From: an uncultured Bacillota bacterium | Lineage (GTDB): Bacteria; Bacillota; Clostridia; Christensenellales; Borkfalkiaceae | Direction of reading: 5' to 3' | Assembly: GCA_949282465.1 (NCBI GenBank) | Contig: CASDPM010000108.1 | Span: forward strand, 1-43,621 | Length of the DNA: 43,621 nt | In this document: positions 1 to 43,621 of the stretch, piece by piece | How the letters are laid out: each line of letters opens with the position of its first letter | Position numbering within the stretch: the stretch's first letter is position 1 | The notes under the pieces: model-generated | The model's input: only the letters and a program-made list of their open reading frames with translations | The model's database searches: none | What the model was told of the DNA's origin: nothing | Position numbers and translations under genes: made by a program

Positions 1-2152
1 TATCTTTTCTTATTCTTAAAGCGTTACCAACGACGAAAAGCGAACTAAAACACATACACGCCGACGATATTGCAGGAGTTAAAGTAACACCGACAAAAGC
101 AAACACGCCCGCTGCGATGGGTATAGCAATCACGTTATAAAAGAACGCCCAAAACAAATTGCCTTTTATTATTCCAACTGCTTTTTTACTTAAATCTACC
201 GTTTGTGGAAGGGCTTTTAGATTTCCACCAACTAACACGACGTCGGCACTATCTATGGCTATATCAGTTCCCGTTCCCATAGCGATACCTATATCGGCAC
301 TCTTTAACGCAGGACTGTCGTTTATGCCGTCGCCAACCATTGCGACAAAACCATATTCCTTTTTGTAATTTTCAACCGCTTGCGCTTTGTCTTGCGGAAG
401 AACTTCGGCTTGATATTCACACACGCCAACTTCTAATGCAATTCGCTTTGCCACGCTTTCGTTATCGCCCGTAATCATTACCGAACGAATACCGCGCGAC
501 AGTAAGTCTTCTATCGCTTGTTTGCTATCTTTCTTCAAGCAATCGGAAACGCCGAATACCGACACAAGTTGAATTTCGTCTGCAAGATAAATAGCAGTTT
601 TTCCATCAAAATCAGAAGTAAGTTCAAAAATTTTTATATTGTCGGGAATAAGTGATTTATTTCCTAAATAATATTTTACCCCGTCAATCGTTCCTATTAT
701 ACCCTTTCCCGTAACGTATTCGTATTCGGTAACGACTTTATCACTTGCGCCACAGTAATCTTTTACACAATCGGCAAGCGGATGCGAAGATTTACTCTCT
801 AACGCCGAAACAATAGGAAATATCGTATCGTTTGGCTCGTCGGTATAGTTTACGTAATCGGTAACGGTGGGTTTACCTTCGGTTATTGTTGCCGTTTTAT
901 CTAACAATACGCAATGAATCCTACTTGCATTTTGCAACGCCGAAGCATCTTTAAACAGCACGCCCATAGACGCCGCCTTGCCCGTTGCCACCATTACTGC
1001 GACGGGTGTTGCTAGCCCTAGCGCGCACGGGCACGATATTACTAGAACGCTTATACCGAAGTTAAGCGATTTATATAAGTCCTTTGTAATAATCATCCAT
1101 ACGACGAAAGTTATCACGGCAATAGCGGTAACGATAGGAACGAACACCCCTGCAACTTTATCTGCAAATTTTTGCGCAGGGGCTTTACTTGCGCCCGCCG
1201 TCTTAACTATTTCTACTATCTTGGAAAAGAGCGTATCACTACCAACTGACGTCGCCTTGACTAAAATATACCCGTTTCTTAAAATACTGCCAGAAGTTAC
1301 GTTTGCACCTTCTGAAAGTTCTACGGGAAGACTTTCGCCCGTTATCGCCGATTTATCTATGCTAGCGTGACCACTTACTATAACACCGTCTACCGCAACG
1401 TAATCGCCTGCTTTTAAGACTAGCACGTCGCCTTGGTTAAGTTCAGCGGTTAAAATCGTAGTTTCCTTGCCGTCTTTTATAATTACCGAAGTTTTAGGCA
1501 TCATGCCCGTAAGTTTATCAATGGCGTCACCCGTCTTGCGCTTTGAAAGTTCTTCAATCCACTTACCAAGCGTTACAAGGCACAACACCATTGCGCTTGC
1601 CTCGTAAAAAACGTGAGGCGGACGATATTCGCTTACGAATACTATAACGGTCATGACGATACTATAAAGATATGCCGACGCCGAACCGAGTGAAACTAGC
1701 GTGTCCATATTAGGCGAACGGTGAATAACCGCTTTTACGCCGTTAACAAAAAACTTATTGTTTATAACCAAAATAACGGTGGCAAGCACCGCTTGAATAC
1801 AAACGTTTACGTGATACGATAATACGGGAAGTGAAAGCATGCCACCCATTGAAAAGTATAATAGTGGCAATAAAAATATCAGCGAAACTATAAAACGCTC
1901 TTTAAGGATTTGTGTTTGGCTTTTTATTTTATTTGTTTCCAAGCCGTAAACACACGCCTTATAGCCGAGTTTTTCCACTATCGCGATTATAGTTTGCGTA
2001 GAAATTTTCGTTTGGTCGAAATCAACGTACATTACACCTTCTAAAAGCGCAACCGAAACAGAGTTTACGCCTTCTATTTTAGACAAGTTTCGTTCAATAC
2101 CCATAGAGCAATTTGAACACGTCATACCACCGACCGTAAATTTTTCTTTCAT
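1..2152 (-). CDS. copA: Cu(I)-type P1B heavy-metal P-type ATPase; C-terminal end runs off the window
   Basis: Hand translation of the minus strand from ATG 2152-2150 (AGGAG upstream) stays open to position 2. Motifs seen: MKEKFTVGGMTCSNC (GMTCxxC), ITGESLPV, SCPCALGLATP (CPC), LLDKTATIT (phosphorylation site variant), MITGDN, GDGINDSPAL, and FFYNV plus MCFSS (YN / MxxSS Cu signature). It is missing from the ORF track only because no stop lies inside the window. Confidence 0.85.
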   Translation of the reverse strand, partial: MKEKFTVGGMTCSNCSMGIERNLSKIEGVNSVSVALLEGVMYVDFDQTKISTQTIIAIVEKLGYKACVYGLETNKIKSQTQILKERFIVSLIFLLPLLYFSMGGMLSLPVLSYHVNVCIQAVLATVILVINNKFFVNGVKAVIHRSPNMDTLVSLGSASAYLYSIVMTVIVFVSEYRPPHVFYEASAMVLCLVTLGKWIEELSKRKTGDAIDKLTGMMPKTSVIIKDGKETTILTAELNQGDVLVLKAGDYVAVDGVIVSGHASIDKSAITGESLPVELSEGANVTSGSILRNGYILVKATSVGSDTLFSKIVEIVKTAGASKAPAQKFADKVAGVFVPIVTAIAVITFVVWMIITKDLYKSLNFGISVLVISCPCALGLATPVAVMVATGKAASMGVLFKDASALQNASRIHCVLLDKTATITEGKPTVTDYVNYTDEPNDTIFPIVSALESKSSHPLADCVKDYCGASDKVVTEYEYVTGKGIIGTIDGVKYYLGNKSLIPDNIKIFELTSDFDGKTAIYLADEIQLVSVFGVSDCLKKDSKQAIEDLLSRGIRSVMITGDNESVAKRIALEVGVCEYQAEVLPQDKAQAVENYKKEYGFVAMVGDGINDSPALKSADIGIAMGTGTDIAIDSADVVLVGGNLKALPQTVDLSKKAVGIIKGNLFWAFFYNVIAIPIAAGVFAFVGVTLTPAISSACMCFSSLFVVGNALRIRKD

Positions 2153-2268
2153 ATCAATCTCCTTTTTTTTATTTTACCACAACGTGACGATTTTTTCAAG
2201 AAAAAGTTACCCCCACGCTATAAGTTAGCGCAGGGGCAACTCTTGTTATTATGAATTAAGCTATTGTT

Positions 2269-2430
2269 TTATTTATCTTTTTTTGTTTTGCAAGAAGAAC
2301 AACTTTTACAAGACGTGCAGTCGCACCCACACGAAGATTTACCTTTCTTCTTGTTAACGATACCTAACACAATCGTACCGACAACAATTGCCACACATAC
2401 AACTATTATTATAACGTCTACAACGCCCAT
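2269..2430 (-). CDS. FeoB-associated Cys-rich small membrane protein (53 aa)
   Basis: Not in the track (<60 aa). The ATG overlaps the feoB stop (TAATG at 2432-2428). Translation is MGVVDVIIIVVCVAIVVGTIVLGIVNKKKGKSSCGCDCTSCKSCSSCKTKKDK: one TM helix followed by a Cys-rich tail, which is the typical architecture of the FeoB-associated family. Stop TAA at 2269-2271. Confidence 0.8.
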   Translation of the reverse strand: MGVVDVIIIVVCVAIVVGTIVLGIVNKKKGKSSCGCDCTSCKSCSSCKTKKDK

Positions 2431-4721
2431 TAGTTAACTCCTTTAACAGGATGTTTTTTGTTATAAGCACGAATCGCAAACACAACCCCAACTGCCACAG
2501 CCAAGAAAATAAATAACGTCCACCACCAAGAAAGCACAACGTAAACGATAGTGCTTACTACGTATGAAGTAACGATCCAAAAGAGCAACGTCCACTTAAA
2601 TTTACCCTTAGTCGTTTCACCTTTTGCTGCTGCAACTGCCGCAAAGCAAGGAATAGTTGTCATATTAAATACTATAAACGATATGAGTGCCGGCCACGTG
2701 ATGCCCGTGCCGAGAACCATAAGATATACGTCGTTTGCGCCTTCTGCTGCGAGTTCGGGAACACCTGTTCCAAGGGCTACGAATAAAGCGCCGAGTGTAC
2801 CAAACGTTGCAATAACTTCTTCTTTTGCAATAAGTCCCGTAACGGCTGCAACAACGAATACCCAACCGAAACTGTTAAGTTGACTACCAAAACCGAGTGG
2901 TGTAAAGAATGGTTGCAAGAACTGACCGATTGATGCGAGAATAGAGTTATTGATATCTCCCGTCATGTTCCAATTCCAAGTAAAGTTCGATAAGAACCAT
3001 ACGACGATCGTTGACGCTAAAATAATGGTGAATACCTTTTTAACGTAATGTTTGGTTTTGTCCCAAAGGTGGATCATCAACCCCTTGAACGAAGGTACGT
3101 GGTATGCGGGAAGTTCCATTATAAAGGGTGAAACTTCACCACGTTGAGTGGTAGAACGCATAAGTATTATCGAAACGATTGCAACTACCATGCCGACAAC
3201 GTACATAAGGAAACTTATGATACTGCCATCCCCCATTCCTACCATATGAGCAACTGCGCCTGCAACTGCAACGAGTATAGGAAGTTTTGCACCGCAAGAG
3301 AAGAACGGAATAGTTCTCAAAGTCAAAGTACGTTCCCTTTCATCAGTAAGCGTTCTAGTATTTACCATAGCGGGGATTGAACAACCAAAGCCCATTATCA
3401 TAGGAATAAACGCTCTACCCGAAACACCGAAACGACGGAAAATTCTATCAAGAATAAACGCAACACGAGCCATATAACCTGTATCTTCCAAGATGGAAAG
3501 GAACAATAATAGCACGATAATTTGCGGAACGAAAGAAAGTACTCCACCAAGACCGCCCAAAATACCGTCACCAACAAGCCCTAACACCCATTCGGATGCG
3601 CCGAGTGCTTCTAAGCCAAGCGTTATATAACCGAACAAAGTAGAAGTAATTAAATCCATCAAGTTAAACAGTATTACGCCTGGTGTAAATATCGCGCCGT
3701 CATATATACAAGCAAGTAGCGATACGCCGAAGTTTGATGCCACCATTTCCCCTTCCACTTCAACCAAAAGTCCTAAGTCTTCGAGTGACGGAAGTGCGAA
3801 AATTTTACTCAAATACAAGAAGTCTTCGCCAAACGTTAAGTGAAAAATTGCAAAGAGTATTACCAAGAATATGGGAATACCCGCCCATTTGTTTGTAAGC
3901 ACTTTATCAGCCTTGTCAGACTTTGAAAGCTTAACACCCTTTTCCTTCTTGGTCATAAGGGGTGAATAGTTTTTCGATATGTATTTATAGCGTGCATCAG
4001 CAACCAACGCCTCAAAATCAGTACCAAACAAATCGTTCTTAAACGTCGACTTAAATTCGTCAACCATCTTAATCGTCGTTGCGTGCATTTTAACTTCAAG
4101 TTCGTCGTTTTCAACAAGTTTTATTGCATGGAACAAGGGATTTTCAATGCTTTGCCCTTCCAAAGCAATTCTTACGTCGTTAATAAGATGATAGAGTTCA
4201 CAGCCTTCTAATACCGTCTTACCCTTTCTGGCTTTTAGACTTGTTTCCAAAGCCCTATCCATTAGTTCTTTTAGCCCCGTTCCCTTTAACGCCGAGATTT
4301 TAACCACTGGTATGCCGAGCCTATTTTCTAATTCTTTTTCGTCTATCTTATCGCCTTGTTTATCGACCATATCCATCATGTTAAGGGCAATTACCATAGG
4401 AACGTCCATTTCCATGATTTGAGTGGTAAGATACAAATTTCGCTCTAAATTCGTTGCGTCGACGATATTTATAACGCAATCGGGTTTTTCATCTAAAATA
4501 TAGTTCCTTGAAATAATTTCCTCTGGCGTATAAGGTGATAGTGAATATATACCAGGAAGGTCAATGATAGAAATAGGTTCACTACATTTTTTATACATTC
4601 CTTCCCTTTTATCTACCGTAACGCCCGGCCAGTTACCAACGTGAGCCGTAGAACCGGTTAGATTGTTAAAAAGCGTCGTTTTACCACAGTTTGGGTTACC
4701 TGCTAACGCAAATCTCTTCAT
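2430..4721 (-). CDS. feoB: ferrous iron transporter FeoB
   Basis: 763-aa ORF. N-terminal G-domain GNPNCGKTTLFN, followed by a polytopic membrane domain. Start overlaps the feoA stop (TAATG). Confidence 0.95.
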   Translation of the reverse strand: MKRFALAGNPNCGKTTLFNNLTGSTAHVGNWPGVTVDKREGMYKKCSEPISIIDLPGIYSLSPYTPEEIISRNYILDEKPDCVINIVDATNLERNLYLTTQIMEMDVPMVIALNMMDMVDKQGDKIDEKELENRLGIPVVKISALKGTGLKELMDRALETSLKARKGKTVLEGCELYHLINDVRIALEGQSIENPLFHAIKLVENDELEVKMHATTIKMVDEFKSTFKNDLFGTDFEALVADARYKYISKNYSPLMTKKEKGVKLSKSDKADKVLTNKWAGIPIFLVILFAIFHLTFGEDFLYLSKIFALPSLEDLGLLVEVEGEMVASNFGVSLLACIYDGAIFTPGVILFNLMDLITSTLFGYITLGLEALGASEWVLGLVGDGILGGLGGVLSFVPQIIVLLLFLSILEDTGYMARVAFILDRIFRRFGVSGRAFIPMIMGFGCSIPAMVNTRTLTDERERTLTLRTIPFFSCGAKLPILVAVAGAVAHMVGMGDGSIISFLMYVVGMVVAIVSIILMRSTTQRGEVSPFIMELPAYHVPSFKGLMIHLWDKTKHYVKKVFTIILASTIVVWFLSNFTWNWNMTGDINNSILASIGQFLQPFFTPLGFGSQLNSFGWVFVVAAVTGLIAKEEVIATFGTLGALFVALGTGVPELAAEGANDVYLMVLGTGITWPALISFIVFNMTTIPCFAAVAAAKGETTKGKFKWTLLFWIVTSYVVSTIVYVVLSWWWTLFIFLAVAVGVVFAIRAYNKKHPVKGVN

Positions 4722-4951
4722 TACGCTTTAACCTCCAACGTGACGCATTTCGCTTCGGTTTTACGAAGTGTAAGTTCGTATCCCCTAATAGTAACTTCGA
4801 GTGGATCGCCGAGCGGTGCTTTTTTACGAAGGAATACTTCCGCACCTGGGGTAACGCCCATATCGAAAAGTCTTCTCTTAATTTTTGGATCGGCTTCAAC
4901 TTTAACTATAACGCCAAGTTCGCCTATCGAAAATTCGCTTAACTTTTTCAT
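4721..4951 (-). CDS. feoA: FeoA family protein
   Basis: 76-aa ORF of FeoA/SH3-like size with a sequence pattern typical of FeoA (GxxVxIxxI...RLxDMGxxPG). AAAGGAG SD upstream. Translationally coupled to feoB. Confidence 0.9.
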   Translation of the reverse strand: MKKLSEFSIGELGVIVKVEADPKIKRRLFDMGVTPGAEVFLRKKAPLGDPLEVTIRGYELTLRKTEAKCVTLEVKA

Positions 4952-4972
4952 TTATTTTTCTCCTTTTATTAT

Positions 4973-5185
4973 TTACGCAACTAAAATCTTCATCGAAAGC
5001 GTGCCGTCTAGCGCAAGCCTTGAATTTTTGACCAAACAAATGCTTGTCTTTCCACTCTTGGAAATTACTTGTATTGTGGAATTTACGGTTATGCCTATAT
5101 CTTCCAAGTGTCTTTTGGTCTCTTCATCCGCCGTGATTTTCAATACCCTTAAATCCTGCCCTATGGGCGCAAGTGCTATCGGCAT
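4973..5185 (-). CDS. feoA: second FeoA family protein (70 aa from internal start)
   Basis: The track ORF 4973..5266 is probably over-extended. The internal ATG at 5185 is preceded by AAAGGAGAGAAA. The product MPIALAPIGQDLRVLKI...HLEDIGITVNSTI is FeoA-like. Confidence 0.8.
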   Translation of the reverse strand: MPIALAPIGQDLRVLKITADEETKRHLEDIGITVNSTIQVISKSGKTSICLVKNSRLALDGTLSMKILVA

Positions 5186-5311
5186 TTTCTCTCCTTTGTT
5201 TCTAAATGTGAAACTTGTTTCATGTTTTAACGTCCATATATTATCATTTATATTCGGCATTGTCAACTAAAATGTGAAACTTTTTTCAGATTTTTCAAAA
5301 AAATTTTTCCC

Positions 5312-5340
5312 TTGACTTTTTATTAAGTTTAATATACAAT
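5312..5340 (+). promoter_or_regulatory. putative sigma-A promoter of the TetR gene (mRNA would be near-leaderless)
   Basis: TTGACT (5312-5317), 17 nt, TACAAT (5335-5340). The ATG at 5350 has no Shine-Dalgarno sequence. Confidence 0.4.
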
Positions 5341-5349
5341 ATATAATAT

Positions 5350-5949
5350 ATGAAAAACGTAGTTAGAGAACCGAGCCAAAAACGCTCGATTGAAAAGAAA
5401 AATAAAATAATTCAAGCAGGTTATGAACTTTTTTCCGAAGTTGGTTATTACGGAACTAATACTGCGGAAATTGCCAAGCGTGCAGGCGTTTCTACGGGAA
5501 TAGTTTACGGGTATTTCCAAGATAAACGTGATATTTTGATTTGTGTTTTGGAAGTTTATATCGAAAAGGCGTTCGACCCCTTAATTAAAATGTTTGATAA
5601 ACTTTCCGCGCCTATCAAATTTAACGATTTAGTGCCGAAAATTATCAATGCCGTTATAAAAACGCACAAACAAAATAAAAAAATGCATGAGGCGTTACAT
5701 TCTATGGCAAGTACCGACGAGGCGGTTAATTCGGAATTTATCGCCCTAGAAGATAGCATTACCGTAAAACTTGCCGAGCAACTTAAAAAACTTGGCGTAA
5801 GCATAGAAAACCCTATGGAAAAAATCCATTTTGCTATGGATATAATTCAATCGTTTTCCCACGAATACGTCTTTGATAAACACGAATATATTGATTACGA
5901 CGTTATGCGAGAAATGGTTGTTACAACTATAATTAAAATGTTTGAATAA
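5350..5949 (+). CDS. TetR/AcrR family transcriptional regulator
   Basis: 199 aa. N-terminal HTH TNTAEIAKRAGVSTGIVYGYF is typical of TetR_N. Confidence 0.9.
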   Translation: MKNVVREPSQKRSIEKKNKIIQAGYELFSEVGYYGTNTAEIAKRAGVSTGIVYGYFQDKRDILICVLEVYIEKAFDPLIKMFDKLSAPIKFNDLVPKIINAVIKTHKQNKKMHEALHSMASTDEAVNSEFIALEDSITVKLAEQLKKLGVSIENPMEKIHFAMDIIQSFSHEYVFDKHEYIDYDVMREMVVTTIIKMFE

Positions 5950-5975
5950 AAAAAGTCGGCTTTTGCCGACCTTTT
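5948..5975. terminator. bidirectional intrinsic terminator between the TetR gene and the U32 peptidase gene
   Basis: GTCGGC-TTTT-GCCGAC hairpin (5955-5970), flanked by an A-run and a T-run. Confidence 0.75.
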
Positions 5976-7194
5976 ATATTTTTACTCGCAATATATCGCC
6001 CACGCATAGTTGTATATCTGTATAAAGCCTTATTTTTTGTTGAACGATTTTTGCATCTTCTATTATATTACCCTTTTCGTCTTCAATCTTATCGACGGTT
6101 ATTTGTTTATTAAAACTATCGGTTGGCGCTAAAACTTCTAGCACGTCGCCAACCTTAAAACGGTTGCGCATTTCGATTAAAGCGTAATCGATACCGTTAT
6201 TATCTTCCAAAACCGTTGCAATAAACTTATGACTACCTTTGCTTTGACTATCGTCGTAGTTGACGGTACGGTTATTTTCACCCGTCAAATAGGCGGTAGT
6301 GAATTCACGGTGTGCAGTCTTTTTAAGTTCTTGTTGATAAAGCGGATTATTTTTATACTCTTCACCTATCGTATAAAAGGCGTCGAGCGCGCGCCTATAC
6401 GCATTTATTACCGTCGCTAAATAGTATTCCGATTTCATTCTTCCTTCTATCTTGAACGAACAAACGCCTGCCTTGGCAAGTTCCGATATATAATCTAAAA
6501 GATTTAGGTCCTTACTATTCATTATGTAAGTTCCACGTTCATCTTCTTCCATTGTAAGATAACCGCACTCGGAATCCTTTTCCCTTATTTCGTAATTCCA
6601 TCGGCAAGCCTGAACACACTCGCCACGGTTACTAGATCTTCCTGTACGATAATCGGAAAGCAAACAACGCCCACTATACGCTATACACATTGCACCGTGT
6701 ATAAACGTTTCTATTTCCATATCGGGAACGCGTTCGTGTATTTCGGCTATCTCTTTTAAGGAAAGTTCCCTTGCTAAAATTACTCGCTTTACGCCCTGCT
6801 TTTTCCAAAATTCCACCGTCTTATAATTTAAAGTGTTAGCCTGCGTAGAAACGTTTATCGCAAGGTTTGGCGCAACTTCTCTTGCAAGGCTTATAAGCCC
6901 CGTGTCAGAAACGATTGCCCCGTCAATATTTATTTCTTCCAAAAACTTAAAATAATTTTCGGCAAACTCTATATCGGAATTCCTGCCGAATATATTTACC
7001 GTCACGTAAATCTTTTTACCGAGTGAGTGAGCGTATTCGGTTGCAGTCTTTAATTCGTCGTCGGTAAAATTGCCCGCAAGCGCGCGTAGGCTCATATTCT
7101 TTCCACCAACGTAAACGGCGTCTGCGCCGAAGTGGAAAGCCGTTTTAAGTTTTTGCATATCGCCCGCAGGCGACAATAATTCAATCTTCATCAT
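5974..7194 (-). CDS. peptidase U32 family protein (YrrO/TrhP-like)
   Basis: 406 aa. N-terminus MKIELLSPAGD...AVYVGG is typical of the U32 family. It overlaps the upstream O-methyltransferase gene, as in the Bacillus yrrM-yrrN-yrrO arrangement. Confidence 0.85.
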   Translation of the reverse strand: MMKIELLSPAGDMQKLKTAFHFGADAVYVGGKNMSLRALAGNFTDDELKTATEYAHSLGKKIYVTVNIFGRNSDIEFAENYFKFLEEINIDGAIVSDTGLISLAREVAPNLAINVSTQANTLNYKTVEFWKKQGVKRVILARELSLKEIAEIHERVPDMEIETFIHGAMCIAYSGRCLLSDYRTGRSSNRGECVQACRWNYEIREKDSECGYLTMEEDERGTYIMNSKDLNLLDYISELAKAGVCSFKIEGRMKSEYYLATVINAYRRALDAFYTIGEEYKNNPLYQQELKKTAHREFTTAYLTGENNRTVNYDDSQSKGSHKFIATVLEDNNGIDYALIEMRNRFKVGDVLEVLAPTDSFNKQITVDKIEDEKGNIIEDAKIVQQKIRLYTDIQLCVGDILRVKI

Positions 7195-7778
7195 ATCAGT
7201 TTTTCCGTTATACTTATACCGTCTTCTATATCGTATAATGTGGTTTTTAGGTTTTCGTCATTTTGGATAGCGTTCAAAAAGTTTTCCATACTGTGCTTGG
7301 TCGTTGCATATCTATGCGGTGTTTTAACGTTTACATTAACGTAACCCCTAAAAAGCACGTTATCGGCAAAAAGCACTCCGCCATTATTTAGCACGGCAAG
7401 TAAATGTGGTAAATATTCATAGTAATGCCCTTTCGGTCCATCCAAAAAAATAAAGTCGTAATTACCAGTAAGCACGGGTATAATTTCAGAAGCGTCCCCA
7501 CAAAAGATTTTCGCTCTATTTTCCACCCCAAAAGCCTTGTAGTTTGCAGTAGCGCGCTTTATCGCAAGATCATCTATCTCTATACCCGTCAACTTTGCAT
7601 CGGGCAAGGTGCAAAGGATTGCAAGCCCCGAAAGCCCACGATTTACGCCTATTTCCAAAACCGTTTTAGGTTTATACTTTTTTACCGTTTTTAGCAAAAG
7701 GTCAAATGATTTATCACGAAGAACGGGATCACCTTCGGCTTTTGCCTGCGCCCTTAACTCTTTAATTTTATCTATCAC
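7191..7778 (-). CDS. class I SAM-dependent O-methyltransferase, family 3 (YrrM/TrmR-like)
   Basis: 195 aa. SAM motif I VLEIGVNRGLSG, plus DFIFLDGPKGHY, both typical of O-methyltransferase family 3. 4-nt overlap with the U32 gene. Confidence 0.8.
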   Translation of the reverse strand: MIDKIKELRAQAKAEGDPVLRDKSFDLLLKTVKKYKPKTVLEIGVNRGLSGLAILCTLPDAKLTGIEIDDLAIKRATANYKAFGVENRAKIFCGDASEIIPVLTGNYDFIFLDGPKGHYYEYLPHLLAVLNNGGVLFADNVLFRGYVNVNVKTPHRYATTKHSMENFLNAIQNDENLKTTLYDIEDGISITEKLI

Positions 7779-7779
7779 G

Positions 7780-9570
7780 TTATATCACCAACACCACGGG
7801 AAGTATCAAAGGATTTTTCTTGGTCGCTTTGAACAAGTAATTCTTAATGCTTCTACGGATTATGCCCTTTAACTCTTCTTCGTCGCGTAGGGTACGAATA
7901 TCTACCTTTTTAAGCGCCTGCATAACGTTCTCTTTGGCTTCTTTTAACAACACTTCGCTCATAACCAAGCCACGACAAACTATTTCCACCGTCCTAAATT
8001 CCAACGAAAGTTCGTCAATACCGACTGCAACTGTTACAAGCCCGTCTTCCGAAAGGCGTATTCTATCGCGCAGTACCGAACTGTCGGTATCGTCTATACC
8101 AACGCCGTCAACAAACCTTGCGCCTGCCGAAAACTTTTCACCAAACTTTATGGTATCCGACGAAAGTTCAACCGTATCGCCTATTTCGGCAATCAAGATG
8201 TTATGTTCTTTCATACCAAGGCTTTCCGCCAAGCGAGCGTGCTTTTTTAAATGACGGTATTCGCCGTGTACGGGTATGAAGAATTTGGGTTTGACGAGCG
8301 AGTGCAAAACTTTAAGTTCATCACGGCAAGCATGTCCCGATACGTGTATCGGTTCTAGCGATTCGTAAATAACTTCCGCACCTAATCTATACAGGTTGTT
8401 TATTACCCCGTAAATCATTTTTTCGTTACCAGGAATTACCGATGCACTTATTACTACCGTATCGTTTTTGCCGATTACCACTTTATTAAATTCACCACTA
8501 GCCATTCTCGTAAGTGCACTCATAGGTTCGCCCTGCGTACCCGTTGATACTATTACTATTTGTTCGTCCTTATAACTTTTAGTGCGTTCTACGTCGATTA
8601 TTAAGCCTTCGGGAATATATAATTCGCCTATCTTTGACGCTGCGTCGGCAATATTTATCATACTTCTACCCGAGAAAGCGACCTTCCTTTTATACTTGAC
8701 CGCCAAATCGAGAATTTGTTGTAATCTATGAACGTTAGACGCAAAAGTTGCGATTATAAGACGCCTATTTATATTATCGCCGAAAACGTGTTCCAAAGTT
8801 TCTTTAACTACCGATTCACTCATGGTCGTTCCGCTGATCTCTATATTCGTAGAATCCGCCATAAGAAGAAGTACACCCTTTTTACCTATTTCGGAAATGC
8901 GGTTAAGGTCCATTGTTTCGCCGTTTACGGGGGTAAAGTCTATCTTAAAATCGCCAGAATGAAACACTACCCCGACGGGCGTTGTTATAGACAATGCGAT
9001 TGCACCTGCTATGGAATGGTTTACGTTAATAAACTCTATCGAGAAACACCCGAGTTTTATTACGCTACCCGCTCTTATACAGTTAAGGCTTACGTCGTTA
9101 AGTTTATGTTCTTTGAGTTTATTTTCGATAAGCGTGAGCGTGAGTTTCGTGCCGAAAACAGGGGCGTTAATTTCTTTTAGAATATACGGAAGACTACCTA
9201 TGTGGTCTTCATGCCCGTGCGTTATCACAAAACCTTTAATGTGTGCTTTGTTTTGTTCAAGATAAGTTGCATCTGGAAGAACTACGTCTACACCCGGCAT
9301 ATTATCGCTTGGAAAAGTTATTCCCGCGTCAATTACGATTATATCTTTACCAAATTCAATCGCGGTCATGTTTTTACCTATTTCGCCAACGCCACCTAAA
9401 AACCTTACTTTTAAAACCTTCTTTTCCTTTTTCTTATCGGATTTAATTTGCACAACTTGTTGTTTTTTGATAGAAACTTTTACCTTTTTTTGTTTAGGTG
9501 GATTTTTTGCTTTTGCCACTGGCTTTGCCGTAGTGGGCTTTCCACCCTTATTATTCTTTTTAGTATTCAA
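7780..9570 (-). CDS. rnj: ribonuclease J with a Lys-rich N-terminal extension
   Basis: 596 aa. Beta-lactamase/beta-CASP core with LGGVGEIGKNM and HGHEDHIG. TTG start at 9570 preceded by AAAGGAG. Confidence 0.9.
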   Translation of the reverse strand: MNTKKNNKGGKPTTAKPVAKAKNPPKQKKVKVSIKKQQVVQIKSDKKKEKKVLKVRFLGGVGEIGKNMTAIEFGKDIIVIDAGITFPSDNMPGVDVVLPDATYLEQNKAHIKGFVITHGHEDHIGSLPYILKEINAPVFGTKLTLTLIENKLKEHKLNDVSLNCIRAGSVIKLGCFSIEFINVNHSIAGAIALSITTPVGVVFHSGDFKIDFTPVNGETMDLNRISEIGKKGVLLLMADSTNIEISGTTMSESVVKETLEHVFGDNINRRLIIATFASNVHRLQQILDLAVKYKRKVAFSGRSMINIADAASKIGELYIPEGLIIDVERTKSYKDEQIVIVSTGTQGEPMSALTRMASGEFNKVVIGKNDTVVISASVIPGNEKMIYGVINNLYRLGAEVIYESLEPIHVSGHACRDELKVLHSLVKPKFFIPVHGEYRHLKKHARLAESLGMKEHNILIAEIGDTVELSSDTIKFGEKFSAGARFVDGVGIDDTDSSVLRDRIRLSEDGLVTVAVGIDELSLEFRTVEIVCRGLVMSEVLLKEAKENVMQALKKVDIRTLRDEEELKGIIRRSIKNYLFKATKKNPLILPVVLVI

Positions 9571-9810
9571 ATTTTCTCCTTTATATAAACGGAATGACCG
9601 TTTGTAAGTTTTTTTACCCCTTTATTATACACATTTTACCATAAAAAGTAAAACGTATTTAAAAGTAAGTAAAAGATTTTGACAAACCTGACCAAAAAAC
9701 GCTTGAAAAAAAAGTCGTATAATAGTATACTATTATCAATCGTTTTGTTAAAGATAGTTTAACTTTCGGTTTTAACTTAAGAAATACACTTTACTATAAG
9801 GAGATATATT

Positions 9811-10884
9811 ATGCGAGTTTATAACTTTGCAGCAGGTCCTTCCACACTTCCCCTTCCCGTTCTCGAACAGGCTCAAAAGGAACTTCTCGATTTTAACGGT
9901 ACGGGTATGAGCGTTATTGAAATGAGCCACAGAAGTAAACCCTTCATGGCTGTCAATGACGAAGCGAACGCTCTTCTTCGCGAACTTATGGGTATTCCCG
10001 ACGATTATTCGGTACTCTTCGTTCAAGGTGGCGCTACCCAACAGTTTGCCGCTGTTCCGCTTAACCTTTTGGTAAACGGTAAGGCCGACTATATTCTTAC
10101 GGGTAACTTTGCATCCAAAGCGTATGAAGAAGGCCTTAAATACGGTGATATGGCTATTGCCGCTTCTTCAAAAGAAGCAAAGTATACCTACATCCCCGAT
10201 ATGAAAGACGTTAAGTTTAGGGATGGTATCGACTACGTTCACACCACTTACAACAACACCATTTTTGGAACGCGTTACACCGAACTTCCTAAAACCGACG
10301 CTACGCTCGTTACCGATATGAGTTCTTGTATTTTAAGCGAAGTTGTTGACGTTAAAAAATTCGGTTTAATTTACGCAGGCGCACAAAAAAATATTGCACC
10401 CGCAGGGCTTACTATCGTTATCGTTAGAAAAGATTTACTAGGCAAGGCTTCGCCCGTTTGCCCCGTTATGCTTAACTACGCTATACACGATAAGAATGAC
10501 AGTCTTTACAACACGCCCCCGTGTTTCCCCATCTATATGTCTCTTTTAGTTTTCAGATGGCTTAAATCGTTGGGCGGTGTTCCCGTTATTCAAAAGATTA
10601 ACGAAGAAAAGGCTAAAATGCTTTACGATTTTATTGATAATTCCTCTTTCTATACCAACAAAGTTAACAAGAAAGATCGTTCTATCATGAACGTTCCGTT
10701 CGTTTCACCTAGCGAAGAACTCGACGCTAAATTCGTTGCAGAAGCAACCAAAGCAGGTCTTGTTTCGCTTAAAGGACACAGAGTTACGGGCGGTATGAGA
10801 GCATCTATATACAACGCTATGCCTATCGAAGGCGTTAAAGCGCTTATTGATTTTATGAAGAAGTTTGAAATGGAGAACAAATAA
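9811..10884 (+). CDS. serC: phosphoserine aminotransferase
   Basis: 357 aa. N-terminus MRVYNFAAGPSTLP is typical of SerC. AAGGAG SD. Stop overlaps the serA start (TAATG). Confidence 0.9.
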   Translation: MRVYNFAAGPSTLPLPVLEQAQKELLDFNGTGMSVIEMSHRSKPFMAVNDEANALLRELMGIPDDYSVLFVQGGATQQFAAVPLNLLVNGKADYILTGNFASKAYEEGLKYGDMAIAASSKEAKYTYIPDMKDVKFRDGIDYVHTTYNNTIFGTRYTELPKTDATLVTDMSSCILSEVVDVKKFGLIYAGAQKNIAPAGLTIVIVRKDLLGKASPVCPVMLNYAIHDKNDSLYNTPPCFPIYMSLLVFRWLKSLGGVPVIQKINEEKAKMLYDFIDNSSFYTNKVNKKDRSIMNVPFVSPSEELDAKFVAEATKAGLVSLKGHRVTGGMRASIYNAMPIEGVKALIDFMKKFEMENK

Positions 10885-12050
10885 TGAAAGATATTTTAAC
10901 ACTTAACGCTATTAGTCCCGTTATTAACGACGTTTTTGATTCTACCTATAACGTTGCAAAAGAAGTTACCGCTCCTATCGGTATTATGCTCCGCAGTTTC
11001 AAAATGCACGATTACGTTTTGGACAAAAACACCGTTGCTATTGCAAGAGCGGGCGCAGGCACGAACAATATTCCCGTTGACGAATACGCTAAACAAGGCG
11101 TAGTTGTCTTTAACACCCCCGGCGCTAACGCTAACGCCGTTAAGGAATTAGTAATTACAGGTCTTCTTCTTGGGTCACGTCGCGTAGTTGATTCTATCGA
11201 CTGGGTTAAAACCCTTAAAGGTAAAGGCGAAGAAGTTGGTAAGTTGGTTGAAAAAGGCAAATCGGACTTTGTCGGCGCTGAAATTATGGGTAAAAAATTA
11301 GGCGTTATCGGGCTCGGTGCTATCGGTGCAAAAGTTGCTAACGTTGCTATCGATCTCGGTATGCAAGTTTATGGTTACGACCCCTTCCTTTCGGTTGGTA
11401 ACGCACTTAAACTTTCGTCTAGCGTTAAGGTTGTAAAAGAACTTGAAGACTTAATTAAAACTTGTGATTATATCACTATTCATATTCCGTATATCGCATC
11501 ACAAAATAAAGGGCTTATCAATAGCGGTCTTATAAGAAAAATGAAAGACGGCGTTGTTATTATTAACTGTGCTCGTGGCGAAATCGTTGATAATGAAGAT
11601 ATTATTAAAGCCTGCGAAACGGGCAAGGTTGGCAGATACGTTTGCGACTTCCCTGCCGACGAACTTATCGGCGTTAAGAACGTTATATGTATTCCACACC
11701 TTGGCGCATCTACCCCAGAAGCCGAAGACAACTGCGCTGTTATGGCGGCAAAACAACTTATAGATTATATTGAAAACGGTAACGTTGTAAATAGTGTAAA
11801 CTACCCCAACTGCTCTATGCCTAGAAAAACTGCTTACCGTTTGGTTATTCTCCACAAAAATATTAGCAACATTTTGGCACAAATTACTGGTGTTGTTGGC
11901 AACGAAGGTATCAATATCGAAAACATGTCAAACCAAAGCAAGGGCGAATACGCTATCACTATGCTTGACGTTTCTAAGGAAGTTTCCGATCAAGCAATCA
12001 GCCACATTAGCCAAGTTGAAGGCATTATTAGAGTAAGAGTTATTAAGTAA
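10884..12050 (+). CDS. serA: D-3-phosphoglycerate dehydrogenase with C-terminal ACT-like domain
   Basis: 388 aa. NAD-binding motif GVIGLGAIG, 2-hydroxyacid dehydrogenase layout, and coupling to serC. Confidence 0.9.
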   Translation: MKDILTLNAISPVINDVFDSTYNVAKEVTAPIGIMLRSFKMHDYVLDKNTVAIARAGAGTNNIPVDEYAKQGVVVFNTPGANANAVKELVITGLLLGSRRVVDSIDWVKTLKGKGEEVGKLVEKGKSDFVGAEIMGKKLGVIGLGAIGAKVANVAIDLGMQVYGYDPFLSVGNALKLSSSVKVVKELEDLIKTCDYITIHIPYIASQNKGLINSGLIRKMKDGVVIINCARGEIVDNEDIIKACETGKVGRYVCDFPADELIGVKNVICIPHLGASTPEAEDNCAVMAAKQLIDYIENGNVVNSVNYPNCSMPRKTAYRLVILHKNISNILAQITGVVGNEGINIENMSNQSKGEYAITMLDVSKEVSDQAISHISQVEGIIRVRVIK

Positions 12051-12121
12051 TATATATTGTTTATATAAAAAACGAAAAGGCACCGTTTATAGCGGTAAAC
12101 ATTATAAAATTCTAATAATAC

Positions 12122-12152
12122 AAAAGGCTAACGAAAATTCGTTAGCCTTTTT
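12122..12152. terminator. intrinsic terminator after serA (bidirectional)
   Basis: AAAA-GGCTAACGA-AAAT-TCGTTAGCC-TTTTT. Confidence 0.8.
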
Positions 12153-12278
12153 ACTTTTTTAACTTGCAATCTAGATTGCAAACATATTATTTTTCGCTTA
12201 ATAATTAAATATTTATTTAAACTATTTTTGCCTATGCAATATTGATATTTCGGTCTACAATACTACATAGGCAATCAA

Positions 12279-12509
12279 TTATTCTTTTATATAACCGATA
12301 TTCTGGTCTTTTGAAGAATCGAAAGTTAAATTACATATTGATGCTACAAGGCTATAAATTCCAAACGTTATCATTGAAAGGAAGAAATAAGCAAGACTCC
12401 TAGACCTAAACCCATTTGGTTTTAAACTTGTATGATTAATTATAACACTCCCAATCCACCCCAAGAAAAAAGTAAGTAAAAAACGAACTAAATTATTATT
12501 GTCTTCCAT
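12279..12509 (-). CDS. small hypothetical membrane protein (76 aa from internal start)
   Basis: The track ORF 12279..12593 is over-extended. The ATG at 12509 is preceded by AAAGGAGAC. The product MEDNNNLVRFLLTFFLGWIGSVIINH...FFLSMITFGIYSLVASI has two hydrophobic helices. Confidence 0.6.
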   Translation of the reverse strand: MEDNNNLVRFLLTFFLGWIGSVIINHTSLKPNGFRSRSLAYFFLSMITFGIYSLVASICNLTFDSSKDQNIGYIKE

Positions 12510-12743
12510 CTTAACAAGTCTCCTTTTGTATAAAAAATGCGCCAACCGAAGTCGACGCACCGAAAAACGCAAACTCCGATTGTCGCCAAACAAATTTCAA
12601 GCATACGAAAGGATACCCTAACACAATAACCTGATGGAATTTGCGATTTTACCAAATTCATATAGTTATTGTGTATAACAAAAGAAAGAATAATCCTTTA
12701 TAAAAGAAAATATCCCCGCATTTGCTTATAAAATTTGTTTGGC
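12510..12743 (-). promoter_or_regulatory. long structured 5' leader with terminator/attenuator (candidate cis-regulatory RNA, class unknown)
   Basis: On the minus strand, GCCAAACAAATTT (12743-12731) pairs perfectly with AAATTTGTTTGGC (12597-12585). Nested helices are ACACAATAAC/GTTATTGTGT and GAATTTG/CAAATTC. A GUGCG-U-CGAC-UUCG-GUUG-G-CGCAU hairpin plus U6 (12560-12533) lies just before the SD. Confidence 0.5.
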
Positions 12744-12749
12744 ACAATT

Positions 12750-12778
12750 ATTATAGCAAAAATATATCGCTTTATCAA
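12750..12778 (-). promoter_or_regulatory. sigma-A type promoter for the structured leader / small membrane protein gene
   Basis: Minus strand TTGATA (12778-12773), 17 nt, TATAAT (12755-12750). Confidence 0.6.
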
Positions 12779-12789
12779 TTATTTTATAT

Positions 12790-12818
12790 AAAAAAATCTC
12801 GACTTGTTATAAGCCGAG
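12790..12818 (-). terminator. intrinsic terminator after mazF
   Basis: Minus strand CTCGGCTT-ATAAC-AAGTCGAG (one G-U pair), followed by ATTTTTTT. Confidence 0.65.
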
Positions 12819-12862
12819 TTTAACACATTGTTTTTTGCCATTTAAAAAACTTAGTAACACTT

Positions 12863-13231
12863 TTACATACTCTTTGCGCCGTTCATAAGATCTCCAAAAC
12901 CCAAACTGATTAAAAGCGCAGTATTAACTTTTCGCATCGTTACGGGCGATAACTCGCCGATACGTTCTTTAAGTCTTCTTTTGTCAAGCGTTCTAATTTG
13001 CTCTAAAAGTATTACCGAATCTTTCACAAGCCCAACTTCATTTGCACCTATCTCTATATGGGTCGGTAATTTCGCCTTGTTAAGTCGGCTTGTAATTGCC
13101 GCCGCTATTATCGTCGGACTGTATTTATTACCCGTATCGTTCTGAACGATCAGTATAGGGCGTATTCCACCCTGTTCACTACCTATCACAGGGCTTAAAT
13201 CAGCATAATATAATTCTCCTCTTTTAATCAT
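12863..13231 (-). CDS. mazF: MazF/PemK-family endoribonuclease toxin, EndoA (NdoA) type
   Basis: [61 protein letters not shown]...[16 protein letters not shown] is closely collinear with my recollection of B. subtilis EndoA. The ATG at 13231 is preceded by GGAGAC. The track start at 13267 is probably an over-extension. Confidence 0.9.
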
Positions 13232-13367
13232 AATGTCTCCGACGTATCCGATATTCCCCATTACCATTTTATGTATTTTTGCATTTATGGGTTACAAGAT
13301 ACTTTAATATGATTTTTCCCCTTGACGATTATTTTATACACTAATTTATTTTTTGCCCCTTCTATAA

Positions 13368-13396
13368 TTGACACCGTTTTACTTTTGTAGTAAAAT
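13368..13396 (+). promoter_or_regulatory. sigma-A promoter driving the tRNA-Arg(CCU) composite transcript
   Basis: TTGACA (13368-13373), 17 nt, TAAAAT (13391-13396). Confidence 0.65.
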
Positions 13397-13424
13397 ATCT
13401 TTACGAAATAATTTGTAATTATTT

Positions 13425-13468
13425 ATAAATTCTCAACCAACTACATATAAATTCTCAACCAACTACAT
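13425..13468 (+). repeat. 22-bp direct tandem repeat ATAAATTCTCAACCAACTACAT x2
   Basis: Exact copies at 13425-13446 and 13447-13468. The 3' part (AACCAACTACAT) is also the start of each 112-nt unit. Confidence 0.9.
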
Positions 13469-13680
13469 TTTGGTTCCATAGTTAAACGGATATGTCGGAC
13501 AAGCCGACGGCGTTCGCAATCATTGATTGCTCGGCTAAACACTTGTTATCTCCGTTTAACTTTAACCTAACCAACTACATTTTGGTTCCATAGTTAAACG
13601 GATATGTCGGACAAGCCGACGGCGGTCGCAATCTTTGATTGCTCGGCTAAACACTTGTTATCTCCGTTTAACTTTAACCT
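13457..13680 (+). repeat. two 112-nt tandem units (110/112 identical), each made of the tRNA-Arg 5' segment plus a fold-back hairpin
   Basis: Units span 13457-13568 and 13569-13680. They differ only at 13513/13625 and 13522/13634. A third unit start (13681) runs into the real tRNA. Confidence 0.95.
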
Positions 13681-13695
13681 AACCAACTACATTTT

Positions 13696-13770
13696 GGTTC
13701 CATAGTTAAACGGATATAACAAGCCCCTCCTAAGGGCTAGTTCGGGGTTCGATTCCCTGTGGGACCGCCA
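13696..13770 (+). tRNA. tRNA-Arg (anticodon CCT), CCA encoded
   Basis: Manual cloverleaf: acceptor GGTTCCA/TGGGACC, D arm GTTA-AACGGATA-TAAC, anticodon arm AGCCC-CTCCTAA-GGGCT, variable AGTT, T arm CGGGG-TTCGATT-CCCTG, discriminator G, CCA. 75 nt. Confidence 0.85.
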
Positions 13771-13792
13771 AAAAAGTTTTCTTTGACCCCAT

Positions 13793-13882
13793 CGGGGTTC
13801 GATCACATAGCGGTGGACCGCAACCCTTTTGTTGCAAAAGCAACATTTCCCCTATTAGGGGAATCACCCTGTGGGTACGCCA
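13793..13882 (+). repeat. element X copy 1: 90-nt tRNA-3'-end-derived structured segment
   Basis: CGGGGTTCGAT + 63-nt insert (hairpins GCGG-TGGA-CCGC, GTTGC-AAAA-GCAAC, TTCCCC-TATTA-GGGGAA) + CCCTGTGGGTACGCCA. 85/90 identical to 32883-32972. Confidence 0.9.
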
Positions 13883-13883
13883 A

Positions 13884-13913
13884 AGACCACAAGATATTGT
13901 GGTCTTTTTTTTT
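13884..13913 (+). terminator. intrinsic terminator ending the tRNA-Arg / element X transcript
   Basis: AGACCACAA-GATA-TTGTGGTCT followed by T9. Confidence 0.85.
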
Positions 13914-13952
13914 ATTTTTGACTGTATATTGATTACGTTTAGCGTTTTACAT

Positions 13953-14177
13953 TTATACTTCATTTATACTTTCTGTTTTTTTACTGCTTTTCTTACGTTT
14001 TAATCTTCTAATTTTATAGTTTGTTTTTCTAAAAAATTCTTCTATAACGATTTCAAGCTGATAATAGTTGATTATCCATCTATTTCCATAATTATAAGTA
14101 AATACTCGTTTGTCTTTCAGAAAACGTTCTACGGTGTGTTTATCAATGATTTGACTAAACCGTCTACGTTTGTTGTT
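13953..14177 (-). pseudogene. 5'-truncated excisionase/MerR-like HTH (Xis-type) gene remnant
   Basis: A 74-codon open frame bounded upstream by TGA, with no ATG/GTG/TTG: NNKRRRFSQIIDKHTVERFLKDKRVFTYNYGNRWIINYYQLEIVIEEFF...; the G-x-RW-I...LE pattern is typical of phage/ICE excisionase-type HTH proteins. It abuts palindromic repeat A. Confidence 0.5.
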
Positions 14178-14188
14178 TCACATACGAA

Positions 14189-14234
14189 TGAAATGCACCC
14201 CCAAAAGTTAGACACTTTTAGGAGGTGCATTTCA
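14189..14234. repeat. palindromic repeat element, copy A (46 bp)
   Basis: TGAAATGCACCCCC-AAAAGTTAGACACTTTTA-GGAGGTGCATTTCA. It is the reverse complement (with small indels) of 36049-36092. A degenerate half copy lies at 14275-14298. Confidence 0.85.
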
Positions 14235-14410
14235 AAATACCGAACTCAATTCCAATACATTTAATTTAATTTTTTGTCTAAACTTTTGGGTTCACATCAA
14301 AAGGGATTTTTTATTTTTTTTGTTTTTTTCAATTTTTTTTCACGCTTTTAATGCTTTTTTTGTAAAAATAATGTAAAATATATAATAAGAGTTATATAAA
14401 AGGTTTGGTT

Positions 14411-15154
14411 ATGTTCGATACTTATTCTTTCACGCAAAAAAGAGAAAATAAATTTGTTATAAACCCGCACGTCCATGACAAATACGAATTCGTTTACTTT
14501 TTCAGCGGTAAAGGAACGATTAAATATATGAATAATGTGTTCGACTTTGCGGAACGTTCTTATTTTGTGATGGAACCCAACGTGTCTCACTGTCATTTTT
14601 ATTCAGAACAAAGCAACTGCCTTATCATCTGGTTCAAGCCGAACGAACAGATAAAACTGAAATCAACGGCGAAAAACGATTTACAGTTCGAAATAAGCAC
14701 CTTATGCCAGAAAATCAGGGATGAACTGGAGAGTAAAGCTTTAAATTTCGATAAAATGGCAAATGCGCTTGCGAATGAAATCATTTTTCATCTCATACGC
14801 GAACAAGACAAAAAAGAAGAAAACAATAATTATATTCTGAAAAATACCATAACATATATAGACGAATATTATATGACGCCGTTAAGGATAACCGATTTAG
14901 CAGATTCGTGCGGATATGCGGTCGACCATTACAGAGTGCTTTTTAAAAAAGAAACCGGCAAGTCGCCTAAGGATTATATAATGACCAAAAGGCAGAATCT
15001 TGCCGCTAAACTTTTGACCGAAACAAACATGACCGTCAGCGAAATTTGTTATTACTGCGGATTCGAATATGAATCGCATTTTTCGCGCTCTTTTAAAGAG
15101 AAATTTAAGGTAAGCCCGTTGCAATACCGGAAGAATACGCAACGGGACTTATAA
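14411..15154 (+). CDS. AraC family transcriptional regulator (cupin-like N-domain + HTH)
   Basis: The track ORF begins at a TTG (14405); the ATG at 14411 was chosen instead. The C-terminal AraC HTH region (ITDLADSCGYAVDHYRVLFKKETGKSPKDY... FSRSFKEKFKVSPLQYR) is typical. Confidence 0.9.
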   Translation: MFDTYSFTQKRENKFVINPHVHDKYEFVYFFSGKGTIKYMNNVFDFAERSYFVMEPNVSHCHFYSEQSNCLIIWFKPNEQIKLKSTAKNDLQFEISTLCQKIRDELESKALNFDKMANALANEIIFHLIREQDKKEENNNYILKNTITYIDEYYMTPLRITDLADSCGYAVDHYRVLFKKETGKSPKDYIMTKRQNLAAKLLTETNMTVSEICYYCGFEYESHFSRSFKEKFKVSPLQYRKNTQRDL

Positions 15155-15168
15155 CAAAATATTAAATT

Positions 15169-16245
15169 TCAGTTAAGTTTGCTGACTATTGTTTTCAATC
15201 TGCTTTCACTGCCGGTAAGTTTTCCTGCAATAATATCGTCTTCGGTTATTTTTGCAAGCAGAATTTCTTTCGCGCTGTCTGTTTCGTGTTGATTACGACT
15301 TCCACGTTCCCTATCGTAAACAATGTAAATATAGCCGTTTTCGCCTTCGACGGCGTCGGGATAAGACACTTTGTTTCTTTCGTCTAACAGCAAGGCAAAA
15401 GGAAAAGTTTTTCCGTCATCTTCGGAAAGCAAAGCCGTCAGATTATTTCTTCCCTTATACTTATAATGGTTTACCAAAAGTATTCTTCCCGATTTTAGCC
15501 TCCCGATAAAAAATCGGGAATTCGGATTCTTTATTCCCGAATCGTAGGGTTCGCTCCAACGGACTCCTCCGTCGTCTGACGTAGCCTTTTCAATATTTTC
15601 GGTTGTTCTTATATAAACTTCGAGAACGCCGTCCCGTCTTTCGAGAAACATATGCTCGTCGTAAGACGGTTTTTTACTTCTTACTCTTCCTTCAGGCTTA
15701 AATCCGTCTTTTCCCTGCTTTACCGCATACGCGCCGTCCGGAATATCGGATTTTTTGATTTTCATCTTTCGACAAACTTTAACGGTTTTTTCGTTAATAT
15801 TGTCCTTCCAGACGGATAACGGATATAAAACGCCGTAAGACGACGCCAAGGGCTTATTCAGCATAACTCCTTCGCCGACCACAAACGGCTCTCCCCACTT
15901 AAGAACGTCTTCCAGCGGGTTTTCGCATATTGCCGCCCAAGTTCTTACCTTTGGCATAGTCGACCAGAAAAGCCATAGTCTCCCTTCCGCATCTATGTAT
16001 AAACACGGATCGAAACACCTTGAAAATCTTCCCGCATATACTGCCGCAACAGGTTCGCCAAACCCTTTCCATTCGTTGCCTCTAAGTAAAACGCAGTAAT
16101 TGCCTAGCTGTTCGTCGTTTCCTCCGCTGTAAAAAACCACGAAAATATCGCCGTTTTTCGTTCTTTCGATACTTGGAATACCCTGCCACTTTCTTTTTGC
16201 CGAACCGAATTTTTTAAGATTTTCGGTATATATTCGCGGTTGCAT
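15169..16245 (-). CDS. cytoplasmic BNR/Asp-box beta-propeller protein (sialidase-fold glycoside hydrolase-like)
   Basis: 358 aa, no signal peptide. Asp-boxes TSDDGGVRWS and SEDDGKTF. No clear F/Y-R-I-P motif; the closest match is QGIPSI. Confidence 0.65.
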   Translation of the reverse strand: MQPRIYTENLKKFGSAKRKWQGIPSIERTKNGDIFVVFYSGGNDEQLGNYCVLLRGNEWKGFGEPVAAVYAGRFSRCFDPCLYIDAEGRLWLFWSTMPKVRTWAAICENPLEDVLKWGEPFVVGEGVMLNKPLASSYGVLYPLSVWKDNINEKTVKVCRKMKIKKSDIPDGAYAVKQGKDGFKPEGRVRSKKPSYDEHMFLERRDGVLEVYIRTTENIEKATSDDGGVRWSEPYDSGIKNPNSRFFIGRLKSGRILLVNHYKYKGRNNLTALLSEDDGKTFPFALLLDERNKVSYPDAVEGENGYIYIVYDRERGSRNQHETDSAKEILLAKITEDDIIAGKLTGSESRLKTIVSKLN

Positions 16246-16248
16246 ATT

Positions 16249-17268
16249 TTATCTCTGCACCCTCCCCGTAGAATCGCCTTTCATAAGACCTGAAACTTCG
16301 GTTTCCGTAACCAAGTTAAAATCTCCCTGAATAGAATGTTTAAGGCAACTTGCCGCAACCGCAAAATCGATTGCATACTGCGCTTCGCCGGTTTTCAACA
16401 AAGCGTGAATCAGAGCCCCGCCGAAGCTGTCTCCTCCTCCTACTCTGTCTACTATATGCATGGAATATTTACGTGAAAAATACGCTTTTCCACCTGTATA
16501 AAGCATCGCCGACCAATCGTTATCGTTTGCCGACTTGCTCTCCCTGAGCGTTACGGCAACGCCTTTTAAACCGAACATATCGGAAAGCTCTTTTGCCGCC
16601 TCGACATAACCCGCCTTATTAAGATTTCCACCGGTCACGTCGTTATTTTCCGTTTCTATTCCGAAAACGTCCTTCATGTCCTCTTCGTTGGCTATACAAT
16701 AATCCACAAAAGGAAGAATTTCACTCATCGTAGCTTTCGCTTTTTCGTTGGACCAGAGTTTTTTCCTGTAGTTTAAATCGCAAGAAACCGTCAAGCCGTT
16801 TTCTTTAGCAGTTTGCGCGGCTATACGCGTGATGTCGGCAACCGAGTCGGAAAGCGCCGGAGTTATACCCGTAAAGTGAAACCACTTTGCGTATTTAAAA
16901 ATTTCTTTCCAGTCAAAATCGTCTTTGTCTGCGCACGCAAAAGAAGAGCCCGCTCTGTCGTAAATAACCTTACTCGGTCTCTGCGAAGCTCCTTTTTCAC
17001 AAAAATATACGCCTAATCTGTTTCCGCCGCGGACGATATAATCGGAATTGACGCCGTATTTCCTTACCGCGTTTACCGCGGCTTGCCCTATTTCACCGGC
17101 AGGCACTTTACTTACGAAAACCGCTTCGTTACCGAAGTTTGCAAGAGAAACCGCCACGTTGGCTTCTGCGCCTGCATAAGTAGCTTCAAATTTGTCCGCC
17201 TGAACGAATCTTAAATAATTTTCAGGCATCAGTCTCAGCATTATTTCACCGAATGTAACTATTTTCAT
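16249..17268 (-). CDS. kdgK: 2-dehydro-3-deoxygluconokinase (PfkB family sugar kinase)
   Basis: 339 aa. N-terminus MKIVTFGEIMLRL and C-terminal VDRVGGGDSFGGALIH are typical of KdgK/PfkB. Adjacent to eda. Confidence 0.85.
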   Translation of the reverse strand: MKIVTFGEIMLRLMPENYLRFVQADKFEATYAGAEANVAVSLANFGNEAVFVSKVPAGEIGQAAVNAVRKYGVNSDYIVRGGNRLGVYFCEKGASQRPSKVIYDRAGSSFACADKDDFDWKEIFKYAKWFHFTGITPALSDSVADITRIAAQTAKENGLTVSCDLNYRKKLWSNEKAKATMSEILPFVDYCIANEEDMKDVFGIETENNDVTGGNLNKAGYVEAAKELSDMFGLKGVAVTLRESKSANDNDWSAMLYTGGKAYFSRKYSMHIVDRVGGGDSFGGALIHALLKTGEAQYAIDFAVAASCLKHSIQGDFNLVTETEVSGLMKGDSTGRVQR

Positions 17269-17278
17269 TTTTTCTCCT

Positions 17279-17953
17279 TTAAGCGTTCAAAGCGTTTACA
17301 AACAAGCCTGCTCTGCGCGTTATCTCTTCAAAATTGCCCGAATCGACAAGCTTGGCGTTGACAAGATTGCTTCCTATGCCGAATCCCGCCGCGCCGTTTT
17401 TGATAAAATAGGGAATGTTCGATTCGTCTATTCCCCCGACGCACAGAAAAGGTATATTGCTAAGCGGCGAAGAAATAGCTTTAAGATAATCTCCACCCAG
17501 ATTTCCCGCAGGAAAAAGTTTGACGAAGTCCGCGCCTGCAGCAGCCGCGCAGGAACATTCGCTAGGCGTCATTGCGCCCGGTATAGACACCAACCCCTTT
17601 TCTTTCGTTTTCCTGATAATTTCCGTATTTGTATCAGGCGATAATATAAATTTTGCGCCGGCACCCTCCGCAAGCTCAAGATTTTCCTTCGTCATAACAG
17701 TTCCTGCGCCTACAAACACGTCGCTAAACGTCGAAGCGACCTTTTTTATCGCTGCCGCCGTATCTTCGAGCGGAATTTTTCCGCTCTGATCAAAGGTTAT
17801 CTCTACGATATTTATTCCGCCTTTTAAAAGCGCGCTTACGGTCTCGGTAATTTTTTCTGAACGAACGCCGCGCAATATAGCTATCAGTTTTTTCTTCTTT
17901 ATTTCTTCAATAACATTATTCATTGTTTTTAACTCTCGACCTATTTTAGACAT
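17279..17953 (-). CDS. eda: KDPG / KHG aldolase
   Basis: 224 aa (an alternative start at 17923 gives MNNVIEE...). LIAILRG, GINIVEITF and GADFVKLFPA (Schiff-base Lys region) are typical of Eda. Confidence 0.85.
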   Translation of the reverse strand: MSKIGRELKTMNNVIEEIKKKKLIAILRGVRSEKITETVSALLKGGINIVEITFDQSGKIPLEDTAAAIKKVASTFSDVFVGAGTVMTKENLELAEGAGAKFILSPDTNTEIIRKTKEKGLVSIPGAMTPSECSCAAAAGADFVKLFPAGNLGGDYLKAISSPLSNIPFLCVGGIDESNIPYFIKNGAAGFGIGSNLVNAKLVDSGNFEEITRRAGLFVNALNA

Positions 17954-17956
17954 AAT

Positions 17957-17991
17957 TTATTCTGAATACGGTCAAACCGTATTCAGAATAA
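17957..17991 (-). other. perfect 16-bp inter-cistronic stem-loop between the 861-aa gene and eda
   Basis: TTATTCTGAATACGGT-CAA-ACCGTATTCAGAATAA. No U-tract follows on the coding strand, so it is a processing/stability element or partial terminator rather than a classic terminator. Confidence 0.6.
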
Positions 17992-18008
17992 ACAGCTTTT
18001 AGATTATT

Positions 18009-20594
18009 TTAATTTTCTTTTTTCGATTTTTTTACCAGAACGAATAAGAGAGAAGCCGCCATCAAAACCGATAAGACTGAAGTAGCTTCTACAGAAGAGC
18101 CACAACCGCCGCCGACCTTTTTATAAGTCAGAGTAATTTCCTTATTCTTTACCGGCGTAAAATGCAGGCTCTCGCTTGCGGAAACATATTCGTAATTTTT
18201 GATTTCGTCGGCATCGATTTCCGTATACTCGCCGTAATAAGCGTCAATAATCTTGTCTTCGGCAATGGCGTTGCCATTTTCGTCCACAAACTTAATCGTT
18301 ATTTTAACTACTCTCTTTTTATAAGTCATAGTTATGGTAATTGGTCCGTCAGCCTCGCCTTCTAAAGGAATGTCTGAAGAAACGAATTCGTATCCCACAA
18401 CAGTTTCGGGCGTAAGACTGTATACAATTCTACCGTCCACAAAGTCCGCCTGCTTGGTTATTGAACTCTTTACGACCGCTCCGTTTTCGTCTACAAAATT
18501 TAGCGTAATCTGAACGGCGCGTCTCTTTAATTCTACTGCCGCCAAAGCCTCTTCGTTATCGGAAGCAGAACCGTCGACGACAAACGAACCGGTAATCGAG
18601 TGTTTAATATAAACTTTCGTTCCAAGTTTGTTATTGCCCAGATTTACGTCCGCGTCAATCTTTGTCTCGTCCAAAGAATAATTGAGCGTGACCGGACTTA
18701 ATAATTCTTCGGTTATAACCTTTTCTCCCTTATACGATACCGCCGCGATGACTCCTATACCGGTAGGTCTGTTAGTGCCTTGCATGGATGCGGCTCTCGA
18801 ATCGAGACAGAAATGAAATTTTGTAAATACCACAGTGTCGGTAACTTTTAGATTCCCGGCAGGAGCTTCTACTTCGGCATAAGGCATTACCGTACCTGTA
18901 GTCGTCAAAACGTTCCAGGGAATAAACAGCGTGCCTTTGCTTTCTCTTTCAAGATTGTAATGGAACGACTCGTTTTCGAGAGACGACAAAGTTCCGTCTT
19001 CCAGCACGAAAGAATCATACCTGAGATTTCTTTCGTTAAACTTGTAAAGAACGCCGTCTGCAGTTTCAAGAAGCAACCTCGGCTGCTGCGTATCCTCCGC
19101 CACACTTCTGTCAATCTGAATAAGCAGCCCGTCTGCTTCGGCAGTGCTTACAGCGCCTAGTTCGAAAGTCGTCATGCTTAATTCGGTGGTTCCCTTACCC
19201 GTATTGGTTCCTACGATCATAACCGTACCCATGGTTTCGGTCTTTATGTTAACGCCGGCAAATTCATTATTTTCGTAAATAACGTCGTAATTTTTCAGCG
19301 CCGCGCTTTGGTATACGTAAGTTATCGTTCCATCTTCCGTTATTGTGCCCGAAAGATCTCTATCCGCAGCTTTGTATTTGTAGCCGAATACGCGCTTAGG
19401 TTCGCACGTATAATAATACCCGTCAGATTCGGCAGTTACTTTAGCCAACGTATCGTCCGCAATCTTTATTCCGTCTTCATCAACGTACTTTTCAGTAAGT
19501 TTCGGTCCGGGCTGTACGTCGTAAACAAGTTTTATCTTTGTGTTTGTAACGCAAGTTCCGCTCAGCGCGTCTGAACTTTCTGCGTTAAAGATATAACCGT
19601 TTATTGCCGGAACTTCCGCCGTGTAGTCGTACGCGTAATTCCCGTTAGTTGCGTTATAAGCGACTTTAAAGGTTTTGGAAACGTTCAGAGAAACGTTTTC
19701 GCTGTCGCAACATTCAAGAACGATCTCCGCCGAATTTCGGGTAAAGTTGAAAGCGGCAAGAGTTTCCGCATCCTGCGAGACGTTAAACGTTCCGTCGCAA
19801 GTATATTTTGAATAGATCTTCGTTCCTTTCGTCATATCCCCTAAATTCACGTCCGCAGTTGCCGCTTCGTTCGTAGTGAAAACAAGCGTTTCGGAATCTA
19901 GAAGAGGTGTAACCGTAGAAGCCGAGAGGTCGTCAACGTTCCTTCTTATCGACGCTATCGAGCCAATGACCGTGGAACGGGTAGACTGAAGTTGTGAAGC
20001 TATCCTCGACTGAACGATGAAATGCAGCCTCGTAAAGACCGTGCCGTTGGGAACGGGATCTCCTGCGGTTGGTGCGGTTACGGCTGACCCGGGCATTAGC
20101 GTTCCCGAAGCCGTTACCGACCCCCAAGGCACAAACAGCGTACCGTCAAGCTGCTTAGGCATTGAAAAAGTAATATTATTCGACCATCCCGACGTGTCTA
20201 AAACGGATCCGTCTTTATTTATGAACTTGTCGTTCGCATTGCTATAGAGCCTGTATAAAATACCGTCGGACGTTTCCAAAAGCATTCTCGGGTTTAAATC
20301 TCCCGTAGCCATACTGCGGTCTATTCTGATAAGAATACCGTTGGTTGAAGATTTTTCAAGATTGTCTAATTCATAGGTAATCATTACGTCTTGAGAGGTG
20401 CTTTGCGTCCTTCCGTCGCCGTAAAACATCAGACCGCCACCCGTCGACGACGTAAGGTTAACCCCGGCGAACTCTTCGCCGTTTATAATGATTTCTTTTC
20501 CCCAGTCCGCATATACCGACGTCATTCCGACAAAACAGGACAAAAGCATACACGTCAAGGCAGACAACAAACAAATTCTAATTCTTTTTTTCAT
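18009..20594 (-). CDS. large secreted cell-surface protein: two copies of an unassigned ~200-aa domain, MucBP-like repeats, C-terminal Cys-containing anchor
   Basis: 861 aa. Signal peptide MKKRIRICLLSALTCMLLSCFVGMTSVYA. Internal duplication (see findings). Repeats of the type KITIKFVDENGNAIAED...YEYVSAS...ITLTYKK resemble MucBP. C-terminus GGGCGSSVEATSVLSVLMAASLLFVLVKKSKKEN. Confidence 0.7.
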   Translation of the reverse strand: MKKRIRICLLSALTCMLLSCFVGMTSVYADWGKEIIINGEEFAGVNLTSSTGGGLMFYGDGRTQSTSQDVMITYELDNLEKSSTNGILIRIDRSMATGDLNPRMLLETSDGILYRLYSNANDKFINKDGSVLDTSGWSNNITFSMPKQLDGTLFVPWGSVTASGTLMPGSAVTAPTAGDPVPNGTVFTRLHFIVQSRIASQLQSTRSTVIGSIASIRRNVDDLSASTVTPLLDSETLVFTTNEAATADVNLGDMTKGTKIYSKYTCDGTFNVSQDAETLAAFNFTRNSAEIVLECCDSENVSLNVSKTFKVAYNATNGNYAYDYTAEVPAINGYIFNAESSDALSGTCVTNTKIKLVYDVQPGPKLTEKYVDEDGIKIADDTLAKVTAESDGYYYTCEPKRVFGYKYKAADRDLSGTITEDGTITYVYQSAALKNYDVIYENNEFAGVNIKTETMGTVMIVGTNTGKGTTELSMTTFELGAVSTAEADGLLIQIDRSVAEDTQQPRLLLETADGVLYKFNERNLRYDSFVLEDGTLSSLENESFHYNLERESKGTLFIPWNVLTTTGTVMPYAEVEAPAGNLKVTDTVVFTKFHFCLDSRAASMQGTNRPTGIGVIAAVSYKGEKVITEELLSPVTLNYSLDETKIDADVNLGNNKLGTKVYIKHSITGSFVVDGSASDNEEALAAVELKRRAVQITLNFVDENGAVVKSSITKQADFVDGRIVYSLTPETVVGYEFVSSDIPLEGEADGPITITMTYKKRVVKITIKFVDENGNAIAEDKIIDAYYGEYTEIDADEIKNYEYVSASESLHFTPVKNKEITLTYKKVGGGCGSSVEATSVLSVLMAASLLFVLVKKSKKEN

Positions 20595-20605
20595 TTCTTT
20601 CTCCT

Positions 20606-20734
20606 TTAATCAAAATCTATCGTCGGCAACTCGTACTCGCCAAGAGGCTTGTTGGCGTCACCGCTGAGCATAAGGATATCCTGTGCCGAAAAACATAGGA
20701 TATCAATTTCCAAAGCAATATAATTCTTTTTCAT
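20606..20734 (-). CDS. 42-aa small protein between the two large paralogs
   Basis: The track ORF 20606..20797 is over-extended. The ATG at 20734 is preceded by GAGGTG, and the TGA stop of the upstream gene lies inside this SD. Product: MKKNYIALEIDILCFSAQDILMLSGDANKPLGEYELPTIDFD. Its stop lies 11 nt before the next gene's ATG. Confidence 0.55.
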   Translation of the reverse strand: MKKNYIALEIDILCFSAQDILMLSGDANKPLGEYELPTIDFD

Positions 20735-20738
20735 TTTA

Positions 20739-22703
20739 TCACCTCTGATTAAAATAATTTCGAGCGGATTCAGCATACAGATACATCGCTTTAACAAGGT
20801 CGGAAAGCTCCGTATCGGAATCGTTAAAGCAAGACTGGAAGTAAGCGTATGGATTAATGTTGATTTCCGCGCCGCCCAAAGTAAAAGTTATCTGATCCGA
20901 TAGTTTTGCCGAAACGATTTCTTTGGATATTCCGTACCAGCCGTTGCCTATTTCGGATAATTGGGTTTCCTGCCCGTCTACGGTAAACGTTATGCCGGTT
21001 ATATCTCTGCCGTCTTTTACACGGACGTAGAAATTAAACACAATCGAATCTTTGCAGGACAGAGAATAACTTATGCCGGAAACGGCGTCAGGCAATTCGC
21101 CCGTTTTACTCTTTATAACGTTTTCAATCGTATCGGTTTCAACGGATTTTTCCTGTTCTGAGAGTCCCGAATTTGCCAGATTTTCAGTATCCACGTTAAA
21201 ATAAGTCTGCGCGTATGCCCCGTAATTAAGTGTAGCTTTTATAAGCGTTTTAAGGCTTTCTGAGCTTGTTTCCAGAGTTAAAAGCTTTTCGGCATATTCC
21301 TTAAAGGAATAGCTCTTTTCTTCACTCGTAGACGTTCCGTTATCCACAACGATATTTATATTTTTAGTCATTTCGGCTGCGTTAATCTTGTAGACGAATG
21401 CGTACGTCCCGTCTCCGTTGTCGATTGCGTCGGCAGCTTTAAGCCCCGTCGCTTCGTTTATGGAAACGATTGCCGTTTCTTTTACGCTGTCATCGATTTC
21501 GATATTGAACCGCATAGCTATTCTTTCATCAAGTATAGCGCTAACCGATTTTATTTTCGTTACAGGTTTATATATAAGACTTATTTCGGCCTCACAATAC
21601 ACGGTCCCGGTAACTGCGCTTTCAGATTCGACCTTGACGTATCCCGTGATATCGCAATACAGATCGGTTGCGTCGTAAACGAATCCGCCGGAATCGGAAT
21701 CGAACACCAAAGACGTTACGGCGTACGTTTTACCTGATTCGGGTTCGGTAATGGCTTTTCCGTTTTTATCCGAATATCTAACCGTAAGGTTAACGTTTTT
21801 CCTCGAGTACTGCAAAAGTCCGTGTTCGTCACCCGTCGTGATAAAGCTGCCGCCGGCAGTAATACAATACTTTCCTAAAACTTTATTTCCTTTGGTAATA
21901 TCCCCGAAATTAACGTCCGCCTCGATTGCGGGATCCGCAGCAGACGTTAGCAACGGCGATTCAAACAGGCGGGTTACGGTAGAATTATCGGGAACTGCAG
22001 AGTCGAATTTTACAGCGCCGATAGTGCTTACCGTAATCGGTCTTGCGGGGTTAAGCGCTGCCTGAGAAGAATTCGAACGTATAACGTAATGGAATGCGGT
22101 TATTACCGTATCGTCGCCGATAACGGAGTCAGCCGCAGGCGCCGTAGCGGAAGAACCGGGAACAATCTTGCCCGCCGAAAATATATATTCTTTAGGCATA
22201 TAAATAGTATAAGCGGACTTAGGAAGAGTAAAATTATATCCGCTCGTTGCAGTACCTTTTACGTTAACCGCGTTATTATTCGTGTTATAAGCAACAGCCC
22301 CGTCAATTTTAACGCGGTAAAGGACGCCTTCTGCGCTTTCCACATAAAACCAAGCAAACTGATTCCCGCCAGAGCCGATTTCAATCTGACAGAACAAGCC
22401 GTCGATATCACCGACTTTTACTCCGCTTCCGAGATTATAACTTATAATAGGCGAATTAGTTGTTTTATCTGAAGGCTGAGCTTTGCCGCTGACTATCACC
22501 GCTCCGTTCGAATTGTTGCGGGAATTGATTCCAAGAAAATCATTCGTGTTTTCGTCTACAATGATGTAATAATCGAAATCTTTCGCCGCACTGACGCTAT
22601 CTGCACCGTTCAGATTAAAAAACGAAAAACATGCCGCAATCAACGAAAACAGAGCTATCGCCGCGAGATATGAGACGCATCTCAATTTGTTCACAGTTTT
22701 CAT
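20739..22703 (-). CDS. secreted protein carrying one copy of the same unassigned ~200-aa domain plus a C-terminal domain of unknown function
   Basis: 654 aa. Signal peptide with hydrophobic core YLAAIALFSLIAACF. The N-terminal domain is paralogous to both domain copies of the 861-aa protein. No C-terminal anchor. Confidence 0.7.
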   Translation of the reverse strand: MKTVNKLRCVSYLAAIALFSLIAACFSFFNLNGADSVSAAKDFDYYIIVDENTNDFLGINSRNNSNGAVIVSGKAQPSDKTTNSPIISYNLGSGVKVGDIDGLFCQIEIGSGGNQFAWFYVESAEGVLYRVKIDGAVAYNTNNNAVNVKGTATSGYNFTLPKSAYTIYMPKEYIFSAGKIVPGSSATAPAADSVIGDDTVITAFHYVIRSNSSQAALNPARPITVSTIGAVKFDSAVPDNSTVTRLFESPLLTSAADPAIEADVNFGDITKGNKVLGKYCITAGGSFITTGDEHGLLQYSRKNVNLTVRYSDKNGKAITEPESGKTYAVTSLVFDSDSGGFVYDATDLYCDITGYVKVESESAVTGTVYCEAEISLIYKPVTKIKSVSAILDERIAMRFNIEIDDSVKETAIVSINEATGLKAADAIDNGDGTYAFVYKINAAEMTKNINIVVDNGTSTSEEKSYSFKEYAEKLLTLETSSESLKTLIKATLNYGAYAQTYFNVDTENLANSGLSEQEKSVETDTIENVIKSKTGELPDAVSGISYSLSCKDSIVFNFYVRVKDGRDITGITFTVDGQETQLSEIGNGWYGISKEIVSAKLSDQITFTLGGAEININPYAYFQSCFNDSDTELSDLVKAMYLYAESARNYFNQR

Positions 22704-22725
22704 TTTTTCCCTCCTTTTTCGGCTT

Positions 22726-24390
22726 TTAACCCCGCCGACGGGGACTTAATTTATTTAACTTTCTTATGAAAAAACTCGCTCCTGCCACAATCAGAGTCAA
22801 AATTAGGCCATTAGCCTCTATTCCGGCTCCGCAGCCGCTTTTGTTTCCGCCGTCATTAGGATCGTTAGCATTGCCCACGTAGACCTTAAAACTCAACAGA
22901 TTGAACGAATCCTGAAGTTTTACCGTTTCGGTAGAAGGAAGAGTGGTCCTGAACGTACCGTTATAAATACCGTCAACATCCCCTTTATATCCCGAAACAG
23001 AATAACTGCCCGAAAGAACGTGGTCGTTACCGTACTCGTCCGTTACGGTTATTTCGGACGGCATGTTTTTTATCAGTTCGCTGAACGTTGTCCCTTTAGA
23101 TACCCTTATCTTTTTTTCGAAAGCGCCGTTGACCGATACGATATCCGCGTACTCTTCGTGTATTTTTGTAATAGGTATCAGCTGCCTGGAATTTTCGGAA
23201 ATAAATTCACCCGCTTTTATATCTTCTTCTGTAAGAATGCAAAGCCTGATTCCACCCTCTCCGTAACGATGTTTATCGAACAGAATATAAATCGTTCCGT
23301 CGTCAGTCTGATAAATGTCTGGATAAGAGGTGATATAATTATCGAGAAGTAGAGAATAATTCCAGGTTTTTCCGTCATCTTCGCTGAGGTATGCTGTCAT
23401 TTTCCGCCTGTTCGTAGAGCCCATGCCCTCCGCATTCGTTACGAGTAGCAATGCACCGGACTTAAGTCTTTTCATATCGAATCTGCTTCCCGGCGAATAA
23501 AACGGCTTTGGCAAATTTGATTCGCCTGCCGTCCACGTCAGACCTTTGTCAGAAGAAAAATACTGTTCCATGCCACCGTTTACGGCGTTTTCAAGTCTTC
23601 TTATCGCCCAGTACCTGCCGTCGTTGAGTTCGACAAGCGTAGATTCTGCATAGCGTTTAGCATTTTTATCGGTGTCCGACGTCATTGTAGAAATCTTTTT
23701 ATATGATATCCCATGGTCGTCGGAACGGTAAAACGCTGCGTCGTTCGTAGACGAATCTCCCGAGCCGGAAACGTATCCTATCGTGCCGTCGGATAACACC
23801 GTGGGTTTCGTGAAACTGGAATTTTTCACTCCGATGCTAAACGGCGCATCGTATGTTATTTCGGACAAATCACCGTCGGCATTATAAATCGGGAGAGCGT
23901 GCACTCCGTTTGCCCTGTGGAAAAAAAGCAAAAACAACTGCCCCTGATCATTGTAGTAAAACATCGGAACGGTTATCATTACTTTTTCGGGCGGATCGAT
24001 AATCATAAACGGATCTATCCACGTATTTCCGCCGTCGGTACTTGCGGCGACGGTAATATAATTATAGTCCGAAGGTTCTTTATCTCCTCCCGTCTGCCAT
24101 GCGGCGAAAATATTATTTCCCGCAACAATGACGGAGGAAACTCCGCACCATCTTCTGTCGGACGGGTTATAAGTTTCGTACTCCGCCGTGTCTTTGTTCA
24201 TCGATGAATCAAGCGGAACGGAAAGATCGGTAGTGCTGTCCACAATGGTAACGATTTCTTTTCCTAAAACGTGATTTACGGAGCTTCCCGCATTAGCTTC
24301 GGTTACGCCTTTGCCGATGAACGACAAGGGCGTAGCGCAAAACAAAAAAACAATCACAGGAAAAATTATATGCTTTATTGCTTTCTGCAT
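22726..24390 (-). CDS. secreted BNR/Asp-box beta-propeller protein with C-terminal Cys-containing anchor
   Basis: Start moved to the ATG at 24390 (AAAGGAG SD), giving MQKAIKHIIFPVIVFLFCATPLSF... Asp-boxes ASTDGGNTW, SSDKGLTW and SEDDGKTW. C-terminus SGCGAGIEANGLILTLIVAGASFFIRKLNKLSPRRRG. Confidence 0.7.
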   Translation of the reverse strand: MQKAIKHIIFPVIVFLFCATPLSFIGKGVTEANAGSSVNHVLGKEIVTIVDSTTDLSVPLDSSMNKDTAEYETYNPSDRRWCGVSSVIVAGNNIFAAWQTGGDKEPSDYNYITVAASTDGGNTWIDPFMIIDPPEKVMITVPMFYYNDQGQLFLLFFHRANGVHALPIYNADGDLSEITYDAPFSIGVKNSSFTKPTVLSDGTIGYVSGSGDSSTNDAAFYRSDDHGISYKKISTMTSDTDKNAKRYAESTLVELNDGRYWAIRRLENAVNGGMEQYFSSDKGLTWTAGESNLPKPFYSPGSRFDMKRLKSGALLLVTNAEGMGSTNRRKMTAYLSEDDGKTWNYSLLLDNYITSYPDIYQTDDGTIYILFDKHRYGEGGIRLCILTEEDIKAGEFISENSRQLIPITKIHEEYADIVSVNGAFEKKIRVSKGTTFSELIKNMPSEITVTDEYGNDHVLSGSYSVSGYKGDVDGIYNGTFRTTLPSTETVKLQDSFNLLSFKVYVGNANDPNDGGNKSGCGAGIEANGLILTLIVAGASFFIRKLNKLSPRRRG

Positions 24391-24401
24391 TTTTACTCCT
24401 T

Positions 24402-26297
24402 TTAATTTGATCCGTATACCCATTGAGGCAACGTCATATATTTATCAGCTGAACCAAAAAGTTTTACTTCGGGCGCGGTGTAGGACGGATCGTTCTTCGG
24501 CCATGCGTAAGTTACGCCCATTGCCTCTTTATAACTTAAGAAACATTTGTTTCTGAATGCAAGCCATTCGGTGGCGCCTTCAGAATAACTCTTTGCCAAA
24601 GCCACGTCGTATATTTCCTTTGCCTTCGCATTGCTGTTTGCCATTATCATCTTCGGCAAAGCTTCGATCCACGTTGCTTCTATGTCCGCCTGTCTGTCTA
24701 TATATTTATTAAGCTCTTTTCGGTCGCTGGTATCCAGCGGGAATCTGAACAGCGTTCTCGAGAAAGTGTTGTCAAAATACGTTTTTTTGATCTTATAACT
24801 TGCCCAGTGTGCAGGAGTAACTATTCCGGCATAATCGTCGTATTCGGAAACCATACGCGCGTACATGGAATTTACGAGCGGGGAAAGTCTGCCAAGTCCC
24901 AAAGTCGTTACGGGGACTCTATTCCCTTCCGAAACAGCTTTCTTAAGCTGTTCCGTCGGTTCAATCAGACCGTAGGTAGATACTTTCCCGGTTTTGGGAT
25001 TTATTTCGCCCGGGCGAATCTTGTAAGTATAATATTCGCCTTCGGTCTCGCCGTATATCATTTCGCGTTGACCCTGTTCGCTCATAAGATAGTCGAGCAC
25101 CTTTATTACGCGGTCTTCTCTCTTGCAGTTTTTGGTAATCATAACGTTGTAAAGTCCGCGACCTGCGTAATCCATAAGAAGCGGAGCGTCGCCGGCTTCA
25201 TTGGTAAGCATTATACTTACGTACTCGTTTGCTTCGTTGACGGTGTTATTATCTTTGTTGTATCCGCTCTGCTCGCGCATGGATATCTGCTTATTGTTGT
25301 TCTGATTGTTACCTATCGAAGCAAACGACTTACCGTTCACTATCTGGGTTTTACAATCGTTTACGCTGTAAGCAAAGTTAGAAGAAGAAATAAGCTTATT
25401 AGTGTATAAATCGTTCAGAAAATATATTACGTCCACGAACTCTTTAGTATCGTACTGATAGACCAGATTGCCTTCAGAATCTTCGTAAGGCACGCTGAAA
25501 AATTCCATAAGCCCGGTCAGACTGTAAGATATAACGTCGTTTACCGCCGTTTTAAGGAATGGCGTTAGTAATACGGTGGGGTTAGAGTTGGAAAGTCCTT
25601 TCTCACGCTTAACCCACTTACACATTTCAATAAAACCCGAAGGTTTGGTTATTGTCGTATTTTCGTCGAAAGAGGGATCAATGCCTTTTTTGTATTCTAT
25701 ATAGTCGTTAAGCCAGTCTAGTCTGACGATTACGTCGCAAAGAGAATACTGTTTTCCGCCCATTTCCTCAAACTCCTTGAGATCGGCGTCGTTGTAGAAG
25801 TTTGAAGCAAGCGTATAAGTGTTGCCGTCGGAAGCTTTATAGTAGTCCCAGTGTTCCTGCGATACGCGTTTTAAAAGGCTAGGCGCATAACTTTGTGCAA
25901 GCTTGTTTATTGCATAACAATATCCTTCTTCGGCAAGCTGAACCCTGAGCGACATATCGTTCAACGAAATTATGTCGGGAAGTTTTCCGCCCGCAATAGC
26001 GGTATTAAGCTCCGCGTGGTCGTTGTTAAGCGCAGTCTGAAAATTGACTTTTACTCCCGTTCTCTTATAAATAAGTTCTTCGTATTCCTGACTTGCCCAA
26101 GCAAAGTCCATCAGCCAGTTGATCTCCACGTCCTCGTCCGTAGGATCGATCTGAAGCCATGAATCTACGTTCGGGTCGTAATCGGTAGAATATCTGGTAT
26201 AGTCCGCGTCGCTATTTTCTTTCGAATCAAAGCAAGCAGTTAAGCTACCGAACATCATAACTACAACGACTAATAGTATAACAATCCTTTTTTTCAT
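24402..26297 (-). CDS. ABC transporter extracellular solute-binding lipoprotein (large LplA-like type)
   Basis: 631 aa. Lipobox MKKRIVILLVVVVMMFGSLTAC. The size and its position downstream of LplB/LplC-like permeases fit this type. Confidence 0.8.
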   Translation of the reverse strand: MKKRIVILLVVVVMMFGSLTACFDSKENSDADYTRYSTDYDPNVDSWLQIDPTDEDVEINWLMDFAWASQEYEELIYKRTGVKVNFQTALNNDHAELNTAIAGGKLPDIISLNDMSLRVQLAEEGYCYAINKLAQSYAPSLLKRVSQEHWDYYKASDGNTYTLASNFYNDADLKEFEEMGGKQYSLCDVIVRLDWLNDYIEYKKGIDPSFDENTTITKPSGFIEMCKWVKREKGLSNSNPTVLLTPFLKTAVNDVISYSLTGLMEFFSVPYEDSEGNLVYQYDTKEFVDVIYFLNDLYTNKLISSSNFAYSVNDCKTQIVNGKSFASIGNNQNNNKQISMREQSGYNKDNNTVNEANEYVSIMLTNEAGDAPLLMDYAGRGLYNVMITKNCKREDRVIKVLDYLMSEQGQREMIYGETEGEYYTYKIRPGEINPKTGKVSTYGLIEPTEQLKKAVSEGNRVPVTTLGLGRLSPLVNSMYARMVSEYDDYAGIVTPAHWASYKIKKTYFDNTFSRTLFRFPLDTSDRKELNKYIDRQADIEATWIEALPKMIMANSNAKAKEIYDVALAKSYSEGATEWLAFRNKCFLSYKEAMGVTYAWPKNDPSYTAPEVKLFGSADKYMTLPQWVYGSN

Positions 26298-26398
26298 TTT
26301 ATTTTATGCTCCTTATATTTTTTTGCGACGTAAAGAAGATCCACGTCACATTTATTTAACGTTTAAATAATCGGTTTTTCGCAAGCAAGCGAATCGCC

Positions 26399-27280
26399 TT
26401 ATCCTTTCAGCGAGCCCATCATTATGCCTTTTGAAAAATACTTCGATACGAAAGGATACATCAATATGATCGGAATCGTAGATATAATAATCGCAGCGAA
26501 AGAAAGCGTCTGCGAACTTACTTCGGCGTAATACTGACTTTCCACTCCGGACATATCGCCTTCTCTTATCAGTTTCATTAGGTAATATTGCATCAGCCAT
26601 ATATTGTTTCTCTTTGACGTATAAAGCATGGTCGGCATATAAGAATTCCATTTGGAAACCGCTATCCAGAGCCCTACTGTTGCGAGAGCGGGTTTTGCAA
26701 GCGGCATGAATATCGTCAGCCATATTCTTATTTCTCCGGCGCCGTCCACTACAGCCGCTTCGTAAAGACTATCGTCTATACCCTTGAAAAAGTTGCTTAG
26801 AACTATCATATTGAATACAGAGTAAAACGACGGAATCAAGTAAACCCAGAAAGTATCGTACAAACCTGTTAAAACTATAACCATATACGAAGGAATCATA
26901 CCGCCGTGGAAAAACATGGTTATCAGGTTTGCAAACCAGAAAAATTTCTTTCCGCGAAGTTTCTTGTTGCTTATCGCATATGCAACACAACTGGTCAAAA
27001 TCAGCGCAACGACCAGAGTAATAAAGGTAGAAAAAAAAGTATTTAAAAAGGACAAATAAAGTCTTGCGTCGCTTAAAACGACGCTGTAGCTTGCCCAGGT
27101 AAATTTTCTCGGAATCAACCATATGGGACCGTACATAGTATCCATAGCGTCGTTAAGACTGCCTGCTATAGTGTATAAAAACGGATAAAAGGAAAGTAAC
27201 GCAAAAAGTGCCAAAACGGTATAGATTATTACGTCAAAAGCGTTAAATTTATCTCCGCAAACGTGATTTGTTTTTTTCAT
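26399..27280 (-). CDS. carbohydrate ABC transporter permease (LplC-like)
   Basis: 293 aa polytopic protein. EAA loop YEAAVVDGAGEIRIWLTIFMP. Confidence 0.85.
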   Translation of the reverse strand: MKKTNHVCGDKFNAFDVIIYTVLALFALLSFYPFLYTIAGSLNDAMDTMYGPIWLIPRKFTWASYSVVLSDARLYLSFLNTFFSTFITLVVALILTSCVAYAISNKKLRGKKFFWFANLITMFFHGGMIPSYMVIVLTGLYDTFWVYLIPSFYSVFNMIVLSNFFKGIDDSLYEAAVVDGAGEIRIWLTIFMPLAKPALATVGLWIAVSKWNSYMPTMLYTSKRNNIWLMQYYLMKLIREGDMSGVESQYYAEVSSQTLSFAAIIISTIPIILMYPFVSKYFSKGIMMGSLKG

Positions 27281-27281
27281 A

Positions 27282-28232
27282 TCAGTACAATCCTTCTCCC
27301 GTCAGTTTTTTTGCTATTGTATTAGTGGACATCAAAAGTATCAGCGAAATTACACCCTCGAAAAGGCTCAGCGCCGTTGCGGTGGAATAATTACGGTATG
27401 TGAAACCTAAAGAATACATGTATGTCGCAAGAACTCGCGTAGTCGACTGGTTTGCAGTCGTCTGGAATATATAAAACTGTTCGAACGAGTTATTCATAAG
27501 CCTCGATACGTTAAGAAGCAAAAACACCATAACTGTCGGCAATATCTGTGGCAAAGTAATATGGCGAGCGCGCGCGAACCTGTTCGCTCCGTCGATAATC
27601 GCAGCCTCATACAAGGACTGGTCTATCCCCGCTATCGCGGCGGTGTATACTATCGACCCCCACCCCGCGCCTTTTATAATGCTTACGATTATAATCTTTG
27701 GATAAAAATATTGAGCAAGGTTTAGATCAACCGGATTCTCTTTGCTAGATAAACCTAAAACTTCTAGAATAGGATTTACGATCCCGGTATTTGCATCCGT
27801 CAACGAAATTACTATCCCCCCATACACAACCCAGGATATAAAATGCGGAAAGTTGGATAGAACCTGTACCGTTCCGCGGAATTGTTTATGTCTGACCTCG
27901 TTAATCAGCAAAGCAAAAAGAATGGGAATCGGAAAATTGAACAAAAGCATCAGAACATTGATTCTGATCGTGTTCCAGAATACCGCCCAGAAATCTTTAT
28001 CGGCAAAAAGCGCTTTGAAATTATCCAAAGTCCAATCCGCTTCAAACATTGCGTTGATAATATTCAAAGATTTGTTGCCGTCTTTGAATGCGAAAAGAAT
28101 TCCAGCCATCGGCAAATATGAAAAAACAAGCAGAAAAACGAGACTGACCGATGCCATACATATAAGCGTTACGTCACGTTTATTTAACCTGCGGTTTTTT
28201 TTGTTAACAAGTTTTATTTCTGATATGTTCAT
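27282..28232 (-). CDS. carbohydrate ABC transporter permease (LplB-like)
   Basis: 316 aa polytopic protein. EAA loop YEAAIIDGANRFARARHITLP. Confidence 0.85.
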   Translation of the reverse strand: MNISEIKLVNKKNRRLNKRDVTLICMASVSLVFLLVFSYLPMAGILFAFKDGNKSLNIINAMFEADWTLDNFKALFADKDFWAVFWNTIRINVLMLLFNFPIPILFALLINEVRHKQFRGTVQVLSNFPHFISWVVYGGIVISLTDANTGIVNPILEVLGLSSKENPVDLNLAQYFYPKIIIVSIIKGAGWGSIVYTAAIAGIDQSLYEAAIIDGANRFARARHITLPQILPTVMVFLLLNVSRLMNNSFEQFYIFQTTANQSTTRVLATYMYSLGFTYRNYSTATALSLFEGVISLILLMSTNTIAKKLTGEGLY

Positions 28233-28329
28233 TTTCCGTTCCTTCTTTTTTTATACTTAATTACATGCCGGAGACGCTTAAAAATGGGGATTTTTATTGT
28301 TTTCCGTGATTATGTAAGCCGTTTGCCTC

Positions 28330-30867
28330 TTATCCGTTTACGGTAAAACCGTAGTCCCCCGAGCCCACATCAACGATTCTGCTCTCAAAAGGAAGTTTTA
28401 TCCTCGCAGTTGTGTTTGGCGGAATCGTTACTGAATAATTCAGCTTTCCGTCGGAAACCTTTTCGTATTTTACGGACACAATGCCATTGGGAGTTCTGTA
28501 TATGCAACTGAACTTCGTTAGTCCGTCGACGCAAGCAGGTGCAATTTCCATTCGTTTCATACCCGCCACGCCGTCTAGAACCTTAATGCCCGCAACGTAA
28601 CGGAAGAACCATTCGTCGTAAGCGGTAAACATCGGATGACAGTACGAGTGCATGTTTTCTTCAACCTTCGACACCTCTTTCTCCCAGCGTTCCCAGATCG
28701 TGGTCGCACCGTTTTTAAGCATATAACCGAAGGACGGATACTCCTCGTTTTTTAAAATTCTCATAACGACGTCGTTATGTCCGTTTTCTGCAAGAACTTT
28801 GAAAAGATGTCTGTAAGACTGGTTACCGCAGGTCATATGATAGTCCCGACCTTTTACGTCGTTTACTATCGCATCTACGAGCTTTTGTCTGTTTTCTTCT
28901 TCACACAACCCTATCGACACCGCAATGGCGTTCATCGACTGAACGTCGGCGCAATAAGACGCTGTTTCGTCGTTATAATATCTTTCGTTGAAAGCGGTTT
29001 TAGTGCGCGCGGCAAGTTCTTTGTACCGATTCAGATCGTCCTCTTTGCCCAACAATTCCGAAAATTCCGACATCAGCTTATAATACCAATAAAGATAAGC
29101 CGTCGATATTACGGGAATGGGAACAGCTTTGTTCTTTCGCGCTTCACCCGTAACGATGCGGATAGCGGGCACCCAGTCCCCGTAAAGCCCGAGCGACAAT
29201 ATGCCGTTCTCTGACGCGGCAGTCAAATATTCCACCCACTTTTTATAATTGCTATAATTATTTTCAAGCAATTTTTTATTACCATACAGTTCGTAAGAAA
29301 ATTTCGCGATAAGTAAATAAGATATTGAGACGGGATCGGCTATTTCGCCACCGATATAAAAAGGCGCAGTATCCTTTATAGCCCCGTCTGAATTCATCGT
29401 TGCGGTAATATCGTCTGTGATTTTTTCAAAAAAGCGCGTCATGTCGAAATTGTTTACCGTCTGATATAAGCGCGTGCTCAAATCGTTCAGCCACTCCATG
29501 CGTTCGTCTCTCTGGGGACAATCGGTAAGAATTCCGTGGTGATTGCACGCTTCCGTCCTGACAGCTGTTTCATGTAGCACGTTCAGCGTCCCGTCCGAAC
29601 AGACGAAACTGCCGTTTACGCGCGTGTCAGTTCTGATTTTTTCCGCAATGATTTTTTCTATTCTGACCTTTCCGCTGACTGATACGGACGCGTATCTGAA
29701 ACCACGATAAGAGAACGTCGGATTCCATGTTTCGCTTTCTTTTCCGGCAAGAATGTAGACGTCGGTATTCAAGGCGTTACGCATGCTTTTATAATCCGGA
29801 ACACCCTCCTCGTTTAATACTTCGGCATGTTTTATCGTAACCCTCGCGCCACGCTCTCCGTTTACCGTTATTTTACATCTTCCCGTAAGTATTTCGCCAA
29901 AATCGTAAACCGTCTCGTCATCGTTTTGAAACACTTTGACCGGCATCAAGGCTTCCTGAAGCTTTATACTTTCTATGCGTTGCGGTCTGATTGATACGTT
30001 CGGGTCGTGAAGCTTTACCGCAGCGTAAAACCAACCGTTGTTGAGATTGAATTTAGGATTATATTCGCTCCAGTCGCCAAGGCTTTCTTCCAGTCGGGCG
30101 TCGTAAGTCTCCCCGTCGAATACCGAAGTAAAAATCACGGGTGATTTCTTTGCTGTCCACCCTCTTTCGTATTCGCCTGTTTTTACGAACACTTCTTCGC
30201 CGTCGGTAAATTTTACGTAAAAAACGGCGCAAATCTGACTGAACCCGTTCCAACCGTTCGCGGCAATAATTCCCGCACCGTTTTTTTCCTGAACGTATTC
30301 GGTTATGTCGTATGTATTGTAATAATAAAGTTTATTGTAGTCCGATATTACGGGATTAAGTAGATCGTTGCCAATCTTATGCCCGTTGATATAAAACTCA
30401 TGGTTGCCCAGCGCGCACACGTACGCCCGCGCCCGTTCCACTTTTTTAGCCGGCAAAGTAAAATTACGACGGAACGCAATTGCCGCTCCGTTTGCCGAAT
30501 AAGGCAATATTCTGAAAGAAGGTTGCCATAGCTCTTCAAACAGACCGGTTTCAAACGTGTTAATTTCGCTTTCAGCGTTTCCGACGCTCGTTTTTGCCCA
30601 AACCTTAACGTAATAAACGCTGCAAGCGTTAAGCTTTTTGCCATCGTAAACCACGCAGAAATTGTCGCCGGAAACAACTTCCCCCGAATCCCACATATCG
30701 CCTTCGTTATTAAGAAGTTTTTCCAACGAAGACGATACTTTTATGACGTAACTCTTCTGTAAAAGGTTATTTTCCCGTTCGTATTTCCAACTGAACCGCG
30801 GACTTGTATTGTCGAGTCCTATCGGATTTATTTCGTGCTCTGTAGTAAATTCTGTAATTTTTGCCAT
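28330..30867 (-). CDS. alpha-L-rhamnosidase (GH78-like)
   Basis: 845 aa, no signal peptide. The N-terminus EHEINPIGLDNTSPRFSWKY is characteristic of bacterial GH78 N-terminal domains, and the overall size fits. Confidence 0.75.
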   Translation of the reverse strand: MAKITEFTTEHEINPIGLDNTSPRFSWKYERENNLLQKSYVIKVSSSLEKLLNNEGDMWDSGEVVSGDNFCVVYDGKKLNACSVYYVKVWAKTSVGNAESEINTFETGLFEELWQPSFRILPYSANGAAIAFRRNFTLPAKKVERARAYVCALGNHEFYINGHKIGNDLLNPVISDYNKLYYYNTYDITEYVQEKNGAGIIAANGWNGFSQICAVFYVKFTDGEEVFVKTGEYERGWTAKKSPVIFTSVFDGETYDARLEESLGDWSEYNPKFNLNNGWFYAAVKLHDPNVSIRPQRIESIKLQEALMPVKVFQNDDETVYDFGEILTGRCKITVNGERGARVTIKHAEVLNEEGVPDYKSMRNALNTDVYILAGKESETWNPTFSYRGFRYASVSVSGKVRIEKIIAEKIRTDTRVNGSFVCSDGTLNVLHETAVRTEACNHHGILTDCPQRDERMEWLNDLSTRLYQTVNNFDMTRFFEKITDDITATMNSDGAIKDTAPFYIGGEIADPVSISYLLIAKFSYELYGNKKLLENNYSNYKKWVEYLTAASENGILSLGLYGDWVPAIRIVTGEARKNKAVPIPVISTAYLYWYYKLMSEFSELLGKEDDLNRYKELAARTKTAFNERYYNDETASYCADVQSMNAIAVSIGLCEEENRQKLVDAIVNDVKGRDYHMTCGNQSYRHLFKVLAENGHNDVVMRILKNEEYPSFGYMLKNGATTIWERWEKEVSKVEENMHSYCHPMFTAYDEWFFRYVAGIKVLDGVAGMKRMEIAPACVDGLTKFSCIYRTPNGIVSVKYEKVSDGKLNYSVTIPPNTTARIKLPFESRIVDVGSGDYGFTVNG

Positions 30868-30874
30868 ATATTTG

Positions 30875-32143
30875 TTATACTCCCAAAGAAGCTATCGTAA
30901 CCTGTGCGTAAAGTCTTGCCAGATAATCGTTAGGGTGATTTATGTTGTTACCGGTCATGTCCCGGAACCTTTTCCTTTTAAGCAACTCGACGTTCAACGA
31001 CGTTACGTTCGACAATCCGACGTTTTCGTATGCGTCCGATATTTTTTTAAGTTCTGCCTCAAACTTGTCGTGCTCCTTGAAAAAAGGAGTTCCCGAAGCC
31101 GCGGCCGCCGCCGTTTTATTTGGTAACGACGTAGAAATCAGCATTATTTCGACGTCGGGCAGTTCGTCTCTTATATTCTTTACCAGAACGGACATCTTAT
31201 CGTAAAAGTACGCCGCAGTACGTGTTTTATCGTTCATTCCGAAAGCGATAAAAACCAGATCCGGTTCGAATTTAAGCACTCTGTTTTCATAATTGGAAAC
31301 AGCCCAGTTAGAGTCCTGACCGCCTACCGCCATGTTTATATATTCGATAACGCTTTTTTCTTCGCTGTCTGACGAAAGCGTTATGTCGGGGTTGACGTTG
31401 TTTTTATCATTGTTTACGTTATAATTTATCTTGTCATATCCGTATTTGTTTTTCAGATACGAGGTTATCATTTCAGTATATAATTCCGCATTAGGCTTTA
31501 CGCCCGTTTTCTTGCTCGAATTCGCCCCGGTGGTTATACTGTCGCCGTAAAACAAAATTTTGATATCTTCTTTGGCTTCAAGCTTCGCCTTTGCTTTTCG
31601 GAATTTATTGCTTTGTCCCTTCGGCACAGCCCCCGTCCATTTATCGGAATGAGTATAAGTTACGGCTATCTGACGGGACGTAAACGTTTCGCCTTCGCCG
31701 TATAACAAATATTCTCTGCCTTTCTCAAGACTCCTCATTGTGCTCTGAGAGGGATAATACTCGTCTTCCGTAAAATAAGGTATGGAAGAATTTTTTGTTC
31801 TTCTTATCTTGTTTCCGACGATTTCGTAATCCTTTCCCTCTTCATATAAAGTGTCAAGACCATATGAAGTTACCGCTATTATATCGTCGACGTCGTAGAG
31901 CAATTGCGCTTCGTCGTCTTCGCCGAGAAACAGGACCGTTTCGTTATATTCGATAGAACCTTTCCAATACGGTTTAATATACGTGTCCAGATTATACTCA
32001 CTGAAAGGAAGCAATTGCGTATATTCGTTTTCATCTGTATTTCCGGGCGTATCTTCCGTTCCCGGTTTTTCTCCGCAAGACGCCAGACAAAAGGCTAGAA
32101 TCAAAACAAACGCTATCATCCGAAATATGACTTTTTTAAACAA
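30875..32143 (-). CDS. SGNH/GDSL hydrolase family lipoprotein
   Basis: 422 aa. TTG start with GAGGAG SD. Lipobox LILAFCLASC. GDS block ILFYGDSITTG. Confidence 0.75.
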   Translation of the reverse strand: MFKKVIFRMIAFVLILAFCLASCGEKPGTEDTPGNTDENEYTQLLPFSEYNLDTYIKPYWKGSIEYNETVLFLGEDDEAQLLYDVDDIIAVTSYGLDTLYEEGKDYEIVGNKIRRTKNSSIPYFTEDEYYPSQSTMRSLEKGREYLLYGEGETFTSRQIAVTYTHSDKWTGAVPKGQSNKFRKAKAKLEAKEDIKILFYGDSITTGANSSKKTGVKPNAELYTEMITSYLKNKYGYDKINYNVNNDKNNVNPDITLSSDSEEKSVIEYINMAVGGQDSNWAVSNYENRVLKFEPDLVFIAFGMNDKTRTAAYFYDKMSVLVKNIRDELPDVEIMLISTSLPNKTAAAAASGTPFFKEHDKFEAELKKISDAYENVGLSNVTSLNVELLKRKRFRDMTGNNINHPNDYLARLYAQVTIASLGV

Positions 32144-32253
32144 AACCTATATTCTCCTCTTTTTTTCTTTAAAGATACCATAAATTAACCTATCTATCAA
32201 GACATAAACCCGTGATATTTATCATAATTTTTATACTTTTCCGAGTTTAAAAT

Positions 32254-32288
32254 AAAAAGTTCACGGTAAAAATACCCGTGAACTTTTT
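32254..32288. terminator. bidirectional hairpin terminator/insulator upstream of the glycan cluster
   Basis: AAAAAGTTCACGG-TAAAAATAC-CCGTGAACTTTTT. Confidence 0.6.
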
Positions 32289-32864
32289 GTTTTATACGTA
32301 AGATATAAACATTATATATAAACCGCGACAATAAAACTGAATTTTAATTTCTTAGTCAAATGCATAATTATACAAATGTGCATAAAAAATTCAGAATTGA
32401 CGTAAAAAAACCGCTATTCTTTAAGAATAACGGCTTAATTGCATTTTATACTGATTTTTTCTTCAAACGTTTATCCGCTTTAAGCGAAAGCTTTGTACCT
32501 ATACTCTGGAATATCTATAAGAACAATTAGCAGAATTACCGCCACAATCATAATAAGGTATTTTATCGGTAATATAGGGTCAGATAGATTTTATTTTAGC
32601 ACACTATTTTTGATTGACGAAAATCCTTTTAAATGATAAAATATCAATACTCTATGGTATTCCCTATTTTTGAACAACCATAAACCGAGCATTTTTATAA
32701 AAGTCACTAGCCTTGGTTGACTTTTTGGTTGTTCCAAATTTTTGAAGGTGGTAAAAGTTATTTTTCACTTTAAAAATTAGAGAAAATACCACAAATAAAC
32801 TGCAAAAAATATACAACCTACGCAGTTTAGGCATTTTGTAGATCCTATAAAGAGAGAAGAAATA

Positions 32865-32972
32865 CCCTCCTAAGGGCTAGTTCGGGGTTCGATCACCTAG
32901 CGGTGGACCGCAACCCTTTTGTTGCAAAAGCAACATTTCCTCTATTATGGGAATCACCCTGTGGGACCGCCA
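32865..32972 (+). repeat. element X copy 2 fused to a tRNA-Arg(CCU) anticodon-arm copy (pseudo-tRNA with 63 nt in place of one T-loop nucleotide)
   Basis: CCCTCCTAAGGGCTAGTTCGGGGTTCGAT is identical to 13725-13753 of the real tRNA. A 63-nt insert (32894-32956) follows, then CCCTGTGGGACCGCCA, identical to the tRNA 3' end. The upstream GATCCTA could pair 6/7 with TGGGACC, but no D arm is recognisable. Confidence 0.9.
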
Positions 32973-32984
32973 AAAATTTAATAA

Positions 32985-33062
32985 TCAGTCCGTTCGTTAC
33001 CGGTGGATTAGCGGAAATAACCGCAGTGGAGCGAATAGATTTTTAGCCGACCACCTGGGCAG
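32985..33062 (+). ncRNA. ZTP (pfl motif) riboswitch aptamer upstream of pflB
   Basis: The 3' signature CCGACCACCTGGGCA matches the ZTP consensus CCGACCGCCUGGGCA. The upstream ACCGGTGGA supplies a complementary GGTGG for the pseudoknot. GGAGCGAA closes P1 against GTTCG. The P2 hairpin is GCGG-AAATAA-CCGC. The genomic context (pfl) is the one that gave the motif its name. Confidence 0.75.
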
Positions 33063-33133
33063 AACGTATGGGTTTTGTTCGGGTTTTTTTGTACTATTTT
33101 GATAAAAATATACTATAAAAGGAGATATAGAAT

Positions 33134-35362
33134 ATGAATTTTAACGCTTGGAAAGGATTTAAATCGGGAAAGTGGCAAGAATCTATTGACGTCGCTGATT
33201 TTATCAATCTTAACTACACGCCTTACGAAGGCGACCGTTCTTTCTTGGCAAATTCAACAAAGAGAACGGATTTAATCATGTCCAAAGTCAACGCTCTTTT
33301 TGAATTAGAACGCAAAAAAGGCGGTGTGCTTGACATTGACTGCGAAAACGTTTCTTCTCTCCTTTCGTATGCACCTGGTTACGTTGATAAAGACAACGAA
33401 ATTATCGTTGGACTTCAAACCGATCAACCACTTAAACGTGGAGTTAACCCCTTTGGTGGAATAAGACTTGCGCGCAAAGCGTGCGAAGCGTACGGATATA
33501 AATTGAGCGATAAAATCGAAGAACAATTTAAATTCAAAACAACTCATAACGACGGCGTGTTCAACGTTTACACCGACCAAATGCGTCTTGCTAGGCATGC
33601 CGGAATTATTACGGGACTCCCCGATGCTTACGGCAGGGGTAGAATTATAGGCGATTATCGTCGTATTGCCCTTTATGGTGTAGACGCTCTTATTGAAAAT
33701 AAACTTGCAGACAAAAAGGCTTATGGCGAAAAGGACATGAGCGAAGAAAATATTCGCACGTGTGAAGAGTTAAACAAACAATTATCTTTCTTGTACGCTA
33801 TCAAGGAAATGGCTAAAATGTACGGAAAAGATATCTCTTTACCTGCTGAAAACGCCGAACAAGCAGTTCAATGGACGTATTTTGGGTATCTTGCGGCAAT
33901 AAAAGAACAAAACGGTGCTGCAATGAGTCTCGGCCGTGTAAGTACTTTCCTTGATATATATTTTGAACGTGATCTAAAACTCGGCTTAATCGACGAAGTT
34001 CGCGCACAAGAAATTATGGACGATTTCGTTATTAAACTCCGTCTTGCAAGGCAACTCCGCACCCCCGAATACAACGAACTTTTCGGTGGCGACCCCACTT
34101 GGACGACTGAAAGCGTTGGTGGTATGGGGCTTGACGGAAGAACTAGGGTTACAAAAAACTCTTACCGTATACTTAACACCCTTTATACGTTAGGGCCTGC
34201 GCCCGAACCCAACCTTACAGTTTTGTGGTCGGAAAACTTACCCGAAAACTTTAAGTTATTCTGCGCGAAAGTCAGCGAAGATACCGATTCTATTCAGTAC
34301 GAAAACGACGATTTGATGCGTCCACTTTACGGCGACGATTACGGAATCGCTTGTTGCGTTTCGGCAATGAAAATCGGCAAACAAATGCAGTTCTTTGGCG
34401 CTAGATGTAACCTTGCAAAACTTTTGCTTTTAACACTAAACGGTGGCAAGGACGAAAATACGGGAACACAAATCGGGCCAAAAGGCAAGGTATTTACGGG
34501 TAAACTCGATTATAACGAAGTCGTTTGCGAACTTGAAAAATATCGTACTTGGCTTTGCAGACTTTACGTTAACACCTTAAACGTAATACATTTTATGCAC
34601 GACAAATATGCGTATGAAAAAATTCAAATGGCGCTACATGATACCGAAGTTGAAAGGTTTATGGCTTGCGGTGTTGCAGGGTTAAGCGTTCTTGCCGATT
34701 CGCTTTCGGCTATTAAATACGCATCGGTTACCCCCGTTATAGACGAAAACGGTTTGATTACCGACTTTACTATTGACGGCGATTTCCCCAAATACGGCAA
34801 CGACGATAATCGTGTTGACGGTATTGCCGTTGAACAATTAAATGCTTTTTCTAATCAACTTAAACAAACAAAAACCTATAAAAACGCTATTCACACTTTA
34901 AGTGTTTTAACAATAACTTCTAACGTTGTATACGGCAAAAAAACGGGGTCTACACCCGACGGTAGAAAGAAAGGCGAACCCTTTGCCCCTGGCGCTAACC
35001 CCATGCACGGTAGAGAAAAAAGCGGTGCGCTCGCTTCGCTTAACTCGGTTGCTAAACTCGGTTACGATTATTGCCGTGACGGTATTTCTAACACCTTTAC
35101 TATCGTTCCCGCAGCGCTTGGTGAAACACCCGAAGAAAAAACGGCTAACCTTGCCAACATGATAGGCGGTTACTTTGCAAACGGCGGTTTCCACTTAAAC
35201 GTTAACGTTCTTGATAGAGCAAAACTTGTTGACGCTATGGAACACCCCGAAAAATACCCCAACATTACTATTCGTGTTTCGGGCTATGCGGTAAACTTCC
35301 ACAAACTAAGCAAAGCGCAACAACTTGAAGTTCTTAAACGTACTTATCATGACACTTTGTAA
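33134..35362 (+). CDS. pflB: pyruvate formate-lyase (formate C-acetyltransferase)
   Basis: 742 aa. Glycyl-radical signature RVSGYAVNF near the C-terminus, active-site region GIACCVS, and AAAGGAG SD. Confidence 0.95.
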
Positions 35363-36047
35363 AGCAAAAATAAGTTCGATATTTCATGGTTCGGCAGTAG
35401 ACGGAAAAGGCTTACGTTCGGTAATATTTTTTAGTGGTTGTAACCTACGTTGTGGGTTTTGCCATAACCCCGAAACCCTTTTCAAAAAGGGCGAAGATTA
35501 TAGTTTAGAAGACGTGATTAGCGTTATTAAACGCTACAAAAATTACTATAAAAACGGCGGTGGCGTTACAATTTCCGGCGGTGAACCTTTCATGCAAGCA
35601 GATTTTTGCATTAGCCTTTGCAAAGAACTTTCGCTATCTAATATTAACGTTATTGCCGAAACCAACGGGATTATAGTAAATAAACCGCTTATGCAACTTT
35701 TAAGCGGTATTAGACTTGACGTAAAAAATCACGATAACGAAGACGGTGATACGCTTATTAAACGCTATTCCCCTTTCCTAAACGAGTGCAAAAGTTTAAA
35801 TTTATCCGTAACGCTTACAAACGTTTTAATTCCCACCGTGAACGACGGCGAACAAAATGCAACGGCGCTAAATAAACTTATTAGCGTTTACCCCGAATGT
35901 GGTAAAATAAAATTGCTTGCTTTTCATAAAATGTGCAAGCAAAAATACGACGAACTAAATATCCCTTTTACCTTTGACGTTTATCCACAAGCGACCAAGG
36001 AAGATTTAGACGCCTTTTATGAAAAATTAAATAAAACCACGCTTTAA
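35349..36047 (+). CDS. pflA: pyruvate formate-lyase activating enzyme (radical SAM)
   Basis: [10 protein letters not shown] (CxxxCxxC). The ATG at 35349 is preferred over the track start at 35325. Overlaps the pflB end. Confidence 0.9.
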
Positions 36048-36048
36048 A

Positions 36049-36092
36049 TGAAATGCACCTCCTAAAGTGTCTAACTTTTGGGGTGCATTTCA
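36049..36092. repeat. palindromic repeat element, copy B (44 bp)
   Basis: TGAAATGCACCTCC-TAAAGTGTCTAACTTTT-GGGGTGCATTTCA. It lies between the convergent pflA and fucI genes, in inverted orientation relative to copy A. Confidence 0.85.
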
Positions 36093-36121
36093 AAGCAGGT
36101 GCCTTTATTAAATTTAGTTTT

Positions 36122-37894
36122 TTATTTATAAAGTTCTTTATAGTTTGCGCAAGCCCTGAAATCAGCGCCTTCCAAATCTTTCGTTCCAAAAGCACTCCAA
36201 CTATGCGGACGATAAATATCTTTATCTGCAATATTATGAAGGGTTACGGGAATTCTGAACATACTTGCAAGGGTGATAAGGTCTTTACCGATATGTCCGT
36301 AAACGAATGCACCGTGGTTAGCGCCCCAGTTTGCCATTACGTTATATACGGACGAGAAAGCGTTAGTGTCGTTAAGTCTAGGTGCAAAATACGTTGACGG
36401 CCAAGTGGGATCGGTTCTATCTAAAATAATTCTATTAACCTTTTCGGGAACGTCTACCGTCCAACCTTCGGCAATTTGCATAGTGTAACCTATGCCTTCA
36501 ACCATGTTTACACGAACTAACGTTACAGGCATTTCGCCTTCGGTTGAGAACGTACTTGAAAATCCGCCGCCACGGAAATAACCCCTATTTGCAGGACTGA
36601 ACTGCGTTTTGCCTAACATTGCGTCAACGTCTTTATCGTCAACTTCCCACCATTTTCTCATGATAGAATTGCCATTTTCATCCTTACAAGCGCCGGTACC
36701 GTCAAGTGCGGCAGCACCACTATTGATAAGGTGCATAAAGCCGTTAGCAGCCAAACCTTCGGGTTTCCAACCGGTGCATCTTTCAACCGATTCGGGCGAC
36801 CAGTAAGTACGAACGTCTGCAAATACGCTTGCTCTATTCGTAAGAAGATTTTCAAAAAGCATTGCTAAACCGTTACAATTATCGCTCTCGGTTGCCAAAA
36901 TAATAGGTGCTTTCTTGCCGTTCCAGTCAAACGTGGAATTTAAAATTGCTTCGGTAAAGTCGCCGTTGGGTTTATAGTCAGTCCACATACGTTGACCTTG
37001 GAATCCACCGAAAATAGCGTTCCTACCGAGCGCTTCTTCGTGTCTACCGATATCGTTAAGTTTGGGATTGCCGAGCATTATATCTTTAATTATAAGCGTC
37101 ATCTTGGCAACAAATTCCCATTGAGCGTCGAGTTCGGCGCGAGTGAAGTCCTTTTGTCCCCAAGGTCCACCATTAAGGTCTTTGCCTTCTTTAATCTTTT
37201 CTTTAATCCATTTAAGTTCTTTTTCGTATTCTGCCTTATCGTAAATTTCAAGGTCTATTCTACGAAGAATTTCAGTCATGTCTACCCATTCAGCACGAAT
37301 ACCGAAGTATTTTTGCATCATGCTTGCATCAAGGAAAGATCCGCCGATACCCATTGATACCGAACCGATTGAAACGTATGCTTTATCTTTGATTTGACCA
37401 ACTACCAAAGCACAACGTGCAAAACGCAAAATCTTTTCTTCAACGTCAGGCGTGATACCGCTATCTGAAATATCTTGAACGCTATCGCCATAGATTGCAA
37501 ACGCGGGAAGTCCCCTTTGTGCGTGCGCTGCCAAACAAGCGGCAAGATATACTGCGCCTGGTCTTTCCGTACCGTTAAATCCCCATACAGCCTTTGTAGT
37601 CAAGGGGTTAAGATCCATAGTTTCACTACCATAACACCAACAAGGCGTAACCGTCAAGGTTGCCGTTACGTTTTGCGTAATGAAATATTGTTGACATTCA
37701 TACGCTTCTTTACCACCACCTATCGTGCAAGGTGAAATAACGACTTCGGCGGGCGTGCCGTCAGCATAGAAAACGTTTTCTTCAATAAGTTTCTTTGCTG
37801 CTTTTGCAAGGTTCATGGTTTGTTCTTCAAGACCTTCTCTTATGCCACCCCATCTTCCGTCGATAGTAGGGCGTATACCTATTCTTGGTTTCAT
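36122..37894 (-). CDS. fucI: L-fucose isomerase
   Basis: 590 aa. N-terminus MKPRIGIRPTIDGRWGGIREGLEEQTMN is closely collinear with enterobacterial FucI. Confidence 0.9.
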   Translation of the reverse strand: MKPRIGIRPTIDGRWGGIREGLEEQTMNLAKAAKKLIEENVFYADGTPAEVVISPCTIGGGKEAYECQQYFITQNVTATLTVTPCWCYGSETMDLNPLTTKAVWGFNGTERPGAVYLAACLAAHAQRGLPAFAIYGDSVQDISDSGITPDVEEKILRFARCALVVGQIKDKAYVSIGSVSMGIGGSFLDASMMQKYFGIRAEWVDMTEILRRIDLEIYDKAEYEKELKWIKEKIKEGKDLNGGPWGQKDFTRAELDAQWEFVAKMTLIIKDIMLGNPKLNDIGRHEEALGRNAIFGGFQGQRMWTDYKPNGDFTEAILNSTFDWNGKKAPIILATESDNCNGLAMLFENLLTNRASVFADVRTYWSPESVERCTGWKPEGLAANGFMHLINSGAAALDGTGACKDENGNSIMRKWWEVDDKDVDAMLGKTQFSPANRGYFRGGGFSSTFSTEGEMPVTLVRVNMVEGIGYTMQIAEGWTVDVPEKVNRIILDRTDPTWPSTYFAPRLNDTNAFSSVYNVMANWGANHGAFVYGHIGKDLITLASMFRIPVTLHNIADKDIYRPHSWSAFGTKDLEGADFRACANYKELYK

Positions 37895-37917
37895 ATTTTA
37901 TTCTCCTTAATAATATA

Positions 37918-39114
37918 TTATTTAATTTCAAGTTCAAGTTTTGCTACGCGGTAAATCATGCTAGTGCCGTAAGTAAATGGTTCAGACGTATAAGAATTAC
38001 CCTTGTTGATTTTTACCTTTCTGCCGTTATCAACCCATTTTGCCGACTTGATTTTAGCGCCGATTTTAACTTCGGTTAAACTTCCGCCAAGCGCAACGTT
38101 TACGTTACCGACCATGGGCGATTTACTTATTGCGTAATAATACCCGTCGCCACCTTTAAGAAGTATTGCGTTTTCAACTTCTATATCACAACTTTTAACG
38201 TCGTAAATAAATTCTTTGTTATATTTAATCCACTTGCCGATTTCAAGCATCATGTATTTATCAAGCGGTTTAACCATGCCGTTTGCCATAGGCCCAACGT
38301 TCATAAGAAAGTTACAATTATACTTTCTACAATCAATAAGGTTCTCGATAAGTTCAGGAACGGATTTATAATTAACGTCGCCCTTTGCATAACCCCAGTG
38401 ATCGTTAAATACTTGGCACATTTCACCTGCAACCGGTCTTTCACTCTTATCAACGAAGGCAGGTTTACCCCTTTCGAAAGTAACGCTATCAAGTTCATGA
38501 TGACCAAGTTTTCCACAAGCATCTAAGCCGGTATTATTTATTATCATTGCCTCGGGTTGATGTTTTCTTATCGTTGCGTAAAGCAAATCTTCTTCCCAGT
38601 CTTCGTTAGGTTTGTCCCACATACCGTCAAACCACAAGCCACCGATTTTGCCGTAGTTGGTACAAAGAATTTCTACACTCTTTCTCAAATATTCCAAATA
38701 TTTGGGGAAATTAGTTTTATAATCGGAATTATACCAGTCAAGCAAAGTATGATAGAAGAAAGGTATAATACCTTGTTTATTACATTCGTCTACGAATTCT
38801 TTAACTAAATCTCTACCCGTTGCCGAGTGTGGGGCGTCGTAATCGTTAAGCCCACAAGTATCGTAAAGCGAAAATCCGTCGTGATGACGCGTCGTTATGG
38901 TTATATATTTACAACCTGCACCTTTCGCCGTGGAAACAAGGTCTTTTGCCCAACCCTTTTTCACTTTAAATTTTGACGAAAGTTTCATATATTTCTCGTC
39001 GGGAATTTGAAGTATACATTTTGCCCATTCACCCTTGCCCACGATACTGTAAAGCCCAAAGTGAACGAACATACCAAAGCCTAACTTCTCAAATCTAGTC
39101 ACGTATTCGTACAT
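37918..39114 (-). CDS. alpha-L-fucosidase (GH29-like)
   Basis: 398 aa. FGMFVHFGLYS and the HHDGF region are typical of GH29. Adjacent to fucI. Confidence 0.8.
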   Translation of the reverse strand: MYEYVTRFEKLGFGMFVHFGLYSIVGKGEWAKCILQIPDEKYMKLSSKFKVKKGWAKDLVSTAKGAGCKYITITTRHHDGFSLYDTCGLNDYDAPHSATGRDLVKEFVDECNKQGIIPFFYHTLLDWYNSDYKTNFPKYLEYLRKSVEILCTNYGKIGGLWFDGMWDKPNEDWEEDLLYATIRKHQPEAMIINNTGLDACGKLGHHELDSVTFERGKPAFVDKSERPVAGEMCQVFNDHWGYAKGDVNYKSVPELIENLIDCRKYNCNFLMNVGPMANGMVKPLDKYMMLEIGKWIKYNKEFIYDVKSCDIEVENAILLKGGDGYYYAISKSPMVGNVNVALGGSLTEVKIGAKIKSAKWVDNGRKVKINKGNSYTSEPFTYGTSMIYRVAKLELEIK

Positions 39115-39125
39115 AGAAGTTCTCC

Positions 39126-39734
39126 TTATAAAATTTCAATTATTTTTTGCGCTACAACATCGCCGAGTGCATTAAAGCCTTGTTCGTTATAATGTATTCC
39201 GTCGGGCGATCTTAAACTTACGTCAAGCCCTTCGCTAACCTTAAATAAATCGTTTAACACGTATCCGTTCTTACTTGCAATTTCACTAACGGCACCGTTA
39301 CGTTGAGCCAAACGCTTTGCCCAGTCTTTATTGATGCGCTTGTTACCTTCTTTATAAACGATAGTAGAAGTCGCTATTATAAACTTGGAATTAGCCGAAA
39401 GAACTTTCGCCAACTTGTCTATTTTAGACTGGTAAGTTCTTTTGCTCATATGATAACCGTGTAATCCGTGATTAAAATGAATTACCGCATAATCGCACGC
39501 CTTAGCGTAACTTTTTATAAGCGTTTGATATAGCGGATTATCAACGGCGTATGACGTTGCGATAAAATCAACGTAAGCCTTACCTTTTAGAAGTTCCCTT
39601 ACCCTACCGTTATAACCGCGAGTTATGGAATCACCTATTAGTAGTGCCCTAGGAAGGTCGTCTTTATCGGCTTCTTCAGCCCAAGCATCTAACCATTCGA
39701 TAGGCTCTTTTTTTATCATGCCATTTTTCTCCAA
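39126..39734 (-). CDS. SGNH/GDSL hydrolase family esterase
   Basis: 202 aa. Block I LLIGDSITRGY and C-terminal DGIHYN (the DxxH catalytic pair). Confidence 0.75.
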   Translation of the reverse strand: MEKNGMIKKEPIEWLDAWAEEADKDDLPRALLIGDSITRGYNGRVRELLKGKAYVDFIATSYAVDNPLYQTLIKSYAKACDYAVIHFNHGLHGYHMSKRTYQSKIDKLAKVLSANSKFIIATSTIVYKEGNKRINKDWAKRLAQRNGAVSEIASKNGYVLNDLFKVSEGLDVSLRSPDGIHYNEQGFNALGDVVAQKIIEIL

Positions 39735-39879
39735 ATTATTTTATTAAGTAAATTATACACCTTGAAAAATCGGGGTGTTATAACGATATTCACAAAAAAC
39801 TTGTATAAAATTATCTTATTCTTTGACAAATTTTAATTTTTAATATATACTAAAACCAAACCTAAAAGGAAAAATAAAT

Positions 39880-40692
39880 ATGCACGATTTATTTTCGGAA
39901 TCTCTTTCCGCAACATACCATCACGGCGGTAAATTTAACATTACACAAAACTGGCACGATAAAAACGTGATTTGTCCTAACTCTAAAATTTATTACGTAC
40001 TAAACGGCGAAATTTGCGTGGAAACTGAAAAGAAAATTCTAATAGCCAAATCGGGCGACGCAATTTTAATACCCGCAGGCGTTAAACATTCTTACCACCT
40101 AACCGAACTAGGTCGTGCCGAAAAGTTTTGGTTTCATTTTGATTTGCGCTCGGGCGCAAACAATTTCTTTGAAAACTTTGAGTTTCCTTTTATTACCCAC
40201 CTTGGCAAAAGCGAATATATATTTTCACTCTTCAACACGGCGATAACCAAATCAAAAAGTTCAAAGATAAGCGATAAACTCGCTACGTCGGGTGCAGTTT
40301 GTTCTATCGTTGCTTACTATATGGACAAATGTTCATTTATTCAAACGTATACTGCCGAAAACGACGAAATCGACCGTATTATAACATTTATTAAAAAGAA
40401 TTACTGCGAGAAGTTTACCCTAGAAGAACTCGCCTCAACGGCAAATTTCAGTCCCAACTATTTCGTAAGAAAGTTTAAAGAACGCACGGGCCAACCGCCA
40501 CTTAAATACGTAAACAACTTAAAGTTAGAACGCGCAAAATTTTTGCTTGAACACTCTGATAAACTCATAAACGCCATAATGGAAGAAGTTGGTTTTTTAG
40601 ACCAAGCGCATTTTTCTAAACTGTTTAGAGCGACCACGGGTTATTCCCCTAGAAAATTCCGCGAAGTTTTCAAAAATAGAACGAAAGAATAA
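39880..40692 (+). CDS. AraC family transcriptional regulator
   Basis: 270 aa. Cupin-like N-domain and C-terminal AraC HTH (LEELASTANFSPNYFVRKFKERTGQPPLKY... FSKLFRATTGYSPRKFR). Confidence 0.9.
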   Translation: MHDLFSESLSATYHHGGKFNITQNWHDKNVICPNSKIYYVLNGEICVETEKKILIAKSGDAILIPAGVKHSYHLTELGRAEKFWFHFDLRSGANNFFENFEFPFITHLGKSEYIFSLFNTAITKSKSSKISDKLATSGAVCSIVAYYMDKCSFIQTYTAENDEIDRIITFIKKNYCEKFTLEELASTANFSPNYFVRKFKERTGQPPLKYVNNLKLERAKFLLEHSDKLINAIMEEVGFLDQAHFSKLFRATTGYSPRKFREVFKNRTKE

Positions 40693-40705
40693 ATTTTGCA
40701 AACAC

Positions 40706-40733
40706 AAAACCCCCGATATATTTCGGGGGTTTT
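40706..40733. terminator. bidirectional intrinsic terminator between the AraC gene and the phosphohexomutase gene
   Basis: AAAA-CCCCCGA-TATATT-TCGGGGG-TTTT. Confidence 0.85.
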
Positions 40734-40747
40734 ATTATTTTACGTTA

Positions 40748-42469
40748 TTATTTTATCAATTGTTCAAAAGCCGATTTGACATTTTCAAAAAGTTCAGTTG
40801 CCTTTTCTTCATTTTCAGCCTTAATAGAATACTATACTTTAAGTTTAGGTTCTGTTCCACTCGGACGAATACAAACAAAACTTCCGCCTTCTAATTCGTA
40901 ATAAACCGCATTGTTTTTAGGCGTATCCATATCTTCGCACGTTCCGTTCGCTAAAATGCGTTTTGCCGACGAATAATCTCTCGTTGCGATAACTTTTATT
41001 CCGCCGATTTCGTCAACTTTTATAGTCTTCATTTTATCTACCACGGCGTTCATCTCTTTCATGGCGTTAAGTCCACTATAAGCCACGCTTACGTTAGTAT
41101 CGAACACAAAGCCGTATTTTGAATAAAGTTCGCTTAAACGGGCAAACACGCCTTTATTATTATAAGTGTAATAGCACACCATTTCGGCAAACAACATGCT
41201 TGCAACGACAGCATCCTTATCACGGCAATGAGTACCACGCAAATATCCGCAACTCTCTTCAAAACCGAACACGAATTTTGCAAGCCCCGTATCGTCAAGT
41301 TCTTTAATCTTCTCACCGATAAACTTAAACCCGACGGGCGTTTCATAAAGGGTTACGCCGTAATCGTCGGCAATAAGTTTTGCCATACCCGTAGAAACAA
41401 AACTCTTTACTGCAAAACTGTTTTTATCAAGTTTACCCATTTCTTTAAGTCTTCTCAACACGTAATCTAAAAGAAGAATACCCGTTTGATTGCCCGAAAG
41501 AACTTTAAATCCACCCTTATCATCCCTTATAGCAACGCCAAGTCTATCGCAATCGGGATCAGTACCAAAAACCACGTCCGCTTTCTTAAAATCAGCCATC
41601 TTTATGCCGAGAGTAAGCGTTTCTCTATTTTCAGGGTTAGGAACTTGCACGGTGGAAAATTCCGTATCTTTATTGATTTGTTCGGGAACAACAGTTGCAT
41701 TAATTCCTATTTTTTTCAAAATCGTCGTTACGGGAACGTATCCACTTCCGTGAACGGGCGTATATACTAGTTTGATTTTTTTGCCGACCTTGGCGATTTC
41801 TTTCTTAGAAAGAGAAAGATTACGTATGGTCTTATAATATGTTTTATCTACCGATTTAGGTACTTTTTTTATCAATTTACTCTTCTTTTCGTCGCACAAA
41901 ATTTTATCGGACGTACAAGAGCCTATTGCTGTTATATATTTTACAACTTCCGCCGTTGCTTCGGGCGACATTTGCGCACCGTCTTCCCCGTATACTTTAT
42001 AACCGTTATATTCCTTTGGATTATGGCTTGCGGTTATCATAATTCCCGCAACCGTCTTTAACTTTTTAACCGCATAAGAAAGCATCGGTACGGGATGAAC
42101 GTCGGAAAAAAGATATGCGTTTATTCCGTTAGATGCCAAAACAAGCGCCGATACATATGCAAATTCATAAGACAAACGCCTTGTATCATAAGAAATAACT
42201 ACACCACGCTTTATAGCCGTTTCGCCTAAACTTTTAACGTATTCAGCAAGACCTTGGGTTGCACGCTTTACAGTATAAACGTTCATCATATTTATACCAA
42301 GCCCTATAATTCCACGCATTCCTGCCGTCCCAAATTCAAGTTCCTTGCCAAAACGATATTCTATATCTTTTTCGTCCGTTAAAGATGCAAGTTCTTCACG
42401 GTCTTTTTTATCTATATTTTCACTCTCTATCCAAGTTTTGTAAATTTCTTTATACATTGTATTCCCCAT
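40748..42469 (-). CDS. phosphoglucomutase/phosphomannomutase (alpha-D-phosphohexomutase) with an in-frame TAG at 40832-40834
   Basis: The track ORF (545 aa, 40832..42469) has TASHNP (phosphoserine loop) and GTDPDCDR. After ...RPSGTEPKLKV-TAG the same frame continues for 27 codons (YSIKAENEEKATELFENVKSAFEQLIK) to TAATAA at 40745-40750, directly in front of the terminator. Confidence 0.8.
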
Positions 42470-42752
42470 TTTTGCCTTTTACAAATTAAATTATATGATC
42501 GCTTAACTTAAATTATCAATCATAATAACGAATTATATTATACACTTTACATATTGCGGTGTCAAAAGATTTTCTTATTTTGTTGATTATACAAAAACAA
42601 ATTATTTGTACTCTATTATGCATTAGTTTGTTTTTATTTTATTTCAATCCACCACATTATTGCAATAAAAGTTTATCTTCGCCTAATGTTTGCTATTATC
42701 TAACGATTTTTGAAAAAGTTTAATTTAATTTTAAAAAATGATTTATAAATAG

Positions 42753-42781
42753 TTGACAATAAAAATTCATTTTGTTATAAT
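42753..42781 (+). promoter_or_regulatory. consensus sigma-A promoter of the tRNA operon
   Basis: TTGACA (42753-42758), 17 nt, TATAAT (42776-42781). Confidence 0.75.
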
Positions 42782-42809
42782 TCATTAGCGTTGTTCGTGG
42801 GAAAGTGAT

Positions 42810-42883
<74 letters not shown>

Positions 42884-42916
42884 AACGCATCTATTTCGGG
42901 ACGTATAAAGGCTTAT

Positions 42917-42993
42917 GCACCTGTAGCTCAGTTGGATAGAGCATCGGCCTTCTAAGCCGAGGGTCAGGGGTTCGAATCCCTTCAGGCGCACCA
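42917..42993 (+). tRNA. tRNA-Arg (anticodon TCT)
   Basis: GCACCTG TA GCTC-AGTTGGATA-GAGC, anticodon arm TCGGC-CTTCTAA-GCCGA, T arm AGGGG-TTCGAAT-CCCTT, CAGGCGC A CCA. 77 nt. Confidence 0.9.
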
Positions 42994-42999
42994 TTTCAT

Positions 43000-43077
43000 G
43001 GCGGGCGTAGCTCAGTTGGTTAGAGCGCAAGATTGTGGTCCTTGAGGTCGTGGGTTCGATTCCCATCACCCGCCCCA
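43000..43077 (+). tRNA. tRNA-His (anticodon GTG) with encoded G-1
   Basis: G-1 can pair with discriminator C73. Anticodon arm CAAGA-TTGTGGT-CCTTG, T arm GTGGG-TTCGATT-CCCAT, CCA. Confidence 0.9.
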
Positions 43078-43087
43078 TTATAAATCT

Positions 43088-43162
43088 AGGGGTGTAGCCA
43101 AGCGGTAAGGCACTGGATTTTGATTCCAGCATTCGTAGGTTCAAATCCTGCCACCCCTGCCA
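43088..43162 (+). tRNA. tRNA-Gln (anticodon TTG)
   Basis: AGGGGTG/CACCCCT acceptor, anticodon arm CTGGA-TTTTGAT-TCCAG, T arm GTAGG-TTCAAAT-CCTGC, G CCA. 75 nt. Confidence 0.9.
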
Positions 43163-43170
43163 AACCTTAA

Positions 43171-43246
43171 GTACCTTTAGCTCAGTTGGTAGAGCAACTG
43201 ACTCTTAATCAGTGGGTCCAGGGTTCGAGTCCCTGAAGGTGCACCA
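43171..43246 (+). tRNA. tRNA-Lys (anticodon CTT)
   Basis: GTACCTT/AAGGTGC acceptor, anticodon arm ACTGA-CTCTTAA-TCAGT, T arm CAGGG-TTCGAGT-CCCTG, A CCA. 76 nt. Confidence 0.9.
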
Positions 43247-43252
43247 ATAAAT

Positions 43253-43328
43253 GATTCATTAGCTCAGCCGGTAGAGCACGTGACTTTTAATCACGGTGTC
43301 CGGGGTTCGATTCCCCGATGGATCACCA
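43253..43328 (+). tRNA. tRNA-Lys (anticodon TTT)
   Basis: GATTCAT/ATGGATC acceptor, anticodon arm CGTGA-CTTTTAA-TCACG, T arm CGGGG-TTCGATT-CCCCG, A CCA. 76 nt. Confidence 0.9.
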
Positions 43329-43330
43329 GA

Positions 43331-43358
43331 AAAAGATAGGTAAAACCTATCTTTTTTT
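43331..43358 (+). terminator. intrinsic terminator of the tRNA operon
   Basis: AGATAGGT-AAA-ACCTATCT followed by a T-run. Confidence 0.85.
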
Positions 43359-43621
43359 GTTTTTCGGTGCACATCGGATTTTTGCCCCTGCAGGGCTCGG
43401 TCACGCCCTAAATTTAAGAAAAAATCAACCGATTTTGTAAGCAAGAAAAACCTCAAAAAAACACGTGTACTCATATTTGTACTCATATTTTTGATTAAGT
43501 TTTTATCTTATCGAAAAATCTTCACAAAATCAGTTGTATAGCCGTTTTTTCGGTCAGACGTCTGACCGATGCTGAAGAGCCGAGTATATATTTACCCACC
43601 TTTTCAGCCTTTGAAAAGCCG

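Follow-up and report, generated by a model that had tools for sequence, protein, structure and literature searches.

Transcription and general turnover are usually regarded as the determinants of tRNA levels in bacteria. The spacers of tRNA operons can give rise to regulatory RNAs, such as the 3'ETS-leuZ sponge of E. coli. Furthermore, some archaeal tRNA genes, for example in Nanoarchaeum, are split or permuted, their halves being assembled into a functional tRNA with a splicing endonuclease; a related model of tRNA gene disruption is presented in PMC3293823. The T-boxes and attenuators, which are frequent in Firmicutes, are 5' leader RNAs related to tRNAs that form mutually exclusive helices. 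The T-boxes bind tRNA in trans, through specifier-anticodon and T-box bulge-NCCA contacts, and control the terminator or the ribosome-binding site of an mRNA. Two other systems combine repeats with tRNA genes or toxin genes. The attL and attR sites of elements integrated in tRNA genes normally copy the 3' part of the gene and flank kilobases of cargo including an integrase. The type III ToxI RNAs are tandem repeats of 36 nt, carried by the toxin strand directly upstream from genes of endoribonuclease toxins of the ToxN/AbiQ family. Lastly, a synthetic theophylline-dependent RNase P riboswitch was shown to control pre-tRNA processing in vivo in E. coli (Nucleic Acids Res 2021, PMC7897497). This device is man-made, relies on a known aptamer and sequesters the single-stranded leader by the cleavage site rather than the tRNA body. 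Our search of open-access texts for a natural control of tRNA maturation by alternative pairing found engineered examples only.

The locus reported here belongs to an uncultured Bacillota bacterium. The window, i.e. the whole stretch of DNA that was analysed, is an entire metagenomic contig of 43,621 bases in which a tRNA-Arg(CCU) gene is preceded by two copies of a structured unit. Each unit combines a mimic of the 5' half of the tRNA with an antisense arm directed against it. By analogy, the engineered RNase P riboswitch can be regarded as nearest in principle, since in both cases a structure of the pre-tRNA 5' leader would gate maturation through alternative pairing. However, the element considered here is natural, would mask nt 10-29 of the tRNA, uses a mimic of the tRNA as competing strand and displays no ligand match. 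Unlike in T-boxes, the product that would be regulated is the tRNA itself, in cis. As in archaeal split tRNAs, a separate 5' piece is joined to an extra sequence complementary to the tRNA system, but the host is a bacterium, a complete tRNA gene follows and the complementarity would mask rather than assemble. The direct repeats of a tRNA segment around an insert recall attL and attR, and the locus is a proven integration hotspot; here, however, the repeated segment is the 5' part plus the leader, and it encloses a structured insert of 75 nt, always the same, with covarying stems.

The comparison with ToxI comes from the tandem RNA repeats found beside an endoribonuclease toxin gene, which encodes a PemK/MazF protein (PF02452) on the opposite strand, without any protein antitoxin gene. 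However, this PemK/MazF gene is usually divergent, the repeat is single in relatives, and MazF and unit are separable. An antitoxin RNA of type III-like nature directed against MazF was therefore rejected: the orientation is wrong, 14 mazF loci lack the unit and two unit-bearing loci (L003 and L033) lack mazF. Globally, leader RNAs with mutually exclusive pairings are known, and what is new here is the folding of the tRNA itself as their putative output.

Organization of the tRNA-Arg(CCU) locus

Tandem Repeats Finder detects a repeat with a period of 112 nt (2.3 copies, 98% matches) at positions 13457-13717, on the plus strand like all the features listed below unless otherwise stated. The 37-mer AACCAACTACATTTTGGTTCCATAGTTAAACGGATAT, which consists of 15 nt of leader followed by GGTTCCATAGTTAAACGGATAT (the mimic of tRNA nt 1-22), occurs exactly three times, with starts at 13457, 13569 and 13681 and a spacing of 112 nt. 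The first two exact repeats (13457-13493 and 13569-13605) carry a copy of the leader and the mimic, whereas the third (13681-13717) corresponds to the true 5' leader and to nt 1-22 of the tRNA. The two 112-nt tandem units that a preliminary description, drawn from the sequence alone, had placed in front of the tRNA are thus confirmed by both approaches. Its proposal that only the third copy is a tRNA also holds, as ARAGORN and Rfam call a tRNA-Arg(CCT) at 13696-13770 alone (59.7 bits with the Rfam tRNA model), with an encoded CCA. The units themselves contain only nt 1-28 of the tRNA and are called neither as tRNA nor as pseudo-tRNA with E up to 10.

Covariance models delimit unit 1 at 13472-13567 (97.8 and 97 bits) and unit 2 at 13584-13679 (96.2 and 95.2 bits). 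In unit 1, the mimic of tRNA nt 1-22 (13472-13493) is followed by the P2 hairpin (13494-13508), the sequence GGCGTTC (13509-13515), the P3 hairpin (13516-13530), TCGGC (13531-13535), a second piece of mimic, TAAACA, that corresponds to tRNA nt 23-28 (13536-13541), and finally the antisense arm CTTGTTATCTCCGTTTAACT (13542-13561). The antisense arm of unit 2 (13654-13673) ends 22 nt 5' of the tRNA. As defined by inverted repeats, the target of both arms in the tRNA is nt 10-29 (13705-13724). The two units are 98% identical. As previously proposed, they differ at two positions, both predicted to be unpaired: T at 13513 versus G at 13625 in an internal loop, and A at 13522 versus T at 13634 in an apical loop. 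The T found at 13513 is invariant across 19 other units, so that the change observed in unit 2 is unusual.

A sigma-70-type promoter (TTGACA, 17-nt spacer, TAAAAT; 11/12 matches to the consensus) lies at 13368-13396 and would drive the expression of the units and of the tRNA, while a strong intrinsic terminator with an 11-bp stem and a U run (called at 13882-13907, the annotated feature reaching 13916) would end the transcription unit. The positions of these signals agree with the earlier view that both bracket the region and support the inclusion of the units in the transcription unit of the tRNA. In five related loci (L001, L004, L005, L036 and L055), the equivalent position is occupied by a promoter of this type, often ...TGTAGTAAAAT. 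In the leader that precedes unit 1, a 22-nt sequence, TATAAATTCTCAACCAACTACA, is repeated in tandem (two copies, 13424-13468); this duplication is specific to the window, the closest relative (L036) carrying a single copy. Neither of the two small ORFs that overlap the locus, at 13730-13963 on the minus strand and at 13759-13932 on the plus strand, could be assigned to a family.

Out of the seven tRNA genes of the window, only the tRNA-Arg(CCU) gene has such copies, and covariance models found no further unit copy in the window outside its leader. Downstream from the tRNA, element X (13786-13884) is a copy of the tRNA 3' part (CGGGGTTCGAT ... CCCTGTGGGTACGCCA, identified as direct repeats) that is split by about 59 nt for which three hairpins are predicted. 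Homologs with 83% identity are found 3' of the equivalent tRNA in L065 and L067. As element X is missing from most of the unit-bearing loci, it is a separate module that lies outside the conserved leader unit.

Distribution and copy number in relatives

A scan of a genome collection with the first 22 nt of the tRNA as query retrieved five loci from metagenome-assembled genomes (MAGs) of Clostridia and Christensenellaceae from the ruminant and human gut, each with one homologous element of about 95 nt 5' of the tRNA. Scanning metagenomes with the core pattern gave 30 matches, of which 29 are chance matches in high-GC unrelated DNA and only one is real; this locus (L033) carries a tRNA-Arg(CCU) of differing sequence. 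As the divergent MazF/PemK neighbour is syntenic, further loci were gathered from it; exact-sequence look-ups of the MazF of the window, with either start codon, found none, and homologs were therefore used. The 79 loci fetched were scored with covariance models built from units.

Units are present in 24 loci including the window and correspond to 20 distinct sequences, 18 of which were found beyond the window, in 23 related loci. They score 74-107 bits on the tRNA strand versus about 22 bits on the opposite strand. Every unit of the related loci is single, lies on the same strand as the tRNA, follows a conserved promoter and is located 20-60 nt 5' of the tRNA-Arg(CCU) gene or of its 5' remnant. 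From these sequences, the clade that bears the element appears to consist of uncultured gut Clostridia that are Christensenellaceae-like. The element is thus conserved in relatives with its pairing preserved, and is not unique to one assembly. It is also accessory and dispensable, since in 14 related loci mazF adjoins the tRNA, or a truncated 5' remnant of it, and no unit is present. Furthermore, some strains devoid of unit encode a MazF identical to that of unit-bearing ones (L046 versus L043, L065 versus L067). In seven distinct types of unit-bearing loci (11 loci), an intact unit precedes a tRNA gene destroyed by an insertion. The unit was found neither in phage and plasmid collections, where BLAST matched the tRNA itself, nor in the viral contigs scanned, and, within the window and the 79 fetched loci, the covariance models found copies only at tRNA-Arg(CCU). 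The units possess the inverted arms of a miniature inverted-repeat element (MITE) but, being confined to this single site in the sequences scanned, do not behave as a dispersed repeat.

The tandem arrangement, which had been presented as a feature of the element, is not shared: all relatives have one copy, including L036, whose MazF and upstream DNA are respectively 97% and 94% identical to those of the window. It is highly improbable, however, that the second copy (the point concerns copy number only) is an assembly artefact, i.e. a bubble between two strains written as a tandem. This would fit with the metagenomic origin of the contig, with the single copy of all relatives and with the occurrence of just two differing sites, as between strain alleles. 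Nevertheless, the unit-to-unit junction (...TTTAACCTAACCAACTACATTTTGGTTCC...ATATGTCGG) can exist only in a true tandem and, as it is longer than the 37-nt repeat, would probably not be invented by assemblers using k above about 40. In addition, length variants of the region are found in independent assemblies (L056 and L046), and a second duplication of slippage type, the 22-nt one, adjoins.

Within a genome, the copy of the leader (8-30 nt) and nt 1-22 are identical before the unit and before the tRNA, but they differ between genomes. The resulting direct repeats, 37 nt long in the window, reach 30-50 nt in relatives. Several length variants are associated with them: L046 shares its MazF protein and its flanks with L043 but is shorter by exactly one repeat plus the insert, the comparison of L065 with L067 reveals the same precise loss, L056 carries an additional partial 5' arm and the window has two units besides its 22-nt duplication. 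Since recombination between direct repeats can add or remove units, the second copy of the window most likely results from unequal recombination between the 37-nt repeats; the tandem arrangement is incidental and inessential to the design of the element.

The same rearrangements could suggest that the whole unit is a DNA-level product of recombination, left at a tRNA gene that serves as an integration hotspot. According to this hypothesis, the unit would be a miniature remnant, devoid of any RNA function, of an integrative element whose att site carried the tRNA leader plus nt 1-22; flanked by the resulting direct repeats, it would have been spread or kept by linkage. Besides the intragenomic identity of the repeats, the precise losses (L046, L065), the partial duplication (L056) and the tandem duplication of the window, this hypothesis accounts for the 3'-end copies found downstream, such as element X, and agrees with the fact that the anticodon loop of tRNA-Arg(CCU) is struck by elements that supply a replacement tRNA. 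However, the direct repeats of a tRNA segment are the only hallmark of an att scar encountered here. The insert is always the same and always about 75 nt long, no larger element, variable cargo or integrase lies between the repeats, and no copy was detected elsewhere in the window or in phages or plasmids. The folding data presented below bear on the same hypothesis, which we consider quite unlikely as an explanation of the unit as a whole.

Fold of the unit and pairing of its antisense arm

Both units contain the inverted repeat AGTTAAACGGATAT / ATCTCCGTTTAACT; the number of such arm-gap-arm patterns that chance alone would produce in the window is 0.00. Furthermore, each of them folds better than 200/200 shuffled sequences (z = -3.7 and -4.2). 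That the units copy the 5' part of the tRNA and fold back on this copy was therefore correctly recognized in the preliminary description. The fold conserved across relatives is, however, not the single long irregular hairpin that had been envisaged, as three of its five helices fail in relatives. Indeed, the ACAAG/CTTGT and GCCGA/TCGGC helices are not conserved, while the closing helix GGTT/AACC does no better than shuffled tails. Likewise, the similarity to the tRNA through ACAAGCC is present in the window but only there; L036 has GCGAG. Pairing of the P2 loop (ACAAG) with CTTGT in a pseudoknot was also discarded, P2 loops being variable (GCGAG, GCAAG, UUAAU, AUAAA).

RNAalifold predicts from 20 units a four-way junction that comprises P1, P2, P3 with its extension and P4. 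In P1, the 3' arm is the partner of the tRNA-like nt 10-19(22). P2 follows the pattern GUCGnn-loop-nnCGAC and P3 the pattern GCnnn-loop-nnnGC; the latter stands on a short invariant GGCG/CGGC extension that is accompanied by a UUC/U internal loop. In P4, which stacks on P1 because the 3' strand is continuous, AAC(A/G)(G) faces (C)(U/C)GUU. From 5' to 3', a unit therefore reads as the leader copy, the mimic of nt 1-22, P2, GGCGUUC, P3, UCGGC(A/U)A, the mimic of nt 23-28, a loop of 3-4 nt and the antisense of tRNA nt 29-10. In this model, it can be described as a long hairpin between the tRNA 5' half and its antisense, the sense strand being interrupted by a conserved P2-P3 domain. In the closed unit, the part of the mimic that corresponds to the D arm (nt 9/10-22) is base-paired; the universal D-loop nucleotides of tRNA are retained.

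In the alignment of 20 units, 91.9% of the cells are paired in the four-way structure and 10 pairs are changed on both sides, the sequences forming only about four or five lineages, so that the compensatory events that are independent are few. None of the 500 shuffled alignments (0/500) is as good, and only 29-43% of the cells are paired in slid alignments. P2 and P3 are kept through differing sequences, and P2, P3 and P4 all show compensatory changes. By contrast, the junction nucleotides GGCGTTCGC and GCTCGGC are invariant in the 20 units, while spacers and leaders diverge completely. The unit is thus very probably a conserved and selected structured RNA element. Both observations argue against a mere recombination scar: pairing maintained through differing sequences points to the folding of a single strand rather than to DNA recognized by a protein, and the junction stays invariant where spacers and leaders do not. 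The transcribed strand is not identified by the counts of G-U versus A-C cells alone (13 versus 17), but it can be deduced from the promoter, the orientation of the tRNA and the covariance-model scores (97 versus 22 bits).

No Rfam 15 family corresponds to the unit within 13300-14000 with E up to 10, the best non-tRNA matches being microRNA models with 21.7 bits (gathering score 79). The same search found neither a T-box sequence nor a Stem I, and the junction matches none of the known aptamer families of Rfam. No terminator-like site was found between the unit and the tRNA, and an intrinsic terminator after the unit was rejected because of its inconsistent U runs.

The 3' arm is also 95% complementary to a 20-nt segment of the real tRNA (CTTGTTATCTCCGTTTAACT against AGTTAAACGGATATAACAAG), a match longer than that with its own 5' arm: the pairing of the antisense arm with the tRNA exceeds its pairing within the unit by 3-6 nt. 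Alignment of each unit with nt 1-36 of the tRNA that it precedes yielded 19 unit-tRNA pairs. For the 20 pairs of the arm-to-tRNA helix, 88.4% of the cells are paired and five pairs are changed on both sides. The arm covaries with tRNA nt 24-29. Thus, for nt 24-28, the combination of tRNA AACAA, arm (C)UUGUU and mimic AAACA (window, L036, L067, L004, L005) is replaced by AACAG, CUGU(U/C) and AACAG in L043-45 and L055, by AACGG, CCGUU and AACGG in L070, L073, L076 and L079, and by AAUAA, AUUAU and AAAUAA in L033. In addition, C or U at tRNA nt 16 is matched by G or A in the arm in 19/19 sequences, with no broken pair. Since tRNA nt 23-29 lie outside the direct repeat, homogenization of the repeats does not explain this agreement, and the covariation with nucleotides external to the repeats also weighs against the unit being a by-product of integration.

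The cells in which mimic and tRNA differ allow both partners to be compared. Among these 14 cells, the arm pairs with the tRNA in 12 (10 Watson-Crick pairs) but with the mimic in only 6 (1 Watson-Crick pair). In the lineage of the window, CUU of the arm (13542-13544) has a partner in the tRNA only. The complementarity between arm and tRNA is therefore more than coincidence, and the early suggestion that the 3' arm could take the real tRNA as its partner in place of its own 5' arm is well supported. The arm is nevertheless never a perfect complement in the 19 pairs, each lineage displaying one or two mismatches opposite GGAUAUAAC.

Two other potential contacts with the tRNA were considered. A T-box-like pairing of GGCG with the tRNA 3' end (CGCC) was discarded, as the tRNAs of L033 and L041 end with ...GUACCA and their units yet keep GGCG; compared with the window, this invariant GGCG shows no covariation with either the discriminator or the acceptor end. 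The extra complementarity of GGCGGTC in unit 2 with GACCGCC results from its private T-to-G change.

A candidate switch of tRNA maturation

These comparative data on arm and tRNA make a cis-acting conformational switch, controlling the folding and processing of the tRNA, the best-supported reading, which we give about an even chance of being correct. The unit would be a structured element of the 5' leader of the tRNA-Arg(CCU) precursor. The sense side of its long helix (P1 plus P4) would be provided by the split mimic, nt 1-22 and nt 23-28 with P2-P3 between them, and the opposite side by the continuous 20-nt antisense arm against tRNA nt 29-10. As the arm is transcribed before the tRNA, it would first pair with the mimic; in this closed state, nothing would prevent the tRNA from folding and then undergoing RNase P cleavage. 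Should the closed state fail to persist, the arm would move to its identical but longer target in the tRNA, leading to the loss of the D arm and of part of the anticodon stem. In this open state, the 5' end of the freed mimic would capture the 3' acceptor strand of the tRNA, which would fail to mature or be degraded; the trapped tRNA may also face double-strand-specific cleavage. The invariant junction (GGCGTTCGC, GCTCGGC) could be the site where a ligand, a protein or a physical cue biases the choice, a role of sensor that is possible. That the switch operates in cells, its trigger and the nucleases acting on each state are all inferred.

Constrained folding of ten loci gives the open state an advantage of -1 to -15 kcal/mol over the closed unit plus cloverleaf, but nearest-neighbour energies ignore the tertiary structure and the modifications of tRNA and therefore overestimate the stability of the open state; as folding models undervalue the cloverleaf, the real energies of the two states are likely closer. 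When increasing prefixes of the precursor are folded, the unit is closed until the first ~30 nt of the tRNA emerge. After the 5' half of the tRNA, the optimum flips in L036 and remains closed in L043. For the precursor of the window with its two units, the predicted optimum is a register shift, with arm 1 on mimic 2 and arm 2 on the tRNA, the 5' end of the first mimic pairing with the 3' acceptor strand of the tRNA. Arm-to-mimic and arm-to-tRNA pairings are both conserved and have close predicted energies, and these models support a kinetically set, bistable design. The identity of the leader copy and of nt 1-9 is not needed by such a switch, which points to recombination at the DNA level as a co-acting force.

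The unit could also be a constitutive aid to the folding or stability of the tRNA without any switching, acting either as a shield against the 5'-3' exonuclease RNase J or as a chaperone that would briefly hold the weak D arm of the tRNA and then release it. Indeed, the tRNA alone is predicted to prefer a non-cloverleaf hairpin, its D stem contains one G-C pair and its acceptor stem a G-U pair, closure of the unit always precedes the emergence of the tRNA and no ligand-like family was matched. A protective hairpin, however, would require neither a mimic, nor an antisense arm that tracks the tRNA, nor an invariant junction. In addition, 10-70 nt precede the unit, which is therefore not at the 5' end of the transcript, and related strains lack it. 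A purely constitutive role thus has a low probability, about the same as that of the recombination by-product discussed above.

The unit might instead be cut from the precursor as a stable small RNA, RNase P setting its 3' boundary, and act in trans, the pairing in cis being incidental. As a decoy or sponge, such an RNA could capture a protein or toxin recognizing the 5' half or the D arm of tRNA-Arg; it could also be antisense to tRNA-Arg fragments. The four-way junction forms a compact, conserved fold that closes by itself and retains the universal D-loop nucleotides, and intact units outlast the tRNAs disrupted by insertions; moreover, the orphan MazF endoribonuclease gene is the usual neighbour and spacer-derived regulatory RNAs of tRNA operons are known. 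Nevertheless, the D-arm part of the mimic is paired and not displayed in the closed unit, a free-standing RNA needs neither the extra reach of 3-6 nt of the arm nor its tracking of the tRNA, and MazF and unit occur without each other, as mentioned above for the loci devoid of unit and for L003 and L033. An action in trans is consequently unlikely, although it deserves somewhat more credit than the recombination by-product.

A switch in cis would have a testable design made of three parts, the mimic, the junction and the antisense arm, for which natural variants are sufficient to guide mutagenesis. As the four-way junction with its covarying stems has the character of the conserved structured sensor domain that is expected from riboswitches, the element could, more tentatively, be a natural riboswitch-like device, the first to act on a tRNA and not on an mRNA, that gates the maturation of the rare AGG-decoding tRNA-Arg(CCU), its junction deciding whether the antisense remains on the mimic or invades the nascent tRNA. 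We regard this stronger proposal as possible but doubtful. The element would open a new class of output for RNA switches and would provide synthetic biology with a compact natural part for the control of tRNAs, for example suppressor tRNAs.

For the bacteria that carry it, the locus shows how direct repeats inside a functional RNA can drive changes in copy number and how integrative elements turn a rare tRNA gene into their battleground. If the riboswitch-like proposal is true, the cell could tune the translation of its AGG-containing genes in the manner of bldA, and, in this context of mobile elements and defence islands, the tRNA might be denied to invading elements.

A mazF gene beside tRNA-Arg(CCU) and UACAU sites in the leader

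A MazF/PemK toxin gene (12863-13231, - strand), whose product closely matches MazF of S. aureus and EndoA of B. subtilis (E about 1e-45), lies beside tRNA-Arg(CCU). The gene is also present in all the loci gathered through MazF homologs (L036-L079), and in these and the window tRNA-Arg(CCU) is its constant neighbour. The two genes are mostly divergent and have the same direction in L041 and L063. Neither in the window nor in some 40 related loci does a mazE antitoxin gene adjoin mazF.

UACAU is the site cut by the MazF of B. subtilis and of S. aureus. In the window, this motif occurs at 13442, 13464, 13576 and 13688, and each G+1, i.e. the first nucleotide of the tRNA or of a mimic of its 5' half in the leader units, has a UACAU 4 nt upstream. 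In seven other loci (L055, L056, L067, L070, L073, L076 and L079), UACAU (GUUACAUCC) falls within the antisense arm, the 3' strand of the unit, in the arm's internal loop. The motif is not universal.

Modules downstream of tRNA-Arg(CCU) and other RNA features

Element X, located 3' of the tRNA (13786-13884, + strand), is a copy of the 3' part of this tRNA in which the T loop carries an insertion of about 59 nt. It is conserved (83% over 90 nt) 3' of the same tRNA type in L065 (1434-1520, -) and L067 (154-240, -). Its fold, as predicted by RNAalifold from only two independent sequences, is a cloverleaf-like junction ending in ...ACCGCCA, with a compensatory change in one hairpin. Element X could be either a remnant of the attR type or a second RNA resembling a tRNA.

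Another motif, GGTTCGGCTYTGCCAYC(GTAGCRAAG), absent from the window, recurs 60-80 nt 3' of tRNA-Arg(CCU) in L004 (3014-3030, -), L044 (2006-2022, -), L063 (1828-1844, +), L064 (105-121, +) and L065 (1608-1624, -); in L065 it sits in a module terminating in another tRNA-like 3' end (…GGGAGTACCA).

Elsewhere in the window, a ZMP/ZTP riboswitch (32986-33067, +; Rfam RF01750, 46.7 bits) was identified, as well as a cluster of six tRNAs (Gly-TCC, Arg-TCT, His, Gln, Lys-CTT and Lys-TTT; 42810-43328, +), none of them preceded by a mimic or antisense leader. A small membrane-protein ORF (12507-12279) follows a region (12508-12860, -) that comprises a promoter-like site and about 250 nt of leader, including a terminator-like hairpin; as it has no Rfam match, the leader may be a cis-regulatory one not yet characterised.

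Foreign DNA inserted in the host tRNA-Arg(CCU)

In L001 (6128-6402), L002, L037, L046, L055, L059-L062, L070, L073, L076 and L079, the host tRNA-Arg(CCU) is interrupted 3' of the anticodon loop (CCTCCTAAGG). Within 170-300 nt of the break, the foreign DNA brings another, complete tRNA-Arg(CCU), which differs from the host copy and is served by a separate promoter. ACGCTnTATCC is common to the junctions. Defence genes were found in the vicinity, for ApeA-HEPN (L037), SIR2 (L055, L073) and restriction-modification (L050). The foreign DNA has the appearance of a family of integrative elements, which destroy a tRNA and bring its replacement.

Numerous independent assemblies (L045-L048, L056-L058, L061-L062, L064, L068-L072 and L074-L079) break off no more than a few hundred bases upstream of mazF, in or close to the stretch that holds the unit and the tRNA, a pattern that fits structural variation between strains at this place.

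Follow-up and report, generated by a model that had tools for sequence, protein, structure and literature searches.

Genes for tRNAs are the classic landing pads of genomic islands, and partial tRNA copies are usually taken as inert scars of such events. Integrative elements of this type, delimited by attL and attR, have been described in several works (Reiter 1989; Williams 2002; Islander; summarised in PMC9897764). The locus studied here, a stretch of 43,621 nucleotides from the metagenome-assembled genome (MAG) of an uncultured Christensenellales bacterium (contig CASDPM010000108.1, hereafter the window), shares with them an intact tRNA gene at one end and a partial, directly repeated tRNA 3' end at the other, its absence from a sister genome, its accessory metabolic cargo and the repeated use of the site, with several relics. 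It differs in that it has no integrase, a conserved structured module interrupts the T-loop of its partial tRNA copy, there is an extra internal copy (X1) and its cargo is the chromosomal cluster of another lineage, including a broken neighbouring gene.

Islands without an integrase that are mobilised in cis are also known, such as the CIMEs of Streptococcus, and tycheposons reportedly (from a preprint) have cargo-only satellites that are likewise integrase-less. As in the window, the cargo of both lies between att-type repeats at a tRNA gene and encodes no recombinase, they depend on an enzyme provided in trans (as the window's island would) and relics accumulate at the hot spots. The difference is that their att repeats are ordinary ones, and we know of no conserved hairpin module, common to different tRNA targets, described for them. 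Here, the scar holds a conserved and covarying module, which is found again on pieces of four or more distinct tRNAs, with no recombinase gene nearby.

The island at tRNA-Arg(CCU) and its junctions

The intact tRNA-Arg(CCU) gene of the window (13696–13770, forward strand, detected by ARAGORN and Rfam) is 100% identical to that of the sister genome L001. A 20-nt direct repeat, CCCTGTGGGACCGCCAAAAA (13755–13774, forward), which comprises the T-stem 3' strand, the acceptor 3' strand, CCA and AAAA, marks the left insertion boundary and is found identical at 32957–32976 (forward), from where on the sequence is collinear with L001 through the ZTP riboswitch (32986–33067, forward, Rfam) and pflB (33134–35362, forward). 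In L001, MazF, one copy of what we call the 5' unit (see below), tRNA-Arg, 18 nt, the ZTP riboswitch and pflB appear in direct succession, the 20-nt repeat is present only once (9827–9846), and window positions 13774 and 32957 map to 9846 and 9827, respectively. PflB is 98% identical between both genomes at the amino acid level and the flanks 91–92% at the nucleotide level. Because L001 has an unoccupied site with a single repeat, it is evident that the window carries a composite, integrase-less island of 19.2 kb (13775–32976) inserted at the 3' end of tRNA-Arg(CCU), with the intact tRNA at one end and identity blocks of 29 and 20 nt at the other. No recombinase was detected by Pfam among the island ORFs of at least 80 aa, and the layout of att-type repeats at both ends with neither integration nor transfer genes is that of a cis-mobilisable, CIME-like island.

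An earlier note on this DNA, made from the letters alone, had pointed out two 90-nt copies, X1 (13793–13882, forward) and X2 (32883–32972), identical at 85 positions, and both coordinates and sequences proved correct (BLAST E ~1e-36). They differ by A/C at position 15, C/T at 58, G/T at 66 and TA/AC at 83–84, and the 15-mer GGTGGACCGCAACCC is found within the window only in these two places. In both, 63 nt interrupt the T-arm and acceptor 3' end of tRNA-Arg(CCU), that is, X is a fragment of this tRNA gene (T-arm, acceptor 3' strand and CCA) with a conserved structured module of ~60 nt located exactly at the junction between the T-loop and the T-stem 3' strand. X1 is made of the T-stem 5' strand plus TTCGAT, the three-hairpin module (13804–13866) and CCCTGTGGGTACGCCA. 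X2 is contained in a pseudo-tRNA-Arg 3' part (32865–32972, forward), in which a 29-nt block (32865–32893) identical by BLAST to tRNA positions 13725–13753, from the anticodon stem to the T-loop, precedes the module (32894–32956) and the native T-stem 3' strand, acceptor and CCA. The note had gone further and seen in X2 a whole tRNA paralog with an expanded T-loop and a degenerate 5' acceptor strand upstream of 32865. X2 is no such paralog, its tRNA part beginning at the anticodon stem, and the acceptor strand found no support: BLAST identity to the tRNA starts at 32865, and ARAGORN called no tRNA over either X1 (13793–13882) or X2 (32883–32972). Rfam gave nothing over the two copies at gathering scores, nor at E values up to 10. 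X2 should not be labelled a tRNA in annotations.

The suspicion that X was tRNA-derived and had a history as an attachment site is borne out by the empty site of L001, and the att-type repeats around a variable island, which the note had listed as the outcome that would speak against its own reading, were indeed found. X2 is the distal junction, where island DNA passes into the module, the native tRNA 3' end and the native flank. X1, which begins 18 nt inside the left island boundary, is an older junction of the same kind; a small tyrosine-integrase element specific for tRNA-Arg supplied the terminator and the decayed gene that were brought in along with it.

This small element is intact in two other loci, L035 and L044; its gene orf147 adjoins the integrase gene, and in L035 the neighbour of terminator and orf147 is a tyrosine integrase (PF00589). 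The left flank of the island is homologous to the terminator and orf147 found 3' of tRNA-Arg in L044 (90% nucleotide identity) and L035, and from 13867 on X1 is 90% identical to the L044 tRNA 3' end, terminator and orf147. The window keeps the 3' end of orf147, the last 74 codons, as a pseudogene (13953–14177, reverse strand, 74% amino acid identity, E 1e-28), with a stop in place of a Trp codon and without the N-terminal part. X1 is an internal relic, and an element-borne tRNA-Arg of the L044/L035 type is the source of its 3' end and of the flank downstream. The same ORF (13953–14177) had been considered as an excisionase with an HTH domain, which neither Pfam nor PHROGs supported. Window and mini element have in common the same tRNA-Arg(CCU) and the same terminator, and the tRNA similarity of X2 begins at CCTCCTAAGGG, the identity block of the L035-type attR (CTCCTAAGGG in the L035/L044-type comparison). 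Unlike the island, the mini element has its own complete tRNA-Arg and a tyrosine integrase and, unlike X, it recombines in the anticodon loop with no module at attR, so that the module belongs to a different system.

The cargo itself is a sugar-utilisation cluster of 18.25 kb (14323–32574) that codes for an AraC regulator, BNR proteins, a PfkB kinase, a KDPG aldolase, a MucBP protein, an ABC transporter, an alpha-L-rhamnosidase and a GDSL hydrolase, and ends with the 3' fragment of a neighbouring permease gene (32443–32574, reverse). It is 96–98% identical to L008–L020 and 93% to L021, where it is located in other genomic contexts. The right flank (290 nt, 32575–32864, forward) is AT-rich and non-coding, with a promoter-like site at 32614–32642, and had no clear homolog among the fetched loci, the sole BLAST match being one of 67% over 170 nt in L028.

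Relatives and structure of the inserted module

The absence of X from all other genomes was another outcome that the note had named as speaking against its reading. A search pattern covering only the conserved linker and the hairpin-3 sequence, with hairpin 2 free and hairpin 1 uncovered, retrieved instead six more copies of the module (L029, L041 and L049–L052, from Christensenellales MAGs and one metagenome), which makes eight with the two of the window, three of them coming from the one metagenome. Four of these copies continue directly into 16 nt of a tRNA 3' end (Pro, Leu, Ser and an Arg variant). The tails of the Pro(CGG) and Leu(CAA) copies are identical (16/16) to the intact tRNA 50–120 nt upstream and that of the Ser(GGA) copy matches at 13 of 16 positions, whereas the tail in L041, the Arg variant, mismatches its neighbouring tRNA. 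The 3' piece in L050 is Ser-like (~12/16) and lies 1.8 kb from tRNA-Ser(GCT), and no tRNA is present in the L049 locus; these two 3' pieces appear tRNA-like, although their assignment to a given tRNA is less secure. Since the 3' ends of X1, L041 and L049 mismatch their present neighbours, module and flanks travel together as relics. Wherever there is an intact upstream tRNA (the window copies, L029, L041, L050, L051 and L052) it is co-oriented with the module, and the inserts between them measure ~50–120 nt, 1.8 kb (L050) or 19 kb (window).

No recombinase was found beside the copies in L029, L041, L050 and L051, and in L049 a large ORF without a Pfam match lies upstream of the module. The L049 unit is flanked by 95-nt repeats of non-tRNA DNA and the repeat in L051 runs 36 nt beyond the tRNA, two cases that homologous recombination or local duplication would fit equally well as site-specific recombination. 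The modules of L050 and L052 are nearly identical in sequence, L029 has a remnant of a second module (GTTGCAAAAGCAAC) directly upstream of its copy, and most copies are followed by a terminator. The catalogues (Rfam and phage, plasmid and viral collections) contained no match: X1 and a consensus-like module, compared by BLAST with phage and plasmid sequences, had chance matches or none, and four module patterns plus the tRNA 29-mer had 0 matches in IMG/VR viral contigs. An insert pattern that kept the stems fixed, and was too strict for stems that covary, also gave 0 matches in viral and GTDB genome contigs.

The earlier description of hairpin 1 as GCGG-TGGA-CCGC has to be corrected, as homologs conserve an overlapping 4-bp stem with a fixed TAGC loop (CACC-TAGC-GGTG in X2). 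The statement that there was no clean covariation stands for the two window copies by themselves and fails once the homologs are added. In the module alignment 90% of the cells are paired, versus 39–52% in slid controls, and compensatory changes affect seven pairs, all four of hairpin 1 and three of hairpin 2, the two hairpins that the search pattern left unconstrained. The observed values for cells paired, pairs and cells with compensatory change, and covariation score were reached by 0 of 500 shuffles and that of a fifth measure, further pair types, by 56 of 500, statistics that rest on few independent lineages given the eight copies, three of them from one metagenome. The stem of hairpin 2 varies in sequence and length but always pairs (GTTGC/GCAAC, GTCC/GGAC, GTCAAC/GTTGAC, GTCAGC/GCTGAC or GTCGC/GCGAC), while hairpin 3 and the linkers are almost invariant. 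There is a T-G wobble (pair 70–78) that sits on the tRNA-sense strand, and the 63-nt insert folds better than shuffled sequences (z = −4.4). As the length differences of hairpin 2 are not multiples of three the module is non-coding; a peptide coded across it was discarded because these changes break the frame.

A nested copy of an attachment core, as proposed before, or a passive scar is at odds with a discrete ~60-nt module present in six other loci, four of them with an identifiable tRNA-type 3' end. Sequence comparison thus indicates that the insert is not a scar but a conserved three-hairpin module, found also on other tRNA tail fragments in related gut bacteria.

A putative attachment-site arm and competing readings

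We suggest, with about equal confidence for and against, that the module may belong to a recombination site directed at the tRNA T-arm, of which it would form the element-side arm and at which cargo would accumulate with no integrase linked to it. The partner of this attachment site would be the T-arm plus 3' end of a tRNA gene. The cargo, a T-stem-like 5' piece, the module and a tRNA 3' end would be carried on a circular DNA, and a Campbell-type crossover within the 16–20 nt of the tRNA 3' end would leave an intact tRNA on one side and the module fused to the native 3' end on the other; crossovers at the opposite flank of the module would destroy the tRNA and be disfavoured by selection. Catalysis would come in trans from a recombinase encoded elsewhere, since no copy has one nearby, and among the loci examined we found no module beside a recombinase as an autonomous element. 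We infer both the enzyme and the crossover point. That the pairing of two hairpins is kept while loops and linkers are fixed suggests recognition of the site in the form of a folded strand, or by a protein specific for its structure. Against this reading, to our knowledge covarying hairpins have not been reported from the arms of classical tyrosine-integrase att sites.

Recombination sites that work as folded single strands are known, namely the integron attC and the attP of the CTX phage. They share with the module compensatory changes that keep the structure while stem sequences drift, fixed unpaired or loop bases, and a position at the boundaries of promoterless cargo units of variable size. 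In contrast, an R''/L''/L'/R' box arrangement and a GTTRRRY core are absent from the module, whose association is with tRNA 3' ends and not with an integron platform, and no connection to IntI or Xer was seen, so the likeness we propose would be one of function only. A broader version, to which we give a low probability, is that the module may be the recognition element of an undescribed T-arm-targeting system, either a folded strand like attC or an RNA scaffold with a 16-nt tRNA-3'-end "address", that accretes integrase-less cargo from tens of bases to 19 kb downstream of tRNA genes in gut Christensenellales. The T-arm being universally conserved, such a system could use many different tRNAs. 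Should the module act as a guide-like RNA, or be what makes an attachment site work, this would account for the spread of integrase-less rhamnosidase and sugar-uptake cargo among gut Christensenellales, and the module would provide a new structured motif for locating island boundaries.

A possible but unlikely alternative is that the module acts as a functional RNA instead of a DNA site, a tRNA trailer in X1 or a pflB leader in X2, stable, structured and with a copy of the 3' strand of the tRNA itself at its end, for instance as a decoy or sponge for a reader of tRNA 3' ends, or as a scaffold plus guide. The co-orientation with the upstream tRNA and the terminators after most copies speak for it, a strong promoter-like site comes before X1 and a terminator after it with no other terminator in between, and a promoter-like site also precedes X2. 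The compensatory changes in two hairpins, the fixed TAGC loop, the wobble on the tRNA-sense strand and the folding z score of −4.4 are compatible with RNA too, and a conserved scaffold with 16 variable nucleotides matching a nearby gene resembles the layout of a guide RNA. However, in L029, L041, L051 and L052 the tRNA's own terminator separates the tRNA from the module with no convincing promoter in between, Rfam has no match even at E = 10, and the downstream contexts vary (terminator or riboswitch), so that there is no common cis-regulatory target. A guide matching an intact gene of the same genome would be self-targeting, and the match between tail and tRNA follows automatically from recombination, for which RNA function is not needed. 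A TnpB-style guide RNA was rejected, as its target would be the cell's own intact tRNA and the length of the module is insufficient.

It is improbable that the module is a very small mobile element of the non-autonomous kind (MITE-like, or a PATE derived from IS200/IS605) inserting after TTCRA(T) in T-loops, with the intact tRNAs as secondary repairs or duplications. Like MITEs and PATEs it is small, hairpin-rich and non-coding, and has several copies in related genomes with no transposase nearby. It follows a TTCRAT-like sequence at the same T-loop position in the copies on identifiable tRNAs (Arg, Pro, Leu and Ser), and in the window the native and the element-borne tRNA-Arg 3' halves both carry it at the same site. 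Three copies in one metagenome, two of them near-identical (L050 and L052), the second-module remnant of L029 and the short, T-stem-based palindromes at several left junctions could be seen as signs of mobility as well. Nevertheless, the module is never inside an otherwise complete tRNA gene, the 5' half being always absent, and at 63 nt it is shorter than known PATEs or MITEs. Its ends, CAC(A/C)TAGCGG and GGGGAATCA, are not terminal inverted repeats, and instead of a fixed-length target duplication there are long, variable repeats of 16, 20, 52 and 95 nt. Duplicated tRNA ends always accompany it, a tRNA 3' fragment always surrounds it, and X1, L041 and L049 show tRNA pieces at its flanks moving along with it. 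With regard to a PATE or an omega-RNA scaffold, no IS200/IS605 transposase (TnpA) or TnpB was seen in any fetched locus. Terminal inverted repeats absent and duplication lengths varying, a casposon or Cas1-type insertion was also discarded.

That X is a neutral recombination scar with functionless hairpins, its copies similar by recent common descent, seems very unlikely. There are only eight copies, several closely related, with near-invariant hairpin 3 and linkers as recent copies would show, and tRNA fragments are commonplace at island ends (PMC9897764). Yet descent alone would not account for the seven pairs (four in hairpin 1, three in hairpin 2) that change on both sides with pairing kept, slid controls falling to 39–52% paired, nor for a hairpin 2 swapped for quite different sequences and lengths that still pair, nor for a module joined at the same nucleotide to at least four unrelated tRNA identities.

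Finally, a chimeric assembly of two organisms joined at tRNA-like repeats is extremely unlikely: the window junctions are known from one MAG contig only, no second assembly with the same junctions was found when looked for (exact-protein look-ups with the window MazF and PflB had no match) and the cargo is 96–98% identical to contigs of other MAGs versus 91–92% to L001 for the flanks, but both flanks come from one collinear genome (L001), the insertion is precise within the tRNA with a 20-nt duplication, the junctions contain unique sequence of 550 and 290 nt, including an orf147 remnant typical of tRNA-Arg elements, repeats of 20–29 nt are too short for such a double mis-join, and X-like modules are independently present in other assemblies. 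A tRNA intron, either group I or archaeal bulge-helix-bulge, does not agree with the missing tRNA 5' half in every copy, and 63 nt is far below group I size, with no Rfam intron match; a retroviral-type primer-binding site was discarded too, since its complementarity to the tRNA 3' end would extend to no more than 6 of the first 7 bases.

Transcription signals and 5' units around tRNA-Arg

Upstream of tRNA-Arg and X1 there is a promoter-like site, TTGACA-17-TAAAAT (13368–13396, forward), with 11 of 12 consensus matches, from which transcription would start. It is followed by two tandem 112-nt 5' units (13457–13680, forward), single in L001, each with a 15-nt leader, tRNA nucleotides 1–22, two hairpins and a D-arm complement. 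Rfam returned nothing for the 5' unit at gathering scores or E values up to 10; homologs are present in L035, L037, L040, L041 and L046, with nine compensatory pairs. In the broader, low-probability version of the attachment-site reading, this covarying unit could be the 5'-side counterpart of the module. A split tRNA assembled from the 5' unit and X was rejected, as the acceptor strand of X1 is mismatched and carriers of the module at other tRNAs have no 5' unit.

After X1 comes an intrinsic terminator, AAAGACCACAAGATATTGTGGTCTTT plus a T run (13882–13917, forward), with homologs 3' of tRNA-Arg in L024, L029, L035, L037, L038, L042 and L044. In the window genome pflB is severed from the tRNA promoter, by which the gene seems to be driven in L001, and the promoter-like site of the right flank (32614–32642) could drive X2, the ZTP riboswitch and pflB.

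The tRNA-Arg(CCU) island and its empty site

The closest homolog of PflB (98% amino acid identity) is encoded on L001, a contig of another MAG, where MazF is followed by a promoter, one 5' unit (a 112-nt repeat upstream of the tRNA), tRNA-Arg(CCU), 18 nt, the ZTP riboswitch and pflB. Window positions 13576-13774 align to L001 9647-9846 and 32957-36048 to L001 9827-12915, both at 91-93% identity, and the window therefore carries a 19,202-nt insertion (13775-32976). It is bounded by a 20-nt direct repeat, CCCTGTGGGACCGCCAAAAA, single copy in L001, which consists of the 3' strand of the T-stem, the 3' strand of the acceptor, CCA and AAAA. L001 might just as well have arisen by deletion; under either reading the repeats mark the limits of the variable segment.

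Near the ends of this segment lie the two elements described in the earlier note, X1 (13793-13882) and X2 (32883-32972), 3' ends of tRNA-Arg(CCU) split by a 63-nt insert, which we recovered as 90-nt copies differing at five positions (E ~1e-36 in BLAST of one against the other); a 15-mer of the insert occurs in the window only twice, once in each. ARAGORN/Rfam annotation places tRNA-Arg(CCU) at 13696-13770 and the ZTP riboswitch at 32986-33067. Directly 5' of X2, 29 nt are identical to tRNA sequence from the anticodon stem to the T-loop, yet neither a tRNA 5' half nor an ARAGORN tRNA call was found upstream of X2. Its proposed identity as a tRNA paralog with an expanded T-loop is not correct. 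The alternative offered there, attachment sites, holds essentially for the tRNA-derived ends; the insert itself is a structured motif. X1 and X2 are very probably pseudo-tRNA junctions of an island at tRNA-Arg.

Set against the general rule for tRNA-gene islands (PMC9897764), the locus shows an intact tRNA, a partial repeat and an empty site, and no integrase was found among the island ORFs. By analogy, this combination would make it work as a cis-mobilisable island lacking an integrase does, or as a satellite of tRNA-targeting elements that carries only cargo. The former are known as CIMEs; the latter likeness is to tycheposons.

Between X1 and X2 lies a sugar-utilisation cluster (AraC regulator, BNR proteins, PfkB kinase, KDPG aldolase, MucBP protein, ABC transporter, alpha-L-rhamnosidase and GDSL hydrolase), and 14323-32574 is 96-98% identical to the same cluster in other Borkfalkiaceae/Christensenellales assemblies. 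There it is neighboured on one side by an unrelated methionine-type permease gene and on the other by a small ORF with a sigma factor or by rhamnose-biosynthesis genes. Given these unrelated contexts, and since 32443-32574 is the broken 3' end of that permease gene, the cargo is a chromosome piece from another lineage and no self-contained element.

The left flank (13867-14188) is 90% identical to the DNA right after a genuine tRNA-Arg(CCU) in the homologous locus L044; with the corresponding DNA of L024, L029, L035, L037, L038 and L042 its identity is 68-74%. This stretch comprises the tRNA 3' end, a terminator, (t/a)agaccacaaNatattgtggtc, and the 3' end of orf147, an ORF of 147 codons on the opposite strand, of which the window keeps the last 74 codons (13953-14177, minus strand; 74% amino acid identity, E 1e-28), with a Trp codon changed to a stop. 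In L035, a 66-codon ORF and a 472-aa tyrosine integrase (PF00589) come after orf147, within an element of ~3.2 kb (232-3490; identity block CTCCTAAGGG) that is flanked on either side by half of an older tRNA-Arg, split in its anticodon loop. The element brings its own complete tRNA-Arg with promoter and leaves the resident one as two dead halves. The 3' end of X1, GGGTACGCCA, and all that lies downstream are a relic of an element-borne tRNA of this L035/L044 type, and the tRNA similarity of X2 begins at CCTCCTAAGGG, the attR junction position of the L035-type element. The island is therefore the composite, decayed product of repeated landing at tRNA-Arg.

In L001, tRNA-Arg leads on to the ZTP riboswitch and pflB with no intervening terminator (L001 9827-10001 versus window 32957-33134), so that the sister genome may transcribe pflB together with the tRNA; in the window the island parts them, and a promoter-like site in its right flank (32614-32642) may have taken over the drive of pflB. 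The window also lacks two genes, for a beta-helix protein and a trehalase-like GH63/MGH1 protein (36049-36096 versus L001 12916-15896), which L001 and the homologous locus L002 carry between pflA and the fucose isomerase gene. In their place the window keeps a 48-nt hairpin (36049-36096), an inverted version of the hairpin at 14187-14235 in the island left flank. The MazF/PemK toxin gene (12863-13267, minus strand), just upstream of the tRNA locus and divergent, has no obvious antitoxin ORF in the 190-nt region upstream of it; L001 is arranged alike.

Structure of the inserted module

The tested pairing, on an alignment of eight sequences (two from the window and three from one metagenome), consists of an outer helix, GGGTT (a T-stem piece) with AACCC, and three hairpins. 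Hairpin 1 has a 4-bp stem and a TAGC loop, while the GCGG-TGGA-CCGC hairpin drawn earlier is not conserved across the alignment; hairpin 3 is TTCCCC-TANTA-GGGGAA. Paired cells reach 90%, compared to 39-52% with partners slid by one to three columns, and both partners have changed in seven pairs, namely the four that make up hairpin 1 (CACC/GGTG, CGAC/GTCG, CCCT/AGGG, CCAC/GTGG, TTCC/GGAA) and three of hairpin 2 (GTTGC/GCAAC, GTCC/GGAC, GTCAAC/GTTGAC, GTCAGC/GCTGAC, GTCGC/GCGAC). None of 500 shuffles reached the observed values for paired cells, compensatory pairs, compensatory cells or covariation score; 56 of them did so for further pair types, the fifth measure. Coming from a small, partly redundant sample, these statistics are supportive, short of final. 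Nearly invariant are hairpin 3 and the linkers GAC(C/G)GCAACCCTTTTGT and ACATTT, and hairpin 2 varies in length (11, 13, 14, 15 and 17 nt), which breaks any reading frame and makes the module non-coding. As a structured motif tied to tRNA-fragment junctions, the insert is new.

Module copies elsewhere and a possible recombination site

A strict insert pattern had no match in 185,579 species-representative genomes. Scanning with the anticodon-to-T-loop 29-mer gave 27 Christensenellales/Clostridia loci, one of which, L041, carries an element resembling X on the 3' side of its tRNA-Arg. A second pattern, made from the sequence conserved between the window and L041 with hairpin 2 free and hairpin 1 outside it, matched L029, which holds one more copy, and L049-L052, four metagenome contigs. 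A covariance model from the alignment yielded no further copies in the 428 kb of fetched loci, and we found no described counterpart. The module matters as a conserved, covarying motif, without match in Rfam or in the phage, plasmid and viral collections searched, that is linked to the transfer of metabolic cargo.

In these copies the ~60-nt module is preceded by a T-stem/T-loop-like piece, GGTTCRAT, and followed by a tRNA-like 3' end, although not all ends are equally assignable. The tRNA-Pro(CGG) end in L029 matches the intact gene just upstream at 16/16 positions, the tRNA-Leu(CAA) end in L051 does so at 16/16 plus 36 nt of its terminator, and the tRNA-Ser(GGA) end in L052 at 13/16. L050 has a Ser-type end (~12/16), 1.8 kb from tRNA-Ser(GCT), with a GDSL-like and a Zn-ribbon ORF between them. 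The Arg-variant end in L041 is mismatched to the neighbouring tRNA, and L049 has a degenerate tRNA-like end at a non-tRNA intergenic site, between 95-nt direct repeats. Such foreign ends in X1, L041 and L049 imply that module and flanks travel as relics in larger transferred pieces. Wherever a locus has an intact upstream tRNA, the module shares its orientation. It stands at the ends of islands or inserts (~50 nt to 19 kb), fused to a tRNA 3' end running into the native flank (X2 versus L001), and no recombinase was found among the island ORFs or next to the copies in L029, L041, L049, L050 and L051.

The module joins several tRNA identities at the same nucleotide, which speaks for a site-specific step directed at the T-arm, at least when each lineage arose. 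Hairpins that covary while their loops stay fixed point to recognition of a folded strand or a structure-specific protein site. That the module is a T-arm-directed recombination site is a reading we regard as evenly poised. A circular intermediate carrying cargo, T-stem-like piece, module and tRNA 3' end would recombine with a tRNA gene, the exchange falling in the 16-20-nt 3' end and giving an intact tRNA, the cargo, and then the module joined to the native 3' end; crossover at the other side of the module would give no functional tRNA and be lost. Closest in spirit is the integron attC site, which likewise combines conserved structure, drifting stems and a position at cargo boundaries, but its defining boxes are absent from the module and we claim no membership.

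A functional RNA appears less likely: X1 has a strong promoter-like site upstream (13368-13396) and a terminator downstream (13882-13917), and the promoter-like site at 32614-32642 precedes X2, ZTP riboswitch and pflB, but in four other loci the terminator of the tRNA itself stands before the module. We are more doubtful still about a self-inserting, T-loop-specific mini-element, which would account for the equal position in several tRNAs and for both tRNA-Arg halves in the window; however, no full tRNA gene containing the module was seen, its ends are not inverted repeats, and the duplications beside it range in length between 16 and 95 nt. X as a neutral scar is improbable, being contradicted by the compensatory changes. 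A chimeric assembly is hardly credible, since the junctions, although known from one MAG contig only, combine unique DNA with an exact 20-nt duplication that falls inside a tRNA.

Other relics and repeats at tRNA-Arg(CCU)

The minimal element specific to the tRNA-Arg(CCU) anticodon loop is also present in L005 (with two stacked left-end relics of it), L024, L029, L034, L037, L042 and L044. Other short relic modules stand behind tRNA-Arg(CCU) in L022 (6779-7057; three tandem 125-nt units, each with the last 46 nt of the tRNA), L047 (tandem units of ~150 nt), L039, L028, L046 and L033. A GAACCCC-GAAA-GGGGTTC palindrome recurs in several loci and is followed, after 30-65 nt of filler, by TTCCCTGTGGGNACGCCA, an 18-nt sequence beginning at T-loop position 59. 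AraC-family regulators or GDSL/SGNH hydrolases adjoin the module or tRNA-Arg relics in several unrelated loci (window 14405-15154 and 30875-32143; L051 3398-4621; L050 458-1144; L005 12923-13990); this may reflect chance, or cargo of a favoured kind.

A second structured element, the 112-nt 5' unit, occurs upstream of tRNA-Arg(CCU) in 2.3 tandem copies (13457-13717; units 13472-13567 and 13584-13679), and also in L001 (9655-9750), L041, L046, L035, L037 and L040. Each unit contains tRNA nt 1-22, two hairpins, a conserved GGCGTTC...CTCGGCTAAACA and a D-arm complement, and was not found in Rfam. Among eight sequences, 89% of cells are paired and nine pairs have compensatory changes. The U-G wobbles fall on the tRNA-sense strand, and the unit is probably within the tRNA leader transcript.
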